A stretch of DNA of 64,000 nt from an uncultured delta proteobacterium (GTDB lineage Bacteria; Myxococcota_A; Polyangia; Polyangiales; Polyangiaceae), in assembly GCA_963827955.1 (NCBI GenBank), contig CAWHDJ010000018.1:989297-1053296 (forward strand). Direction: 5' to 3'. This document shows positions 1 to 64,000 of the stretch, piece by piece. The notes below the pieces were generated by a model. That model was not told the origin of the DNA. It saw nothing but the letters and a program-made list of their open reading frames with translations, and made no database searches. The first letter of the stretch is position 1; each line of letters opens with the position of its first letter. The translations under genes were made by a program, and so were the position numbers.

Positions 1-127
1 CCTCCAGGACGCCGCCGAAGGGCAGCCGTCCGCGCCCACCGCGCCAACGGAATGGTGGTCGGACAGTAGTTGCAACTGCGCGCCGCCCTCGACGGTTGCG
101 CTTCATGCGACCGCGGAGCTGCCGCCC

Positions 128-998
128 ATGTCGACGGGCACGTTCACGTTCGGCGCGTCGCCACCTGATCCGGGGGCGAAGGCCCTCGCCGACATGGACG
201 AGAACGAGATCCTCTCCGCCCTACTCTACTGCCCTGAGCTGTTCCAGTGCCTGTTCGGCCCCCTGAACTATGATCGGCCGAGGTTCTGGGTGGCGATCGG
301 CCTTCACCGGCGCGACCTGGGCCTGCCCGACGCGGGCAAGCCGGGCGACATCGATGTCCTGCTCGGTCCGATGGTGGGTCGCGCCCCAGACTTCACGCGG
401 CTCGTGGGAGTCGAGGTGAAGGTGCGCCGCGCGAAGCAGGGCGACCCGGGCAACAGCCCCTCGTTCGGCACGAAGCAGGCTCGCGGGCTCCTCGAGCTGG
501 GCTGCGACCGCGCCGCGTTGGTCCACATCGTCGTCGCGCACCAGGTCGCCGACGCGGCCTGGATCCACGGAAGGCGGAGCATCGGGTCGCTCTTCGGTAT
601 GGATCTGACCCGCGCGGTCAGCGCACTCGCGCATGGGACGGCCCCACATCGAGATGCTCGTCTCGGCTACATGGTGGCGGCCTGGGGCCACGCCGCTGGG
701 AAGCTCACCGCTCGCGAGCAGTGCCCTCGTGGTCTACCCGCTCGTCCGCCCGGCCCCCAACCATCGGCACTACTGGCTCGAGTTCCAGAGCGCGAGCGTC
801 AAGGTCCAGCGCGCACTCGGCGATCTTTGGAACACGCGCAATCCACCCGATCACATCATCCGGCACTGCTACCTTTGCGGCCACGTTGTCCCCGTCCCGC
901 GGCGGCGTCCTGCGACGTGCCCCCAGTGCGAGAGGGCGTGGGTTCGGCCGTTCGCGATGCCGCACCCTGAGAACATTCGGCGCCTCGACACGCGGTAG
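128..998 (+). CDS. hypothetical protein: putative PD-(D/E)XK-like nuclease core plus C-terminal CxxC..CxxC zinc-finger. Apparent +1 frame discontinuity at about 640-760 joins ORF 128..970 to ORF 633..998.
   Basis: Frame 2 is protein-like up to '...GKLTAREQ'. Frame 3 is protein-like from '...HRHYWLEFQSASVKVQRALGDLW...HCYLCGH...CPQCERAW'. 'PGDIDVLLGP...VGVEVKV' resembles a D...ExK nuclease motif (inference). Confidence 0.4.
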
Positions 999-1081
999 GG
1001 CCACCCACGCATCCGCAGCATCGAGAGCCCGATCGCTCTGTCGAAGATGGTGGCCGTCCCGGGTGCCGCGTCCTTCGACTG

Positions 1082-1194
1082 GTGCACCGCATGTGAGGTG
1101 GGTTCAAACGGTTGCGCGCGCCTACGAGGGCTCGTCAGCCGCTTCGCCTCCACGATCTGATGCCACCTCACATGCGGTGCACTAGCTAGCTAGC
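1082..1194. terminator. Perfect 20-bp inverted repeat (1082-1101 GTGCACCGCATGTGAGGTGG / 1163-1182 CCACCTCACATGCGGTGCAC) with a 61-nt spacer, followed by palindromic (CTAG)3 at 1182-1193. Lies in the convergent intergenic region; candidate bidirectional terminator or protein-binding site.
   Basis: Read directly from the sequence. Located between convergent CDS 128..998 (+) and 1237..2031 (-). Confidence 0.55.
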
Positions 1195-1236
1195 GATGGT
1201 TCCCAATAGCTGTCGAAGCCGGAAGCTTTTCCTGAC

Positions 1237-2031
1237 TCACACCTCCCGGAACGCCTTGCGGTCGGTACGCCAGGCGTCGATGACGTTGGCCAGCGTCGGG
1301 CTCCCGTCCGCGTTCCACATCTCGGGGTCGCCGTCCCCGGGCGCATAGTCGCACACGAACATCCGGCCGTTCGGGGGGAACACAGTGGCCTTCCAATGAT
1401 TCTCGTCCGCCTGCCGAATCTGGAAGCGGGTCTTGCCACGGGTGGACTCGGTCGCCTGGGTCGCGTGCCCCGTCGCCCGCCTGAACGCGGCGGCGCTGCC
1501 GACCGGCGCGAGGAAGAGCACCCACCGGCCTCGGAGCGTGCTTCCGAACCTGCGCGCTTCGCTCTCGGTCCAGGGCCCGCTGGTCAGCGACACGACGTGC
1601 CGCTTGTCGACCTGCAGGACATACCAGTCGGTCCGGGGGTCGTCGTCGCCGTCGTTGTACTCGTAGACCCGCTCACGCTCCTTGTCGAAGGCGCGCTCCG
1701 TGCCGTCGGGGGCATGGAAGAGGACCCAGGGGACACCGACCTCGGCGTCCGCGAAGTCGCGGGCGTTCGTCTGCGTGACCCAGGGGCCCTCGCCGAGGTC
1801 CTCCGTCGTCCCATCAGAGTGTGTGCGCAGGATGTACCAGCCGCCCGGCACGCCACCCGGCGGCGGAGCTTGCCGGCGCAGCACGTCCGACAGCGCCGAA
1901 GAGGGGTCCACGGATCGGCGCAGACGCGGCACCCTCAGTTCGGGGTGGTAGGCGACGTGGGGGCCCTCCACCCACCCGACACGGTAGAGGCCAGAGGTGA
2001 CCCAGAACCTCGTCGACTTCATGCCAGCCAT
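1237..2031 (-). CDS. hypothetical protein (~265 aa) with an internal duplicated module ('PWVLFHAPDG...' / 'RWVLFLAPVG...')
   Basis: The C-terminal 265 aa of ORF 1237..2346 are protein-like, starting at ATG (MAGMKSTRFW) at 2031. The upstream 105 aa are Arg/Ser-rich and out of character. Confidence 0.5.
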   Translation of the reverse strand: MAGMKSTRFWVTSGLYRVGWVEGPHVAYHPELRVPRLRRSVDPSSALSDVLRRQAPPPGGVPGGWYILRTHSDGTTEDLGEGPWVTQTNARDFADAEVGVPWVLFHAPDGTERAFDKERERVYEYNDGDDDPRTDWYVLQVDKRHVVSLTSGPWTESEARRFGSTLRGRWVLFLAPVGSAAAFRRATGHATQATESTRGKTRFQIRQADENHWKATVFPPNGRMFVCDYAPGDGDPEMWNADGSPTLANVIDAWRTDRKAFREV

Positions 2032-2770
2032 GGGTCTGAGGATCGAAGACGCGATCCCCAGGTGCGAGCTTGTCCGGCGTGACGCAGGCGATGTCGGCGA
2101 GCTCGCGAGCGAAGGCGAGGAGCGACGCGCGCGCGTAGCGGTGCTCGCGCGCTGCGTGACCGATGTTCCGCTCGATGTTGAGCGCGTGCTCCGCGGTGAT
2201 CCGACCCTTGCTCTGGGCCAGCCGGAGCGCGTCTCGCACCTCGCTGATCGCTCCGATCGCGATCGGCTCCGCGGCGGGCCGGCGGGCGGCCTTCGGCTCG
2301 TAAGCGTTCGGGTAGGGCGACAGGCGGGAGGGCCGGGCGACGGCATGGGCGGGGCGCTCGGGCTGGTCGGGCCTCCCGGTCGTCTCCTCCTCCCGGCAGC
2401 GGAGCACAGCGGTCAGCGCCGAGATGGGGTAGACCCAGCACGCGCCGTGCTGCCCGATGACGGCGGAGACGAAACGGCGAAGGCCCCGCGTGCACTCGGC
2501 CTTCGTCGCGGGGCGCGCCTTGTGCACGGGCTCTTCCATCGGGGCGATGCTCTCGCCGTCGACGGTGCGCCAGACGACGTAGGGCCCGCCCGCACTGTCG
2601 ATCCCCTGGGACTCGCGCAGGACGAGGTGCGCGTACTGCTCGCCCGCTTCTGACCCGACGCTCGTCGCGACGTGGACCACGTCGTAGCGGTCGAGCGGTC
2701 CTCCATCCACGGGCTCGGCGAGGAGGGAGGGCCAGAGGGCAGCGTCATCGATCGAGAGGTTCCTGTTCAT
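1814..2770 (-). CDS. hypothetical protein (start MNRNLS at 2770). The 3' end overlaps the next gene by about 215 nt, so its C-terminus is uncertain.
   Basis: ATG at 2770 overlaps the stop of the upstream gene (ATGA). The body is protein-like; the last ~60 aa are low-complexity. Confidence 0.45.
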   Translation of the reverse strand: MNRNLSIDDAALWPSLLAEPVDGGPLDRYDVVHVATSVGSEAGEQYAHLVLRESQGIDSAGGPYVVWRTVDGESIAPMEEPVHKARPATKAECTRGLRRFVSAVIGQHGACWVYPISALTAVLRCREEETTGRPDQPERPAHAVARPSRLSPYPNAYEPKAARRPAAEPIAIGAISEVRDALRLAQSKGRITAEHALNIERNIGHAAREHRYARASLLAFARELADIACVTPDKLAPGDRVFDPQTHGWHEVDEVLGHLWPLPCRVGGGPPRRLPPRTEGAASAPIRGPLFGAVGRAAPASSAAGWRAGRLVHPAHTL

Positions 2771-3144
2771 CGTGATCTCCTCGGCGGCGAGACGGCCACC
2801 GGGCCACCAGGCCCCCACTCCTCGACGATGTCCTTGTGGGCGTCGTACACCTCACGACGCGCCGCGGGGGTCAGCTTGGTCCACGCCGTTTCGAGGATTG
2901 TTCGGAGGTCACCGACCTCGTGATCCGGCTCCGACTCGCGCCCGTGCACTTCGGCGGCCTCGAGCAGCGCGGCGAGCTTGTCGCGACCTTGCTGTACGAC
3001 CGCGGGCTTGGCCTCGAGCTGGCTGCGTGCAGCCGCGCTTCCCGTCTGCCTGCGCCAGCGGTCGATAGCCTCCTCCGCGTCCGCGCCAGCGACCTTGAGG
3101 CGGTGCGGCTTGCCTCGAACGAAGATGCACCAGAGGTCATTCAT
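2767..3144 (-). CDS. small hypothetical protein carrying a 'DLWxIFVRG...EEAI(D/R)RWRRQT' domain
   Basis: 125-aa ORF. Paralogous to the C-terminal part of the gene at 3191..3835. The ATGA overlap with the downstream gene indicates translational coupling. Confidence 0.5.
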   Translation of the reverse strand: MNDLWCIFVRGKPHRLKVAGADAEEAIDRWRRQTGSAAARSQLEAKPAVVQQGRDKLAALLEAAEVHGRESEPDHEVGDLRTILETAWTKLTPAARREVYDAHKDIVEEWGPGGPVAVSPPRRSR

Positions 3145-3190
3145 GGGTAGCTCCTCTTGCTCGCGGCGTCGGAGGGTGATCTCCTGGCGA

Positions 3191-3835
3191 TCAGAACGCC
3201 GTCTCCTTGAGCCGGCCGCCCACCATCGCGTAGGTCACTTCGAAGGGGTGGCGCGCGTCTTGGCTCTCGACGCCGCCTTCCGTACCGAGCGCGCGCACGC
3301 GGCGCTTGACCTCCGTCACAGCGTCCTTGCGGACGTCGGTGAACCAACCCGCCACCTTGCGGGGACGGCGCCTTTCCACCACCCAGCAGTGGTAGCGGAG
3401 CCGTGCACCGCTGACAGTTGCCTTGGCCCGGTTGGACGTCTCCGGCTCGGCGATGATCTCACCGCGGGGGACCTGACTGTGCGTCTGTCGGCGCCAGCGG
3501 CGGATCGCCTCTTCCTCGTCGGAGGCGAACGCCAGGAGCGGCTGTGCTTCACCGCGTACGAAGATCGTCCAGAGGTCCCCCTTCGCGTCCCCCTCGCCCT
3601 TTGCCTTCGCGAAGAGCTTGGCGACGTTCTTGGCGTGCTTCTCCGCACGGCTTCCCTTGCCCACCTGCTCGACGAGGATCGCGCCGTCCCGGAGGTGCAC
3701 CTTCGCGCGGATCGCTCCGTCCTGGGTCGCATGGACCACGCCCGGGGGGCCCGGAAGCGGGAAGTAGTCGCTGTGGAAGAAGGCCGGCTCGACGTCCTCG
3801 AAGGTGAGTCTCTCGAGCTGCTCGTTCAGCGTCAT
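3191..3835 (-). CDS. hypothetical two-domain protein; its C-terminal half is paralogous to 2767..3144
   Basis: ATG (MTLNEQLERL) at 3835. 'KGDLWTIFVRGEAQPLLAFASDEEEAIRRWRRQTHS' matches 'DLWCIFVRGKPHRLKVAGADAEEAIDRWRRQTGS'. Confidence 0.55.
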   Translation of the reverse strand: MTLNEQLERLTFEDVEPAFFHSDYFPLPGPPGVVHATQDGAIRAKVHLRDGAILVEQVGKGSRAEKHAKNVAKLFAKAKGEGDAKGDLWTIFVRGEAQPLLAFASDEEEAIRRWRRQTHSQVPRGEIIAEPETSNRAKATVSGARLRYHCWVVERRRPRKVAGWFTDVRKDAVTEVKRRVRALGTEGGVESQDARHPFEVTYAMVGGRLKETAF

Positions 3836-3854
3836 GGGATGCTCCTCGTGGCTC

Positions 3855-4454
3855 TCATGTGGGTCCGCACGCGTCGCCGAAGCAGCCGGCGGGCAGGATC
3901 CACGGGTCGATGATGACGGGCTCGTCGAACGTCGTGGAGAGCGCCGCGCGGATGTCCTCCGCACGCATGCCCTCGCCGTGAAGGCCCCCGAACGGGTGGC
4001 CCTGGTTGGCCATCTGGAGGACGCTTCGGTGCCGATCGATGGTCTTCCCGAAACGCTTCTCGTAGTCGGCGATGCGCTGGAACTGCTCCGGGTTCACAGC
4101 ACGGAGGGAAGCCCACTGGTCGGGGCTGCCGAAGATGCAGCCCGCGCACGACACGCGACCCCAGCCGAGGCGGTACGCGGGGTGCGGGTTGACGTGGCAA
4201 TGCTCGATGAGGGCCCAGACCTGCTCGGCCTTCCAGCCGTGTACGGCCCGCCAGCGATTGATCGTCCGCGGGGTTCTTCCGTTCCGCAGGTCGGTGTCAT
4301 CCGCCTCGAACACCGCATAGCTCTGCCGCTTCTTCGACTCCTCGCCGCGCTCACCCGTCAACACCAGCGTTCGCCGATTGTTGAAGCGCTCCTGGTTGCG
4401 CAACGCGGCTCCGGCGACCATGATTTTGACGTTTGCTTCATGATGCACCTCCAT
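3855..4454 (-). CDS. PAPS-reductase (CysH/DndC) family protein, C-terminal portion only; lacks the N-terminal PP-loop
   Basis: 'LTGERGEESKKRQ' fits the G-x-R-x-x-ES-x-x-R family motif, and 'SCAGC' is the C-terminal Cys pair. There is no SGGxDS motif upstream. Only 250 nt separate it from the divergent antiporter gene. Confidence 0.5.
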   Translation of the reverse strand: MEVHHEANVKIMVAGAALRNQERFNNRRTLVLTGERGEESKKRQSYAVFEADDTDLRNGRTPRTINRWRAVHGWKAEQVWALIEHCHVNPHPAYRLGWGRVSCAGCIFGSPDQWASLRAVNPEQFQRIADYEKRFGKTIDRHRSVLQMANQGHPFGGLHGEGMRAEDIRAALSTTFDEPVIIDPWILPAGCFGDACGPT

Positions 4455-4706
4455 CGTGAGGTCGGTTCGGATTGTGGGAAATGCAGCGTCTCGCTCTCCG
4501 CCGTCCCGCTGAGCCAAGGGCAAAGCCCTGGCCGGCCGCTTCCTCGTCGCGCCCTTCCGGCTCTCGTGCGTCCGGTCTTCGGAGACGACGCGGCACGCAG
4601 GCGACCTGGCGCTTGATCGTTCCCTGCCGAGATCCCTTGCCGCCGCGCCGGCGCCGCGGGAACTCCCCCGACCATGAGCGCTCTCTTCCACCTCCGCGAG
4701 TAGCCC

Positions 4707-5957
4707 ATGGGCTCCGCTTCCGATCCCGTCGCCCACCTCGCCCTGGTGCTCGGCCTGCTGCTCCTCGCCGCCCGCCTCTGCGGCGAGCTTGCTGCCCGCG
4801 TGGGCATGCCCCAGGTGCTCGGCGAGCTCCTTGCCGGCGTCGCGCTCCGCCTCCTGCCAGGCGCTTTCTTCGGCGACCTCGGGACAGAGCCGGCCCTCGA
4901 CATGCTCGCCCGCCTCGGCGCGCTCGTGCTTCTCTTCGACGCCGGCCTCGCCCTGAGCGTGCGCGACGTCCTCCGCGTTGGCGGCGCGGCAGTTGGCGTG
5001 GCAGTCCTGGGTACGGTCGGCTCGTTCCTCTTCGGCCTCGGCGCGGTCACCTGGCTCCTTCCCGTCGCCAAGCCGGCCACGCGCGTGTTCCTCGCGGGCG
5101 CGCTCACGGCGACGAGTGTCGGAGTGAGCGCGCGGGTGCTCAAGGACGTCGGCCGGTCCACGCGCACCACGGTCGAGGCGCGCACCATCCTCGGCGCTGC
5201 GGTCATCGACGACGTGATCGGCCTCCTGGTCCTCTCGCTCGTGACCGGCTGGGCCACGAGCGGCGCGCTCGCGGCTTCGGGCGGACTCTCGCTCGCCTTC
5301 CTCATCCTCAAGACCGCCGTCTTCTTCACCGTCCTGCTCACCCTGGGCCCGCGCCTCGTCCCCGGCCTGCTCCGCTTCTCCGCCCGCCTCCGGACGCGGA
5401 GCGCCCTCGTGGTCACGGGCCTCGCACTCTGCTTCCTCCTCGCCTGGGCCGCCGATGCGATTGGCCTCGCTCCCATCGTCGGCGCCTTCACTGCTGGCCT
5501 CGTGCTTGAGGAGGCGCACTGGCGCGCGTTCCTCGACCGGGGCGAGCGTGGGCTCGACCAGGAGGTCGAGCCCCTCAGCGCTTTCCTCGTCCCTCTCTTC
5601 TTCGCTCTCCTCGGCGTGCGCACCGACCTCCGCGCTTTCGTCGACGCTTCCGCCCTCGCCCTCGCGCTTGGTCTCACCCTCGCCGCCGTCCTCGGCAAGC
5701 TCGCATGTGCCCTCGGCGCCGCCCGCGGCTCGAACCGCCTCACCATCGCGTTCGGGATGATGCCGCGCGGAGAGGTCAGCCTCGTCTTCGCGAGCCTGGG
5801 GCTCTCGCTCGGCGACGAGGGTCACAAGATGCTCGACCGGCGAGCCTACTCCGCCCTCGTGATGATGGTGGTGCTGACCACGCTGATCACGCCGCTCGGC
5901 CTGAAGTGGAGCCTCGGGCGGCAGCCCCGCAGCGCGCCGCCGAGTGAGCCTCAGTGA
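4707..5957 (+). CDS. monovalent cation:proton antiporter (CPA1/CPA2 superfamily, Kef/NhaP-like membrane domain)
   Basis: 416-aa polytopic membrane protein with many hydrophobic helices and a fold typical of Na+/H+ or K+/H+ exchangers. The large antisense ORF 3855..6176 opposite it is a shadow ORF. Confidence 0.8.
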   Translation: MGSASDPVAHLALVLGLLLLAARLCGELAARVGMPQVLGELLAGVALRLLPGAFFGDLGTEPALDMLARLGALVLLFDAGLALSVRDVLRVGGAAVGVAVLGTVGSFLFGLGAVTWLLPVAKPATRVFLAGALTATSVGVSARVLKDVGRSTRTTVEARTILGAAVIDDVIGLLVLSLVTGWATSGALAASGGLSLAFLILKTAVFFTVLLTLGPRLVPGLLRFSARLRTRSALVVTGLALCFLLAWAADAIGLAPIVGAFTAGLVLEEAHWRAFLDRGERGLDQEVEPLSAFLVPLFFALLGVRTDLRAFVDASALALALGLTLAAVLGKLACALGAARGSNRLTIAFGMMPRGEVSLVFASLGLSLGDEGHKMLDRRAYSALVMMVVLTTLITPLGLKWSLGRQPRSAPPSEPQ

Positions 5958-6072
5958 CGACTGCACGGGTGAGAGGGCGGCGGGGACTACCGGGAAGGGT
6001 AGCGCAAGCGAGGCCACGAACTCGCCGACTACGGTGTTGACGTGCGCTCCATGATGCACCGCCCTTGCGAGA

Positions 6073-8353
6073 TCAGTGTGCGGCATGGGAATGACCCTTC
6101 CGCGTGTGCTTGAGCTTGATGATCCGGAGTCGCGAGAGCGTCGCGGGGTCAAGCTTGAACCAGAGCGGACGACCATGGCCGCCGCGGTCGCTGGGCTTGA
6201 GCCAGCGCCGGGCGACCCAGTAGCGAACGGTCTCCAGCGAGACGTCGAGCTGTGCGGCGACGGCGCGCAACGAGTACAACCCGTCGGACCGCTGGGGAGG
6301 GGTCACCCACTTCTTCTTGACGTTGAGGTCTTCGAGTCGCGCGATTGTTGCGTCGTCGAGCTTGAACCAGGCGGTGGGCCCTGGACCGCTGCGCGCGCTG
6401 GGGACGAGCCAGCCCCGCGCGACCCAATAGTGCACGGCGCCTGCGCGAACCCCGAGGCGCTTGGCGACCCCTCGGAGAGAGTACAAGCCGTCGGAGCGCT
6501 GGTAGGGCGGAGTGCGCGGTACCGACTCAAGAGCGTGACGTCTCCGAACCCCGTTGACGGCCCCCTCTTGCCACTCGTTGCCGAAGCGACTGCGAAGCCC
6601 TTGACGGTTCAGTTCCTGAGCGATCTGCGCGTTCGTCTTCCCTTGCTTGATGAGGGATTGGATCAGCTCAACAAGTGCGCTCTCGCTCGTTGCATCTCTC
6701 GGAGGCCGCGCGCGTGGGACGGTGAGGTCGGTGACGGCGCCCGTGCGCCAGAGGACCTGGATGCGCGTCAACGGCTGCGGGACGTCGATCGGCGTCAGAG
6801 TGACATGCTGCACGAGCATGCGGAGGAGGTTCTTGCGGTCGGCATGCGTCGTCGTATCCGCGTCCCACACCTGCCGCAGGTCCTTGGCGAGCGCGAGAAT
6901 GCGGGTGCGGTCGGACGCCGAAAGGTCGAGCTTGTCCCGCTGACGCGCCTCCTCGTATTCACGCTCGACGGTATCCAGCTCTTGGAGCTTGGAGTTCCAC
7001 TCGTGCTCCAGGGTGCGCGCGACGACGCGGTTGTCAGGATCCACGGCCTTGTAGCGGCGCTCGGCCAGGCGCGCCTCGTACCGCGCGCGATCGAGGCGAA
7101 GCTTCCACTGCTTGTCGAGCTCCGCCGTCTGCCGCTCCGCCTGACGCACCACCTCCAGACCGAGCTCGATCTCGGGCACGTGCACCGTGTCCAAGAAGAG
7201 CTTGGTGACCGCCTCCTCGATGCGGGGCCCAGAGACCATCCAGCAGACCGGATGGCCGCCGCCGTACCTGAGCGGCGCGCGGCAGTCATAGCTGGGATCA
7301 GCATGGCGGCCGACGTAGCGGACGGTCATCTTGCGCCCGCATCGACCGCAGATCGCCAGGCCCTGCAACAGCGCGGAGCCTCTGCCGGGTGCACCGCGCT
7401 GGTCGGGAGCGCGGCGCGGCGCGTTGCTCTGCAACTTGCGCTGGTTCGCCATGAACTCCTCCCACGAGATGTAGGCCGGGTGGTGGTCGCGAATGCACAC
7501 CGTCCAATCGTCCTGCGCGCGCTTGCGGACGCCGCGGCGCACCTGCCCGTTGATCAGCATCCTGCGCGCCTCGTAGCGGCCGAAGGCGAAGGCGCCGGCG
7601 TAGATCGGGTTCTCCAAGACGCGCAGGACGAAGGCGAGGCGCGGAGCGTGCCAACAACGCTCCTGCGTCGTAGGATCGCGTCCCGGCATCTGAAGGCCGT
7701 GCGCCAAGAAGTAGCGCACCACGCCGCATGCACTTCCATTCAGGCGGAAGCGCTCGAAGAGGAGCCGGATCACGCGTTGAACGTGCTCGTCGGGATCGAA
7801 GCGAGGGGTTTCCTGACCCTCGTCCCAGATGTAGCCCGCCGCCGTCTTGAACCGCAGCGCGCCCCGGCGCGCCTTGCTCAACTTTCCGCCGTGCAGGCGC
7901 AGACGCAGCCAGGTCAACTCGACCTCGCTCATGGTGCCCTTGAGCCCCAGCAACAGCCGGTCATCCGGGTTGCGAGGGGTGAAGACCGACTGCTCGTCGA
8001 GCAGGATCACGTCGGCCAGTCCGCAGAGATCCAGCAGCCGGTACCAGTCCGCGGAGGAGCGTGCGAGGCGCGAAACCTCGAGCGCAAAGATGGCGCCGAC
8101 TCGCCCGTGGGCCGACGTCCTCTGCGAGGCGCTTGAAGCCGTCGCGCCGCTCCGTGCCCGCCGCGCTCTGCCCGAGGTCCTCGTCGATGATCTCAACGCG
8201 CTCCGCGGGCCAACCGAGCTCGATGGCGTGTTGCTTCAGAGCGTACTGGCGCGCGGTCGACTCGGGGTGATTGCGCACCTGCCGCGGGTCGGACTGGCGC
8301 GGGTAGACGACCGCTCGGCGCTCCAGGTGGGTCGACTGGATCTTGTCGTTCAT
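6073..8353 (-). pseudogene. large serine recombinase (integrase), split by a single-base frame discontinuity at about 8105-8115. Carries a tandemly duplicated C-terminal ~60-aa HTH-like module.
   Basis: N-terminus 'AVVYPRQSDPRQ...' gives the Y-x-R-x-S catalytic motif in the frame of ORF 7961..9049. 'VGAIFALEVSRLARS', the recombinase domain, the Zn ribbon 'CGRCGRKMTV...C' and a coiled-coil lie in the frame of ORF 6073..8196. The C-terminus contains 'QRSDGLYSLR.VA..L.V....V.YWVAR.WL.PS' twice. Confidence 0.8.
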
Positions 8354-8802
8354 CACCGGCCTCCTTGTGCGCGCCGGCCCGGACGACCTTGAGCACGAGC
8401 GTCGCCCATGCTCCCAATAGGTCGCGCCGCACGTCCGTCGGTAGCGCGCCCAGTCGAGGTGGATCGGGTCGATCGATCGGGTGCGGTTGCATCCACGGGT
8501 CCGCTCGGGGGCTTGAGGTTGCCTCGTGGAGACTCCTGCGGCGGACGGTGCTGCCGGTCCAGCATGTCGGCGACGGCATCCGCGAGCTCCACCAGTCCAC
8601 GCGCGGACAGCAGAACCTCGCGACCCCCGACCTGTGGCGGTGCCACAGGCGGGCCGCGGTCGGTCCACTCCTCGGGCAGCACGATCATCTCGCGCTTGGA
8701 CCCCTCGATCTGAACGTAGCGGCGCCCGTCCGGCGCGGTGTACGCGTGAAGCAGGACGAACCGGCGTCCTCGGAAAGGATGGATCGGCAGGGTCACCGTC
8801 AC
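8353..8802 (-). CDS. small hypothetical protein immediately upstream of the recombinase and translationally coupled to it (GTGA and ATGA overlaps). Possible recombination directionality factor or accessory protein.
   Basis: 149-aa ORF. The N-terminal 90 aa are protein-like ('MTVTLPIHPFRGRRFVLLHAYTAPDGRRYVQIEG...'). Its stop overlaps the recombinase ATG. Confidence 0.45.
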   Translation of the reverse strand: MTVTLPIHPFRGRRFVLLHAYTAPDGRRYVQIEGSKREMIVLPEEWTDRGPPVAPPQVGGREVLLSARGLVELADAVADMLDRQHRPPQESPRGNLKPPSGPVDATAPDRSTRSTSTGRATDGRAARPIGSMGDARAQGRPGRRAQGGR

Positions 8803-9476
8803 GAAGCGCGAGGACTCGGTGATGTCGGGTGCATTCTCCGACGTGCGTCTTCGTGTAGGCCGAGCACCAGCGCTTCCCGAGGTCGCCCGTCTTCATCGGA
8901 AACTGCCGGCGATAGCCGGGCTTGTCGCTCTCGCCGCCCGCGCGCTCGAGCCCGTACGGAGTCTCGAACAGGTACGCCGCTGTCGGGGTTTGGTCGCGGA
9001 GCATCTCGCCCTCGAACCCGCCCACCTTCCAACTGAAGTAGATGCGCACGCCGAACGCCGCGGCGATTCTGGCGGCAATAGTCTCGCGTGCAGGGCCAAT
9101 CCATCAGCGTCGAGCCCTCACGGCCGTCGACGTCGTGATGCCAGAGCTCGATGCGTTCCTGTGGAACGCCGAGCAGCAGCAGCAAGAGCAGCAGCGCGAG
9201 GGAGTCCTTGCCGCCGCTGAAGGCCACGATGATCACGTCATACGAGAACGGGTCGACCGCGGGCTTGCTCGGCGTCGGTGCGAAGGCGACGTGACTCGGT
9301 GCGAACGCGAAGCGCTGCCACGGAAGCGGAGGGGGCGCATCACGTGCGAGCGGGCGCGACGACCGCAGGGCGCGGTCGGAAGAGGCTTCTGCAGTCGCTG
9401 CTCGCAGAAGGGCCCCGAGCGCGGACATCCGGCCCTGGTTGGGGGCAACGGAGACGGGCGCATCGAGGGCCGTCAT
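8799..9476 (-). CDS. PAPS-reductase family PP-loop ATP-pyrophosphatase (DndC/CysH-like), paralog B. Frame discontinuity near 9060; the 3' end is uncertain.
   Basis: 'VIIVAFSGGKDSLALL' is a PP-loop. The protein continues in another frame as 'FGVRIYFSWKVGGFEGEM...GLERAGGESDKPGYRRQF...KRWCS' (the R-x-x-ES motif). The ATG at 9476 overlaps the stop of the upstream gene. Confidence 0.55.
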   Translation of the reverse strand: MTALDAPVSVAPNQGRMSALGALLRAATAEASSDRALRSSRPLARDAPPPLPWQRFAFAPSHVAFAPTPSKPAVDPFSYDVIIVAFSGGKDSLALLLLLLLLGVPQERIELWHHDVDGREGSTLMDWPCTRDYCRQNRRGVRRAHLLQLEGGRVRGRDAPRPNPDSGVPVRDSVRARARGRRERQARLSPAVSDEDGRPREALVLGLHEDARRRMHPTSPSPRAS

Positions 9477-10495
9477 GAAGCCTCCTCGCTCACATACGAA
9501 GTGGCCGGGAGCCAGTCGCACCCCGTTGCCTTCGTGGCGCGCTCTGCCCGGCCGCACACCGGACACGGCATGCGCCGAGGGCGGTAGGGGGTCTCGATGT
9601 AGACGGCCAAGGGCGGCGCGCGGTAGCTGCCGTCGGGGAGCGTCCTGAACCCCATGATGGACAACTTCTTCCCGGCCTTCGTCGGCGGCTTGTTCGCCTC
9701 GAGCGCGGCCGTGCGCGCGAAGTCCCGGGGCAGCTCCCGCGCGAACGTCTGCCAGTCGCCGCGCGAGCCGTACGGGCAGAAGGTGCACGCGCTCTTCCGG
9801 GGCACGGGGAAGCCGAGGCGCTCGATGAGCGCTTGGCCCCGGCAGCGACACAGGTTCCGCTCGATCAACGGGAAACGGTTGTGGCGTCGGGCTTGGCCGG
9901 GCCGCTGTGCGCGTCGCCCGCCGGCGTTGGGGTCGTACGCCGCCCGCCCTTCCTCCGCTGCGTCGAACCCCACCCAGACCTCCACGTCGAGGCCGGAGAA
10001 GCGGTCGTCCATCCACCGCTCGAACCGCTCCACCTTGCCGACGATGGTGCAAATGCGGTCGGGGCCCGAGACGGGGATCTGGCGGCGCTCCTCCAGCCAG
10101 GCAAAGAGGGAGCGGCTTTCCCGCACGGGGTAGCTCGTGGTGTCGAGCGTCAGGAACTCGATGCCCTGGGCGGCGCAGAGCGGCTCGACGATCTCCCGGA
10201 TGTGGCTGTATGTGCCCGGCCACTCGCCCGGGTCGCGGCGCGCGGCATCGCCCACGTCGACGAACACGCAGACGTCGGGCGGCTCTCTCTGCTCGATGGC
10301 GTCGAGCAGCATCGCGAAGCTGTCGAGGCCCCCACCGTAGGAAAGCACACGGGGGCGCCGTGGTGCTGGCGCGCTCGCCGCTCGCAGCAGAGCCCCGAGC
10401 GCGGACGGGGAGTGCTGGCCTTCCGCGCTCGCCGCCCGCAACAGAGCGCCGAGCGCGGACGGCTGTGCGCGCGCGGCGCCAGGCACGGCGCTCAT
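9473..10495 (-). CDS. PAPS-reductase family PP-loop protein, paralog A. Its N-terminus carries two copies of the 'SALGALLRAASA' peptide.
   Basis: 'VLSYGGGLDSFAMLL' is a PP-loop. Several Cys motifs are present (CRCRG, CTFCPY, CPVCG). The ATG at 10495 overlaps the methyltransferase stop (ATGA). Confidence 0.6.
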   Translation of the reverse strand: MSAVPGAARAQPSALGALLRAASAEGQHSPSALGALLRAASAPAPRRPRVLSYGGGLDSFAMLLDAIEQREPPDVCVFVDVGDAARRDPGEWPGTYSHIREIVEPLCAAQGIEFLTLDTTSYPVRESRSLFAWLEERRQIPVSGPDRICTIVGKVERFERWMDDRFSGLDVEVWVGFDAAEEGRAAYDPNAGGRRAQRPGQARRHNRFPLIERNLCRCRGQALIERLGFPVPRKSACTFCPYGSRGDWQTFARELPRDFARTAALEANKPPTKAGKKLSIMGFRTLPDGSYRAPPLAVYIETPYRPRRMPCPVCGRAERATKATGCDWLPATSYVSEEAS

Positions 10496-11265
10496 GCCGC
10501 ACTGCTCACACGCGGGCGGATCGCGCTCCGCGCCGGTGGCGTCAGGAGCCGGGCCTCTACCGCCACGCGGCACCAGTGGGGGACGATGTCCACGGCGATG
10601 CAGCGCAGGCCCATCGCCCGGCAGACCGTCAGCTCCGGCCCCGTGCCGAGATACGGCACGACGACGACGTCCCCCCGCCGGAGCTTCGCCCTCTCGCGGA
10701 ACACCCACTCGACGAGCGCTACCGGCTTCTGCGTCGGTCCGAGGTGCGCCACGCCCGTCTCGCTTGCGCGTGCGACGCCGCGCCAGAGATGCGTGAAGCG
10801 ACGGATGGGGGTGCGGAGGTTGGTCCACGCCAACTCACCGTCACCGCCGTCGTTGCTGCCCGTTTCGGCGCGCTTGTCCCAGAAGAGCCACCCGCGCTGG
10901 TCGGGGAGCCGGCTCGCATAGTGGTTGGCGCCCCAGAGCACGATCCGAGGGAAGTGGAGAAGGTGCGACGGGTCGAACGGACGATCGTTGCCAGCCATCG
11001 GAGGCCAATCGTTCGCGCGCGGCCTGCCTCGGCCGCCGACCAGCCGGCCCCCGCGCCCGCGCCGAGCGCCGTCGAACCGCTGGCGGGGATCGAACGGCGG
11101 GTCCGCATGGACCAGCGCCACGTCCTCGGGCCGGAGGCCGAGGGCGCGGAGCCGTCGCGGAACGACCTCGCGGCAGTCGCCGGCGTGCACTTCGATGTCG
11201 CCGTCGTTGTAGACGAGCCCCGCCTCGGCCCGCGCAGCGCGAAGCCGCGCGGCGAGGCCGGACAC
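10492..11265 (-). CDS. beta-class N6-adenine/N4-cytosine DNA methyltransferase (CcrM/M.PvuII-like arrangement)
   Basis: Motif order is 'VALVHADPPFD' (DPPY/F), then 'GPTQKPVALVEWV' (HPTQKP-like), then 'VVVPYLGTGPELTVCRAMG' (FxGxG-like). A GTG start with an AAGGTGG RBS lies just after the TAA of the upstream gene. Confidence 0.75.
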   Translation of the reverse strand: MSGLAARLRAARAEAGLVYNDGDIEVHAGDCREVVPRRLRALGLRPEDVALVHADPPFDPRQRFDGARRGRGGRLVGGRGRPRANDWPPMAGNDRPFDPSHLLHFPRIVLWGANHYASRLPDQRGWLFWDKRAETGSNDGGDGELAWTNLRTPIRRFTHLWRGVARASETGVAHLGPTQKPVALVEWVFRERAKLRRGDVVVVPYLGTGPELTVCRAMGLRCIAVDIVPHWCRVAVEARLLTPPARSAIRPRVSSAA

Positions 11266-11281
11266 GCGCCCGGCGCCCACC

Positions 11282-12404
11282 TTACGCCTTGCCCTTCTTC
11301 GCGAGCATCGCGAGCAGCTCCTCGACGATCGGGCGGCTCTCGGCGATCCATTGCACCAGGCTGCGCCGCATCTCACGCGTACCGCCCTTCTCGAGCCGCA
11401 CGCGGGTGTCTTCGACGTCGAGCGACATTTCGCCCGAATTCACGGGCCACGGCGCGGCCGGCAGCTTGGCGAGGAGTGCGCGAGCACGTCCTACGGCGTC
11501 CTTCGACGTCGCCGCCGCGGGCGTCGCCTTGTTGCTGGCCATGGACGCGTACCGCAGGCCCAGGGCCAGGGCGAGGCGGCCATTGAAGCTCAGGTCGCCG
11601 CTCGGGATGCCGGCTTGGTCGAGCATCTGCTCCGCAGACTGCTCGCTGCCCCGCCGCTTCCAGAGCTCCTCCGCGTCGTCCCGCGCCTTCCACCGTTTGC
11701 GAAACCCCGCAGCCCATTCTTCGTGCGTGCGAACGGACCGTGCCGCGTTCGCTTGGATGGCCGGCACCGCCTCGCCGGCGCGGTGCAGCCGCACCCGCAG
11801 CGCCCCCGCGAGACGAGCGCGGAGGTTGAGCCCTTCGCGCGCCACGCCGGCCTCGTCGAGGATCGCGTGCAGCCGCTCTTCCAGCACCGGGCACTGCCCG
11901 TCGACCTCGGGCTCGTCGGGGTAGTCTGGCGCCGGCATCGCCGGCATCGCCGGCGTCGCTGGCGTCGCCGGGGGCGCCGCGCTCTCTTTGGCTGCATGCA
12001 GCAGCGCCGAGAGCGGCGACGGAGCGGCCCCACCGACGGCCACATCCGGCGCCGGCGCCGCGGCGCGCTCAAGGGGGAGCGCCGCGGACGAGAGGACGGT
12101 CCCGCCTTCACCCCGCGGGCAGAGAGCAGCCTCGGCCGGCGTGAGGCTCTCGCTCTCCGGCCGGAGCTCGATCTCGTGGGCGTCATCGAGCGAGAGGAGC
12201 GCGCCGTGGATCGCGTCGAGGTCGAAGCCCTTGGCGATCAGCGCGCGCACCACGTCCGGGATCCGCACGACGAGCGAACGGGGATCCGCCTGGCGCCGCA
12301 GCTCGGCGAGGACGGGGAGCCGGGTTGGGCGTGCCCAGGTCACGGCCGGAGGCCCTCGTGGTCGAGATCCACGGCGTTCGCGATGAGAGGGCGGCGGCGG
12401 TTCA
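11282..12404 (-). CDS. hypothetical protein with an internal 'SPLSALLHAAKESAAP' motif. Apparent frame discontinuity near its 5' end; a likely ATG overlaps the stop of the giant gene.
   Basis: Protein-like from 'VTWARPTRLPVLAELRRQ...'. An alternative ATG-initiated frame ('MNRRRPLIANAVDLDHEGLRP') overlaps the TGA of the upstream gene. Confidence 0.45.
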
Positions 12405-15400
12405 TTTCGGGACGACCGTGCAGATCGTGGCCGGCTCACCCTGGCTGTTGACCCCTTCGCGCACGATGGTCGCGACGACCTCGGTCTTGACCTTGCCCCC
12501 CTTCGTCTTGACCTTGATCCTCTCGCCGGGCGTGGGGGCAGGTCCCTCGACCGCGATCCCCCATTTGTTGTAGCCGAGGCTCTTGTACTCCGCGAAGGGT
12601 CGCTCCACGGGCGTAGACGTGGCCCTCCCTGCTGCCGCAGAACCGGCCCGGCCCGGAGCGAGGTCCCCGAGGCCCATGGCGTCGAGCAGCGCGTTGACCA
12701 CGTGCGCCTGCCCGCGGACGGTGTAGGTCATGCCGACCCGTTTGGCGGAACCCTCCGGGTCGAAGATGACGCGGCCGTCGGGCGTCTGAAGCTCGTAACG
12801 GCCCAGCACCATCTGCATCGAGTTGCCGGGCAGCGCGCGGGCGGCGTCCTTGAAGACATCGTCGGCGAACACCATGTCGGACACGACTCGGACGTGCTCT
12901 GCGCCGGCTCGCGCGGGCGCCGGCGCCGGCCGCGGCACGAGGTCGCCCATGCCGAGCGCCTCCATCGTCGCGGCGAGCCCCTTGCCGTAGATCCAGTGAG
13001 AGACCCCGGATTGACCAGGAAACTCGACGCCGCGCATCCGGTCAAACTCGATGTCGCCCTGCGGGGTCACGACGGAGAACGCACCCAGCTCCAGCTCCTT
13101 GACCGTGTTGCCCGGCATGTCGCGAAGGATGCGGAGGAACTGCGTGTCGCCGTACAGCTTCTCGCCGCGGCGCTGGACGTGCTTCCTGAACTCGTCGGTG
13201 GGCTCCTCGGCGCGCCGCGGCAGGCTGTTCTCGTCGGGCTCCTCGAGACGCGGCGCCGGGGGCGTGCCCCCCACGTTGACCGGGGGCGTGGCGGGCCGGC
13301 GCACGATGACCGAGGGTTGGACGCCCGCGGCGGGCGCCGTAGAGCGGTCTACCCGGATGGTCGCGATGAAGGCGTCGAGCGCCGCTCTCACGTCTGCATC
13401 GCTCTTGCCTTGTGCGACAGCGGTCTTCGCGACGGCGGCGATCCGAGGCGTGTCCAGCAGGTTGACCTGCACGCCTTGCAGCGCGGCTTGAGCGAGGCGG
13501 TTCGCGCGCCTCTCCTCCGCCGCGGAGAGCGCCGTGCGCCGCGCGCCGCCCGCCTCCCCCCGCTCGGGTGCGGTAGGCGCGGTCGGCGCCGCCGAGATGA
13601 CCTCGTGGTGCGGATTGCGGAGGCGCGTGATGACCTCGTGGAGCGCGTCCCTGAACAGGTCGGTCGAGACGGCGCCGGGGGAGGTGACGGCCGCCTCCAA
13701 CTGTTTGATCGCCGCCTCGACGTCGGGGACCACCAGCGTGTTGCCCTCCATCGCCCCCGGAAGGAAACGCGCGACCGCCGCACGCTGCACGGTGCTCAGT
13801 CCCTCCAGCCTGGTCCCCGCGCCCGCACGTACCGCCGCAGAAGCCGCGGGCTCAGGCCCCCCACCAACGCGTGCCGCGACAGGGGCAGCGGGCGCCGAGC
13901 GCCGAGCGGCGGCGCTGGGTCCCGTCTCGTCCGCGTCCGTCTCGCCGGCCTCCTCCCTGCCGGTCTCCGCCTCGCCGGTCTCCGCCCCGCCGGTCTCCGC
14001 CTCGCCGGCCTCCGCTCCGCCAGCCTCCGCCTCGCCGGCCTCGGCTCCGTCGGTCTCCGCCTCGCCGGCCTCCGCTCCGCCGACCTCAACCTCGCCAGCG
14101 TCCTTCTTCTTCTTCGCCTTCAGCAAGGCAGCCCTGGCAGCCTTCTGCTCGGCCGTCGCGCCGGAGAGCAGATCGGACGGCAAGCCCAGGGCCCACCAGT
14201 ACCGGGCGCACGCCAACAGCGCGCCGTAGGAAGCATCCGAGATCGGCGCGAGCGCCAAGAACTCTTCGTAGCCGGCCCGGGTGGGCGGGAGGATCGCGTC
14301 GAGCCGCTGTTTCACGCCGACGGTGAGCACGCCGCCGCGAACACCGGGAACCTCGAGCTTGTCGGCGTCGAGGGTGAAGCGGTCTTGGAGGTCGTTTAGA
14401 TGGGACGTGATGTCGGCGCCGTAGCGGGCCCACATCTTCGTGACCCACTCGTCGGTCGCATCCACCCAGTTCAGCTCCCGCAGGACCTTCTCGGTGGTCG
14501 TGGAGAGATGACGCGCGAGCTTGGGCAGGATCTCCCCCCGCATGACCCCGTCCATGCGCACCTCATCGTCCGCCGGCCAGTCGCTCGCGTCCGTGATGCG
14601 GTGCTCGGGGAGCAGGTGCAGCTCGCCGATCTGGGCGAGCCTGACGACGCGCCACTCCACCTGACCGACCGACCGAGCGCCGATGGTGTAGCCGTCGCGG
14701 ACCCTGCCGTACTCGTCGAAATTGAGCACGCGGTGGTCGCGATCGTCAGGGCTCTTGGTGCGCAGTCCCTCGTAGAGAGGCGCGACGGCCTTCTCGTAGA
14801 CCTTGACCAGCTCGGAGGTCCCGCTGGGGGTCTCCCTGTTCTCGGTCTTCGACGTGGGCACGAAGACCAGCATCGTGTGGTCGCGCGCCGCTTGGGCCCA
14901 CTCTCCCCAGGGCCATACCTTGGGGTCGACCCGGGAGACGTCGGCCAGGCGCAGCTCGCCTTCGGCCCGGAGGCGATTGGCCCTCCCAAGCTGCTGCTCG
15001 GCTTCTCGCGGTGCGTTGCCGCATCGGTCGAATTGTGGCGTTCCGGCTTCCGGTTGGGCCTCGGCCCATTCGGCGGGCAGGTTGAGCAGCTCCCCGACCT
15101 TGAGCGGCTTCCACGCCGGCTCGTGCTTCTTCTTCCTCTTCCGCGGGTTCACGCGGTCGAGCTCCTCCTCCCAGTTGTCGCGGTGGTAGGCCCCGAGCTT
15201 TCTCGCGATCGACACCTTGCTGTCCCCGGGCCTTACCCGGTACAGCGCTTGCTCTTCCGTCTTCTTCTCCTGCTGCTGCCTGGTGCCCTGGGCCTCGATG
15301 CCGGGCCGGTCCGCGGCGCGTGCCATGCTGAAGAAGAACCCCGCCGTGCGGAGCGTCGCCGAAGCATTCGCAGCGGTCTTCGCGTCCTGCTCGGCCTTTC

Positions 15401-18400
15401 TCTTGGCCTCCACCGCCGCGAAGAGGAGCCGCGCCTTGACGGGATCGCACGCGATCATCGCGAGGATCTCTTCCGGCCCCATGTTCATTTGCGCGCCGGG
15501 GTTGTTGGTCTCGCGCGCTTGCCCCTCGATGAGGTCCGCCATCCAGGCCCGCTTGCCCTGGATGAGCGTAAACTTCATGGAGTCCGGGAAGCACTTCATC
15601 ATGAAGTAGTAGATTTCGACCCGGGAGAACTGGTTTCCCTGTCGCCAGGCGCGGCCATTTCGCTGCTGAAGCGTCGCAGGGTCCCAGGGCAGGTCCACGT
15701 GATAGACGCGGCACGTGCGCCTCTGGAGGTTGATGCCTTCATACGCCACCTGATTCGCGATCACGACGTCGTACTTCGGCTCCACGGCGGGGAACGTGGT
15801 CGGCATACCCGTCGCCGGATCCAAAAACGTGAGCTCGGGCGTGCCGTTGAAGTCGGCGGCGATCCGCTGGCGCGCGTCCGCCGAATGCTCGGGGTTGTGG
15901 GGGTCGGCGTTGAGGATGGCGATGCGGGACCTGTCGATGCCCGCTTCCTCGAGCACCATGCGGAGCCACACGTGCGCCGCGATGCTCTCGACGAAGACGA
16001 TATGGCCGCAATCGGGTCGCTCCAGGATCAGGTCCCGTACGGCCCGGAACTTCGGGCTGCTTGGAGAGCGGACGCTCTCCGCGTTCTCCCAATTCCAGAG
16101 CGCCTCGAACACCGGGGCGCCGGTATCCTTGTCCACGCCGACTTGCTTGCGGTCGTCCAGGTTCGCGTGGATACCGACGAGCCCGAGCAGCGCCAGCAAG
16201 CCGAGCGGGTTGCCCAGCTTGGGGTTCGCGAGCATCGCCTCGATCCTCTTCGCGTAGTCGAGGCGCTTGCGCTCCTGCTCGTCGTCGCCGACGACCTGAA
16301 TCTGGCGCGAGATCGGCTTCGGGAGCTTGAGCCCCTCGTCGAGGCCGATGGCGAGCGGGTAGCCCATGCGATCGCACACGTTGCCGAGCAGATCGAGCCA
16401 CGTCCTGCCGTCCCCGAGCCGGTGCTGCGCGAGGGCCACGTTGCGCGCTGCCGCCTTGAGCCTGGGAGTCTCGTCCTCGGGCGGCTGGAGGGCGTTGCCC
16501 TCCGAATCCGGTGTCTCCTCCGGGACGAGGCCCCGTGCGGCCTGGATGCCCTTCTCGACGTCGACGGAGGCCCAGCCCCATACCCGAGCGATTCCGTCGA
16601 CCGATCGTCCCTGCTTGTCGGTGAGCTCCAGCCACGCCGCGTGCCGCACCGGCGCGCCGGCCTTCTCCACGTCCTCTGCGGTCTCAAATTCGCCGTACCA
16701 GAAGATGGTGTCGCGCAGCTCGTGCAGGTTCATGAACCCCACGCAGGCGGATGCCGTCTTGGCGTTGCCCACCATGTCGACGACGATCTTCGTCTCAAGG
16801 CGGCAGTAGCGGTCGATGAACTGCTCGGGGTCCTCGATACCCTGACGCGCGAAGGCGTCGTGGGCGATGTACTGAATGAGGTTGTAGAACTCGAGCGGCG
16901 AATTTTTCGCGGGCGTTGCGGAGAGGAGCACCACGCCCGCGCCGCCGGAGCGCCGGCGCACGGTCATGGCACGGAAATCAAGCTGCCACGCGCGGTTGGA
17001 GCCCTCGCCCGCCGCCCCCATAAATTTCGGCACGCCGAATTCTCGCGGCGCGGGCAGATAGAGATTTTTGTAATTCTGCGCTTCGTCGACGATCAAGAGG
17101 TCGACGCCGAGCTGGTCCCAGGTGAGCCCCGGGTCGAACCTCTGGCCCTTGGGGAGTTGGAGCTTGCTCGCGACCCACCCCGCCGTGCTCTCCTTGAGCA
17201 CGACCTCCTCGCGCTCCGTCAGGCCGTCGTCGCTGCGCTCGTCCTCATCCTCCTCGTCAACCTCGACCTCGCCGCCGGGGCCGATCTTGCCGCCGATCTC
17301 GGTGTCCTTACCGCTGGTGCGGCCGGGGTGCTTCGCGGCGTTCCTGCGGCGGAGCACCAGATTCCGCTGGATCGCGGCGGTCTGCTCGACGTAGTCGACG
17401 ATGTCCCCCGCGACATCTTCGTGCGGATGAACGACGAGTACGTGACCAACATGACGTCGAACTCGCCGGCTTGGAACCTCGTCCACTTTTCGGCGCGCTC
17501 TTCGGGCGTGTCGGTCTCGCTGGTGTGTTTGCCGGTGTTGCGACCCGTGGAAATGACCTTGCGATTGGCCCCGATGACGCCGACCCGGTAGTCCGGGAGC
17601 GCCAGCGCAAGCTCCGCGACCCAGTTCCACACGATGCTGTTGGGGACGACGATCACGGGCCGCTTCGCCCAGCCTTCTTGGCGCGCTGCCGCGAGGATGG
17701 CGGCGCCCGTGTACGTCTTGCCGACCCCCACATCGAACGCGACGAGGCCGCCGCGGTTCGCCACGACACGCCGCGCGCCCGCGTTCTGGTGGGGCCTCAG
17801 CGTGACGCGGTTTCCCCACCGCGCGAGGGGCAGCGGGTCGATCGCGTAGCGCTTGGGCTTGTACCCCTGGAAGGCCCGCTGGTAGGCCCGTTCGATGATC
17901 TGCTTGCGACCTTCCGTGGCCGAGCACCAGGCTTTGAACGACTTGTTCCAGGCGTCGGCCTGCTCGACACGGATGTTGTCGATGTTGTCGTCCTTGTTCT
18001 TCTTCTGCGGGCGGAACAGGCTGCGGTCGTGGTTAATCCAGCCGAGGACGTTGCCGACGTCGTCCTGCCAACCTCCCTCGATGTCCTCGTAGTCCTTGCC
18101 GACTTCCTTGACGAGGCCATCCACGCGCTCCAGGCGCACCGTCCCGACCTTCGCCAGCGTCTCGATCCAACACTCGACGAGTTGGAGCGGGATCCACGCC
18201 TGCTGGGGGGAGAAGGAGTCCTTCGTGATGTCGTCGAAAAATGCCGGCTTGATGACGTCCAGAAGCCGCGCAACTTGGTCCGCGGCCTGCTCGTCCCCAG
18301 CGTCCGCGCGCTCCTTCGCGCGGTCGTGCTTGTCCCAAAGGTCGCCGGCGAAGTAGTCCTCGGGCGGCACGAGCTCGCCGGGACGGTCCTCGCACCAGCC

Positions 18401-21400
18401 TGCGTCGAACAGCGCCTGCAGGTCGTCTTCGACCTCCGAGGCGTGCAGGACGCGGTGCTGCTTGTAGAGGTGCGTGGACCACGCTACCGGGTCGTCCTCC
18501 GGCCCGGTGTAGGTCGGCTCCCACTTCGGCGGCGTGCGCAGCGCCTGAACGAGATTTGTCGACCCGCGCTCGTAGCCGGTCAGGAACTTCTGCGCGCCGG
18601 GGTCGTTGCCTTCGGTGGCGAGCTTCTGGAGGCCCTTGTCCTCCGACGGCGGCCCGTAGGTCTTCGACCACGCGGTCAGCGCGTCGTGCAACTCCCTCCA
18701 GGCCAGGAAGGGGGTCTCGCTCTTCTGTGCAGACACGCCCTCGAGGAAGGTGGCCAGCCGGGTGCCGAGGGCGGAGGCCAGCTTGAGCCGTGCCACGCTC
18801 CCCACCAGCGTCGCTGCCAGAGACTTCGGTCTCGGTGCAGGCGGCTCCGCGGGCAAGAGCGGCGCGTGGACGCAGCCGGCGCAGATGGGCCGTTCGCGGA
18901 ACGCGGGCAGGCCCTGGAACTCGCCGACGATCTCATAGCCGCCGCCGTAGCGCCCGTTGGGCTTCACGGTGCCCAGTACGTGGCTCGGATTCTCGACGAA
19001 GTAGTTGCCCTCGACGATGCTCTGGTCTGCATCGTCGATCGCCGAGCTCTTCCCATCCCGCGACTGCAGCACGCCCCCCCGCGAGCGGAAGAAAATGAGG
19101 TCGACCGTCACGAGGGCCTGCGGGAACAGGTTGCTCGGGAGCCGGAAGGCACACATGAGGTGATGCCGGAGCAGGACCGTCGCGCGGAGGTCCGTGGCGC
19201 CCGCACCCGTCATGAACCCCGAGGGGATCAGGAAGACGCCGATGCCATCCTTGGCGAGCAGATCGAGGGCGCGACGGAGGAAGTATTGCCAGGACTCCTT
19301 GTAGCCCGCGTAGTCGGCGCTGGTGTCCTCGTGCGCCGCTTCGCCTCGGACGCCATAGGGCGGGTTGGAAATGACGAGCCCGAGACGCCCGCGCCACTGG
19401 TCCTGGTTCTCCGTGACCCACTGCTCGAAGGGGCCCTCGAACAGGTCGAGCTTGGGCCGCATCGCGCGCAGGATCGCGGCCGAGACGTGGCTGAACTCGA
19501 CGGCGTGCCATCGGAGCTGCTCGTAACCCGGGCCCTCCATCGTCCGGGGGAACCGCCCGACTCCCGCGCTCGGCTCGAGCGCATCGATCGTGCCGTTACC
19601 GATGGTGGCCAGCGCGGGGAAGTAGGGCTGGAGAACGCGCCCTACTTCACTACACACCAGCGAGGGGGTATAGTATTCGTGGATCAGGCCACGCTCTTCC
19701 GCCTGCATCCCGGGCGGCATCCTCTGCACAAACTCCGCGAACGTGTGGCGCCGGCCCTTCTTCTCGCCGAGCCCGCCCCAGCCCGAGTACGCGCCCAGGG
19801 TCAGCAGCTCGGCGTCCGTGGGCGGCCGTGGATTCTTGTTCAGCTCGTAGGCGAGCCACATCGCCGCCAGGTTCGCTTCGCGCCTTGCCTGCTTCTGCCG
19901 GTGCTCCTCCGGCGTGCCCTCCGTGTAGACCCGCTCGAGGGTCTTCGCCGTGTCGAGGGGCAGCGGGCCCGCTCCGATCGCGGCCGCGACGGAAGCCAGT
20001 GCTTCCGGCGTGAGCGTGCGGGCCTCTCCAGGCGTGGCCGATGCGGGCGCTCGCACATCGGGCGTGGCCGCCGACGACCCCATCGCCGTGTTCACCCAGC
20101 GATCCGGCTCGCGCCCGCCCCCGCTGACGAGCTTGACGCGGCCCCGCGACACCAGCGCGCGGGCCGCCTTGCGGACCGCCTCGACGGCCGTGCCGAGCCG
20201 CTCCGCAAGCTCCGCGGAGGACCGCGGTGCGTCCAGCGTGGCTTCCAGCACCCGCTCCTCGAGCGCGCTCTGCGCCTCCGCGGATAGAGGCCGTGCCGAA
20301 GGCGCGGGCTCGGCCCCGGACCGCGCGGAGGGAACGCCCGCGGCGGCGGCGCCCGCAGCCGTGAGCATGCCGGCAAGCCGCGAGACGGACGCAGGTGCAG
20401 CCGCGGACGGTGCAGCCTCTGCCGGACCGGCCTTGGAGCGCTCAAGCGCCGCTCGTCTGATCTCCTGCCAGTCTGCGAGGCCGTGCTTGAGCACCTTCGC
20501 GGCTTCGCCGCTCTTGGTGAAGAGCGTGCCGATCTGCCGCTCGCTGCCGTCGAGGTCGCTGGTGGAGATCCACCATCCCATCCCCGGCCTGGCCTCGATA
20601 TGGAACACGGGCGGACGCGTACGAAGCGGATCCTGGGCGAGAGCGTACTCGAGCGCCGCCCGGACGCTCTTCCCAGCCTGGGCGAGCGCATCCCGCTGCG
20701 CGTCGGCGCTGCCCGCGGCAGCCGGCTCTTCGAAGACGAACTCAGGCCCCACGCCATCGGGCGACAGCACCTTGAACCCCTTGTCCGTCGGCACGACCAG
20801 CGTCTCGTCGGAGAGCGGCAGCCAGGTCACTTGCCCGTCGGACTTGCTGGTGGGGTCCTCGACCTTGAGACCGATCTCGTGCAGCCTCACCTGCTCAAGG
20901 ATGCGGGCGGAGGGCACCTGGGGGCCCCTTCCCCGGTCCACCAAGTAGAGCCGGGTCCCCTTGGGGAGATGCTTGAGCGCATCGACGGAGTTGATGAGCG
21001 GGAGGCCGGGCCGCGGGACACCGGGCGTCGCCGCCGCCGGCAGCTCGGAAGCACCGCCCTTGGGCACGCCTGGTCCGTGCTTCCGCGCGATCTTCATGAC
21101 CTCGTTGGCGAGCACCTCCGAGTCGTTCAGCGCGAGCTTGACGGCCAGGTAGACCCGCCGCGTTTTCTGGGGGATCTTCCACCAGTCGTCCTGCGCGGTC
21201 ATGTCGATGAGGCGATCGATTTCGAGCGCGGTCTCGTCATTCGCCAGGAGCGTCCTCAGAGCCCGCAGCTTCGGGGACACCGGGGGAGCTGCCACCGGCG
21301 CCGCAGCGACCTGCGCGAGCCGCTCATCGACGTGCATCTCCCTCAAGAGGAGCGTCATCGCTTCGGGGGGGCCGAAGACGGTGTGGGACCGCCCGACCTG

Positions 21401-23242
21401 GCCCGGGAAGGTCTTGCTCGTGGGGTCGAGCTGGATATCCCCCGCCGGCGTGTGCAGCGTCAGCATCCCGTACGCGACGTGCTCCACTGAGAACCCCGGC
21501 AGGCGGCCCGCTGCGCGCGCGAAATCCGAGTCGACGTAGATGCGCTCGCCATCGCGGTCGAAGGTCCAGTCGTCTCGGTGCGGCGGGACGTCATGCCCCC
21601 AGCGCGTGGGCTTGTGCTCGTTGTAGGTCTTGCGGAGCTTGAACGCCGTCGTAAGGCGCTCCAGCAATTCGGAGACCGCCTCGACGTCGCAGCCGAGCAT
21701 GGTGGCGATCTCTTCCAGCGTGCGGTACTCGCCGAGCGTCGCGGCAAGCACGCCCTCCTCGGTGGCGCAGGGAGTCTTCGCCTCCAACCCCTGGGAGAGC
21801 GCCTCGGCCCGATGCTCGACGACCGCTGCCGCATCCTCGGCGGTCGGGATGCCCGCCGGCGCCGCCGGTGCCGGCTCGGCGGCGAGTGCCGTTTGGGCGT
21901 CGGCAAGAAGCTCCGAGAGCCCGGAGGCCGGCGCTCTGTCCTGCTGCCGGGACGAAGGCACGGGAGCGGCTTCGGCGTTGCCCTCGGCGCGGCTCCAGAC
22001 GCCGTACTGCTCTTGGAGATCCACGCGCCCGCCGCGCGCGACACCGAACATGCGAAAGGCCCCCACCTCGCCTTGGAGCTTCGCGGATGTCGTGCGCAGG
22101 AGCTCAGACCGTTGCCTTGCAGGGGCCTGTTCGCGCTCGATGCGGTTCAGCAGACGGCCCAGCGCTGCGCCCAACGTCTTGCCGTCGCTGCCGAGCGCCC
22201 ACGCCGCTGCCACCTTCTCGCGGAGGAAGCGCAAGAGGTGCTCGCGGCGCTGCGCGTCGATTGCCTCGGCCTCGGCCAGGAGCCCGGAGGCGCGCTCGAA
22301 ACGCTCGACGGGAGGGGCGTCGCCGTCCTCGATGTCCTGCGCGAGCTTCTCGAGCGCGACCGCGGCGGCCCGGCCCTCGCTGAGCTGGTCGGCCCGTTGC
22401 CGCTTCGCTCGCAGGTCGGCAATGGCAGCCGCGGGGGATGCCGTGGCAGCGTCCACTACACGCGCGGCGTCCTCCTCGTCCTCACGTGATGCGGGCCGCG
22501 GCGGCGGGATCCGGACCGCGAACCCGGGCGACACCGCCGGGGGGGAGGCGCCTGCGGCAGACGGCTCGATCACGGAGCGCCGCACCCTTGCGGTTGCGCC
22601 CTCGACCGCCAGCCTCTTCCATGCGTCCGCCGCAGCATCGGCACGCTGTGCGATGCTTACGGCGCGGGGCAGGTCGACGATGGTGCGCTCGGCGCCTCCT
22701 CGGTCTCCGCCCATCGCCTGGATCGCGCCGATGACGCCCTCCCGGTCGGGCCCGACGTCGACGAGCACCACGTCCCAGAGGGTGCTCGGGGGCGCCTCGG
22801 GGATGAGCGGCCTCGACGGCAGGTAGTACGCGGTGAGGCCCCTGCCAATCGGCATGGCGACGATGAGCTTCTCGCGGACGAGATCCGAGAGGAGGTTCAC
22901 CGCGGAGGGGTCGTCGAGCGCCGCGAGGATCGCGCGCTGGCTCGCTGGGCCCTCGGAGAGCATGGAGAGGATCCGCTCACGGACCTCCCGCACCAGGGCC
23001 GCTTCGCGCTCGCGTTCTGCCGCGCGTGTGGCTTCCGTCGAGGCGTAGCGGGCGGCGCGCTCTGCATCGGTCTCCAGGCGCCACCAGCCCGGGTGGGTGA
23101 ACGGCGTGCGGTCGCCATCGTCATGCTCGATGACGACGTAGCCGTCCTTGCTCCGCACCTCGACGACCACGCCGGGCGGGCTACGCGGGGTCACGGTGCT
23201 GTTGTCGACGACGCGGTCGCCCACCTCGAAGCGCGGCAACAT
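12402..23242 (-). CDS. giant multidomain protein (~3,600 aa). Contains an N6-adenine-type DNA methyltransferase module, an SNF2/DExx-box helicase and a long repeat-containing C-terminal region. It is DarB-like. One frame discontinuity in a G-run at about 17405-17415 joins ORF 17219..23242 to ORF 12402..17927.
   Basis: 'LVISNPPYGVRGE' is the NPPY motif IV. 'AFDVGVGKTYTG' is a Walker A. 'LLIVDEAQNYKN' is motif II. 'QRNGRAWRQGNQ' is the helicase motif VI (SNF2). The C-terminus holds (GEAEx)n tandem repeats and an internal duplication ('...GDIEFDRMRGVEFPGQSGVSHWIYGKGLAATMEALGMGDL' / '...GRVIFDPEGSAKRVGMTYTVRGQAHVVNALLDAMGLGDL'). Confidence 0.75.
13941..14098. repeat. 15-nt tandem repeat encoding (A/T)E(A/T)GE units within the giant gene
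   Basis: Read directly: 'gcctcgccggtctccgcc' units are repeated about 10 times. Confidence 0.7.
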
Positions 23243-26200
23243 GCCGATCTCGGACGCACGGATGGGCGAAGCTCGGCCGTGCGGGACACGAACTCGGCCG
23301 GGCGCTCCACGAGCACCTGGCTCTCGAACTGGCGCGCGATGTCGAGGACCTTATCGGCGAGAGCCTCGTCACCGCGCAGGTGCCGGATCGCGGCTCCGTA
23401 CACCACGCGGGTCTTGATGATGTTGTCCCACCAGTGGTCCTGTGCGGCCCCCTCGATCGCGGCTTCGACCTCCCTTGCCCGCGCCTCGTCTCCGAGCAGG
23501 CGGGTGAGGGCCTCCAGCATCGGGCTCGGCACGGCCGAGCGGAGCGTGTACCAGCGCTCGTCATCCTCGACGCGCATGTCGAGGATGCCTTCCTCCCGCA
23601 TCTGCCGAAGCAGGCCGACGACGCGACGACTCTCCTCGCCGGAAGCAGTCACGCCGGCGACCTCGCGCGTGATCACGCGAAGAGGGGCCCCGCCTCGGCG
23701 CTCGTCGAGGTACGCCACGATCTTCGCGCGGGCGGCGTCATCGTCATCCTTGCCCTCGGGCGGCCGAGGGGACGAGGACGCCGCGGCCTCGGCGGTGGCA
23801 AGGAGCTGCGAGAGGGGGCTGCTGGTGGGTGCCGGTGCGCTCGGCGGGCTCGGCTCGGGCGGCCGAGGGGAGGGCATCCGGAAGCCCGTTGCTGCCGGTG
23901 CGCTCGGCGGGCTCGGCTCGGGCGGCCGAGGGGAAGGCATCCGGAAGCCCGCTGCCGGGGCCGCGGGCGCGGTGGCAGGCCCCGGCTCGTCGGCGCGGAG
24001 CTCGAGCGACGCGAGCCTCTGCGCCACGCCGCCGGGCAGCGTGGACCACTCCGTGATGTCCTCCGGCGTGTAGCCCAGAAGCTCGAGCCGCCAGGCGAAT
24101 GCCGGATCCTCGCCCGCGCGGCGGAGCGCTTCGGCGATGTCGCGGTAGTTCGGCGACATGTCGGCCTCTGCCACGGAGCGCGTTTGGGCCCAGCGCTCGC
24201 GGGTGGTGGGCCCGCGCTCTCCGTGCTCGATCCCCCAGGCCGCGCGCTCCAAGATCGAAGCGGTTCCGCGGCCCTCGCCCGCTGCCCTTGTCCGCAGGCG
24301 ATCCGCGGTCGTCATGACGTGGTCGAGCCCGACGCCGCTCTTTTGGCCGCGAGCCTCATCTGCGATCTGTTGCAGCACGACGTGTGCTCGCGCGTCCCCG
24401 GCGAACTCGCCCACGCTGTCCAGGTACCGCGCGAGCGCGATCTTCAGCCGCACCTCTCCCGGCGCCGGCGTCGCGGGCGCCGCCGGCCGCGCCCACCGCT
24501 CCACCGTGCGGAGGAGAGCGTCGACCGTCGGAAAGTCCTCGCGCATGTTCGACGAGATCGAGTGCGCCGCGCCGGGGTCCTTGCCCCCGCCCCAGTGCAC
24601 CGCTTGCGCGTGGAACCAGAGCCGCCCGAGACCCTGCTTCTCGGCCCAGGGCGTCCCCAGGTGCGGCTTCACCGTCCATCCCCGGTCCTTCAGGCCGTTG
24701 AGAAGCATCGCCTTGACGGTGCGGAAGGCGGGGGGCTTCGGGGCGCGGGGGGGAGGCGAGGGGCGCGCCTCGGTCGCCTCCGCTCCGCGAGGAGTGGGCG
24801 CGACGGCGAGCCAACGTGCGAGGGTTGCAGGCTGGGGCGTCCCCTCCGCGATCCAGCGCGTCATCACTTGCGCGAGTGGTTCGCCGATCGTGAGCCCTGC
24901 CGCGGCGAGCGCAGCCCGGTGGTGCAGCATCGCCGCGTGCGCCATCTGCCAGCGCGCGGTCTCCTGGCTCTGCTTGTCGGTCTCGTCGAGGAGCCTCGCC
25001 TTGTGCGCAAGCGCCTCGGGGCCCGGGTCTCGAAGCGCCTCACGAATGGCGGCCCACTTCGGGTGCTTCGGTGCGCGCGATGGACCAGGCTCGGCCGTCG
25101 GCGTAGACGACGCTGCCGCCTGAGCGGCTGCAAGACGCTGCGAGAGCACGGAGGTCGGCCCCGCGCCGTGCCCGGACGAGGGGACCGCCGGTTCCGCCGT
25201 CGCCATCGGCGTCGAACCCGCCACGCGGGAGGCGATGCTGTAGAAGTTGACCCCCGATCGCGGATCGTAGCGGGTGTCGACCACCTTCTCCTTGGCGAGC
25301 TTGACCAACTCGTCGCCGACGCGTCGCCGGTCCTCCGTCGCCGTGCCGCCAACGTCGTCGTGGACCATCCGCAGCGTCGCCTCCCCCACGCGGGAGAGGT
25401 ACGTGAGGATCGCGATCCGGCTCTTCCCGGCCTCGCCCTGAAGCTCCTCGGTGGGGACCTTGTTGGGCGCGAGCGGCGCAGCGGATTCCTGTGCTTGGAG
25501 CGCGGCATCCTCGCCGAACTCGTCGACGATGGCGGCGACAACCCGGTCGAGCGCCTCGTCCTGGGCGCGCTTCGTGTGGGCGTCCACCGGCCGCTTCAGA
25601 GCCCTCACGGCGCCGAAGAGAAAGCTCCGCCAGTCGCTAGGGTGCTGCCGCGCGAGGAGCCCCTTGAGGGTCGCGCTCTGTGCCACCCCTGCGAAGCGCT
25701 CGGCAGCGGCGCCCGTCTCGAAGGTGAGTACGGGGCTCCCGTTCTCGCGCTGGACGACGAAGCGATATCCCTCGGGGGTGGTTGTCACCAGGCGGGCCAC
25801 CCGAAGGTTCCCCACGGGGACCGACTCTGCCGTGCCGCCCGTGGGGACCTCCGCCCGCATCGCTGCCCCTACGATGCTGGAGACTTCGTCCTCGCTGACG
25901 CCTGCCTCTCGCGCGGCGTCGAACGCCTGCTCGGCCCGCGCCGACTCTTCTCGCGTGCTCTCGGGGAAATGCTTCGCGCGCACCGCCACGAGCGCTTCCC
26001 CAAGCCGCACCCGGGCTTCCGCCTTTCTGGCGTCCGCCCCCACCACGGGGAAGCGGGCGGCATCGAGACGGTCCGCCACCTCGCCGAACGAGCTTCCCCG
26101 CTCCTCCAGGTAGAAGACCCTCGTCTGGCGAACGTCAATCGAGAAGGTGATGCCGTAGGGCTTGGACTCCCCGGGGGCGTTCGAATGGAAGGCGACGAAA

Positions 26201-28419
26201 TTCGCGTCGGCGTTCTCGGGGAAGTAGTAGAAGGTCGCCTCAAGCGACGTCTCGCCCGCGTGGCTCTTGTGGAATACGTCCGTCTTCGGCAGCGTCCACG
26301 GCACGCCGGTCTGGAGGATGAGCTTCTCGTGGAGCGCTCGCAGAAACGCGTCGGACTCCGCGGTGAACGCGTCCGCCCGGGCCCGGGATCCTCCAGCTTC
26401 TCGAGGCGCGCGCTCCGACCTGCGAACGCTACGAGCAGGCGTAGGCGACTCCGCCGGGAGCAGCCTCGACTGCGGCCCGTGCGCCTCCAGCGGCGTCTCC
26501 ACGCGCCCAGCGCCCGCCAGGTGCTTGACCTGGCGCAGCTCCTCCGCCGTGATGAGGAGTGCATGCGTTTCGAGCTGTTTGATGACCGCGGCGCGCAGCT
26601 CCGTCGCGGGCAACGTCATCTTGGCGGCCTCGCCGGCGATGGTGCGGAGCCGGTATGCGGCGATCTTCGCGCCCTCACGCTCTGCGGCCACGGCCTGCCG
26701 CTCGAGGTACGCGACGATCGCCCGGCGTTCCTCGGCCGCTGCCTGGGCGACGCCAAGCATTTGCGAGAGGGCCGAAGGAGCACGTGCCGCCGCGGCCTCA
26801 CGCTCCGAGGCCGTGCGCTGTTGAGCGAGCGCCGTGAGGGATCCCGGAGGCGGACGCCGCGAGGACGGGGGGGCGCCTGGCGTGGTCGGAGTGGGCGGGG
26901 GGGCCTTCCGGACCGGCGGAAGGTCCAGCTTGCCAAGCCGGATGAGCGGGTCCTTCCCCAACCGCGCGGCTTCGAGGAAGCGGTCTACGTCGAGCGACGC
27001 GCGGAAAGCAGCGAGCACGCCCGCGCGCTCGTTGGAAGGATAGCCGGGCGCGGCGTGGATCTCGTACCCTTTGCCAAGCATGCCCGTCCAGCGGATGGGA
27101 CTCTCTTCGCCTTCGATCTGGCCAAAGGCACCGCTGAAGTGGAAGCTGTAGCCCGGCCAGGGTGCGCTCTGCTTGTAATGCCGGCCCATGTATCGCCAGA
27201 ACTCCGTGTCGACGTAGAGCTTGCCGCTTTCCTCGTGCACGGGGACGTGGACGAACACTGCTTCCGCGACGGGCGTTTCTTGCGCGACACGATAGAGTTT
27301 CAGGCCGTTCGCGGTCGTGTGAGCCGTGAGGTGCCCAATCGCGACCAGCGTGTGCACCCACTCGCGCGCCAGCTTGCGGCGCGCCTTGTTGGCCTCGCCC
27401 ATCATGCCGCCGACCTTCAGCACGATCTGCTCGATGCTGGCGTCGCCGACTCCGGTGACGTACGCGACGATCTCTTTTTCCTCGGCCTCGGGGACGGGCG
27501 GGCCGAGCTCGGCGAGCGCCGTCCACCGGAACGGCGAGTCGATCGCTCCCGGCACGATGCGAGCCTTGTCGGCGAGCGCCAGGCGCTTCAACGCGGCTTG
27601 GATGGACTCGGCATCCCACCCGACGCGCACCTCGATCTCCTCGACCGTTCGAGGAGTGCCAGCAATCTCACCGAGGACCTGGCGCGCGATACCCTCCTCC
27701 GGCGCAACCATCCGGAACGGCGCCGTGCCCGGCGCCGCGGCGGACGTGCGACTCGCCTTCGCGTACTCGAGCACCACGTCCCGGAGCGTGAGCCCAGCCG
27801 ATTCCGGGTCGTAGAGCTTGGCCTCAGCGTAGACGACAACGAGGTTCTCGCGCTCGAAAAGCGCGCCGGGCGGTACCTCGGGCGCCGCGGCGTCGACCGC
27901 CGCCTGGAACGCACGCACGGCCCGCTCCGGTTGGATGATGGTCGCCCCGCCGCGACCGTCGTTCTCGAACGAACCGACGTTTTCCCCGTTCCAGAAGATG
28001 CGGCCAGCCCAGCGAGGTGTTTCCTCGCCCTCGCCGCGCTCGTCAAAGACCAGCCGGAGGCCACCGCCGATGTCGACCTCGGGCTTCGCGAGAGCGGCCG
28101 TGGGTGCGGGCGTGGCTCGGATGGCGTCGTAAGCGGCCCGCATGACCGCGCGCGTGACGCGAGCTTGGAGCGCGGGGTCCTCGACGAATTTGGCCATCAA
28201 CGGCGCGCCGTCGCGCTCCACGCGCGCCGTCGCCATCTCGATAAGCCTGCGCGGAAGGACCAAGCTGAAGTTGTCGTAGCTGTTCGCCTTGGCCCACCCG
28301 ATAACGGCCGGATCGCGCTGCGCTTCCTCCGTCAAGAGCTCGACGAGCCCGCGCTCCTCGGCGTCGCGGAGCAGCGCCGCGAGTCGGCCGCCAGGCGGGG
28401 ATTGAGGGGGAGGCGCCAT
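23191..28419 (-). CDS. large hypothetical protein (1,742 aa). No recognisable catalytic motif. Contains a 57-nt tandem duplication.
   Basis: Continuous protein-like ORF. The ATG at 28419 lies immediately 3' of copy 1 of the conserved upstream element. The gene overlaps the start of the giant gene by about 50 nt. Confidence 0.6.
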   Translation of the reverse strand: MAPPPQSPPGGRLAALLRDAEERGLVELLTEEAQRDPAVIGWAKANSYDNFSLVLPRRLIEMATARVERDGAPLMAKFVEDPALQARVTRAVMRAAYDAIRATPAPTAALAKPEVDIGGGLRLVFDERGEGEETPRWAGRIFWNGENVGSFENDGRGGATIIQPERAVRAFQAAVDAAAPEVPPGALFERENLVVVYAEAKLYDPESAGLTLRDVVLEYAKASRTSAAAPGTAPFRMVAPEEGIARQVLGEIAGTPRTVEEIEVRVGWDAESIQAALKRLALADKARIVPGAIDSPFRWTALAELGPPVPEAEEKEIVAYVTGVGDASIEQIVLKVGGMMGEANKARRKLAREWVHTLVAIGHLTAHTTANGLKLYRVAQETPVAEAVFVHVPVHEESGKLYVDTEFWRYMGRHYKQSAPWPGYSFHFSGAFGQIEGEESPIRWTGMLGKGYEIHAAPGYPSNERAGVLAAFRASLDVDRFLEAARLGKDPLIRLGKLDLPPVRKAPPPTPTTPGAPPSSRRPPPGSLTALAQQRTASEREAAAARAPSALSQMLGVAQAAAEERRAIVAYLERQAVAAEREGAKIAAYRLRTIAGEAAKMTLPATELRAAVIKQLETHALLITAEELRQVKHLAGAGRVETPLEAHGPQSRLLPAESPTPARSVRRSERAPREAGGSRARADAFTAESDAFLRALHEKLILQTGVPWTLPKTDVFHKSHAGETSLEATFYYFPENADANFVAFHSNAPGESKPYGITFSIDVRQTRVFYLEERGSSFGEVADRLDAARFPVVGADARKAEARVRLGEALVAVRAKHFPESTREESARAEQAFDAAREAGVSEDEVSSIVGAAMRAEVPTGGTAESVPVGNLRVARLVTTTPEGYRFVVQRENGSPVLTFETGAAAERFAGVAQSATLKGLLARQHPSDWRSFLFGAVRALKRPVDAHTKRAQDEALDRVVAAIVDEFGEDAALQAQESAAPLAPNKVPTEELQGEAGKSRIAILTYLSRVGEATLRMVHDDVGGTATEDRRRVGDELVKLAKEKVVDTRYDPRSGVNFYSIASRVAGSTPMATAEPAVPSSGHGAGPTSVLSQRLAAAQAAASSTPTAEPGPSRAPKHPKWAAIREALRDPGPEALAHKARLLDETDKQSQETARWQMAHAAMLHHRAALAAAGLTIGEPLAQVMTRWIAEGTPQPATLARWLAVAPTPRGAEATEARPSPPPRAPKPPAFRTVKAMLLNGLKDRGWTVKPHLGTPWAEKQGLGRLWFHAQAVHWGGGKDPGAAHSISSNMREDFPTVDALLRTVERWARPAAPATPAPGEVRLKIALARYLDSVGEFAGDARAHVVLQQIADEARGQKSGVGLDHVMTTADRLRTRAAGEGRGTASILERAAWGIEHGERGPTTRERWAQTRSVAEADMSPNYRDIAEALRRAGEDPAFAWRLELLGYTPEDITEWSTLPGGVAQRLASLELRADEPGPATAPAAPAAGFRMPSPRPPEPSPPSAPAATGFRMPSPRPPEPSPPSAPAPTSSPLSQLLATAEAAASSSPRPPEGKDDDDAARAKIVAYLDERRGGAPLRVITREVAGVTASGEESRRVVGLLRQMREEGILDMRVEDDERWYTLRSAVPSPMLEALTRLLGDEARAREVEAAIEGAAQDHWWDNIIKTRVVYGAAIRHLRGDEALADKVLDIARQFESQVLVERPAEFVSRTAELRPSVRPRSACCRASRWATASSTTAP
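23827..23945. repeat. 57-nt direct tandem duplication encoding 'GFRMPSPRPPEPSPPSAPA' twice
   Basis: Read directly, inside CDS 23191..28419. Confidence 0.65.
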
Positions 28420-28535
28420 GGCTTCCCCGAGCGTGCGCCGCCGCTCGATGCGCGCGCAAGGCGCTTACCCGCCTATGGATTTCACTTATCAGCCAGGATC
28501 CGTGGAAGTTCCTAGACCCGTTGTGGGATGATCCC
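28420..28535 (-). promoter_or_regulatory. conserved ~115-bp upstream element, copy 1. AT-rich invariant core TGATAAGTGAAATCCATAG in the gene orientation. Ends at the ATG of the 1,742-aa gene.
   Basis: Aligns over its full length with copies at 33713..33828 and 36254..36367. It is the only AT-rich 19-mer in this 70% GC region. Confidence 0.6.
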
Positions 28536-29855
28536 AGGTTCGAGCTTGAGGATGCCGGTCCACCTCCGACGCGCGGCGATGGCGGCGGTCTTGCGGGTCG
28601 CTTCCACGCTGCCCACCGGGATCCAGTCCTCGCCCCGGAGCTGGCTCACCTGGAAGACGTGCGCCGCCGCGCTCCCCTTGCTGGAAGCGGGGCTCGTATC
28701 CTCGAGCAGGGGCAGTCGGCGCTTCGCCGGAACTGGGCCGCTCGCATCCACGAACTGGGGCGGACCACCTACCGGGCCGGTGTACTGCTCCTCGGGAGGC
28801 TCCATCGCGAGGTAGCGGTCCAGCATCGCCGGGTCCCGCCGCACGGCACGGATGAACTCCGCCATGGCCCCCGGCTTCGGGATGGCGCCGCGGAAGCCCT
28901 TCACGGTCCTGCCCCAGAGCCCTTCGATGCCTCGCAGACCCGCCTGGGCGGCGTCCTCGATCGCGATGATTCGGTCGGCAAGCACCGGATGGTCGCGCAC
29001 GAGGCGCGCGATTTCCCAGGGCTTGCTTGCCGGACAGAAATAGCATGCCGACTTGGGCGGGATTGGGATGCCTGCTGCGCGCAGCTCCGCCTTGATGCGA
29101 GCGCGATCCCACTGCCACTCCCTGAGCGGATAAACGTATTCGTAGTGGTCATCGTTCCGCAATTGGTGAGCGCGGCGGGAGTCGCGATAACCGTAGTCGT
29201 AGCCGATGGCTTTCACCACCTTGCCGCCACGTGCCCAGAGCGCCTGCGCGCGCGGGTCCTTCGCGAGCCACGCCTCTTGCGGCCGGATCTTCCACTCGGA
29301 ACTACACGACTTCTTACCGAACGCCTGACCCGGGAGCGACTCGTATGCGAGGCACTTCTCGCCGAGGGTCGAGTACGGCATGCCCGTGACCTTCGACACG
29401 CTGGGGTTGCTGCGCACCATCACGAACTCCGGGAAACCGATGCTCCGCAGCCAGCGTTGCCGCTCCTCGCGGAATGCAATGGTCTCCGGCCATTCGTCGC
29501 CGGTTTCGGCGTGCAGGATAACGTCGGGCCTGACGCCCAAGCGGTGCAGGCCCTCCAGCATCCCCGTCGAGTCGACGCCCATGCCGTCCGCCACCACGAG
29601 CAGGGGCCGGGCCCAGGGCGGCAGTGCGATGAACCGGCGTAGCGTCATGGGGGGCTGCGAGCCGCCCGCTGGCGCCTGGCCGGTGCGCGCGCGCAACCTC
29701 GTCGACGGGGTCGCGCGCGCCCGGCGCTTCCTCGACGGCGCCTTCGCCGGGGCATGCGCCTCGGCGGCCTCGCTCGCTGCTCGGAGCTGCGCTGCGAGTC
29801 CGCCCTGCGGGGCTGCTGCCGCCCGCAGCATCCCGGCAAGCAGGCTCGACGCCAT
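28512..29855 (-). CDS. PAPS-reductase family-like protein, paralog C (degenerate PP-loop). N-terminus has the 'LLAGMLRAAAA...LAAQLRAAS' motif.
   Basis: 'LLVVADGMGVDSTGML' is PP-loop-like. 'GYRDSRRAHQ' fits the R-x-x-(E)S-x-x-R motif. 'ACYFCP' is the C-terminal Cys pair. Confidence 0.5.
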   Translation of the reverse strand: MASSLLAGMLRAAAAPQGGLAAQLRAASEAAEAHAPAKAPSRKRRARATPSTRLRARTGQAPAGGSQPPMTLRRFIALPPWARPLLVVADGMGVDSTGMLEGLHRLGVRPDVILHAETGDEWPETIAFREERQRWLRSIGFPEFVMVRSNPSVSKVTGMPYSTLGEKCLAYESLPGQAFGKKSCSSEWKIRPQEAWLAKDPRAQALWARGGKVVKAIGYDYGYRDSRRAHQLRNDDHYEYVYPLREWQWDRARIKAELRAAGIPIPPKSACYFCPASKPWEIARLVRDHPVLADRIIAIEDAAQAGLRGIEGLWGRTVKGFRGAIPKPGAMAEFIRAVRRDPAMLDRYLAMEPPEEQYTGPVGGPPQFVDASGPVPAKRRLPLLEDTSPASSKGSAAAHVFQVSQLRGEDWIPVGSVEATRKTAAIAARRRWTGILKLEPGIIPQRV

Positions 29856-29891
29856 CGCTGATCTCTCCCAGCCGAGGGCCGCGCGCCCGCG

Positions 29892-31598
29892 TCAGGCAGC
29901 GGCCTGCGAGGCAATCATGCGGAGATCGTCGGGGTGGTGCTTGGCCCAGTCCTCGAAACCCATATAGGGATCGGTGAGGTTGTTTTCCCGCATCCAGGCC
30001 GTCACCGGCTTGCCTGCGCCCGCGCGCCAGAAACGCTGAATCTCCGCCAGCTCCGCCTCGCGCTGCTCCGGGGTCTGGTTCGGGTTGGCCGCCAGGTGTC
30101 CGGCGCGAAGCTGGGCGAAGACAACGTCGTCGGGGCCCATGCTCCGCACGGTGCGCGGACCCTCGTGGGCGGCGGGCGGCGCCGCGGCCCTGGTCGCGCT
30201 GGCCGGAGCCGGCTCCGCCGCGGCCGTCGCGGGCCCCCTCACGCTCGGCGGCTTGGCCGTCCGCTTCGAGGGGGGCTTCGCCGCGGGCTTCTTTGCCGCC
30301 GGCTTCGTCGCCGCCGGCTTCTTCGCGGCGGGCTTCTTCGCGGCCGGGGGCTTCTTCGCGGCGGGCTTCTTCGCCGCCGGCTTCTTCGCGGCGGGCTTCT
30401 TCGCCGCCGGCTTCTTCGCGGCGGGCTTCTTCGCGGCGGGCTTCTTCGCCGCCGGTGCCCCGGGCTTCTTGGACGCCTTGGCATGCTTCTCGGCCAGCGC
30501 CGTGAGACGGGCGCGATCGTCGCCGGAGACCGAGATCACGTCCACCGCCATCGCGCCGGACTTCGCCGCCTCGAGCTCGGTGCGCTTCTCGGCCGCGACT
30601 TGGGTCGCGCGCTCCTTGGTGAACGGGCCGTACACCGTCAGCACGTTGCCATCCGATTTGACCTCGACGAACGAGCGCGCCTTCGACGCCTTCGAGGTCT
30701 TCGCCGCTTTGTTCGCCGTCCTCGCCGTCTTCTTCGCGGCCTTCCGCGCAGCCGCGGTGTTGGACTTCGGGGGCCTGCCACCCTTGCCGGCGGCGTAGAC
30801 GCCCCTGTGCCCCGGCGCACCGTCGTTGTCGAACCGCGCCTTGGCCTCGGCCAGGGCTGCCTTGACTGCCGCCAGCGGCGTGCCGGGCGCGCGCTTGTCG
30901 AGGATGCCCTGGATCCTCTCCCTCGACACGCTTGCCGGATGGCGGATCAGGACTTCCTCGCCCGAGCCTCCAACCTGGAACGAGCCCGAGACGTAGGTGC
31001 TCCTGCTGGCCGGCTTGCGCGTGCGCCGGCCAGAGGGCGCGCCCGCCGATCGCGGTGCAGCCGCTGACCCGCCGGCGGGGACCCCCTTGGCGACGTGGCG
31101 TCTGTGGATGTGCTCGAGGAACTCCGCGGTCGCGTTGGCGGACAGCATGCTCGTCTCCGTCTCGTACGAGCTCGGCCCCGAGGCGTGGCCCGTCCACACC
31201 ACTTCGTTGCCCGCAATGGCCCTCGCCTTCCTCCCGCTCTCGTGCACCATGAGCTCGTCGCCGTTTTCCATCCTGACGAGGAAGGAGTCGCGGTGGCCGC
31301 TCGAGCTACTCCCGCCGTTCGTGGCCGCCGAGGCGGGGTGAGCGGCGCGGCGATGGGCTGCCGCTGGGCGCGAGGGGTGTGCGCCCGCATGGCGGCTCGT
31401 GCGGGTCCCGGAGGGGGCACCGCCCGTCGTGGTGCGATGACCGCTCGGCGGAGTCTTCTCCACGCTCCCCGACGTGGTGCCGACACGATGAACCGTGGCG
31501 GTGTGCTTGCCCTCGGCCAGGTCCACGTTGACCGTCACGGCGAAGCTGTTCTCGTTGCGGTTCCGCGTGGTGATCTGCTTGTGCTTGGTGATCGACAT
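29892..31598 (-). CDS. hypothetical protein with a long (PAAKK)n Lys/Ala/Pro repeat, histone H1-like
   Basis: 568-aa ORF. The ATG at 31598 (MSITKHKQITTR...) is protein-like. The central region is 'KKPAAKKPAAKKPAAKK...' for about 25 repeats. Confidence 0.6.
   Translation of the reverse strand: MSITKHKQITTRNRNENSFAVTVNVDLAEGKHTATVHRVGTTSGSVEKTPPSGHRTTTGGAPSGTRTSRHAGAHPSRPAAAHRRAAHPASAATNGGSSSSGHRDSFLVRMENGDELMVHESGRKARAIAGNEVVWTGHASGPSSYETETSMLSANATAEFLEHIHRRHVAKGVPAGGSAAAPRSAGAPSGRRTRKPASRSTYVSGSFQVGGSGEEVLIRHPASVSRERIQGILDKRAPGTPLAAVKAALAEAKARFDNDGAPGHRGVYAAGKGGRPPKSNTAAARKAAKKTARTANKAAKTSKASKARSFVEVKSDGNVLTVYGPFTKERATQVAAEKRTELEAAKSGAMAVDVISVSGDDRARLTALAEKHAKASKKPGAPAAKKPAAKKPAAKKPAAKKPAAKKPAAKKPAAKKPPAAKKPAAKKPAATKPAAKKPAAKPPSKRTAKPPSVRGPATAAAEPAPASATRAAAPPAAHEGPRTVRSMGPDDVVFAQLRAGHLAANPNQTPEQREAELAEIQRFWRAGAGKPVTAWMRENNLTDPYMGFEDWAKHHPDDLRMIASQAAA
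30275..30455. repeat. 15-nt tandem repeat (gcgggcttcttcgcc)n encoding the AAKKP repeats on the minus strand
   Basis: Read directly from the sequence. Confidence 0.7.
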
Positions 31599-31625
31599 GG
31601 TGGTTACCTCGGGCGCGTAGCGGTC

Positions 31626-33630
31626 TCATGCGAAGACTCGGTAAAGGCTGTAGAGCAGCGCGGCGGACACCAGAGGGACCGCCGGCGAGCCGCCCGACGT
31701 CGTCTCCTCGGGCTCCGCGCCGCGAGGCCCGTGCGGTTCTGCGGGTTCGGCGAGCGTGACCTCGAGATCCGCGCCGTAGAAGTAGCGGAGGATGCCGTTC
31801 CACCGCCAACCCCGAGTGGCGAGCGCGTCGGCCCCGTTCTGCGAGAGGCAGCCGCGGTTACGCCTGTTCCGCGGGTCGGCGACCGGGCTCGGGCAGGGGT
31901 GGACGGCGCTGCCCACCAGCCCCTCGTTGTAGGTCACGAATCGCTCGGTGGGGTACTTCGCGCTGACGATGCCTCGCAAGGCCCCGGGAGCCCAGACCGC
32001 GCCCGCGACATGGCTCCCGAGGATGAGCGCCCCCTTCCAGAGGGCGACGCCGCCGCGCGTCTCGGCGGCGGCACGGACCGCCAACGGCCTTGGGGGCGAG
32101 AGGGCGACCTGGAAGCGCTGGCTGTTCGGGATGGGGTGCGCCGCCGTGCCGAGCGTGGGATCCGCGGCGAGCGCCTGCTGGACGTAGGTGCGGGCCGCGA
32201 TCGCCACCGCCTTGAGCGCATCGAGGCGCCGCGAAGGGCTCTCGCCGGCTACGACGAGGGCGACGTAGTCTTCGAGGTCCAGCTCGCCGAGGCCGGTGAC
32301 GACCGCGCGCGCACGGAGCTGCACGTGCTCCAGCGCGGGCTCCTGCGCGCCGCTCGACGGGTGCGCGCCGCCGGACGGGTACTCCAGCCAACCGAGGAAC
32401 GCGGGTTCGTCGACGCGGTGGGTGCGCTCGGCCCAGGCGTCGCCGCTGTTGGCCTCGATCGTCCGGAGGGTTCCGGCGCCGTCGGGCGGCGCGCTCACGC
32501 GCCCGATGTGCCCGCTCCCGCCATGCACGGGATTCCTCCCCGTTGCGTCTCCACACGGCGCCGTCGCCGACCTTCGCGCGATAGCCGTCGCCGCGCGGAT
32601 GGAATCTCCCGCTGCGCACGACGTCGGCGACGCGCCCGGTGTAGGCGTGCGGAAGTCGCTCGCCGGGCCGGAGCGCCTGGCGCCCGGCCCAACAGAACCC
32701 CCAGGCGCACCAGTCGCTGCCCTTGGCCCCCCCGTACTTGGCGATCCCCGGCCCCCAGTTGCTGCCCGCGGGCTCCTCATGGACGCCGGCGTCGAGCTCG
32801 CCGCGCGCGACCGCGAGCGCGCGCTCGCCGAGCGTCGTGTCCGCATGGCCCGAGGCCGGTGCTTCGGCGCGCGGTGCGCCAGGCGTCTGCGCTGACCCAC
32901 GGGGCTGCGCGCCCGGTGGAACGCGAGGCACCGCGCGCGGCGGTGCATCGAGGGCGAGCAGATCCCGCAGCTCCTCGCACGCCTCGGGGAGGACGTGCTG
33001 GGCCTGGTAGATGTGCCCGGCCTTGTCGTGGCCCCCGGCCGAGTAGATCGCGAGGTGGCCGCGCCAACCGTCGCCCGTTCCGCCCGGCGCCTCGCGATGC
33101 ACCCGGATCTCGTGGTCGGGCGGCTCCGGGAGGAGGTCGAGACCCGTGGCCAGTTCCGCCATCGCGCGCGTCGAGGTGTAGGCCGGCTCCGTCTTGATGT
33201 AGCTGTGCGTGATGACCGTCGTGACCTTGCCGGCGCGCGCATCGCGCACGATCCCCTTCACGTAGTCCCGTTGCCATGCGTGCGGGGGATAGTCCCCGTG
33301 CATGCCGTCGCAGAGGACGAGCGCGAACGCGGGCGCTCCCGCGAGTCGCAGTGCGCGAACGCGCTGGCAGCCGGCGGAGAACCCGATGAGCGCCGCGAGC
33401 CAGAGCGGGCGCCCCACCTGCGCTTCGGCCCACGCGAGGATCTCCTGCCATGTCTCGGTGGCGTAGGGGTTGAGGCCGACGACGCAGGGACGCGGGCCGA
33501 GCGCCGCGAGCACCGCCCCAGGAACACCGCTCGGTGTTTCCGTGTCGCGCTGGCCGCGCTTGTCAGGCATCGGCGACGCGAAGCACACGAGCGCGCCCCC
33601 GGTCCCGCGCTGAACGAGCGCGAGGGCCAT
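31626..33630 (-). pseudogene. multidomain cell-wall hydrolase: N-terminal domain of unknown function, CHAP-like cysteine peptidase, then a SpoIID/LytB domain. Frame discontinuity at about 32520-32530.
   Basis: 'GSDWCAWGFCWA' and 'GHIGRVSAPPDGAGTLRTIEANSGD' match the CHAP Cys and His regions. 'DALKAVAIAARTY...GCLSQNGA...RYFYGADL' is the SpoIID signature. The two halves lie in different frames. Confidence 0.65.
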
Positions 33631-33712
33631 CACGCCACCCGCTCGGCGACGACGTTGACCGCGGACGCGAGCGATGCTCCGCTCGCACCGCTCGCTGTGG
33701 GCGAGAAAGGCA

Positions 33713-33828
33713 CGGCTTCCCCGAGCCTGCGCCGCGGTCCGTGGTGCTCGCAAGCGCCTTACCGTCTATGGATTTCACTTATCAGCGCGGAGCCGTGGAA
33801 GATCCAACGGCGGCCGTGGGATGTTCCT
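33713..33828 (-). promoter_or_regulatory. conserved ~115-bp upstream element, copy 2, about 85 nt 5' of the hydrolase ATG
   Basis: Aligned by eye with copies 1 and 3. Confidence 0.6.
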
Positions 33829-33861
33829 CGGTGCGCCGCAGCAGGTCCGCGCCGAGCGTGG

Positions 33862-36252
33862 TCATCCGGACACAGAAACAGGTGCGTGTGACACGCCGAG
33901 CCGCTCCGCCTCGTCCGCCTCGATCGGTCCGCACTCCACAACGTCGTAGACACGCCCGCAGCCCACGCAGGCGAGCTGGCGGCTCACGATCGACGCGCGC
34001 GCCCCTCCCATCCGGCGCTCCAGCTCCGCATCGGTCTCCCCGTTCAGCCGGCCGGTGAGGACGTCGCAGCCGCACGACGCGCAGACCGGACCGCCGGCAC
34101 CGAAGCGGAAGGCGAGCCGGCCACGCTCCAGCGCCTCGGGATCCAGGTACGCCAGCTCCTCCGCCTGGATCGCGAAGTGATACGCCCGCGCCTCCGCCTT
34201 GGAGATGCCGCTCACCCGCGCCGCGCCCCTCCGGGCCGCGTCGGTCACCCTCACCGGAGGGATGATCCTACGCGGTGGCGGGGCGGGAAGGGCGCTCCAG
34301 TAGCGCTTGACGACCCTCAGCGCCTCCTCGGCGCGCTCCTCGTCACCCAGCAGCGCCCGGGTGATGGCGGAGCGGACCCGCTTCGTCAGCACGAGGTCCT
34401 CCAGCCAGTGCTCGTCGGCGCTCCGCATGGCCTCGGCGACTGCGAACGAATCCTTGCCGAGCGCCGGGTAGATGGCGTCCAGGAGCGCGCGCGTCGGCGT
34501 CGGCGCCACGGCTCGACCCTCCGCCCGCGCGTACTCGGCCTCCCGGAGAGGGGCGCGCGCACGGAGTAGGTTGTCGTAGCGCTTGCGGAGGTCCTTCGTC
34601 GCGCGAGGGATCCTGCCCAGGCGCTGAGCGGCAAGGGTGGCGGCGACCAGCTCGTCGAAGAGCGCCCGCACCTCGGGCGTGTTGAGGTCCCACGCGAAGA
34701 CGTCGGCGTCGTGGAGCGTCGAGAACGCCCGAACCGCTACCCCGCTCGGCACATGGCTGACCTGGAAGGGAAAGCCCGCGGCTTCCTGCCGCTCGAGGTT
34801 CTGGTGGACGACGATGTCGCCGTGCCGCGCGAACACGTCCACGTCGACCGACCGCATCACGTCGGTTCGCCAAATCGGTGCCTTACCGACCACGGGCGCT
34901 GTCTCGGGGCGCTCCTCGGCGTGGCCTCCCTCGACGTGCAGACCGCGGTCGATGGCGTTCGCAGCGACGAAGAGCTCCTCGCTGACCCGCCCCTCCGCCT
35001 CCGCGGCGACGTTCCGCAGATGGACTGTGGCAGCGACCCGGGCATCATGCGCCGTCTGGCCGGGCACGTCGGGCGTCCGCTCGATCGCCACGCCCTCTTT
35101 CCGCAGGGCATCCGCGATCTTCGTCTCGACGCTCACAACTCGATCCGGCGGCCACAACGAGGCGAAGGTCGACGCGCGTCGAATCAGGAATTGGGCGATC
35201 TGCTGCTTCTCGACCTGAGACACGGGAGGCGCTGGCCGGGGCTGCGGAGGCCCCGCGCCGTACTTCGCCACCATCCGCTTGCGGTCCCACTCCTCGGCGC
35301 GCGCGACGAAGGCGGGAAGGTCAGTCGCCGGGACGCGGATGCCGCCGATGCCCAGGCGACGCTCCGCGCCGTTGCCGTCCGGCTTTCCCCACACGTCGAT
35401 GTCGCGCGGGTTCATCTCGTCGACCGTGAGGCGCGTGATCCTGCCCTCGAACTCCTGCGTCCCGTGACGGATCACCTTGCCGCGGCGCTCCCGTGTGTCC
35501 TCGCTCCAGCGCACCCGCGTGCCGACGTCGGGCCACACCATGTACCCGCCGACGCTCCCGAGGTAGCTGAACTCCTCCCGCAGTTGCGCCCTCGCCGCGG
35601 CCTCACGCGTCGGGTTCGGGACCTCCCCTCGCGCACGCGCCTGCTCGTCGAGCCAGTGGAGGCGCTGGCCGATGTTCATTCGTTCGCCGCGCTTTTCGCC
35701 GAACGGCATCGTGAGCGTCAGGCCCGCGTTCCTCCGCACTTCGCTGTCGAGCCAGTGCAGCGGCTCTGTATAGTCCTTGCCGGCGAGGATGATGACGTCG
35801 GCGGCCTCATGGCCGAAGTCGCGAAGCAACTGCTTGCGGACGCGCTCCCCCCAGTCCTTCCGCGCTGCCGGGCTGAGGGCCCTCATGGAGCGGTTGTAGG
35901 TTGCGATCTTCTCCGTGGTCGGGATGACCCCGTGCTTCGCGGAGAGGATGCGGATGTGGTCCTCCCTGGTGACGGCGCGCGCGTAGGCGAGGCTCTTCTC
36001 GAAGAGCACCGACGCGGAGTAAAGCTCGGCGGCGGGGATCCGCTTCCCGTGCGTTTTGACCTTCGACGCGCTGCACGCGATGAGGACGATGAGAGGACGG
36101 CGCCGCTCGGCCTTGGCGGCGTCGGTCGCTGCTCGGAGCAGCGCGGCGAGCGCACCGGCGGAGCCCCTCGCCGCTTGGAGGAGCGCAGCGAGCCCACCGG
36201 CGGGGCCCGGTGCGGCCGCTGCCCGAAGTCTCGCAGCGGGGTCCGTGAGCAT
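33862..36252 (-). CDS. hypothetical 797-aa protein. N-terminal domain resembles YaaA/DUF328 (peroxide-stress/DNA-binding family). C-terminal Zn-ribbon. N-terminus carries three 'LAALLRAA' repeats.
   Basis: 'PLIVLIACSASKVKTHG...ILSAKHGVIPTTEKIATYNRSM' parallels the YaaA pattern 'LILISPAKTL...MLSGLYGVLRPLD..PYRLEM' (inference). 'CASCGCDV...CVGCGRVYD' is a Zn ribbon. The ATG at 36252 abuts copy 3 of the upstream element. Confidence 0.55.
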   Translation of the reverse strand: MLTDPAARLRAAAAPGPAGGLAALLQAARGSAGALAALLRAATDAAKAERRRPLIVLIACSASKVKTHGKRIPAAELYSASVLFEKSLAYARAVTREDHIRILSAKHGVIPTTEKIATYNRSMRALSPAARKDWGERVRKQLLRDFGHEAADVIILAGKDYTEPLHWLDSEVRRNAGLTLTMPFGEKRGERMNIGQRLHWLDEQARARGEVPNPTREAAARAQLREEFSYLGSVGGYMVWPDVGTRVRWSEDTRERRGKVIRHGTQEFEGRITRLTVDEMNPRDIDVWGKPDGNGAERRLGIGGIRVPATDLPAFVARAEEWDRKRMVAKYGAGPPQPRPAPPVSQVEKQQIAQFLIRRASTFASLWPPDRVVSVETKIADALRKEGVAIERTPDVPGQTAHDARVAATVHLRNVAAEAEGRVSEELFVAANAIDRGLHVEGGHAEERPETAPVVGKAPIWRTDVMRSVDVDVFARHGDIVVHQNLERQEAAGFPFQVSHVPSGVAVRAFSTLHDADVFAWDLNTPEVRALFDELVAATLAAQRLGRIPRATKDLRKRYDNLLRARAPLREAEYARAEGRAVAPTPTRALLDAIYPALGKDSFAVAEAMRSADEHWLEDLVLTKRVRSAITRALLGDEERAEEALRVVKRYWSALPAPPPRRIIPPVRVTDAARRGAARVSGISKAEARAYHFAIQAEELAYLDPEALERGRLAFRFGAGGPVCASCGCDVLTGRLNGETDAELERRMGGARASIVSRQLACVGCGRVYDVVECGPIEADEAERLGVSHAPVSVSG

Positions 36253-36253
36253 C

Positions 36254-36367
36254 GGGGCTCCCCGAGCCTGCACTGCGGTCCGCGATGCCCGCAAGCGCCT
36301 TGCCGCCCATGGATTTCACTTATCACCGCGCCCCGGTGGAACATCCAGGGCCGGGCCGTGGATGATC
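36254..36367 (-). promoter_or_regulatory. conserved ~115-bp upstream element, copy 3. Ends at the ATG of the 810-aa gene.
   Basis: Aligned by eye with copies 1 and 2. Confidence 0.6.
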
Positions 36368-36582
36368 CGACACGCGCGGCGGCGGCGCATGCCCCGCTGC
36401 GCCTACCCGAGGTTCCTGGGGCGCCTCGGCGGCCTCGCCCGAAGGCTGGCGACCCGCCTCCGGCGTGGACGGCGCCGGTAACCTGCGAGCGCGGGGCTGA
36501 AGAACCGCGAGTGGCTTGCCGACATGGCATCGGCACCCAACCAACTCGCTCTTGACTCGGGTCGGGTAGTCTCAGAAGTCTC

Positions 36583-37452
36583 ATGCCCGGCAAGCGATCG
36601 ACCAGACGCCCTGCGCGCAACTCCACCCGGTACCGAAACTTTGAGGAACTCCGCGCGGCTGTCCACGCCGCTTGCTGGGAAGAGCTGAAACGAAACCTTG
36701 GCCCGGGGCAGTGGGAGGCGGGGCTCGAACAGACGCTCCGTCGCTTCGTCGCCGACCCCGATGAGTGCGAGGTGAAAGCGCGGGACGCCTTCGCAAAGCT
36801 GCGAAGGGTAATGCTCGAGATCGTTACGATCAGCGCGACCTACCACGCCGAATCGAAGCGCGCCCTTGAGGCGTCGACCCCGGAGAAGCCGGTGCTGCCG
36901 CCTGGTGGCGAATACGTCAGGCTCCTGCACGATTTTGTGACGCCCGCGCTCTTGGCGATCCTGAAGCACCACCGGATGGACTTCCCCAACACATGGTTCA
37001 TGTCGCAGGGCGACTACCCCGACGACGCCTCGATCCGCGCGGCGAAGAAGCCTCTGCCTCGGCGGCAATCCAGTTCCAAGCGGTCACGGCTCGTCCTCCA
37101 GCTCGAAGAGTTCAACCTGCTCGGGCTCCCGTCGCGTTCTACGCCCCCGTACTCGTCGCGCTTCTTTTCCGAGCGCGAGTACGCATTGATCAGCCTGATC
37201 CTGGACATCGGCTTGGTCGACGAGCCTGACGTCAAGCGCGCCCTCAACCGCAACGGGGTCACGGTGGCGAAGGTCGTGAGCGACGAGACGGAGCGCATGC
37301 GACTCACTCTCGGCAGGCTCAGCAAGTGGGAGCAGGTTGCGGAACGCGAACGAGCCGCGATCCACGCCGCATGCGAGCGCGAGGGGCGCGATGCGACGCC
37401 CGAGGAGTTGGAAGTAGTGGACCAGCACACACCGCTGCGCGGCCCGGGGTAG
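36583..37452 (+). CDS. hypothetical protein, transcribed divergently from the long minus-strand operon. Codon usage looks atypical for this region.
   Basis: Clean 289-aa ORF with no motif recognised. Contains more A/T-ending codons than its neighbours. Confidence 0.45.
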   Translation: MPGKRSTRRPARNSTRYRNFEELRAAVHAACWEELKRNLGPGQWEAGLEQTLRRFVADPDECEVKARDAFAKLRRVMLEIVTISATYHAESKRALEASTPEKPVLPPGGEYVRLLHDFVTPALLAILKHHRMDFPNTWFMSQGDYPDDASIRAAKKPLPRRQSSSKRSRLVLQLEEFNLLGLPSRSTPPYSSRFFSEREYALISLILDIGLVDEPDVKRALNRNGVTVAKVVSDETERMRLTLGRLSKWEQVAERERAAIHAACEREGRDATPEELEVVDQHTPLRGPG

Positions 37453-37899
37453 CCCACGAGCGGTCGCCATCACCTGCGGGTGGTGCGCCCACATTTGGTT
37501 GCGACGGTTTGTGGGCGGTGCGCCGCGCGTTCGCCGCCCGCATACTCGGCTGCAAGAAGTCGCCGCCCCATGCTGCGTCGCGCTCACGACGCCGTTGCAT
37601 GCTGCGGCCAGACACCCGTTTGCCTCATTTCATGGAGAAACCCCAATGCCTCTCGCTTCCGTTGCAGTGATTCTCGCGGTTGTGGTCGTCGCGCTCATCG
37701 CGCTGACGCTGGTGCTGGCGCTCATGCACCCCGGGTGGGTTCGGGTGCGTGGGGGCCCGCTGGTTCTCGAGGCGCGCCTGTCCCCTGCGCGCGCACGGTC
37801 GGCTACCCCGCCAACCCAGTCCGCGGGAGCCGTGGGACACCGTGCGGCTCCGCACCCGCCCACCACCACCAGTGGCGTCCGAGCGCCGAAGGCCCCGCG

Positions 37900-38066
37900 G
37901 CGACGACGAGGCCCGCGCTGAGTTCGGCGAGCAGCCCAGCGGCGCGAGCATCGCCGCCGGGACGCCGCTCGGCGTGTCGGTGTCGCGCGCGCCGTTCTTG
38001 TCCGGCATAGGCGACGCGAAGCACACGAGCGCGCCGGACGTCCCACGCTGCACCAGCGCGAGAGCC
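37900..38066 (-). pseudogene. 5' fragment (about 55 codons) of a paralog of the cell-wall hydrolase gene
   Basis: Nucleotides 37900-38066 align with 33470-33630. Encoded 'MALALVQRGTSGALVCFASPMPDKNGARDTDTPSGVPAAMLAPLG' matches 'MALALVQRGTGGALVCFASPMPDKRGQRDTETPSGVPGAVLAALG'. The match breaks down downstream. Confidence 0.6.
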
Positions 38067-38237
38067 ATGGAGTCACCGGCCGATCTCGGCATCGGCTTCT
38101 CGGGCGACAGCAACCTGTGGGGGTGGCTCGACCACCGGCTCTTCGCACCAGGGGCTCCCGTACCGCCAGCTCAACCCAGCCACCATGGCGGAGGAAGCCT
38201 CGTCACTGTACCGTCGGGGTTGCCTTCGATGCGCGTG

Positions 38238-39359
38238 GCGCCCTCCATTGTGTCCCTGCTCGTCCTGGTCGCAGCCGCGCGCCACGTGGGCGCGCAAGGC
38301 GCGGCAGCACCGCCGAAGCGTGCTCCCCCGAGCCCGTCTCCAACCGTGTCCAATCCGGCGGCACCAGCACCCGGCGCGCCAGCGTTCACGGTCGTCAAGG
38401 TCGCCGCCGAACTTGAGTTCACGCTGGGTCCAGGCACCAAGCATTGCCCCGACGAAGAGAGGCTCCACGCTGAGGTCTCCCGCCGGCTCGGTTACGATCC
38501 CTTCGCGGCGGACGCGAATGGAAGACGTGTCGGACGTATGCGCACGACGGTCTCCCGCGACCCCGCGAACGGGAGCTCCCCCGAGGGCATCACCGCGACG
38601 ACCGAGTACACCGACGCCTCGGGCGTGCGCCAGTGGACGAGACGCTATCCCGTGCCCGGGACGAGCGCCCGCGCCTGCGCGGTCGCCATCTCGGGCGCGG
38701 CGGCCAACATCGCCGACGAGTTCACCATCATCGACGACGCGCCCGCTGAACCTCGGCCCCCTCCGCCTCCCCTGAGCCCCGAACCAGCGCCACCTGCCGA
38801 GCCCGTAGCGGCTGCGCCACCATCGCCGCCGTCGACGAGATCAGGCCGCCCGCCGCTCGAGCTTGGGGCCGGCGGCTTCGTGAGCATCGGGACGGCGCCG
38901 CGGGTCACCGGCACGGTGACGCTTCACCTCGGGGTCGTGGTCGCCTCATTCGAGCGCGCGCGGTTGTCGGTCGCCGCGGAGGGCAGCTTCGGCTTACCCG
39001 CATCGGATGCGCGCGGCGTGCAGACGCAGTTGTTCGCGTTCTCGCCAGTGGTGTGCGGGCAGAAGGATCTGCCCTCCGGGGGCGGGGTCACGTGGGGCCT
39101 GCTGGGTTGCTTGCTCGGCACGGTGGGCAGCTTCCGCGGAACCTGGCACGACTCCGAACGGGCCGCGTCCCGAAGCGCAACGTATGGGGCCGCCGGTGGG
39201 CGTGTCGGCGTGACGGGCGGGACGTCGGCGATCGCGCTCCGCGTGCAGGGGGATGTCCTGTACGCGCTGCCCGCCCACGTGCTCGGGCCTGCGGGGGAGA
39301 GCGCCGCCACGGGAAGCGTGGCGACCAACGCGGGCGTCGCGGTCGTGGTCCCGTTCTAG
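38238..39359 (+). CDS. secreted hypothetical protein (N-terminal signal peptide)
   Basis: 'MRVAPSIVSLLVLVAAARHVGAQG' is signal-peptide-like. Ala/Gly/Pro-rich mature region. Confidence 0.5.
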   Translation, partial: APSIVSLLVLVAAARHVGAQGAAAPPKRAPPSPSPTVSNPAAPAPGAPAFTVVKVAAELEFTLGPGTKHCPDEERLHAEVSRRLGYDPFAADANGRRVGRMRTTVSRDPANGSSPEGITATTEYTDASGVRQWTRRYPVPGTSARACAVAISGAAANIADEFTIIDDAPAEPRPPPPPLSPEPAPPAEPVAAAPPSPPSTRSGRPPLELGAGGFVSIGTAPRVTGTVTLHLGVVVASFERARLSVAAEGSFGLPASDARGVQTQLFAFSPVVCGQKDLPSGGGVTWGLLGCLLGTVGSFRGTWHDSERAASRSATYGAAGGRVGVTGGTSAIALRVQGDVLYALPAHVLGPAGESAATGSVATNAGVAVVVPF

Positions 39360-39425
39360 GCCACCGTGTTGGATCCGGACTTTCCCGCTACACGATGCCG
39401 TTTACATCGGCTACGAGCAGCAAAC

Positions 39426-40593
39426 ATGCGCATGGCTTGGGCGGTCGGGGTCTCGGCTGGGGTGCTGCTCGGCGTGGCGATCGGCGCCGTAGTGGCTTGC
39501 TCGTCGGTGGCGAATCTCTGTGACCCTTCGGTGTTCCCCGAAGGCAAGCAGGACCCCGAGTTCATCCAGCGGTGCTGCAACCCCAAGGACTGGCCCCGTA
39601 GGATCGTCACGGACCCCAACTGCCCCAACTACGCGGGAGCGGACGCGGGCGATGCAGGCGACGCGTCCGTAGACGGTCCAATAGGAAGCTGCGCGGGGCA
39701 GTGCCTACCCTATCCGCCCTGGCAATGGCAGAACCCAGGGCTGGTGTGGATCGGGCCCGAAGTGCAGGCGCCGCCGTGCCCGGCGAGCGCACCCGACCTC
39801 GCATACGAGGGTCATACGGATCTCAACGCGCCGCCGCTCTGCGGTGAGTGCGCGTGCGCGCCGGCGAGCGGATCGTGCGGGCTACCCGTGACGATCGCGG
39901 TGAGCCTCGACACCGTGCCCAGGCACCGACCCCGGCGCGGTTCACACCCCGTTCGACCCTCCCGACGGCGGGTGGGATGGCGGTTGCACCACGAACGATG
40001 CCGTTGACGGCGGAGAGCTTTGCGCTGGCGGCCTCTGTGTCCAGTCGCTCACGATCGCGCCGCTTGTGGTGACCGACGCGGGCTGCATGCCCACGCAGGT
40101 GCCGATGACGCAGGATCCGCCGAGCTGGGGGACGTTCGCGCGCGGCTGCCGGGGCACTCCCCCCGGAGCCTGCGGAAACAATGGGCTCGACTGCTCGCCG
40201 CCATCTGCCCCGGGGTTCCACGTGTGCGTCTATCGGGACGGCGATGCGGCCTGCCCAGGGCCCCCGTACACCGAGAGGCACGTCTTCTACGACAGCTACC
40301 AGGACACGCGGAGCTGCTCACCTTGTGCGTGCGGCTCACCAGAGGGCGGCGATTGCAAGGCGGAGGTTACAGTCTACGCGGACGGTGTTTGCATGTCGGC
40401 TCCCGTCGTGTCGGTGCTCGCCGACTCGAACATCGCGACGTGCCACGACGTGAGCGTCGGGTCACCACTCGGAAGCAAGTCGGCGGGCCCGCCGACCTAC
40501 GCGCCCGGGACGTGCAAGCCAAGCGGCGGGCCCACGGGCTCGGTAACCCCGATCGGTCCCGGCACCCTGTGCTGCATCCCACCGCCTCTTTGA
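39426..40593 (+). CDS. Cys-rich repeat lipoprotein, paralog 1. Frame discontinuity at about 39900.
   Basis: 'AVVACSS' is a lipobox. Paralogous along its length to 40626..41660 ('CGECACAPASGSCGLP' / 'PGFHVCVYRDGDAACPGPPYTERHVFYDSYQDTRSCSPCACG...'). Confidence 0.6.
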
Positions 40594-40625
40594 GCGGGCA
40601 CCCGACTCGGATACCCTGCGCGCCG

Positions 40626-41660
40626 ATGCACTCGGTTCACCCGGCAACGTCCATCGCCCTCGCGGCGCTGCTTGGCGCGATAGGATGCGGCACGGGTGCC
40701 GCGCCTACGGGCGCCGCCACGGGCGCAGGAGGGACAGGCGGCTCAGGCGCCGGCGGGAGTACGGACTGTGGCCAGTGCGCGCCAGACGCGCCCTTCAATT
40801 GGACCGATCCAGGGCTCGTGTGGATCGGCGCCGAGAAGGACGCCCCGCCCTGCCCACCGGGCGCTCCCGCCGTCGCGTACGACGGCCACGCGGATCTGAA
40901 CGCGCCTATCGACTGCGGGACATGTACCTGCTCATCGCCGCAGGGGTCGTGCGCGCTGCCGATGACGATGACCGCCAACGCGGCGAGCTGCGCGCTGAAC
41001 AGCGGCTCCACGCCGCACACGCCGTTCAGCCCCGCGAGCGGTTGGTCGGGGACCTGTGACAGCAGCGTCTCCATCGCCTCGGGGAAGCTCTGCTCCGGCG
41101 TTGACTGCGTTCAATCCCTTACGGTCGGGCCGCTCACGGTCAGCGAGAACGGGTGCAACCCCTCGCAGCCCCCGAAGCAAGCCACGCCGACGTGGCAGAC
41201 GTACGCGCACGCATGCCGGGCGGACCCGAGAGTCGGTTGCGAAGGCGGCGCGGGGATCTGCCTCACCGCATCGCCACCTGGGTTCCGAGTGTGCGTCTTC
41301 CAGACGGGCGACGTCGATTGCCCTGGCTTCGGCCCCTATACCGAGAAACACGTCTTCTACGACTCATATGACGACACGCGCGCCTGCTCCCCCTGCACAT
41401 GCGGCGCCCCCACGGGGAGCACCTGCTCCTCGAAGGTGTCGATCTACACGGACGGCGCGTGCTCGACCCTCGCGTACCAGGCCACCGTGGACGCGACCGG
41501 CCCCGCTTGCCACGACGTGCCCGCCGGCACGCCCCTCGGCTCCAAGTCGGCGACCCCGCCCACCTACGCCCCGGGCGCCTGCTCCCCGGGCGGGGGCATG
41601 CCGATGGGCGCCGCGACCCCGACCGGGGCCGCCACGCTCTGCTGCCTGCCTGCGCACTGA
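40626..41660 (+). CDS. Cys-rich repeat lipoprotein, paralog 2
   Basis: 'LLGAIGCG' is a lipobox. Cysteine spacing is conserved with paralog 1 (myxobacterial Cys-rich-repeat-like, inference). Confidence 0.65.
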   Translation: MHSVHPATSIALAALLGAIGCGTGAAPTGAATGAGGTGGSGAGGSTDCGQCAPDAPFNWTDPGLVWIGAEKDAPPCPPGAPAVAYDGHADLNAPIDCGTCTCSSPQGSCALPMTMTANAASCALNSGSTPHTPFSPASGWSGTCDSSVSIASGKLCSGVDCVQSLTVGPLTVSENGCNPSQPPKQATPTWQTYAHACRADPRVGCEGGAGICLTASPPGFRVCVFQTGDVDCPGFGPYTEKHVFYDSYDDTRACSPCTCGAPTGSTCSSKVSIYTDGACSTLAYQATVDATGPACHDVPAGTPLGSKSATPPTYAPGACSPGGGMPMGAATPTGAATLCCLPAH

Positions 41661-41717
41661 GCGAATTTCTCCTTCCGCCCGATCAGAGTGGCCCCCGCCG
41701 GACAAGAAGAGCGTGAG

Positions 41718-43040
41718 ATGGCTGAACCGCATCGAGCCGCCGACGACCGCGACCGAGGCATCGCCCAGGGCGCGCTCTTCCGAACCATCCTCCGCTTCGC
41801 GTGGAAGATGCTCAGGTCGTACGGCCTGACCACCGCCGACCGGGACGACGTAGCCCAAGACGTCGCCATCAAGGCGTACCTCCTGCGGGGGAAGTACCGC
41901 GCCGAGCGCGGCAGCGTAACGCAGTGGGTGAGCGGCATCGTCCGCAACGAAGTGCGCGATTTCCGGCGCACGCAGAGCAAGCAGCCGCCCCTCGCCTCGG
42001 GCGAGACGAAGGTCGAGGCCGTCTGCACGGCCCCGACGCCGGAGGAGAGCGTGGGTTCGATCGACCTCGCCGAGCATGTGTTCGAGTTCTTGCCACCGGA
42101 TGAGCGGCGGGTCGTGATCCTTTACGAGATCGAAGGGTATACGTTCCGCGAGATCGCCGAGCGCGAGGGGATCGGCACCGCCACCGCCATCGCCCGCCAC
42201 AACCGAGGCATGGCGCAGCTTCGCCAGGCGGCCGAAGATGAAGAGCGCCGCGGCGTGGTCCCGCTCCCGGCCGCGTTCGTGGTCGCGCTCGGTCAGGACA
42301 CCGACGCGTCCGAGCCGCCCCCCGATCTGGTGGATCGTGCGTGGCGCCGTATGGCGGCGCTCCTCGGCGTCGAGCAGCCCCCGCAGAGCGAGCCACCTGC
42401 GAGCGGCCCCCGCCGGTTGGATCCGAGCCCCGCCCGCGACGTAGATTGCCCGCCGAGCACCCGGCCGCCGAGCCTGCCCAGCGGGCGAGCCGCGTTGTTG
42501 CGCCGGATCGGTCCACTCGTCGGCGTCGTGTTCGCCGGCGTCGTCGGCAGCCGCATGCTCGACTGCGGCGACCGTCCACGGGACGAGCGCTCGCCTGCCG
42601 CGGTCTTGGCGGCACCAACCCCGACCGCGACACCAACCCCAAGCGCGGCGCCAACCCCGAGCCCGCTACGACCCGCTCCGAGTAGCGCCGGACCCCAAGC
42701 CACGGCGGCCACGGGGGCATCGGCAGCTACTACCCGCAGGGCTCCGGAGGCCACGCGCGCCGGGGCCAGGCCGCGGCTCTCGGCGCGCGGAGCGGAGCCC
42801 TCAAGCCTCGACCAGTTCGACGCCGAGCAGGCGCTCGAGGACACGTGGCGAACGGCGCTCGTCTCGGGCAAGCTCGCAGAAGCCTCGTCGGCGCTAACCG
42901 AGCACACTCGGCAGTTCCCCCATGGGAACCTCGCAGCGTCGCGGGAGCACGCCTGGAGCCAGGTTTGCGCGCTCTATCGACGCACGCGGCCGCAGAGCGG
43001 CACGGCCGAGATGGACGCTGTTTGCGCCGGCCGTCGGTAG
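41718..43040 (+). CDS. ECF-type RNA polymerase sigma factor fused to a C-terminal TM/anti-sigma-like extension
   Basis: Region 2 is 'FRTILRFAWKMLRSYGLTTADRDDVAQDVAIKAYL'. Region 4 is 'DERRVVILYEIEGYTFREIAEREGIGTATAIARHNRGMAQL'. The TM segment is 'LLRRIGPLVGVVFAGVVGS'. Confidence 0.7.
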   Translation: MAEPHRAADDRDRGIAQGALFRTILRFAWKMLRSYGLTTADRDDVAQDVAIKAYLLRGKYRAERGSVTQWVSGIVRNEVRDFRRTQSKQPPLASGETKVEAVCTAPTPEESVGSIDLAEHVFEFLPPDERRVVILYEIEGYTFREIAEREGIGTATAIARHNRGMAQLRQAAEDEERRGVVPLPAAFVVALGQDTDASEPPPDLVDRAWRRMAALLGVEQPPQSEPPASGPRRLDPSPARDVDCPPSTRPPSLPSGRAALLRRIGPLVGVVFAGVVGSRMLDCGDRPRDERSPAAVLAAPTPTATPTPSAAPTPSPLRPAPSSAGPQATAATGASAATTRRAPEATRAGARPRLSARGAEPSSLDQFDAEQALEDTWRTALVSGKLAEASSALTEHTRQFPHGNLAASREHAWSQVCALYRRTRPQSGTAEMDAVCAGRR

Positions 43041-43173
43041 AGCCCGCCCACGACGTTCGGCGCCGACCGAAGGAGCCGCGACAAGAAAAAATCGATCGAG
43101 CCCGATCAGCGAAGCGACGCGCGGACAAGTAGCGTGTGAGGGCTGCCACGGAAGGCCCTCGAAGGAGGCGCTG

Positions 43174-44010
43174 GTGGTGCTGCTCGTCGCCATCCTCGTG
43201 CTCTGCACGCAGGTCCCGGCATGGCTGTTTCTCGTGCGTGTGCTGCGCAGCGCTCGCGACGAACAGGCGAGGCGGGCGACCTGGGAGCGCGCAACCGAAG
43301 CGCGCCTCGCGGGACAAGACCGGCAGCGCGGGCACCTGGGGCGCGCGGTCGCAGCGATCGACCCGCAGGGCATCAAGCCAACGGCCAACCTCCCGCGTCC
43401 TAGGGACGAAGCCCTTGCGGAAGCGCAGAGACGTCGCGCTGCCGCCCTCGAACCTGGACAGCCTCAGCGCTCCGCCGCTGCGCTCGACGCGCACCTCACC
43501 GAGATGGCCGCGGGACCCCAACCTCCACGCGAGGACATCGACAGTGACCGAGCGGGCTTCCCGCCGGTTCACCTTGATGACAAGAGGGCGCTCTCCGCCG
43601 AGCTTGCCGCTCTTCGCTTGGACGACGCGCTCGGCCTTAACGATACGGAGGAGAGGGCGCGGCTACGTCGAGAGGCCGAGGCCGAGGTGGACGCGCGGGA
43701 CCGGGCGCGCGCCCAGGCCGACTCGCCGCCTTTGACGAAGCCACGCGAGAGCCGCCCGCACGCGGTCGCGCGGGAGGAGGCTCCACCGAGTGACGCGATG
43801 GTGATCACGACGTTCGCGGCGACCTTTGAGGGGACCGGGCACCGGGAGAGCGACGAACGCACGCACCTCTACAGCCGCGAACCGCCGGGCCTCACGCCGA
43901 GACCGCCGGACGACCGCGTGACGCCGACCGACGTGTCGCCGGTGCTCCCGAGGGCGATCCAAGGGTTACGCGTGAACGGTGATGCCGCTCCTCTGGAGGG
44001 CGGAGCATGA
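43174..44010 (+). CDS. hypothetical membrane-anchored protein
   Basis: GTG start with a strong GAAGGAGG RBS 5 nt upstream. The N-terminal TM is 'VVLLVAILVLCTQVPAWLFLV'. Confidence 0.45.
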   Translation: MVLLVAILVLCTQVPAWLFLVRVLRSARDEQARRATWERATEARLAGQDRQRGHLGRAVAAIDPQGIKPTANLPRPRDEALAEAQRRRAAALEPGQPQRSAAALDAHLTEMAAGPQPPREDIDSDRAGFPPVHLDDKRALSAELAALRLDDALGLNDTEERARLRREAEAEVDARDRARAQADSPPLTKPRESRPHAVAREEAPPSDAMVITTFAATFEGTGHRESDERTHLYSREPPGLTPRPPDDRVTPTDVSPVLPRAIQGLRVNGDAAPLEGGA

Positions 44011-44486
44011 GCCCCGAGCTGGAGCACGCCGCCGACGCGCCCGCGTCGCCTGCACGACTACTCATCCCGGAGCTCCGGACGCTCCGTGAGCTGCGCGCGG
44101 TCCTGGCGCGCGGGGGTCTACCGGCACGGCGCACGGCGGAGTCGCAAGCGAGGATCGCTGCCTTCCGCACCGTCGAGGAGCTGTTGCGCCTCTTGGACGA
44201 GTACCGCGAGCGAGTCGAGAGGGGCGCCCGCTGCCGCCTCGTGGAGCGGGAGCACGGGCGCGAGCCGGGGAGGCTGCTGCTTGAGCTGCGGATTGAGGAG
44301 GGCCCTGGCCCGAACCGACAGGGAGGCGACCATGATGACGCTCGCCGCGAAGAAGACGCATGCGACGACGCCGGCCCCGGTTGCGAGGGCCACGAGCGAG
44401 CTCCGCCGAGATCCTCGGCGCTCACCTCCACCCGCACGAGGCCGTCGAACTTGACGAGAAGTTCATGGCGCCGCGCCTCATCGTGA
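44007..44486 (+). CDS. hypothetical protein; C-terminal limit uncertain
   Basis: The ATG overlaps the stop of the upstream gene. The first ~100 aa are protein-like. Confidence 0.35.
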   Translation: MSPELEHAADAPASPARLLIPELRTLRELRAVLARGGLPARRTAESQARIAAFRTVEELLRLLDEYRERVERGARCRLVEREHGREPGRLLLELRIEEGPGPNRQGGDHDDARREEDACDDAGPGCEGHERAPPRSSALTSTRTRPSNLTRSSWRRASS

Positions 44487-44665
44487 GGGTCCTCCGAGCG
44501 CTCGCCACCGGGGCCGACGAGGCGGCCAAGGTGTACGGCGACGCGCGCCCGGAGCTAGGCGCTGCGTTCGTCGGGTACGGTGGGCGCCTCGTTGACGAGG
44601 CTGCAAGCATCGAGAGGTCCCTGTCGGACGATCGGCCCGTTCCCCATGGAGGGGCCGCCCAATGA
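44332..44665 (+). CDS. hypothetical protein with a frame discontinuity at about 44400
   Basis: ATG with a GGGAGG RBS ('MMTLAAKKTHATTPAP...'). Continues in the frame of ORF 44360..44665 ('...LIVRVLRALATGADEAAKVYG...'). Confidence 0.35.
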
Positions 44666-45015
44666 CCGAGCCGAAGGTGCCGACGGTCCTCGAAGAAGTG
44701 GACGTGCTCCGTGGGATCCTTGAGGCGAACCTCCAGCCGCTCGAAGTCGCCGAGGTCGAGGGCCTCCTCGTCCAGGTGGTCTCCATCGAACACGCGAAGC
44801 TCCTCCGTACGCTTGCCCTCGTCGCCGAGGAGGTCGGCAAGGCGCACGGCGCCGCAGACTGCATGCTCCGTGCAGCCCTCGACGTGTACGGCGCTCGCTT
44901 GCTGCTGGAGGCCGAGGGCATCGAGAAGTCCATGCTCTTCACTCGGGCGGTCCCCGAGCACATCGCGGAGCTGCACGCGAAGGTGATGGCCGGCGTCAAG
45001 GGTGCGTCATCGTGA
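44662..45015 (+). CDS. hypothetical protein
   Basis: 117-aa ORF with ATGA coupling at both ends. Confidence 0.45.
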   Translation: MTEPKVPTVLEEVDVLRGILEANLQPLEVAEVEGLLVQVVSIEHAKLLRTLALVAEEVGKAHGAADCMLRAALDVYGARLLLEAEGIEKSMLFTRAVPEHIAELHAKVMAGVKGASS

Positions 45016-46344
45016 GCGCCGAGGCCGCCTACCACCCCGCGCACGTCGCGCTTCTCTCCATGGCGCGGCAAGCCGTACGGATCCGACTTCGCCGGCATCT
45101 CACTGGTGATCGTGCTCTGGTTCGGAGCGTTCACGATCGCAGAGGTGATGGTGGTATGGCGACCCTCGTCCTCCTCGCGTGGTTCTACCTGGCCGTTTCG
45201 TCCGTGCTCGCAGTTCTCTGCGTCCGAGGGCAGCGCAGGGCGCTTGCGCGACTGGCCGAAGAGGGGACCGCACTTCACACGCGCGTCGCCAACCAAGAGG
45301 CGGTGATCGGTCGCCTGGCCGACGCCGTTGCAGCGTTCGCGCCCTTGGCGATGGAAGACGAGACGTCGAAGCGCTCGGCCCCGGCGGAGTCGACCACGCG
45401 CCCGCGGACCGAGCCCCCGCCCGCCTCGGCCGAGGGACGCGCCCCGGACACGGAACGCGTCGCGCCCGTCGAGGTGAGGCGCGACGAGCACCGCACCGTC
45501 GAGGTCCACCGCGTCGCCAACGACACACGCGCTCCCGTCGAGGAAGAGCCCGAGAGCGCCGAAGAGGCACGCGTACGGCAACTGCTCGTCAGGCTCCCGT
45601 TTTCCGCGCACAGCCCCATGACGCTGGCGCAGTACATCCGGGAGAAGCAGATCGCTATCCTGGACGAGGAGAAGCACCCGAACGTGAAGCACTGCGAAGG
45701 AGCCTCGTGCTTCCCGGGTGCGTGGAGCGTGTGCGGGTGCCCGTGCCTCTCGTGCAAGGCACGCCGCCACGCGCTCTCGCTGGCCCTCCACCTCTTCGGC
45801 CTGCCCATCGTACGCCTGCCAGGCGAGAAGCGCGCGGCGTGGGATTTGCGCCGACGCGCTCACGAAAAGCAACCCGAGACCGTCGTGCTCCCGCCTTCCT
45901 CGCACGTGGTCGCGTGCATGGCGTCCGTGTCCATCTCGCGCGCGGACGCGCTGTTCTGGGCCAAGCTCGACCGCGCGATCCAGGATGGCGTGGACGTCAA
46001 GCACTGCCGCGGACCGGAGTGCGACCCGTTCCAGGCCACGTGCTCGTGCTCGTGCACGCCATGCGACCGCCGCCGAACGCTGGCCGAGCGAGCGGCGTAT
46101 GAGTATCCGGGCAGACGTTCCGGTGGAGCCCACGAAGGGACCCTCGCCGCACGAGCGCATCATCGAACGCTGGCACGCCCTGCAGGAGGCGTCGGAGGCG
46201 AACGGGCAGCCCGCCACGCACTGCGACGGGGGAGCGTGCGGCGGCGAAGCGGTGACGCTGTGCGAGTGCAACTGCGAAGGGTGCGCGCGCGCCGTCATGC
46301 TCCTCATGCGCGCGGAGCGCGAAGTGCTCGGAGGCGAGGGGTAG
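45012..46344 (+). CDS. hypothetical membrane protein with three 'KHC.G..C....C.C.C..C' Cys-rich repeats. Frame discontinuity at about 46090.
   Basis: GTG start. TM is 'MATLVLLAWFYLAVSSVLAVLCV'. The Cys-rich repeats lie at about 45690, 46000 and 46220, the third in a shifted frame. Confidence 0.45.
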
Positions 46345-46347
46345 ACG

Positions 46348-46593
46348 ATGCCTCGACCCAGAACCGCCCCCCCGCTCGATCACGTCGCGGTCCGACTGGA
46401 CGACGAAACGATCGCGCGCCTCGATGCGCTCCTGCCGCTCTACACACTCCCCGGGCGAGCCCCGACGCGCTCCGACGGCTTGCGCGCGGTGATCCTCGCT
46501 GGGCTCAGTGTCGAGGAGCAACGTGCGGTCCAGTTGGGTCGCGCGCGATGGGTCGCGGCAGAGACGCGCCGCCCGCCAAGCTCGTCGCGCTAG
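46348..46593 (+). CDS. ribbon-helix-helix (CopG/Arc-like) DNA-binding protein
   Basis: 'HVAVRLDDETIARLDALL' is an RHH beta-strand/helix pattern. 81 aa. Confidence 0.5.
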   Translation: MPRPRTAPPLDHVAVRLDDETIARLDALLPLYTLPGRAPTRSDGLRAVILAGLSVEEQRAVQLGRARWVAAETRRPPSSSR

Positions 46594-46603
46594 CTGCTGA
46601 CCG

Positions 46604-47071
46604 TTGCGGACCCTGACGACGGCAGAGCATGTGGACGACTCCCGCACAGAGACCGCCGAGGCCGCCTACCACGCCGCGCACATCGCGTTCCTCGCGATGT
46701 CGCGGACAGGCCGCGAAGCGCTGCGCGTAGCCTTCGACGTGCGCGAACACGCCCGCGCGCGTTGGCTTGCCGAGCTGGACGCCGCGGTCGACACGGCGCA
46801 GGACGCCGCCGCACTCGAACACGCGCTCGCTGAGCGCCAGCGTGCTCTCACGTTGCTCCATGCCCATGGTGAGATGCCACCACCCCTCGACGATGACGTG
46901 CTCCTGGAGATCCACCTTGGCGAGAAGCTGCTCGCCCGCATCGACGACGCGGCTCGTCGGCAAGGCATCACGCGCGAGCAGATCCTCGCCGAGCTGATAG
47001 AGCGTGGCCTTGCTCACGAGGAAGATCGGGCGCCGGCGAGCGACGTTCGCCCCCGCCTGAAGCCACCGTAG
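46604..47071 (+). CDS. hypothetical protein with a C-terminal RHH-like domain. Its N-terminal 'AEAAYHAAHIAFLAMSR' is paralogous to the N-terminus of 45012..46344. Start uncertain (TTG at 46604 or GTG at 46630).
   Basis: 'LLEIHLGEKLLARIDDAARRQGITREQILAELIERGL' is RHH-like. Confidence 0.45.
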   Translation: MRTLTTAEHVDDSRTETAEAAYHAAHIAFLAMSRTGREALRVAFDVREHARARWLAELDAAVDTAQDAAALEHALAERQRALTLLHAHGEMPPPLDDDVLLEIHLGEKLLARIDDAARRQGITREQILAELIERGLAHEEDRAPASDVRPRLKPP

Positions 47072-47286
47072 AAGCTCGCACGTCCGAACCCGCCCGAAGG
47101 AGAACCCGTCGAGGGAACGTCGCCGTGGTCGATGACCTCGACGCCCGCAACGTCACCGCCTTGAGGGATCCCCGCTCAAGGGGGAACTTGCGCGCGCCAT
47201 GGTACCGAAGCTGCCACGCTCCAGAGCGCGATCCGCACGCCGGGAGGCGCGTCAACCATGGCGCGCCACTCGCAAGAGCCCGCGAC

Positions 47287-47808
47287 ATGCAGGCACGTCA
47301 CCTCTCTGCCGCCGTTGCACTCGCCCTCTCCTCTGCCCTCCTCACCGCGTCGTGCCTCCAGCGTTCGACGGCGGCCTCGGAGACCGATCCGGGCGAAGTG
47401 CAGAGCTCGAGCGGTCCCGAGTCGATCGGGCAAGCTCAGGAAGAGTCCGGGAGCGCCTTCTCGTCGGACCAATTCCGCTTCGTCGTGGTGTTGAAGGACG
47501 ATGGGGAGGGCGAGGCCGGCGGCTGGCAGGCGGCCGAGAAGACCTTCTCCTTCGTGGAACGGGATTGGGGCATCCCCGTGTACCTCTGGAAGTGCCGCAT
47601 CGGCATCGAGATGCCGCTCCGGTGCGCGGAGGGGCGCATCACGCCGAGCCGGGCAGCGCTTTACGCCGCCGACGTCGCGAACGTTGTCGTGGATGACCTG
47701 CTCGACAGCCGATCAGCCTGGAGAGGCCAAGGCGGCGAGTTCTGTAGGGAAGCTCCAGAAGGACATGCAGTCGATGTTCAAGTACATGCACCCGGGTCTC
47801 GGCGCTAG
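47287..47808 (+). CDS. lipoprotein, hypothetical
   Basis: 'ALSSALLTASC' is a lipobox signal peptide. Confidence 0.5.
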   Translation: MQARHLSAAVALALSSALLTASCLQRSTAASETDPGEVQSSSGPESIGQAQEESGSAFSSDQFRFVVVLKDDGEGEAGGWQAAEKTFSFVERDWGIPVYLWKCRIGIEMPLRCAEGRITPSRAALYAADVANVVVDDLLDSRSAWRGQGGEFCREAPEGHAVDVQVHAPGSRR

Positions 47809-47823
47809 GGTCAAGCTCAATCC

Positions 47824-48408
47824 ATGAACCTGTCCGATCTGACCGATCTGGTCTACCGTTTCTATCCTCGAGGGCTCATCGAAGGCAGCCACGGGTACTA
47901 CGAAACGGAGGAGTACCACCGCCAGCGGGAGGCGGTGCAGCGAGGCGCTGCCGAGTACCCGACATGGAAGGCGCTCGTCCGCCACTTGGGAGCGCGGTAC
48001 CCGGTATGGGACCACGCGCTGCTCCTGCTCGCGGGGAGCTACGACAGCGGCTACTCGGCCGACGTCAGGATCCCCGGGTACCGGATCGGCTTTCACGTGT
48101 CGTTGCTCGGGCCGTACTATGCGATCCATCGCATCGGCGCCCCTGGTGAAGAGGAAGTGGCGCTCGATCTCGCCCGAGAGATCGAGGCCGCATACTCCGG
48201 GTACATGCCGATCCCGCCGGAAGCTCGGGGAGGAGATCGTGCCCGACGTCTGTCCGTTCGGCGAGGCGACGATCTACAGCCGCCTCCTCTCGCTGTGGTG
48301 GGACGAGAGTTCGGTGCCCGACGACGGCAAGAGGCCGCCGCTCAACGAATCCTGGCCCCGAGGACGAGGCGCCCGCTCCTGGTCCCGACCGTCCCATCGT
48401 CCGCGTGA
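47824..48408 (+). CDS. hypothetical protein. Frame discontinuity at about 48230; the 3' end is uncertain.
   Basis: Protein-like 'MNLSDLTDLVYRFYPRGLIEGSHGYYETEEY...'. Continues in another frame as '...GEEIVPDVCPFGEATIYSRLLSLWWDES'. Confidence 0.4.
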   Translation: MNLSDLTDLVYRFYPRGLIEGSHGYYETEEYHRQREAVQRGAAEYPTWKALVRHLGARYPVWDHALLLLAGSYDSGYSADVRIPGYRIGFHVSLLGPYYAIHRIGAPGEEEVALDLAREIEAAYSGYMPIPPEARGGDRARRLSVRRGDDLQPPPLAVVGREFGARRRQEAAAQRILAPRTRRPLLVPTVPSSA

Positions 48409-48533
48409 AGGACGTGCGACGTTGAGCCGGGGCGACCGACCCCCGACGGGCCGGACGAGCAGCTCGCTGGCCGGCGGGAATCAAGGGGCACCTCTCTGCC
48501 GCCGCACGGGAGCCGAGCCGCGCCTCTCGCGGG

Positions 48534-49050
48534 TCACTTGGCGGACCCCTTCGCGTTGATCACCTCGAGCCGCTGGCGTACCGCGGCTCGCAGCGCCTCC
48601 ACCGAAGAGAACGGCTTGTCGATGCAGGGCGCCCCGGTCCGTTCGAGGAACGTCTTCGAGGCGTCCGTGTATGCGCCGCCCGTCATGAAAGCGATCCTGT
48701 TTCGCATCGGCGCGGGCGCGATGGTGTCGACGTGCTCGTAGAAGTCCGCTCCTGTCACGGCGGGAAGCATCAGAATCGCAGAGGATAAGGTCAAAGCGCT
48801 CCCCCTGCCCGAGGAGCTGCAAGGCGTCCGCGGCGCTCGTTAGCACGACGACATCGTGCTCCGACGTGAGCGCACGCCGAATCATGTTTCCCAGGTACAC
48901 GTCATCATCGATCACAAGAACACGCGCACGTTTCTCCACGATGCTTCCTTTCTGCGAGTAGGCCGTGGCGAGGGCATCGATCGCCATCGCTAGCGCCGTG
49001 ATGTTCGAAGCGAGCGCGCCGACGCGGCTCGCGAGGTGCGCGACCGCCAT
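48534..49050 (-). CDS. response-regulator receiver (CheY-like) domain protein. Frame discontinuity at about 48790.
   Basis: 'RVLVIDDDVYLGNMIRRAL...FDLILCDS' and, in another frame, 'LMLPAVTGADFYEHVDT...RIAFMTGGAY...CIDKPFSSVEALRAAV' give the full receiver signature. Confidence 0.6.
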
Positions 49051-50084
49051 CGCGGTGCGCTCCACGGCTGAGGGTTCGCCGAGTTCGCACGGAACGGTCG
49101 CCGGTCGTTGATGCTCACGCTGCTCGCGCTGTGAGCCGGAGTCTCTCTCGGCTCCGCTCGCCGGCTGCCGAAGCGGTCGCCAACGCTCTGCGGCCCCTCG
49201 AGCGGCGGCCAGTACGGGCGCAACGGCCTCGGCACGCCCCCTCCGCGGTCGACGGTGGCCGAGCAGCGCGGAGAGCGTGGCGCGCACCTCAACGCGTGCC
49301 GCGAGCACGCGCGTCCTCGGGCGCGGCGAGCCGCTGCTGGGTGGCGGACTACCTTCGCGAGGAGCCATCGCCGCCTCGACTGATCGTGGCTTCCTCGTCG
49401 GCGCCCGCGCCGGGCGGCTCTGGTATCCCGGCTCCAACCTGCGCGACGGCTGGCATGCAGGGAAGCGTGCCTGCGCTCGGCGACACGCCCATGGGCTCCG
49501 CGCCAGGGGCTCGGAGCTGGGTGCGCGTGGACTGCTGTCCGAATCTGTGTCGGCTCGTCTTCGTCGAACGGCTGTTCACCCGTCTCCTCCCGCGCCCTCT
49601 TCGGTCGCGCCCCAAGACCGGCCGCGATGATGGCCGGTCCGGACGGGAGCACGGGGGCCGACGCTGGAGGCGCGAGACCAACGTGCGCGGCGCTCGGCCC
49701 CGGCACTCGCGATGGCCCGCGCGAGGGGGGCGCGCCATCCGCCGACAAATCCCCGGCTCGGGTGCCTACTGCCTCGGGGGACGTCACGGGCCCTCGAACT
49801 TCACCGGCCCTCACAGGGGCCAGCTCTCCTGGTGGTGCAGCCCGACCCCGCGCCACGCTGGACGGCGCAGGCGCCGAACCCGGTGGGGCGGGCCCCGCCG
49901 CCCGTCCTGAAGACGGGTCGTCGTGAAGGTAGAACACCCGCTGCCCCAGGAGCCGGCCTGATCCCGCGAGCACCTCGACCGCCCTGCGACCCCTGCGCAC
50001 CTCGGCGTAGATGGCGGCGAGCAGAGCCAGGATGGCGACGAGGAGAGCGACGGCAACCCCGGCCAGCACGTAGGCGAGAGCCAT
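48990..50084 (-). CDS. membrane-anchored Pro/Ala-rich hypothetical protein, coupled to the PP2C gene. 3' end uncertain.
   Basis: The ATG at 50084 overlaps the phosphatase stop. TM is 'MALAYVLAGVAVALLVAILALLAAIY'. The remainder is low-complexity. Confidence 0.35.
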   Translation of the reverse strand: MALAYVLAGVAVALLVAILALLAAIYAEVRRGRRAVEVLAGSGRLLGQRVFYLHDDPSSGRAAGPAPPGSAPAPSSVARGRAAPPGELAPVRAGEVRGPVTSPEAVGTRAGDLSADGAPPSRGPSRVPGPSAAHVGLAPPASAPVLPSGPAIIAAGLGARPKRAREETGEQPFDEDEPTQIRTAVHAHPAPSPWRGAHGRVAERRHASLHASRRAGWSRDTRAARRGRRRGSHDQSRRRWLLAKVVRHPAAARRARGRACSRHALRCAPRSPRCSATVDRGGGVPRPLRPYWPPLEGPQSVGDRFGSRRAEPRETPAHSASSVSINDRRPFRANSANPQPWSAPRWRSRTSRAASARSLRTSRR

Positions 50085-50848
50085 CACCGACCTCCGCCAA
50101 CCACGCACACCACGACCGCGGTGATGTTGTCGGGCCCGCCCGCCTGGTTCGCGCGCTCGATGAGACGCTCGACAGCGACGTCCGCCCCGCCTGCCTCAAT
50201 GAGAATGTCAGCGATCTCCCTTGCGGGAACGACGCGGTGCAACCCGTCGCTGCACGCCAGGAAGACGTCACCCGGCTGGACGGGCTCCAGGCGCCCTGTC
50301 ACATCGACGGTCTCGCGCAGACCGAGTCCACGTGTCGAGACTCGGGCGTCACGCATCCTTTCGGCCTCTTCGCGGGAGGCTCCCATCCGCACGTATTCGG
50401 CCGCATAGGAGTGGTCCTCGGTGAGCGCTTCCAGATCCCGCTGTCGAAGCCGATGAACGCGACTATCGCCGACGTGTGCGATGCACACGTGGTCTCCGTA
50501 GACCAGAAGCCCCGCGAACGTCGTCGCTGGTCCCTCGGCGTTCGGCCAGTTCTGCGCGTGGCGATGAAGGTGCTCGTTCGCGTCGCTGACGGCGGCCATC
50601 AAGAGGCCGAGGGCGTCGTTGGGGGCCATCGGCCACGTCCTGTCGGCTCGCAAGAACGTGCAGACTCGTTCGAGCGCGTGCTCCGAGGCCATCTGGCCAT
50701 TCGGTCTTGACGACACGCCATCGGCGACGGCGAACAGCCCTAGCTGGTCGATGGCGACGAACGCATCCTCGTTGCCCGGACGCCTGCGACCCCGGTCCGT
50801 GCCGCCGGCGGCGTCGAGATGAAATCGCGGTGGGACGAACGATGACAA
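50084..50848 (-). CDS. PP2C-family Ser/Thr protein phosphatase
   Basis: 'GRRRPGNEDAF...LFAVADGVSS...GGPDNITAVVV' are PP2C hallmarks. Confidence 0.85.
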   Translation of the reverse strand: MSSFVPPRFHLDAAGGTDRGRRRPGNEDAFVAIDQLGLFAVADGVSSRPNGQMASEHALERVCTFLRADRTWPMAPNDALGLLMAAVSDANEHLHRHAQNWPNAEGPATTFAGLLVYGDHVCIAHVGDSRVHRLRQRDLEALTEDHSYAAEYVRMGASREEAERMRDARVSTRGLGLRETVDVTGRLEPVQPGDVFLACSDGLHRVVPAREIADILIEAGGADVAVERLIERANQAGGPDNITAVVVCVVGGGR

Positions 50849-51154
50849 TGGAGGACCTCCAGGTCGGTGAGTCTCTCGTCAAAAGGTTGATGGTCGACGC
50901 AGACCGGGCGCCGTGCATGGAGCTGTGCAGCGACCCGTCGCAGCAGCCCGCGAGCGCCCTCTTCCCCTCCATCGCGCTTGGCTTCCCAGAGTGTCCGACG
51001 AAATCGTCCGCGAGACACAAGTGCCCCACTGCGGGTCCACGGGCGTCGCCCGGGCGCCCCCACGCGCATTTTGACGGACACTCTCGGAACGCAAGCGCGA
51101 TGGAGGGGAAGAGGGGCACGGAGCACCCTCAGCGAGGGCACACCATGGTCAATC

Positions 51155-52602
51155 CCCAAGGCCCGACAGATCCGCAAGCAGCGTTGGACCCGCTTTCGGG
51201 CACCCCGTACCGACTCGTCCGACGGGTAACCGCTGGAGCCATGGGCGAGATCCTAGAGGCGGAGCACGTGCGCCTTCGCCGCCGGGTCATCGTCAAGCTC
51301 GTCCACCGCGTGTATGCGACGCTCCCCGGGTTCCGCGACAGATTTCGGCTGGAGGCGCAGGCGCTCGCGACCATCGCCCCCCGGACGCCCCACGTGGTCG
51401 CCGTTCTCGACTTCGGCGAGACCGGGAGCGGCATTCCGTTCTTGGCCCTCGAGCAGCTCTCTGGTCGGACGCTGGAGAAGGAGCTCACCATGCGCGGGGC
51501 GCTGCCTCCGGCCGAGGCGGTGCAGCTCGCCCGGGAGCTCCTCGACGCACTCGGGTGTGCACACGACGCGGGCATCCTCCACCGCGACGTGAAGCCCGAG
51601 AACATCTTCCTCGCCGAGCCCGAGCGCGGCGGCCGCATCCTGAAGCTCCTCGACTTCGGGATCGCGAAGGTGCTGCCAGGCGCAGCGGACGCGGACGGTC
51701 CCGCCCCGCTCGCCCTGCCAACCGAGGAGGGCGTCACGCTGGGCACCCCTCGGTTCCTGGCACCCGAGCAGGCGCGTGGAACCTCGGTCGATCAGCGGGC
51801 GGACCTCTACGCGGTGGGAGCCGTCTTGTACGCGATGCTCACCGGCGGCAATCCCTACGCCCACGTCGAGGGGGTCGCCGCTGTGCTGTTCGCGCAGGCT
51901 ACCGAGCCCCCGCGCCCGCCCTCCATCGTCGCCTCCCAGGCGATCCCGGAGGCGCTCGACCGCGTGGTCCTCAAGGCGCTCGCGAAGAGGCCGGACGACA
52001 GGTTCGCTTCGGCGGCCGAGTTCTCCGCTGCCCTGGAGCGTTCGCTCACGCCAGACGTACCCCTCGTGGGAGGTGGGACTGAGCGCATGGACCTTTCAGT
52101 TTTTCATGGAGCGCGGCGAAGGCCGATGCCCGACAGAACGGAGCCGCTCAACGTGAACGTCTTCCACGGCGCGCGCAGCCCCGTGGCGCCCCCAGCCGCG
52201 GCGCCCGCCGTTCCTCCGGCCGCGGCGACCGCGGTTCCTCCAGCCGCGGCACCCGCCGCTCCAGCCCCCGTGGCTCCTCCGGGTGCAGTTCACGTAGCTG
52301 CTCCGGCTGCGTCGCTGGTAGCTCCTCCGACCGCCGCGCCGGTACCGCCTCCGGCGCCGGTGCCCCCATGGCACTCGCCGCTGGACATGGCTGCGGTGGG
52401 CGCACCTGTGACGCGTCCAGCCCGCGCGCCCATGCTGCCAGGGCGGAGTGGGGCGCCCGCGGGCCCGATGGCGGCCGGGTTGGTTCCCGCGCCCACCTCG
52501 CGCGCTGCGAAGCCACGCTGGGTGGTCACGGCCGCGATCATCGTCACGGTGTTCCTCGTCGCCGTCGCTGTGGGCTTCGTGCTCGTCGTCCGGCTGCGAT
52601 GA
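51155..52602 (+). CDS. Ser/Thr protein kinase (Hanks-type) with a Pro/Ala-rich linker and C-terminal TM
   Basis: 'ILHRDVKPENIFL', 'DFGIAK' and 'GTPRFLAPEQ' are the kinase motifs. C-terminal 'WVVTAAIIVTVFLVAVAVGFVLVV'. Confidence 0.85.
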
Positions 52603-52621
52603 CCGTGAGCACGCCCTCGCG

Positions 52622-54931
52622 ATGCCTCATGGCCACGCGTCGACGCCTGCGATCGGCTATCTTCGCCCCGGCATGGCCGTCTCCATGAAGCTCCCCGACG
52701 ACAAGGAGCCCCCGCTGACGCTCTCGATCGGCGAAGTGCTTAGGGACGAGCTGGACGCGACGGCGTACCAGATCGACGCCTTCACGGCGCGCGGCGGCAT
52801 GGGAGAGGTGTACCGCGGCAGACGACTCAGCGACGGCGCTCTCGTTGCGGTGAAGTGTGTGCGCGGCGAGCTGGTGACCAACCCTACGATTCTCTTGCGG
52901 TCGCGCTTCGAGGCGACGGCGTTGCGCCAGATCGATCACCCCAACGTCGTGCGCGTCTATGGCACGGGCGTCCGCTCGGGCAACGTCCCCTGGCTGGCCA
53001 TGCAGTGGCTGGATGGGTTCACGCTCGAGAAGATCGTCGAGATGATGCCGAAGCGGAGGATCCCGCTGCGCTGGGCGATCCAGATCGTCCGTGACCTGTG
53101 CCTCGGACTGCACGCGATCCACCCGTACGCGATCCACCGAGACATCAAGCCGTCGAACGTCCACCTCGGCCTCGACGCCGTGACGCGAGCGCTCGACCTC
53201 GGCGTCGCCAAGTCGAAGGAGCCCAACGTCCACCTCACCACCACCGGGACGCAGGTGGGGACGTTGCCCTTCATGAGCCCGGAGCAGTTGGACAACCTCA
53301 CGCCTGTCGATCTCCGGTCCGACCTGTGGGCAGCGATCGTCCTGCTGTACGTCCTGATCACGGGCGTCCACCCCTTCGGGGACGCACGTGTCCCATGGCC
53401 CGGAAGCAAGATCGTCCTCGGGTACCGAATTCTGCAAGACCCGCACCGGCCGCTAACGTCGGTGCTTGAAGGTGCCCCGCCGTGGCTCGACCAGATCATC
53501 GACCGGGGGCTCGCCAAAGATCCTGAGCGCCGCCACCGTTCGGCGGAGGAGCTTGCGCAGGTCCTCACCGCCGCACTCGACTACCTCAAGACCAAGACGG
53601 GTCACGCCGAGCCACTCTCGAGCCTGATCGAGCAACTTCATGGCCGCAAGAGTCTGGCGGGGATGAAGCCATCGCCCTCGGCGATGAAGCCATTGCCCTC
53701 GGCAATGAAGCCGTCGCCCTCGGCGATGAAGCCCTCGCCCTCGGCGATGAACGCATCGCCCTCGATCTGGATCCCCCCGCGTACGACAGAGCCGATGCCT
53801 CCGCCCGTCCAAGTGCGCGCCGAGCCTGCGAGCGACGCCTCGGTTGGGATCGTCTCACCTAGCCCGCGCCCTGCGGAACCGGCCCCAAATTCTGCAAGCG
53901 CGCCGCCGCAAGAGCCTGCGCCCGAGCTCACGAGCCGCCAGGTCGGGACGACTGAACCGACCGATCACGGCGCGCGGCCCGCGATGGTGCCGCCTGCCTC
54001 CGCGTCCTCCTCGCCTCCCCCCGAGGTGGGCCCTGGTCGAGCGGACGAAGACGCGGCACAGCCGCGCGAGTCCGATGTCCGCGTGAGGCGCGCTCCCCCA
54101 AAGGCGCCGCAGCCCCTCTCGGAGGGGCCGCAGGCTGCACGACCGGCTCCGCCCGCCATCGACCCGGCTCCCGCCGCGCCGTCGGTCACGGAGGGCACCG
54201 ACGCGAAGCCACGCGTGGGTCGCGTCGACCCACGTCGACGGATTGTAGCCGCTCCGTCCGCAGCGGCACTCGCGGGCGCCGCTCCACGGGGGGCGGCTCC
54301 GATCTCAATCGACGGAGCCCCTGAGAGTCCCCCGGCCTTACTGGCTCGGCGAGCCACCCCGATTGAACAGCCTACGCCGCTGGTGCAAGCGCAGGACGCG
54401 CCGGCCCAAGAAGACAAGGCGCTGCGGGAGGCTCCGCACCAGCAACGCGGCAGAGCGCGGCGATGGCTCGGGGAAGCAAGCCTCTTCGGGGCACCTCGCT
54501 GGCTCGTCGTGTTGCTCTCGACCAGCGCCGTCGTCATCTCGGCCGAGCTGCTCTACTTCTACGACCGCCCGCATGTGAGCCCGCGCACGGGCCCGATCGA
54601 GCCCGCCTCTTCGCTGCCGACGCGGACAGGCGAGCCTGCTCCTGTGCCGGTGGCAGGGACGATCGAGAGTCCAGAAGCAGAGCCACCCCAAGCACCGCTG
54701 CCCCAAGCGCCGCTGCCCCAGGCACCGCTGCGCCAGGTGTCGCCGCCCGAGGCGGTGCCCACGGCCCAAGGGGCAGCGCCAGCAACGGCGGCACCCTCAG
54801 CTCGGCCAGCGCCAGATCCCGTGCACACCGCCACATCGACGCGGAAGCCCAGCCCATCTCCCGAACCCGCGGCGTCCCCACCTACACCTGCCCCGACCGC
54901 CCCGCACCGGGTGTTCGGCACCGAGAACTGA
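52622..54931 (+). CDS. Ser/Thr protein kinase with a long Pro-rich C-terminal region and (SPSAMKP)5 repeats
   Basis: 'AIHRDIKPSNVHL', 'DLGVAK' and 'GTLPFMSPEQ' are the kinase motifs. A TM lies near 'WLVVLLSTSAVVISAELLYF'. Confidence 0.8.
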   Translation: MPHGHASTPAIGYLRPGMAVSMKLPDDKEPPLTLSIGEVLRDELDATAYQIDAFTARGGMGEVYRGRRLSDGALVAVKCVRGELVTNPTILLRSRFEATALRQIDHPNVVRVYGTGVRSGNVPWLAMQWLDGFTLEKIVEMMPKRRIPLRWAIQIVRDLCLGLHAIHPYAIHRDIKPSNVHLGLDAVTRALDLGVAKSKEPNVHLTTTGTQVGTLPFMSPEQLDNLTPVDLRSDLWAAIVLLYVLITGVHPFGDARVPWPGSKIVLGYRILQDPHRPLTSVLEGAPPWLDQIIDRGLAKDPERRHRSAEELAQVLTAALDYLKTKTGHAEPLSSLIEQLHGRKSLAGMKPSPSAMKPLPSAMKPSPSAMKPSPSAMNASPSIWIPPRTTEPMPPPVQVRAEPASDASVGIVSPSPRPAEPAPNSASAPPQEPAPELTSRQVGTTEPTDHGARPAMVPPASASSSPPPEVGPGRADEDAAQPRESDVRVRRAPPKAPQPLSEGPQAARPAPPAIDPAPAAPSVTEGTDAKPRVGRVDPRRRIVAAPSAAALAGAAPRGAAPISIDGAPESPPALLARRATPIEQPTPLVQAQDAPAQEDKALREAPHQQRGRARRWLGEASLFGAPRWLVVLLSTSAVVISAELLYFYDRPHVSPRTGPIEPASSLPTRTGEPAPVPVAGTIESPEAEPPQAPLPQAPLPQAPLRQVSPPEAVPTAQGAAPATAAPSARPAPDPVHTATSTRKPSPSPEPAASPPTPAPTAPHRVFGTEN
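53661..53765. repeat. 21-nt tandem repeat, 5 copies, encoding SPSAMKP units inside the kinase gene
   Basis: Read directly: 'gatgaagccatcgccctcggc' variants. Confidence 0.7.
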
Positions 54932-55046
54932 CGAGAGGAGGGCCCTTTCGCCCTACCGCTTCATTTTGACGGACACTTCTGGAACTTGCGAGCGATGTAA
55001 CTCCTGGGAGCCAGCTTCGTGGTCTCCCGAGCCTGACGAGAACAGC

Positions 55047-55310
55047 ATGAGCCATGCCATCAAGACCGACCCTGAGCTGGAAGCCATGATCGAGGCCGAG
55101 GTTGCCGAGGCCCTCCGACCTCACGAGGGCATCTTCCCGCCCGAAGTCCTGGACGAGATGCGGCACATGATGCGGATCGTGATGCGGACCCACCCCACGG
55201 CCACACATCTCCTGGAGCAACTCCGTCCGCGAGCCGCGCCGGACGAGAGCGGCAAGGAGGACATCAGCATGTTCAAGGGGGTGCGCGCGAAGAAGGCCGA
55301 GGGGCGCTGA
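55047..55310 (+). CDS. small hypothetical protein
   Basis: ATG ('MSHAIKTDPELEAMIEAEV'). Its stop overlaps the next start. Confidence 0.4.
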   Translation: MSHAIKTDPELEAMIEAEVAEALRPHEGIFPPEVLDEMRHMMRIVMRTHPTATHLLEQLRPRAAPDESGKEDISMFKGVRAKKAEGR

Positions 55311-56119
55311 TGTCGCGCGTCGTCCCAGCCCCGTTCGGGCTCACCCCCCAGCAAGCGGAGTGGTACGAGCGCCTCGTGCCGGACGTCCCCAAGGAGGCCG
55401 TCGCCCACCTCATCCACGAGTACGGTTGCGACGACCAGGAGGAGGATCTTCTCCAAGAGGCGTACGTCGGCACGAAGAAGGGCGTGGAGACCTTCGACCT
55501 CGAGAAGGCGGCGAACGGCGCGGACGACGTTGACCTCGAGAAGGCGCTGCGGACGTGGGTGTTCTTCAGCGCGCTTCACGCGGCGCAATCCGCCCTCCGC
55601 AGGGAGAACCGCCACAGCAGCCGGATCATCGGGCGCGTGTGGAATGGCGTCGTCGAGGTATGCAAGCACACGCCGCGCTACGTGCCCCGCGTCATGAGCA
55701 GCCCGGACACCGACCGGGCCGACCTCACTGAGTTCCGGGGCCGCGTCGCCGCTGCGCCTGTCGTCGCGGTGGGCGTCATGGAGATTCCCGCCGCAGGAAG
55801 CGACGACGAGCTCGACGAGCGCAGGACGGCTCGTCGCGCCGAAGCCGTCCTCCGCGATTCCGTGGGCGAGCTGTCAGGGCGCCGGCACGAGCTTCTGCGG
55901 CTCTGCTTCGCGGACGGACTGTCCGCCAAGGGCGCGGCCGAGGCGCGAGGCGAGCGGGGGTACCGCGCCGAGCTGGTCGAGCTCCACAGGGCGCTGGACA
56001 TGGTGGCCGCCCGCTTCACGGGTGCGGGATTCCTCACGCGGCCACCCCTCCCGCCAGAAGCGTGGGGCACGATCCTGCGCGAACGTGAAGAGACGCCGGC
56101 GACGCCCGAGAAACCGTGA
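55310..56119 (+). CDS. sigma-70 family (ECF-like) sigma factor, divergent
   Basis: Region-2-like 'EDLLQEAYVGTKKGVETFD'. Region-4-like 'RHELLRLCFADGLSAKGAAEARGERGYRAELVELHRAL'. Confidence 0.5.
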   Translation: MSRVVPAPFGLTPQQAEWYERLVPDVPKEAVAHLIHEYGCDDQEEDLLQEAYVGTKKGVETFDLEKAANGADDVDLEKALRTWVFFSALHAAQSALRRENRHSSRIIGRVWNGVVEVCKHTPRYVPRVMSSPDTDRADLTEFRGRVAAAPVVAVGVMEIPAAGSDDELDERRTARRAEAVLRDSVGELSGRRHELLRLCFADGLSAKGAAEARGERGYRAELVELHRALDMVAARFTGAGFLTRPPLPPEAWGTILREREETPATPEKP

Positions 56120-57204
56120 TGGAGCTTGGTATGAGCGACGACCGCAAGGACAGCGACGATCCGGCGCACCAGACGATGCCCCCGGAGCTGCGCCCGTTCG
56201 CGCGACCTGTGCCGCCCCAGCGGCTCGTCGCTCCGGAAAACGAGGCGACGTTCAAGGCCGCGATCGACGCGCTCAAGCTCCTGAACGGAGGGCCCGACGC
56301 CGATCCTTTCTACGTCGATCCGAGGAACGACCCGGCGTTCGCGGGGCAGAAGCCTCCCGAGAGCGTCACGGCGTACGCTTCGACGGTCTTGCCCGTCGCC
56401 GAGGCAACCGTGCGAGCGGCGGCACCCGCCAGGGTCGTCATCGCTGACCCCGACGCTCCGCGCATCGTCCGCGATCCCGTCGAAGAAATCGACATTCGGC
56501 CGTTTCAAGGGGTGCGCCGCGCAGTGCGAGAACGCGCACAGGGGGACAACCCGCCTGTCGCACCTGGCGACGACGTGACTGGCGACGAGGTTACCCGGTC
56601 GGTGCGCGAACAGCCGTCAGAGATGGCTGCGAACCCATGGGCGAAAGAAGCGGTAGCCGAGGACGTGCGGGGGAGCGCGCTGCCGTCGTCGCACGCGCCG
56701 CGGGAGGCGCCTCCGGGGGAGGACGATGACGACACGGTGGCGACACGGCCGGCGCCGAGGGGGCGGTGGCGGGCGATCGTGTTCGCGGTCGTCGCAGCCT
56801 GCGTGGCCCTGCTCGTGTGGGCGCTCGGGCGAGGGCGACCGGTCGAGAACGGGGGCCGCGCTCCGATGCCAGCCGCGACCTCGGCGGCGCCTGCCGCCCC
56901 CGCGCTCCCGTCCCCGCCGCCGAGCACCTCGGTGGAGCCTCCTCCGGCACCCACAAGCGCAGATCGCCCCCAGGCTCCAGCGCCTCCAGCGCCTACCGCC
57001 GCCGCCCCGTCGGCGCGTCCCCGCGTGGCGCCGAAAGCGACGAGTGCTGCACACGATCCTTCCAACGATGCCGCCGTGAAGCCGCCTCCCGCGGTGACGA
57101 CCTCGGCACCCGCTGCGCCGCCATCGGTGACAGCGGTCACCCCTCCACCGGCGCCCACGCCGATCAAGAACCCGGTCGAAGGCGACCGCGTCTTCGGAAA
57201 CTGA
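56116..57204 (+). CDS. putative anti-sigma factor / single-pass membrane protein with a Pro-rich C-terminus
   Basis: Coupled (TGATG) to the sigma gene. TM is 'WRAIVFAVVAACVALLVWAL'. Confidence 0.45.
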   Translation: MMELGMSDDRKDSDDPAHQTMPPELRPFARPVPPQRLVAPENEATFKAAIDALKLLNGGPDADPFYVDPRNDPAFAGQKPPESVTAYASTVLPVAEATVRAAAPARVVIADPDAPRIVRDPVEEIDIRPFQGVRRAVRERAQGDNPPVAPGDDVTGDEVTRSVREQPSEMAANPWAKEAVAEDVRGSALPSSHAPREAPPGEDDDDTVATRPAPRGRWRAIVFAVVAACVALLVWALGRGRPVENGGRAPMPAATSAAPAAPALPSPPPSTSVEPPPAPTSADRPQAPAPPAPTAAAPSARPRVAPKATSAAHDPSNDAAVKPPPAVTTSAPAAPPSVTAVTPPPAPTPIKNPVEGDRVFGN

Positions 57205-57207
57205 CCC

Positions 57208-58182
57208 ATGCGCCCGTCCACGATCCTCCTGACCGTCTGCGTCGGCACCGCCGCGATCTCCGTGCCCCGCTTCGCCATGGCTGCTGACCCGACCGAGTCG
57301 TCGGTGGAGGCAAACGCCCTCACCGCGAAGGCAGGGGCCCTCTACGACGAAGGCCGCGCGCTCTACCAGAAGGGCCAATTGGCCGCTGCGCGTGCTTCTT
57401 ATCTCGCGGCATGGAGCCTCAAGAAGCACTGGCAGATCGCCGCCAACCTCGCCGACACCGAGATCCAGCTCGGTAAGCTCCGGGACGCGGCCGAGCACGC
57501 GGCGTACTACCTGCGCAACGCCCCGGCCGACCGGCACGCACGCGGAGACGCGCTTCTCGCGAAGGCGCAGGCCGGCGTCGGCACGCTCACGGTCCACGTC
57601 GACCAGGCTGGCGCGGAGGTCCTCGTCGACGGCCAGGCCGTGGGCACGTCCCCGCTCGAGGCGCCGGTCTTCGTCGAGCCTGGGCACCACACGATCGAGG
57701 CGCGCATCGGGTCGCGGTTCGCCAGCATCGCCGCGGACGCGCCGGCCGGCGCGCGTCAGGACGTCGTCCTCGCTCCGAAGGAGTCGTCGACGCCGCCCCT
57801 GCGCGACGGGCCGAGCCTGCCCGTGATCATCACGGGCAGCGGAATCACCGCCGCGGCCCTCGTCGCCGGCACCGTGCTGGCTGTCGTCGCACACGGCAAG
57901 GCGTCGGACGCGAGCACGCTCCTCGCGACCTTGCCGCCGGCCGCTGCCGCGAGCCCCTGCCAGGCGAACGCGAATACGTGCGCCACCATCAACAGCGACC
58001 GGCACGCGCGCGACACGCTCTCCGATGCGTCGATGGGGGCGTTCATCGGCGCGGGCGCGGTCGGCCTGGCGACGCTCGGCTACGCCCTGTTCACGCCCAA
58101 GCAGCAGCAGTCCAGCGGGCTCAAGGTTGCGCCCCTCGTAGGCTCGGGACGGGGTGGCTTCGTGGTGATGGGGACGTGGTGA
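57208..58182 (+). CDS. secreted PEGA-domain protein
   Basis: Signal peptide 'MRPSTILLTVCVGTAAISVPRFAMA'. 'VHVDQAGAEVLVDGQAVGTSPLEAPVFVEPGHHTIEA' fits the PEGA pattern. Confidence 0.55.
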   Translation: MRPSTILLTVCVGTAAISVPRFAMAADPTESSVEANALTAKAGALYDEGRALYQKGQLAAARASYLAAWSLKKHWQIAANLADTEIQLGKLRDAAEHAAYYLRNAPADRHARGDALLAKAQAGVGTLTVHVDQAGAEVLVDGQAVGTSPLEAPVFVEPGHHTIEARIGSRFASIAADAPAGARQDVVLAPKESSTPPLRDGPSLPVIITGSGITAAALVAGTVLAVVAHGKASDASTLLATLPPAAAASPCQANANTCATINSDRHARDTLSDASMGAFIGAGAVGLATLGYALFTPKQQQSSGLKVAPLVGSGRGGFVVMGTW

Positions 58183-59873
58183 TGCCTGCTTCTCGTGGAG
58201 GGTCTTCGATGCGTACACTTGCCATCCCCGCGCTGCTCATTTTCTCGGTGCTCGGGCTCGCGTTGCACACCGCGGGCTGCTTCGACTCGGCTGACGACTG
58301 CGCGCTCAACCCCATCCTCCAGTGCGGCCCCTGGGCGCCGCACGCAAGCACGAGCTCGAGCAGCTCGGGCGGGCATGACGGGGGAACGGACAGCGGCGAC
58401 AGCGGCCCGCCCCCCGACTGCTCCGGCGATCCCACGACGGACCCCTCGATCGTGCGCGACGCGTGCGGGGTGTTCGTGAGCGCGGGCGCGGCGGACGGGG
58501 GCACGGGTGATGGGACGAAGGAGAAGCCCTTCGCGACGTTCGCCGAGGCGGCGGCGGCAATGCCGGCGCGTGTCTTCGCCTGCGCGGGGACGTACGCTGA
58601 GACGAGCCAGGTGACATTCACCGGCGGGGTCGAGGTGTGGGGCGGGTTCACCGGCTGCACGGCGTCGAACTGGACGTGGTCGGCGACCATGCAGGCGGAG
58701 GTCGCGACCGTCGCAGGCAAACCGGGCGTCGTGCTCGACGGGGGCGATAACAAGCTCGTGAACGTGGCGGTCACGGCGCCGAACGTGCCGATGACCATGC
58801 CGGGCGGGTCGTCGATCGCGTTGCTGGTGAACGGGGGCTCGCTCGACATGACGAACGGTGCGCTCACCGCGGGAGATGCGCAGGACGGGGCCGCGGGCGC
58901 GTCACTCATGTCTGACTCGACGCTGGACGGCGCGCAGGGCGCGAGCGGAGCGAATGCGTGTGATTTGGGGATCCACTCAGGTCCGACAGGCGCGACGAAC
59001 ACGTGCATGACGGGAGGAAGCTCCACCGCAGGCAACGGCGGCGACGGCGGGCAGATCGTGAGCAACATGCTCCAAGCCGCCGGCAACGGCACCGACGGCA
59101 GCGCGATGCCGGCCACGACGCCCAGCGGGACGGCCGACGGGAAAGGTGGCGCGGGCGAAACATCTGTCTCGTGCGCGAACGGCGACAACGGCGCGTCCGG
59201 TACTACCGGAACTTCAGGGGACGGCGCGGCGGGGCCGGGCACGATCACGGCGAGCGGGTACGCTGGCGCCGCGGGGAAGGACGGGACAAACGGCTTCCCC
59301 GGCCAAGGCGGCGGGGGCGGCGGCGGGGCGAAGGGCGGGCTGTCCGTGAGCTGCGGCGGAGACGCGGGGACGATCGCGGTGCCGGGAGCGAGCGGCGGGG
59401 CCGGAGGCACGGGCGGATGCGGCGGCGCGCTCGGCGGAGGCGGCGGGGCAGGCGGGAGCAGCATCGCGCTGATGGTGCTGGGCGCGAAGGTCTCGCTCTC
59501 GAACGTTACGGTGACCGCTGGGAAGGCCGGCAACGGTGGCACGGGGGGCAACGGGCAGAGCGGAGGCAAGGGCGGCCTTGGTGGGCCGAACGGCAGCGGC
59601 GTGGGCAGCAGCCCGGCAGACGCCTGCGGCGGCGGCAAGGGTGGTGCAGGAGGCAACGGAGGCCCCGGCGGCGGCGGGCAGGGCGGGCACTCGCTCGGAA
59701 TCGCGTTCCAGGGGGCGACGGCGCCCGTGGGGGGGACCTTCACGATCAACGCGATGAACGCGGGCGCGGGTGCTCAGGGCGGGCAGAACAACACGACGGC
59801 CAACGCGGGGGCCGGTGCGAGCGGGACCGCAGTCAACTGCTGGGACTTCGGAAAGAACGCCGCGTGCAAGTAG
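58182..59873 (+). CDS. Gly-rich right-handed beta-helix-like repeat lipoprotein, paralog 1
   Basis: Lipobox 'LALHTAGC'. Long GGxGGxG repeat region. C-terminus 'CWDFGKNAACK'. Confidence 0.6.
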   Translation: MPASRGGSSMRTLAIPALLIFSVLGLALHTAGCFDSADDCALNPILQCGPWAPHASTSSSSSGGHDGGTDSGDSGPPPDCSGDPTTDPSIVRDACGVFVSAGAADGGTGDGTKEKPFATFAEAAAAMPARVFACAGTYAETSQVTFTGGVEVWGGFTGCTASNWTWSATMQAEVATVAGKPGVVLDGGDNKLVNVAVTAPNVPMTMPGGSSIALLVNGGSLDMTNGALTAGDAQDGAAGASLMSDSTLDGAQGASGANACDLGIHSGPTGATNTCMTGGSSTAGNGGDGGQIVSNMLQAAGNGTDGSAMPATTPSGTADGKGGAGETSVSCANGDNGASGTTGTSGDGAAGPGTITASGYAGAAGKDGTNGFPGQGGGGGGGAKGGLSVSCGGDAGTIAVPGASGGAGGTGGCGGALGGGGGAGGSSIALMVLGAKVSLSNVTVTAGKAGNGGTGGNGQSGGKGGLGGPNGSGVGSSPADACGGGKGGAGGNGGPGGGGQGGHSLGIAFQGATAPVGGTFTINAMNAGAGAQGGQNNTTANAGAGASGTAVNCWDFGKNAACK

Positions 59874-60134
59874 CGACGATGGAGAAGAATGACCACCCGA
59901 AGAAGCCCGTGAAACACGTGGCCGTGCAGATCAACCCGTCAAGCCCCGATTGCTCGGGCCGGAAGTTCGTGGTGATGGCAAGGCGAAAAACTCGGCTGGC
60001 ATCGCGATGACGAGCATCGTGGGCGACGGCGCCTAACGAGGCGGGACGCGCACCCACGGCGCCCCGTGGTCACGACGCCCAGCGGGAAGGTCGGGAGCGC
60101 TGAGCACCGAAGGTGAAGGAGAGGAGCCTCGACC

Positions 60135-60443
60135 ATGCGATCCACCCAGGTGTGCCCTAAATGCTCGCGGAAGAAGTTCCTGGTGCAGCCTCAATTCCAC
60201 CACCCTCAGTATGCCAACGGCGCCAAACCCCTTCCGGCTGCCACCGTACCGGTCCCTGGGCAGCCGGAGCGTGAGTGGGGGAGCTTCGAGGCTTGGACTT
60301 GCTTGAAGTGCGGCTACACCGAGTTCTACGCGCGCGGGCTTCCAAAGAATGTCGAAGAGGCTGTTGAGCAGTGGACCGAGGAGCACCCGGGCCTCTTGCG
60401 CATCGTTGATGCGGAGCCACGGCGACAAGGCCCGTACCGCTGA
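60135..60443 (+). CDS. small Zn-ribbon protein, paralog 1 ('CPKC...CLKCGYTEFY')
   Basis: 102-aa ORF directly downstream of the Gly-rich gene. Paralogous to 62405..62725. Confidence 0.55.
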   Translation: MRSTQVCPKCSRKKFLVQPQFHHPQYANGAKPLPAATVPVPGQPEREWGSFEAWTCLKCGYTEFYARGLPKNVEEAVEQWTEEHPGLLRIVDAEPRRQGPYR

Positions 60444-60715
60444 AGCAGGCGGATGCGTGGTGCTGCGCGGACGGAGGGGGAGCAGAGGGGCATCGACCAG
60501 ACGGATGCGGGAGCAGCAGCGGCTGCGGAGGCTGACCGGCCGGGCAGAGCGCGCGCGCCGGTCCCCAAGTCGCCACCGTCGATTTCCTGCGCGGTCCCGA
60601 AGAAAGACGGACATCCCGCGGGGGGTCGTTGCGATGGATTCGGTAGAGCCGAAGAAAGGACCGGGGTCCGCGCCAGCGAAGGAAGGGCGGCGCGTTGTTC
60701 CCGGAGAAGGCGAAG

Positions 60716-62298
60716 CCATGATCCAAGCGATGACCACGACCCGAGCATGGGTCGTTGCGCTGCTCGCCCTGGGCTGGTTCGGAGCGGTGGCGTCCGCGTG
60801 TTCGAGCGCGCGGAGCGATTGCCCCTCGGGAACCGGCGCGGCTGCGAGCAGCTTGAGCGGGCACGACGGCGGCACTGCCGGCGTGGAGAGCGGCCGGCCC
60901 CCGTCCTGCAATCCGAGCGAGAGCACGTCGGTGGTGGCCGACATCTGCGGAGTCTTCGTCTCGAGCAGCAAGGGCAGCGACACGACCGGACAGGGGACGA
61001 AGGAGGCGCCCTTCCGGACGCTCGGCGAGGCGCTCGCCGAGGCGATGGGGCGGCCCGTATACGCGTGCGGCGAGCGCTTCACGGAGTCGGTCTGGCTGCC
61101 AGAGAGCGCGACGCTCTACGGTGGGCTCGACTGCACCAAGGGCTGGGTCTACGACGCCTCCCAGAAGACGCAGCTCACCGCGGCGGCGGACGTGATCCCG
61201 CTCACGGTCAGCATGGCGACGACGAACGCGGAATTGTTCGACTTCGCGATCACGTCGGCGAACGCGACGCAGCCAGGCGCGTCGAGCATCGCCGTGCTGG
61301 TGGCGCAGTCGGCGGCGAGCTTCACTCGCTGCGACCTCACGGCGGGGGACGGAAAGGAGGGCGCCGCCGGGGTGCCCCACCCCATCGCCGCCCCGGCGGG
61401 GAAGACGGGCCTGACGGGCGCCGATGCGTGCACGGCCCCCGGACCTCTCGGCGGGATCTCCGTCCTCACTCCGTGCGGCAACGACTACTCGGTCAGCGGC
61501 CCCGGCGGCGACGGCCAGCCCACGGTCGGCGGCCCCGGCGGCGACGGCCAGCCCGGAACCGCGTTGAATGGGGGCCAAGGCGAAGGCTCGATGCTCTGCA
61601 CGTCGGGAACGAAGGGTGAAGACGGCGACACGCTCGCGCCCGCGATGCCCGGCACGGGCGCTACAGGCTTCGGCACGCTCTCCGTCATCGGCTACACGGG
61701 GGTGCCCGGAGGCGCTGGCAGCCCCGGCTCGCCGGGCCAGGGCGGCGGCGGTGGCGGCGGCGCAAAGGGCGGTGCGGGCAACAGTGAGTGTGCGAGCGCC
61801 TCATCCGAGGGCGGCGCGTCCGGCGGCTCCGGTGGGTCGGGAGGCTGCGGCGGTGCCGGCGGCAACGGCGGCGGCGCAGGCGGCTCCAGCATCGCGCTCG
61901 TCAGCATCAACGCCACGCTGAGCCTCAGGAGCGTGACGCTCCAGGCGGGCACCGGAGGCAACGGGGGCGACGGAGGCGCGGGGCAGCCGGGCGGTATGGG
62001 CGGGCCCGGAGGATCCGGCGGCAAGGCCAAGGCGATGTACGCCAACCTGAACGATGCGTGCTCCGGCGGCCCCGGTGGGAGCGGTGGCACGGGCGGCCAG
62101 GGAGGCGGCGGTCTCGGCGGTCACTCGCTCGGGCTCGCGTTCACGGGCAAGGCCCCGCCGAAGAGCGGATGGACGGCGACGCCCGGGATCTTCGGCGCAG
62201 GCGGGACGGGTGACACGATGAACGACAACAAGGGCGACGGCGCCAGCGGTCAGGCCCAAGGGTGCTGGGACTTCGACCGCAACGCCGCGTGCATGTGA
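60716..62298 (+). CDS. Gly-rich beta-helix-like repeat lipoprotein, paralog 2
   Basis: Signal/lipobox 'WVVALLALGWFGAVASAC'. Domain order matches 58182..59873. C-terminus 'GCWDFDRNAACM'. Confidence 0.6.
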
Positions 62299-62404
62299 CG
62301 CCGCTCCATGCCGACTGTGCGATGGCGAGCAAGACGCTCGACTTCACCAACCCCGCGAGCCCGACGGCGTGCATGATGTGATCCACGAGAGGAGCCCATC
62401 GCCC

Positions 62405-62725
62405 ATGAAGTCCACGCAGACGTGCCCCAAGTGTGCCGGCCGAAAGTTCGCGACGATCGACGAATTTCAGATCCCCGATCTACGGGATCGTGCCGAGCGC
62501 GCGGCGCATGGAGTTCCAGCCGTCACCATCGAATCGAAGCCGGACCGATGGGGGAAAACGAGCGCTACAACGGTCGGATCCCTCGAGCAGTGGATCTGCA
62601 TGGGATGTGGCTACACCGAATTTTACACGCGCGACCTCGAAATGGTCGCGGAAGCCGCCCGGCAGTTTCCCCACCGCGTGCGCGTTGTGGATGCCGGGCC
62701 GCACAAGCAGGGCCCGTTCCGCTGA
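62405..62725 (+). CDS. small Zn-ribbon protein, paralog 2
   Basis: 'CPKCAGRKF...CMGCGYTEFY', with the C-terminus '..VVDAGPHKQGPFR' matching '..IVDAEPRRQGPYR'. Confidence 0.55.
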   Translation: MKSTQTCPKCAGRKFATIDEFQIPDLRDRAERAAHGVPAVTIESKPDRWGKTSATTVGSLEQWICMGCGYTEFYTRDLEMVAEAARQFPHRVRVVDAGPHKQGPFR

Positions 62726-62849
62726 CGCGCGCATGTCGGTGTGATGTGGCGCTGCGTGCCCGGGGTTAAGGAACGAGTATCGACGATGCAGCGCTCACGC
62801 ACCCTCCCAGCGACGTCCGTCAGCCTCGACTCTCGCGCCCCTCTTGCAG

Positions 62850-62900
62850 GGGCCCAGGCCCAGGGTGCTGGGACTTCGACACGAATGCCGCGTGCATGTG
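62850..62900 (+). repeat. ~50-bp remnant matching the 3' end of the Gly-rich lipoprotein genes (encodes '...QGCWDFDTNAACM*'). Vestige of a third module copy.
   Basis: Nucleotides 62862-62900 align with 62253-62298 and 59833-59873. Confidence 0.5.
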
Positions 62901-63174
62901 ACGGCGCTCCGGACCAGCCACCCGCGCGGACGCAAGGACGTCGATTTCGTGCGCACTTCATCAAGTCGACGGACACCGGGAGGGGCCCTACCTGCGGTTG
63001 TCAAACACCTTCCACACCCAAATACCGGACACCCGTGTCGCCTGACGCGGGTGGCGTGAGATCACCGCGGGCTGCCTGACGCCGTCCATCCCAAGGGGGC
63101 CGGTGTGTATGCCCCTCGCCGCCGGGTGTGGGGCGTTGGGTCGGCGGCGGTGATCTCACACCTCGCGCTGCCGA

Positions 63175-64000
63175 TCAGCTCAGCGGCACGACGTGGGCAA
63201 CGATGGTGCGCACAGCCTCCTGGCGTTCGCGGTAGGGCACGCGGTGCGTCGCGTGGACGCGGCGGGCAACGGCGTCGAGGAGGGGCGCGGGGGCGTCCTT
63301 CGCGTGGGTGTTAATCTCGTCGGCGATGGCGAGCAGCCAGAGGAGCCGGTCGATGCGGCGATCGGCGGCCAGGGCGAGATCGACGAAGCGGAGCACGCGT
63401 TCGCGGACGTCGGGCACGTCGGCGCGAGCGGCGTCTCGCGCGCGGACGAGCGGCGCGAGCATGTGGTCGCGGGCGTGGAGACGGGCGCGGAGCAGGTCCT
63501 CGGCGATGGCGATGCCTTCGCGCTCGTCACCGAGGCTGCGGACAATGCCGAGCAGGTAACGGGCGTCGACACCGGGAGGCAACGTGCCGGCACGACGCTT
63601 GCCAGTGAAGATGGCGAGGCCATCTACGATGACGTCAAGCGGGTAGCGTGCGATCGCAAGGCGGAGATGTTCTTCCGGGTCGAGCAGGGCGAGGCGCTGG
63701 AAGGCTTCGTCGAGAAGCGTGCGGACGCGGGGGTCCTGACGCGCACTCGCGGTGCTGCGCGCCAGCTCCTGCTTCTTGCGACGCTCCTCGAGCGCGGCGC
63801 GGGCGGCATCGATCTGCTCGGCGGTGACGGGCTCGTTGTAGAGCTCGACACGGGAGCGCCCGCCGCGATCAGCGCGGGGCCGGTGGTTGAGCGTGCGCGC
63901 CCAGGTCTGAGCGACGAGCTTGAGGGCCTGGGCGGCAAGCTTATGCGGGGTCGTGCCGCGTAGGTCGAGCGCGGGTACTGCCTGCCGAAAGAGGCCAAAT
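63175..64000 (-). CDS. hypothetical protein, 5'-partial (open to the window edge)
   Basis: The minus-strand frame is open and protein-like from 64000 down to the stop at 63175 ('...ELYNEPVTAEQIDAARAALEERRKKQELARS...'). The plus-strand ORF 63193..63963 is its antisense shadow. Confidence 0.45.
   Translation of the reverse strand, partial: FGLFRQAVPALDLRGTTPHKLAAQALKLVAQTWARTLNHRPRADRGGRSRVELYNEPVTAEQIDAARAALEERRKKQELARSTASARQDPRVRTLLDEAFQRLALLDPEEHLRLAIARYPLDVIVDGLAIFTGKRRAGTLPPGVDARYLLGIVRSLGDEREGIAIAEDLLRARLHARDHMLAPLVRARDAARADVPDVRERVLRFVDLALAADRRIDRLLWLLAIADEINTHAKDAPAPLLDAVARRVHATHRVPYRERQEAVRTIVAHVVPLS

Follow-up and report, generated by a model that had tools for sequence, protein, structure and literature searches.

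A DarB-family DNA methylase-helicase gene on an integrated island of a myxobacterium, probably split by an assembly error

Within the window (the whole 64,000-nucleotide stretch of DNA that was analysed), two very long open reading frames (ORFs) overlap in different frames on the minus strand. This arrangement raises the question of whether they are two genes or one, what kind of protein the locus encodes, and whether that protein would serve the host or a mobile element.

Reading frame and domains of the methylase-helicase

The two ORFs, 17219..23242 (2,007 aa) and 12402..17927 (1,841 aa), share an overlap of ~700 nt. The initial annotation had read the locus as one polypeptide of ~3,600 aa interrupted by a single G-run indel near 17410, and the addition of one G to a G5 run (C5 on the plus strand) does produce a single ORF of 3,613 aa with no internal stops. 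The closest relative has one base more than the window exactly at this run (CGCCAGGAC, against CGGGGGAC in the window), the homologue alignment is gapless over the break site (RTKMSRGDIVDYV versus RTRMNESAVTEYA), and the GC3 coding phase changes at ~17400, exactly at the G run. Furthermore, the corresponding region is a single uninterrupted ORF (1,600-2,800 aa) in 72 of the 84 related loci. These comparisons support descent of the two ORFs from one ancestral gene. The frame break is most likely a one-base loss, a consensus error of the assembly, and the cell therefore probably makes the full-length protein, which is divided as follows.

12402..23242, minus strand: whole methylase-helicase gene; two overlapping ORFs in the assembly, homologues continuous across the break
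19943..23242, minus strand: N-terminal extension (aa 1-1100), almost orphan
21350-21556, minus strand: recurrent ~70-100-aa module in the extension, an internal repeat
20717-21010, minus strand: ~95-aa module in the extension
18863..19942, minus strand: pre-methylase region (ANL..YSGWGG, HEYYTP), then gamma-type N6-adenine methyltransferase (aa 1101-1460), from Pfam, alignments and PMC5512222
17843..18862, minus strand: inter-domain region (aa 1461-1800), conserved in the Myxococcota family and aligning with DarB
17405..17409, minus strand: G5 run at which the reading frame breaks, between codons 1943 and 1945 (between ..FIRTKMSR and GDIVDYV..)
15324..17842, minus strand: SNF2-type SF2 ATPase/helicase (aa 1801-2640) with motifs I, II (DEAQ), III (SATP) and VI
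16344-16676, minus strand: lineage-specific insert of ~110 aa within the helicase
14109..15323, minus strand: post-helicase domain (aa 2641-3045), common to 61 related loci
13929..14108, minus strand: acidic low-complexity linker (GEAE/TG)
12405..13928, minus strand: C-terminal tail (aa 3106-3613) with two ~70-aa module copies (12963-13172, 12669-12896) and a terminal beta-barrel

Matches to Eco57I/N6_Mtase, SNF2-rel_dom and Helicase_C all lie above Pfam's own cut-offs, and PDB profile searches returned EcoKI HsdM, TaqI methylases (M.TaqI) and SNF2 ATPases. The core carries these motifs.

aa 1188-1193: HEYYTP, the TP motif
aa 1222-1231: LEPSAGVGRF, methylase motif I (EPSAGVG at aa 1223-1229)
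aa 1293-1297 (window 19352-19366): NPPYG, methylase motif IV
aa 1836-1843 (17714-17737): FDVGVGKT, helicase motif I
aa 2052-2057 (17073-17090): VDEAQN, helicase motif II
aa 2107-2115: LSATPAKNS, helicase motif III
aa 2526-2537 (15633-15668): QQRNGRAWRQGN, helicase motif VI

All of the motifs that the initial annotation had listed are present in the repaired frame, with one correction, the last residue of motif VI being N rather than Q. EPSAGVG and NPPYG are invariant in the homologue alignment, and neither the SAM-binding nor the catalytic motifs are disrupted; it was on the SAM-binding residues that the earlier methyltransferase call had been made to depend, and it stands. GxGKT, DEAQ, SATP and QRNGRxxRQGN (QRNGRAWRQGN in the target) are likewise conserved. 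The methyltransferase does not, however, occupy the N-terminal ~700 aa, where it had been placed, and is found at aa ~1150-1460, after the ~1,100-aa extension.

The target core (aa ~1100-2640) is collinear with P1 DarB (2,255 aa). An hhalign comparison gave a probability of 100% (E 4.4e-66) across 1,245 columns and DarB residues 46-1566, four collinear BLASTP segments extend over the methylase, inter-domain region and SNF2 helicase, and P1 darB is also matched by tblastn. The order is the same in both proteins: pre-methylase region, TP motif, gamma N6-adenine methylase, helical inter-domain region and SNF2 helicase. HEYYTP aligns with SEYYTP of DarB, and ANLAAM..YSGWGG (aa ~1120-1157) with DarB residues 46-90, LPD36 being expected N-terminal of the methylase in such proteins; a TP motif capping a conserved helix just N-terminal of the methylase core is a feature of methylase-helicase dyads (PMC5512222). 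Pfam, motifs and collinear homology agree with the DarB-like fusion of methyltransferase and SNF2 helicase proposed initially, and support true homology to P1 DarB over the methylase, inter-domain region and helicase. The two proteins nevertheless differ considerably: identity is 23-29%, the target has ~1,100 additional residues in front and a different C-terminal part of ~1,000 residues, and its host is a myxobacterium rather than an enterobacterium. Moreover, the virion head of P1 takes up DarB via DarA/Hdf, whereas packaging genes were not seen in the window.

Methylase-SNF2 fusions have been described as a module common in phages, plasmids and ICEs (PMC5512222, PMC12942858), and include the 'DNA methylase-helicase dyad' of polyvalent proteins (Iyer et al. 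2017; PMC5512222). The target shares with that dyad an EcoKI/TaqI-like methylase upstream of a SWI2/SNF2 ATPase in a very long, multi-module mobile-element protein, but no zincin protease, ART, ArdC-N, DdrB-ParB or MuF domain was detected in it and its accessory modules are orphan. The snf2 backbone gene of ICESa2603-family ICEs and enterococcal plasmids (PMC12942858) also joins a methyltransferase to an SNF2 helicase as a core gene of integrated elements, although it belongs to another host phylum, it is only remotely homologous, and a conjugation module was not identified in the island described here. By homology, the target is a DarB-family methylase-helicase dyad, a known kind of protein now found in Myxococcota. 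Nor is its size unusual, as had been suggested, since giants of 3,353 aa (the relative P0124) and 3,764 aa (Serratia phage Parlo; PMC6606913) are on record, and members of the dyad class reach 12,242 aa (PMC5512222). The Parlo protein has a DarB-like methylase region; unlike the target, however, the podophage giants (Parlo, Bcep22-like) sit in virion-associated phage modules, and Bcep22-type matches span only ~30% of the target core.

In the searches made, the ~1,100-aa extension and the ~500-aa tail are nearly orphan modules. The extension gave 2 word-index matches, and 77 among 1.84 billion representatives, mostly to two small modules; three weak winged-helix-like stretches (22853-22987, 21623-21760 and 20123-20263) are sub-threshold Pfam HTH matches. 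The sole database homologue of the tail is P0123, a separate called ORF in locus L001. The predicted model of the post-helicase domain resembles an SH3/Tudor-like barrel with helices, for which a fold search gave no informative match, and fold searches assigned nothing to the ~45% of the protein made up of the extension, the post-helicase domain and the tail. To call the tail repeat-rich was an overstatement: tandem DNA repetition is confined to one stretch of the gene (13936-14103, period 15/30), which encodes the acidic linker, and the ~70-aa module occurs in two to three diverged copies in the protein.

The island and the related loci

The initial annotation regarded the gene as an unusual chromosomal homolog. 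Judged from the sequence, it lies not in ordinary chromosome but in an integrated mobile island of at least 30 kb in a Nannocystaceae-like myxobacterium, at whose edge a large serine recombinase adjoins a Na+/H+ exchanger, a marker of the chromosome. The following neighbours were recognised.

6073..8353, minus strand: large serine recombinase, left edge of the island, frameshifted
9473..10828, minus strand: PAPS-reductase/SspD-like PP-loop protein (SspD-like, E 2e-10)
10492..11376, minus strand: second, small N6/N4-type DNA methyltransferase ORF
23191..28419, minus strand: upstream 1,742-aa ORF, no family match, overlapping the start of the methylase-helicase by 52 nt
28512..29855, minus strand: PAPS-reductase-like PP-loop protein (phrog_424, E 3e-25)
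31626..33753, minus strand: cell-wall hydrolase gene with SpoIID domain, apparent frameshift at ~32520
33862..36294, minus strand: DUF6884 protein (PADLOC candidate PDC-M57A)

The PP-loop neighbours noticed initially are therefore real, at 28512..29855 and 9473..10828, and a weak BrxP-like PAPS-reductase match (E 6e-8) lies at 3855..6176. The upstream 1,742-aa ORF and the methylase-helicase have short modules in common. The hydrolase may contain an NlpC/CHAP-like stretch, seen by eye only and with no Pfam match. No capsid, portal, terminase, relaxase or T4SS genes were detected in the window with Pfam and PHROGs.

Relatives occur in several copies per genome in Nannocystis/Polyangia, the copies having 12-22 kb in common, as well as in 1,992 plasmid records. 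Accessory modules are shuffled among them, and genes for tyrosine or serine recombinases, a C5 methylase and peptidoglycan hydrolases are found at other loci of the family. A truncated methylase-helicase copy lies directly beside a serine recombinase gene at one related locus of a myxobacterium, which recalls the insertion of Tn1806 into snf2 (PMC12942858). An apparent insertion hotspot follows helicase motif VI. A shared 'frameshift' tail in P0016, P0020 and P0021 proved to be a truncation with no frame change. Megablast searches of plasmids and phages with the gene gave no match, a first genome scan with a single protein query found no relative, and IMG/VR held no close relative, its match (L088) being a 148-aa fragment at a contig end. 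In the two closest relatives, the DUF6884 gene keeps its synteny with the methylase-helicase. None of the window's neighbour proteins occurs at the 80 related genome loci, indicating that the island is not the same element as those loci, at which the conserved neighbours have no Pfam or PHROG match.

A tentative reading of these loci is that they belong to large integrative elements (at least 20 kb, multi-copy; Nannocystaceae/Polyangia) of an undescribed family in which only the methylase-helicase gene is recognisable. The window island, with its DUF6884 and PP-loop proteins, its orphan modules and its two giant modular proteins, would be a divergent branch of that family. The giant proteins could then form a non-phage, non-conjugative apparatus for DNA marking and entry.

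The frame break and the proposed function

The break in the methylase-helicase is not the only one, as at least five further apparent indels were found in the window, both within and beyond the island. Besides that in the hydrolase gene, the serine recombinase gene has a frameshift at ~8105-8111, where GGCCCAC contains one C too many, and its repair brings back a full Resolvase domain (1-144 of 145). Outside the island, the GC3 phase switches without a stop codon at ~640, ~2080 and ~46100; PDB searches for homology support of the ~2080 frameshift found nothing, so the three flank indels are read from codon phase alone. With indels on both sides of the island boundary, the simplest interpretation is an assembly error.

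A real frameshift, by which the gene would be a recently inactivated pseudogene on a decaying, immobilised island, is unlikely, even though the island's recombinase and hydrolase genes also appear frameshifted and three indels in island genes would fit decay. Frame breaks are also seen in ~12 of the 84 related loci of public assemblies, and the truncated 2,007-aa product would be without helicase motifs II-VI. However, the density of apparent indels is similar outside the island, both halves of the gene retain a strong codon bias (GC3 0.84-0.87) together with the intact catalytic motifs, and amino acid identity to the nearest relative is 60-75% on both sides of the break. The defect itself is a single base in a homopolymer, a classic consensus error. 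With a consensus error as the preferred reading, the two annotated 'ORFs' are to be treated as one gene, and several probable indel errors in the window mean that other genes are split too.

The archetype DarB serves in defence against restriction, although its mechanism 'has not been defined' and the effects of plasmid-borne darB can be DNA-mediated artefacts (PMC11109961). For this reason a role in anti-restriction, via ATP-driven methylation of the element's own DNA, can only be inferred by analogy, and we consider it plausible. The SNF2 motor would move the enzyme along the double-stranded DNA of the element, fuelled by ATP, while the methylase marked adenines during travel, and element DNA that had just entered or been replicated would then be shielded from host restriction. 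The winged-helix-like and other small modules may act as DNA- or partner-binding adaptors. Taken as a whole, the explanation of a single DarB-family dyad gene on an integrated island, broken in the assembly and directing ATP-driven methylation of element DNA, is the one that we regard as fairly probable.

It is far less probable that the protein is a host-protective defence enzyme, namely a single chain resembling restriction-modification, DISARM or type ISP systems, rather than counter-defence of the element. Weak PADLOC/NCBIfam matches to DrmD, ZorD, DpdE and type I methylases, the SspD/BrxP-like PP-loop neighbours and the defence candidate DUF6884 all point that way, and in DISARM an SNF2-like helicase (DrmD) does work with an N6-adenine methylase (DrmMI). 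These are, however, separate proteins of a five-gene defence operon and not one chain; the NCBIfam DISARM_DrmD match scored 65.7 bits against a cut-off of 610, and DrmA/B/C were not found among the neighbours. Neither PglX/PglZ/BrxC of BREX (the BrxP-like match being weak) nor HsdR/S or Res were found nearby, and no nuclease domain (Mrr/PD-(D/E)xK) was matched. The methylase-then-helicase order and full-length collinearity are those of DarB, whereas type ISP enzymes run nuclease-helicase-methylase-TRD, and relatives are typically carried by plasmids and phages.

A programmed -1 ribosomal frameshift or phase-variable switch at the G run, setting truncated against full-length protein, is barely credible and was rejected: a tRNA-Gly -1 slip on G GGG G would yield the exact repaired protein, but G5 runs number 221 in the window, below the count in shuffled sequence, a canonical heptamer is missing, the fold downstream has z = -1.18, the homologues, including the closest relative, read through without the run, and a run of five is short for slipped-strand switching.

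A soluble, catalytically intact relative would offer one more handle on the function of the dyad, while opening no new question. Myxobacteria are hard to transform, and genetic tools for them could benefit from element-borne methylases whose marks protect DNA from host restriction. For the DarB/polyvalent family, the locus marks an extension into Myxococcota, where it is strikingly multi-copy and tied to islands made almost wholly of unknown genes.

The integrated island

The gene at 12402..23242 (minus strand) encodes a polyvalent protein of the DarB methylase-helicase family and belongs to an integrated island of a myxobacterium. The region from ~6.0 to at least 36.3 kb, in which all genes lie on the minus strand, is such an island and not ordinary chromosome, and the target gene sits in a mobile element. 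Beyond ~41.6 kb an ECF sigma factor, two Ser/Thr kinases and a PEGA protein mark a right flank that is typical myxobacterial chromosome; GC content across the window is ~70%. No capsid, terminase, relaxase or T4SS genes were recognised in the window.

Features of the island and its left flank
4707..5957: Na+/H+ exchanger, left flank, abutting the serine recombinase
6073..8353, minus: large serine recombinase
9473..10828, minus: SspD-like PP-loop protein
10492..11376, minus: small N6/N4 methylase
17927..12402, minus: target ORF 2, 1,841 aa (ORF reading)
23242..17219, minus: target ORF 1, 2,007 aa (ORF reading)
23191..28419, minus: 1,742-aa ORF directly upstream of the target
28512..29855, minus: PAPS-reductase-like PP-loop protein (phrog_424, E 3e-25)
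Between the preceding gene and the next in listed order, minus: proline-rich ORF
33753..31626, minus: cell-wall hydrolase gene
33862-36294, minus: DUF6884 protein (PADLOC candidate PDC-M57A)

The PP-loop ORFs, small N6/N4 methylase and DUF6884 protein may form a DNA-modification gene set. Besides the two clear PP-loop ORFs, a weak PAPS-reductase/SspD/BrxP-like one was seen at ~4136-4376. The 1,742-aa ORF has a strong coding signal and no family in Pfam, PHROG, PADLOC or NCBIfam; it contains short modules, in shuffled order, that are common to the target and to the metagenome contigs L001 and L091. In both contigs, which are heavily fragmented assemblies, DUF6884 is followed by shuffled giant-protein modules, the methylase-helicase and then the tail.

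The interrupted reading frame

The two target ORFs overlap in different frames. The upstream ORF reads ..FDVMLVTYSSFIRTKMSRG and then passes into Arg/Ser/Thr-rich text, while sense in the downstream ORF begins at ..GDIVDYVEQTAAIQRN. The frames change over in a G5 run (C5 on the plus strand) at 17405-17409. One G added there yields an uninterrupted frame of 3,613 aa, and the GC3 phase plot shifts exactly at ~17400, bearing out the initial annotation of one continuous frame with an indel in a G run. Homologues in the protein database, 45-60% identical and nearly all from Myxococcota, give single alignments covering aa 1103-2192, across the break at aa ~1944. In the multiple alignment the repaired target is collinear and gap-free at this point (RTKMSRGDIVDYV vs RTRMNESAVTEYA), and the region is in one frame at 72 of 84 related loci, with ORFs of ~1,600-2,800 aa. 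The closest relative, L001, has 87% DNA identity around the break site and reads ATGTCGCGCCAGGACATC against ATGTCGCGGGGGACATC in the window, which lacks one base precisely at the run. These comparisons show that the ancestral gene was one ORF.

Several further apparent indels were seen in the window. The catalytic N-terminus of the serine recombinase (..YPRQSDPRQ..) is in another frame, with a one-base insertion in GGCCCAC at ~8105-8111 (window 8090-8130); removing one C extends the Resolvase domain match from 61-144 to 1-144 of 145. The coding phase of the hydrolase gene (SpoIID domain) changes without a stop at ~32520 (window ~32480-32560), within a putative single NlpC/CHAP-like stretch recognised by eye, to which Pfam gives no support; a further indel is the probable cause. 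The flanks beyond the island also have codon (GC3) phase switches, at ~640 (+), ~2080 (-) and ~46100 (+), each without a stop in the frame upstream. PDB searches provided no homology confirmation for them; the switches suggest that the assembly carries roughly one indel per 10 kb. Since apparent indel density is similar within and outside the island, strong codon bias is kept in both target halves and the catalytic motifs are intact, we consider a consensus indel the probable cause of the break and a pseudogene a less likely one. A programmed frameshift is unlikely, as G5 runs occur everywhere in the window (221 of them, a lower number than in shuffles), the RNA downstream of the run is not unusually structured (z = -1.18) and relatives have no run at the position equivalent to 17405-17409. 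With a consensus indel preferred, the target protein is probably intact in vivo.

Domain architecture and relationship to DarB

One ancestral polypeptide carries intact motifs of both the methylase and the SNF2 ATPase. Every motif named in the initial annotation was found in the repaired frame, which holds HEYYTP (aa 1188), motif I LEPSAGVGRF (1222), NPPYG (1293), FDVGVGKT (1836), VDEAQN (2052), LSATPAKNS (2107) and QQRNGRAWRQGN (2526). Three Pfam domains scored above the curated cut-offs:

aa 1278-1386: Eco57I/N6_Mtase
aa 1828-1943: SNF2-rel_dom
aa 2488-2536: Helicase_C

The methylase, which had been placed near the N-terminus, begins after ~1,150 residues. The first 1,100 aa had 2 word-index matches and 77 matches among 1.84 billion representatives, nearly all of the latter to two small modules (aa ~560-660 and ~745-840) that also occur as free-standing proteins of ~90-130 aa and in other giant methylase-helicases; three stretches had sub-threshold winged-helix matches. 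The tail, previously described as repeat-rich, is not especially so. The sole tandem DNA repeat (13936-14103, period 15/30) encodes an acidic linker, and a ~70-aa module recurs in the protein in two to three diverged copies (aa 563-631, 3358-3427 and ~3450-3525). One homologue of the tail was found (database protein P0123), and its model (pLDDT 65) gave no match in a fold search. Beyond the methylase and helicase, searches of the target protein gave no catalytic domain, nuclease included. A ~110-aa insertion in the helicase region (16344-16676, aa ~2190-2300) is otherwise present only in the closest relatives, L001 and L091, and is missing from DarB and other family members.

Sequence comparison shows the core (aa ~1100-2640) to be a homologue of phage P1 DarB. 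Searches of phage records with tblastn matched darB of P1 and P7 as well as many 'DarB-like antirestriction' genes, and BLASTP aligned four collinear segments with DarB, including the methylase (1187-1386 vs 88-273) and the helicase (1750-2619 vs 769-1604). The myxobacterial family profile matched DarB residues 46-1566 with a probability of 100% (E 4.4e-66). As far as homology goes, the earlier comparison with DarB was right. Among solved structures, generic relatives only were matched by the profile: SNF2 ATPases, EcoKI HsdM, StySJI M and TaqI methylases. The EcoKI HsdM/TaqI class is the one that Iyer et al. give for the 'DNA methylase-helicase dyad' (PMC5512222). Among the modules of the 'polyvalent proteins' that phages and conjugative elements encode, this dyad ranks third in prevalence; DarB is its archetype, a TP motif precedes its methylase and its proteins reach 12,242 aa (PMC5512222). 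The same fusion also serves as a backbone gene, named 'snf2', in ICEs of the ICESa2603 family and in plasmids of enterococci (PMC12942858), and relatives of the target were found in 1,992 plasmid records. The size of the target is not exceptional: database protein P0124, which has the same N-terminal module, is 3,353 aa and the DarB homologue of phage Parlo 3,764 aa (PMC6606913). Given these precedents, the known dyad module and the integrated island, the suggestion of an unusual chromosomal homologue finds no support.

Relatives in Myxococcota and proposed function

A profile scan of species-representative genomes gave 230 confirmed relatives, the best 80 almost all from Myxococcota. Among these 80 loci alone several genomes have more than one copy: at least six each in the complete MAG chromosome OZ245034.1 and in one Nannocystis MAG, and at least four in one Polyangia MAG; N. 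exedens DSM 71 and N. bainbridge have at least two each. Multi-copy examples within related loci L007-L086 are L010/L030/L037/L038/L039/L050 (one MAG chromosome), L053/L054 and L077/L078. Within-genome copies have 12-22 kb common blocks at 70-95% DNA identity and therefore mark families of large elements. Conserved neighbours at these loci are mostly without a Pfam or PHROG match; those with one include tyrosine integrases, large serine recombinases, a C5 methylase, M23/PG-binding hydrolases and a ClpP-like protease. The window's neighbour genes are not homologous to them, although the themes (recombinase, extra methylase, wall hydrolase) are alike.

In one lineage, represented by related locus L004 (9010-10998 and 9082), helicase homology ends at the codon equivalent to aa ~2571, abutted by a convergent large serine recombinase gene, and three other MAG contigs (L017, L026 and L036) end at the same codon. 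The site is a candidate hotspot for insertion and recalls the integration of Tn1806 into snf2 genes. L004 also carries a diversity-generating retroelement (13222-15145; RVT_1, bAvd, HRDC) a few kb from its methylase-helicase.

By analogy with the family (PMC5512222), the motor would track along double-stranded element DNA and the linked methylase would modify adenines, protecting the element from restriction, with the small modules possibly acting as adaptors. The nearby PP-loop proteins and second methylase would fit an island investing in DNA marking. For DarB itself the mechanism 'has not been defined', and results from plasmid assays can be misleading (PMC11109961). A role of the target in defence is less likely, given a DrmD score of 65.7 against a cut-off of 610 and the lack of partner genes or a nuclease. 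The side observations of the analysis are the multi-copy dark elements of Myxococcota, the possible hotspot of insertion into the helicase gene and the orphan modules.
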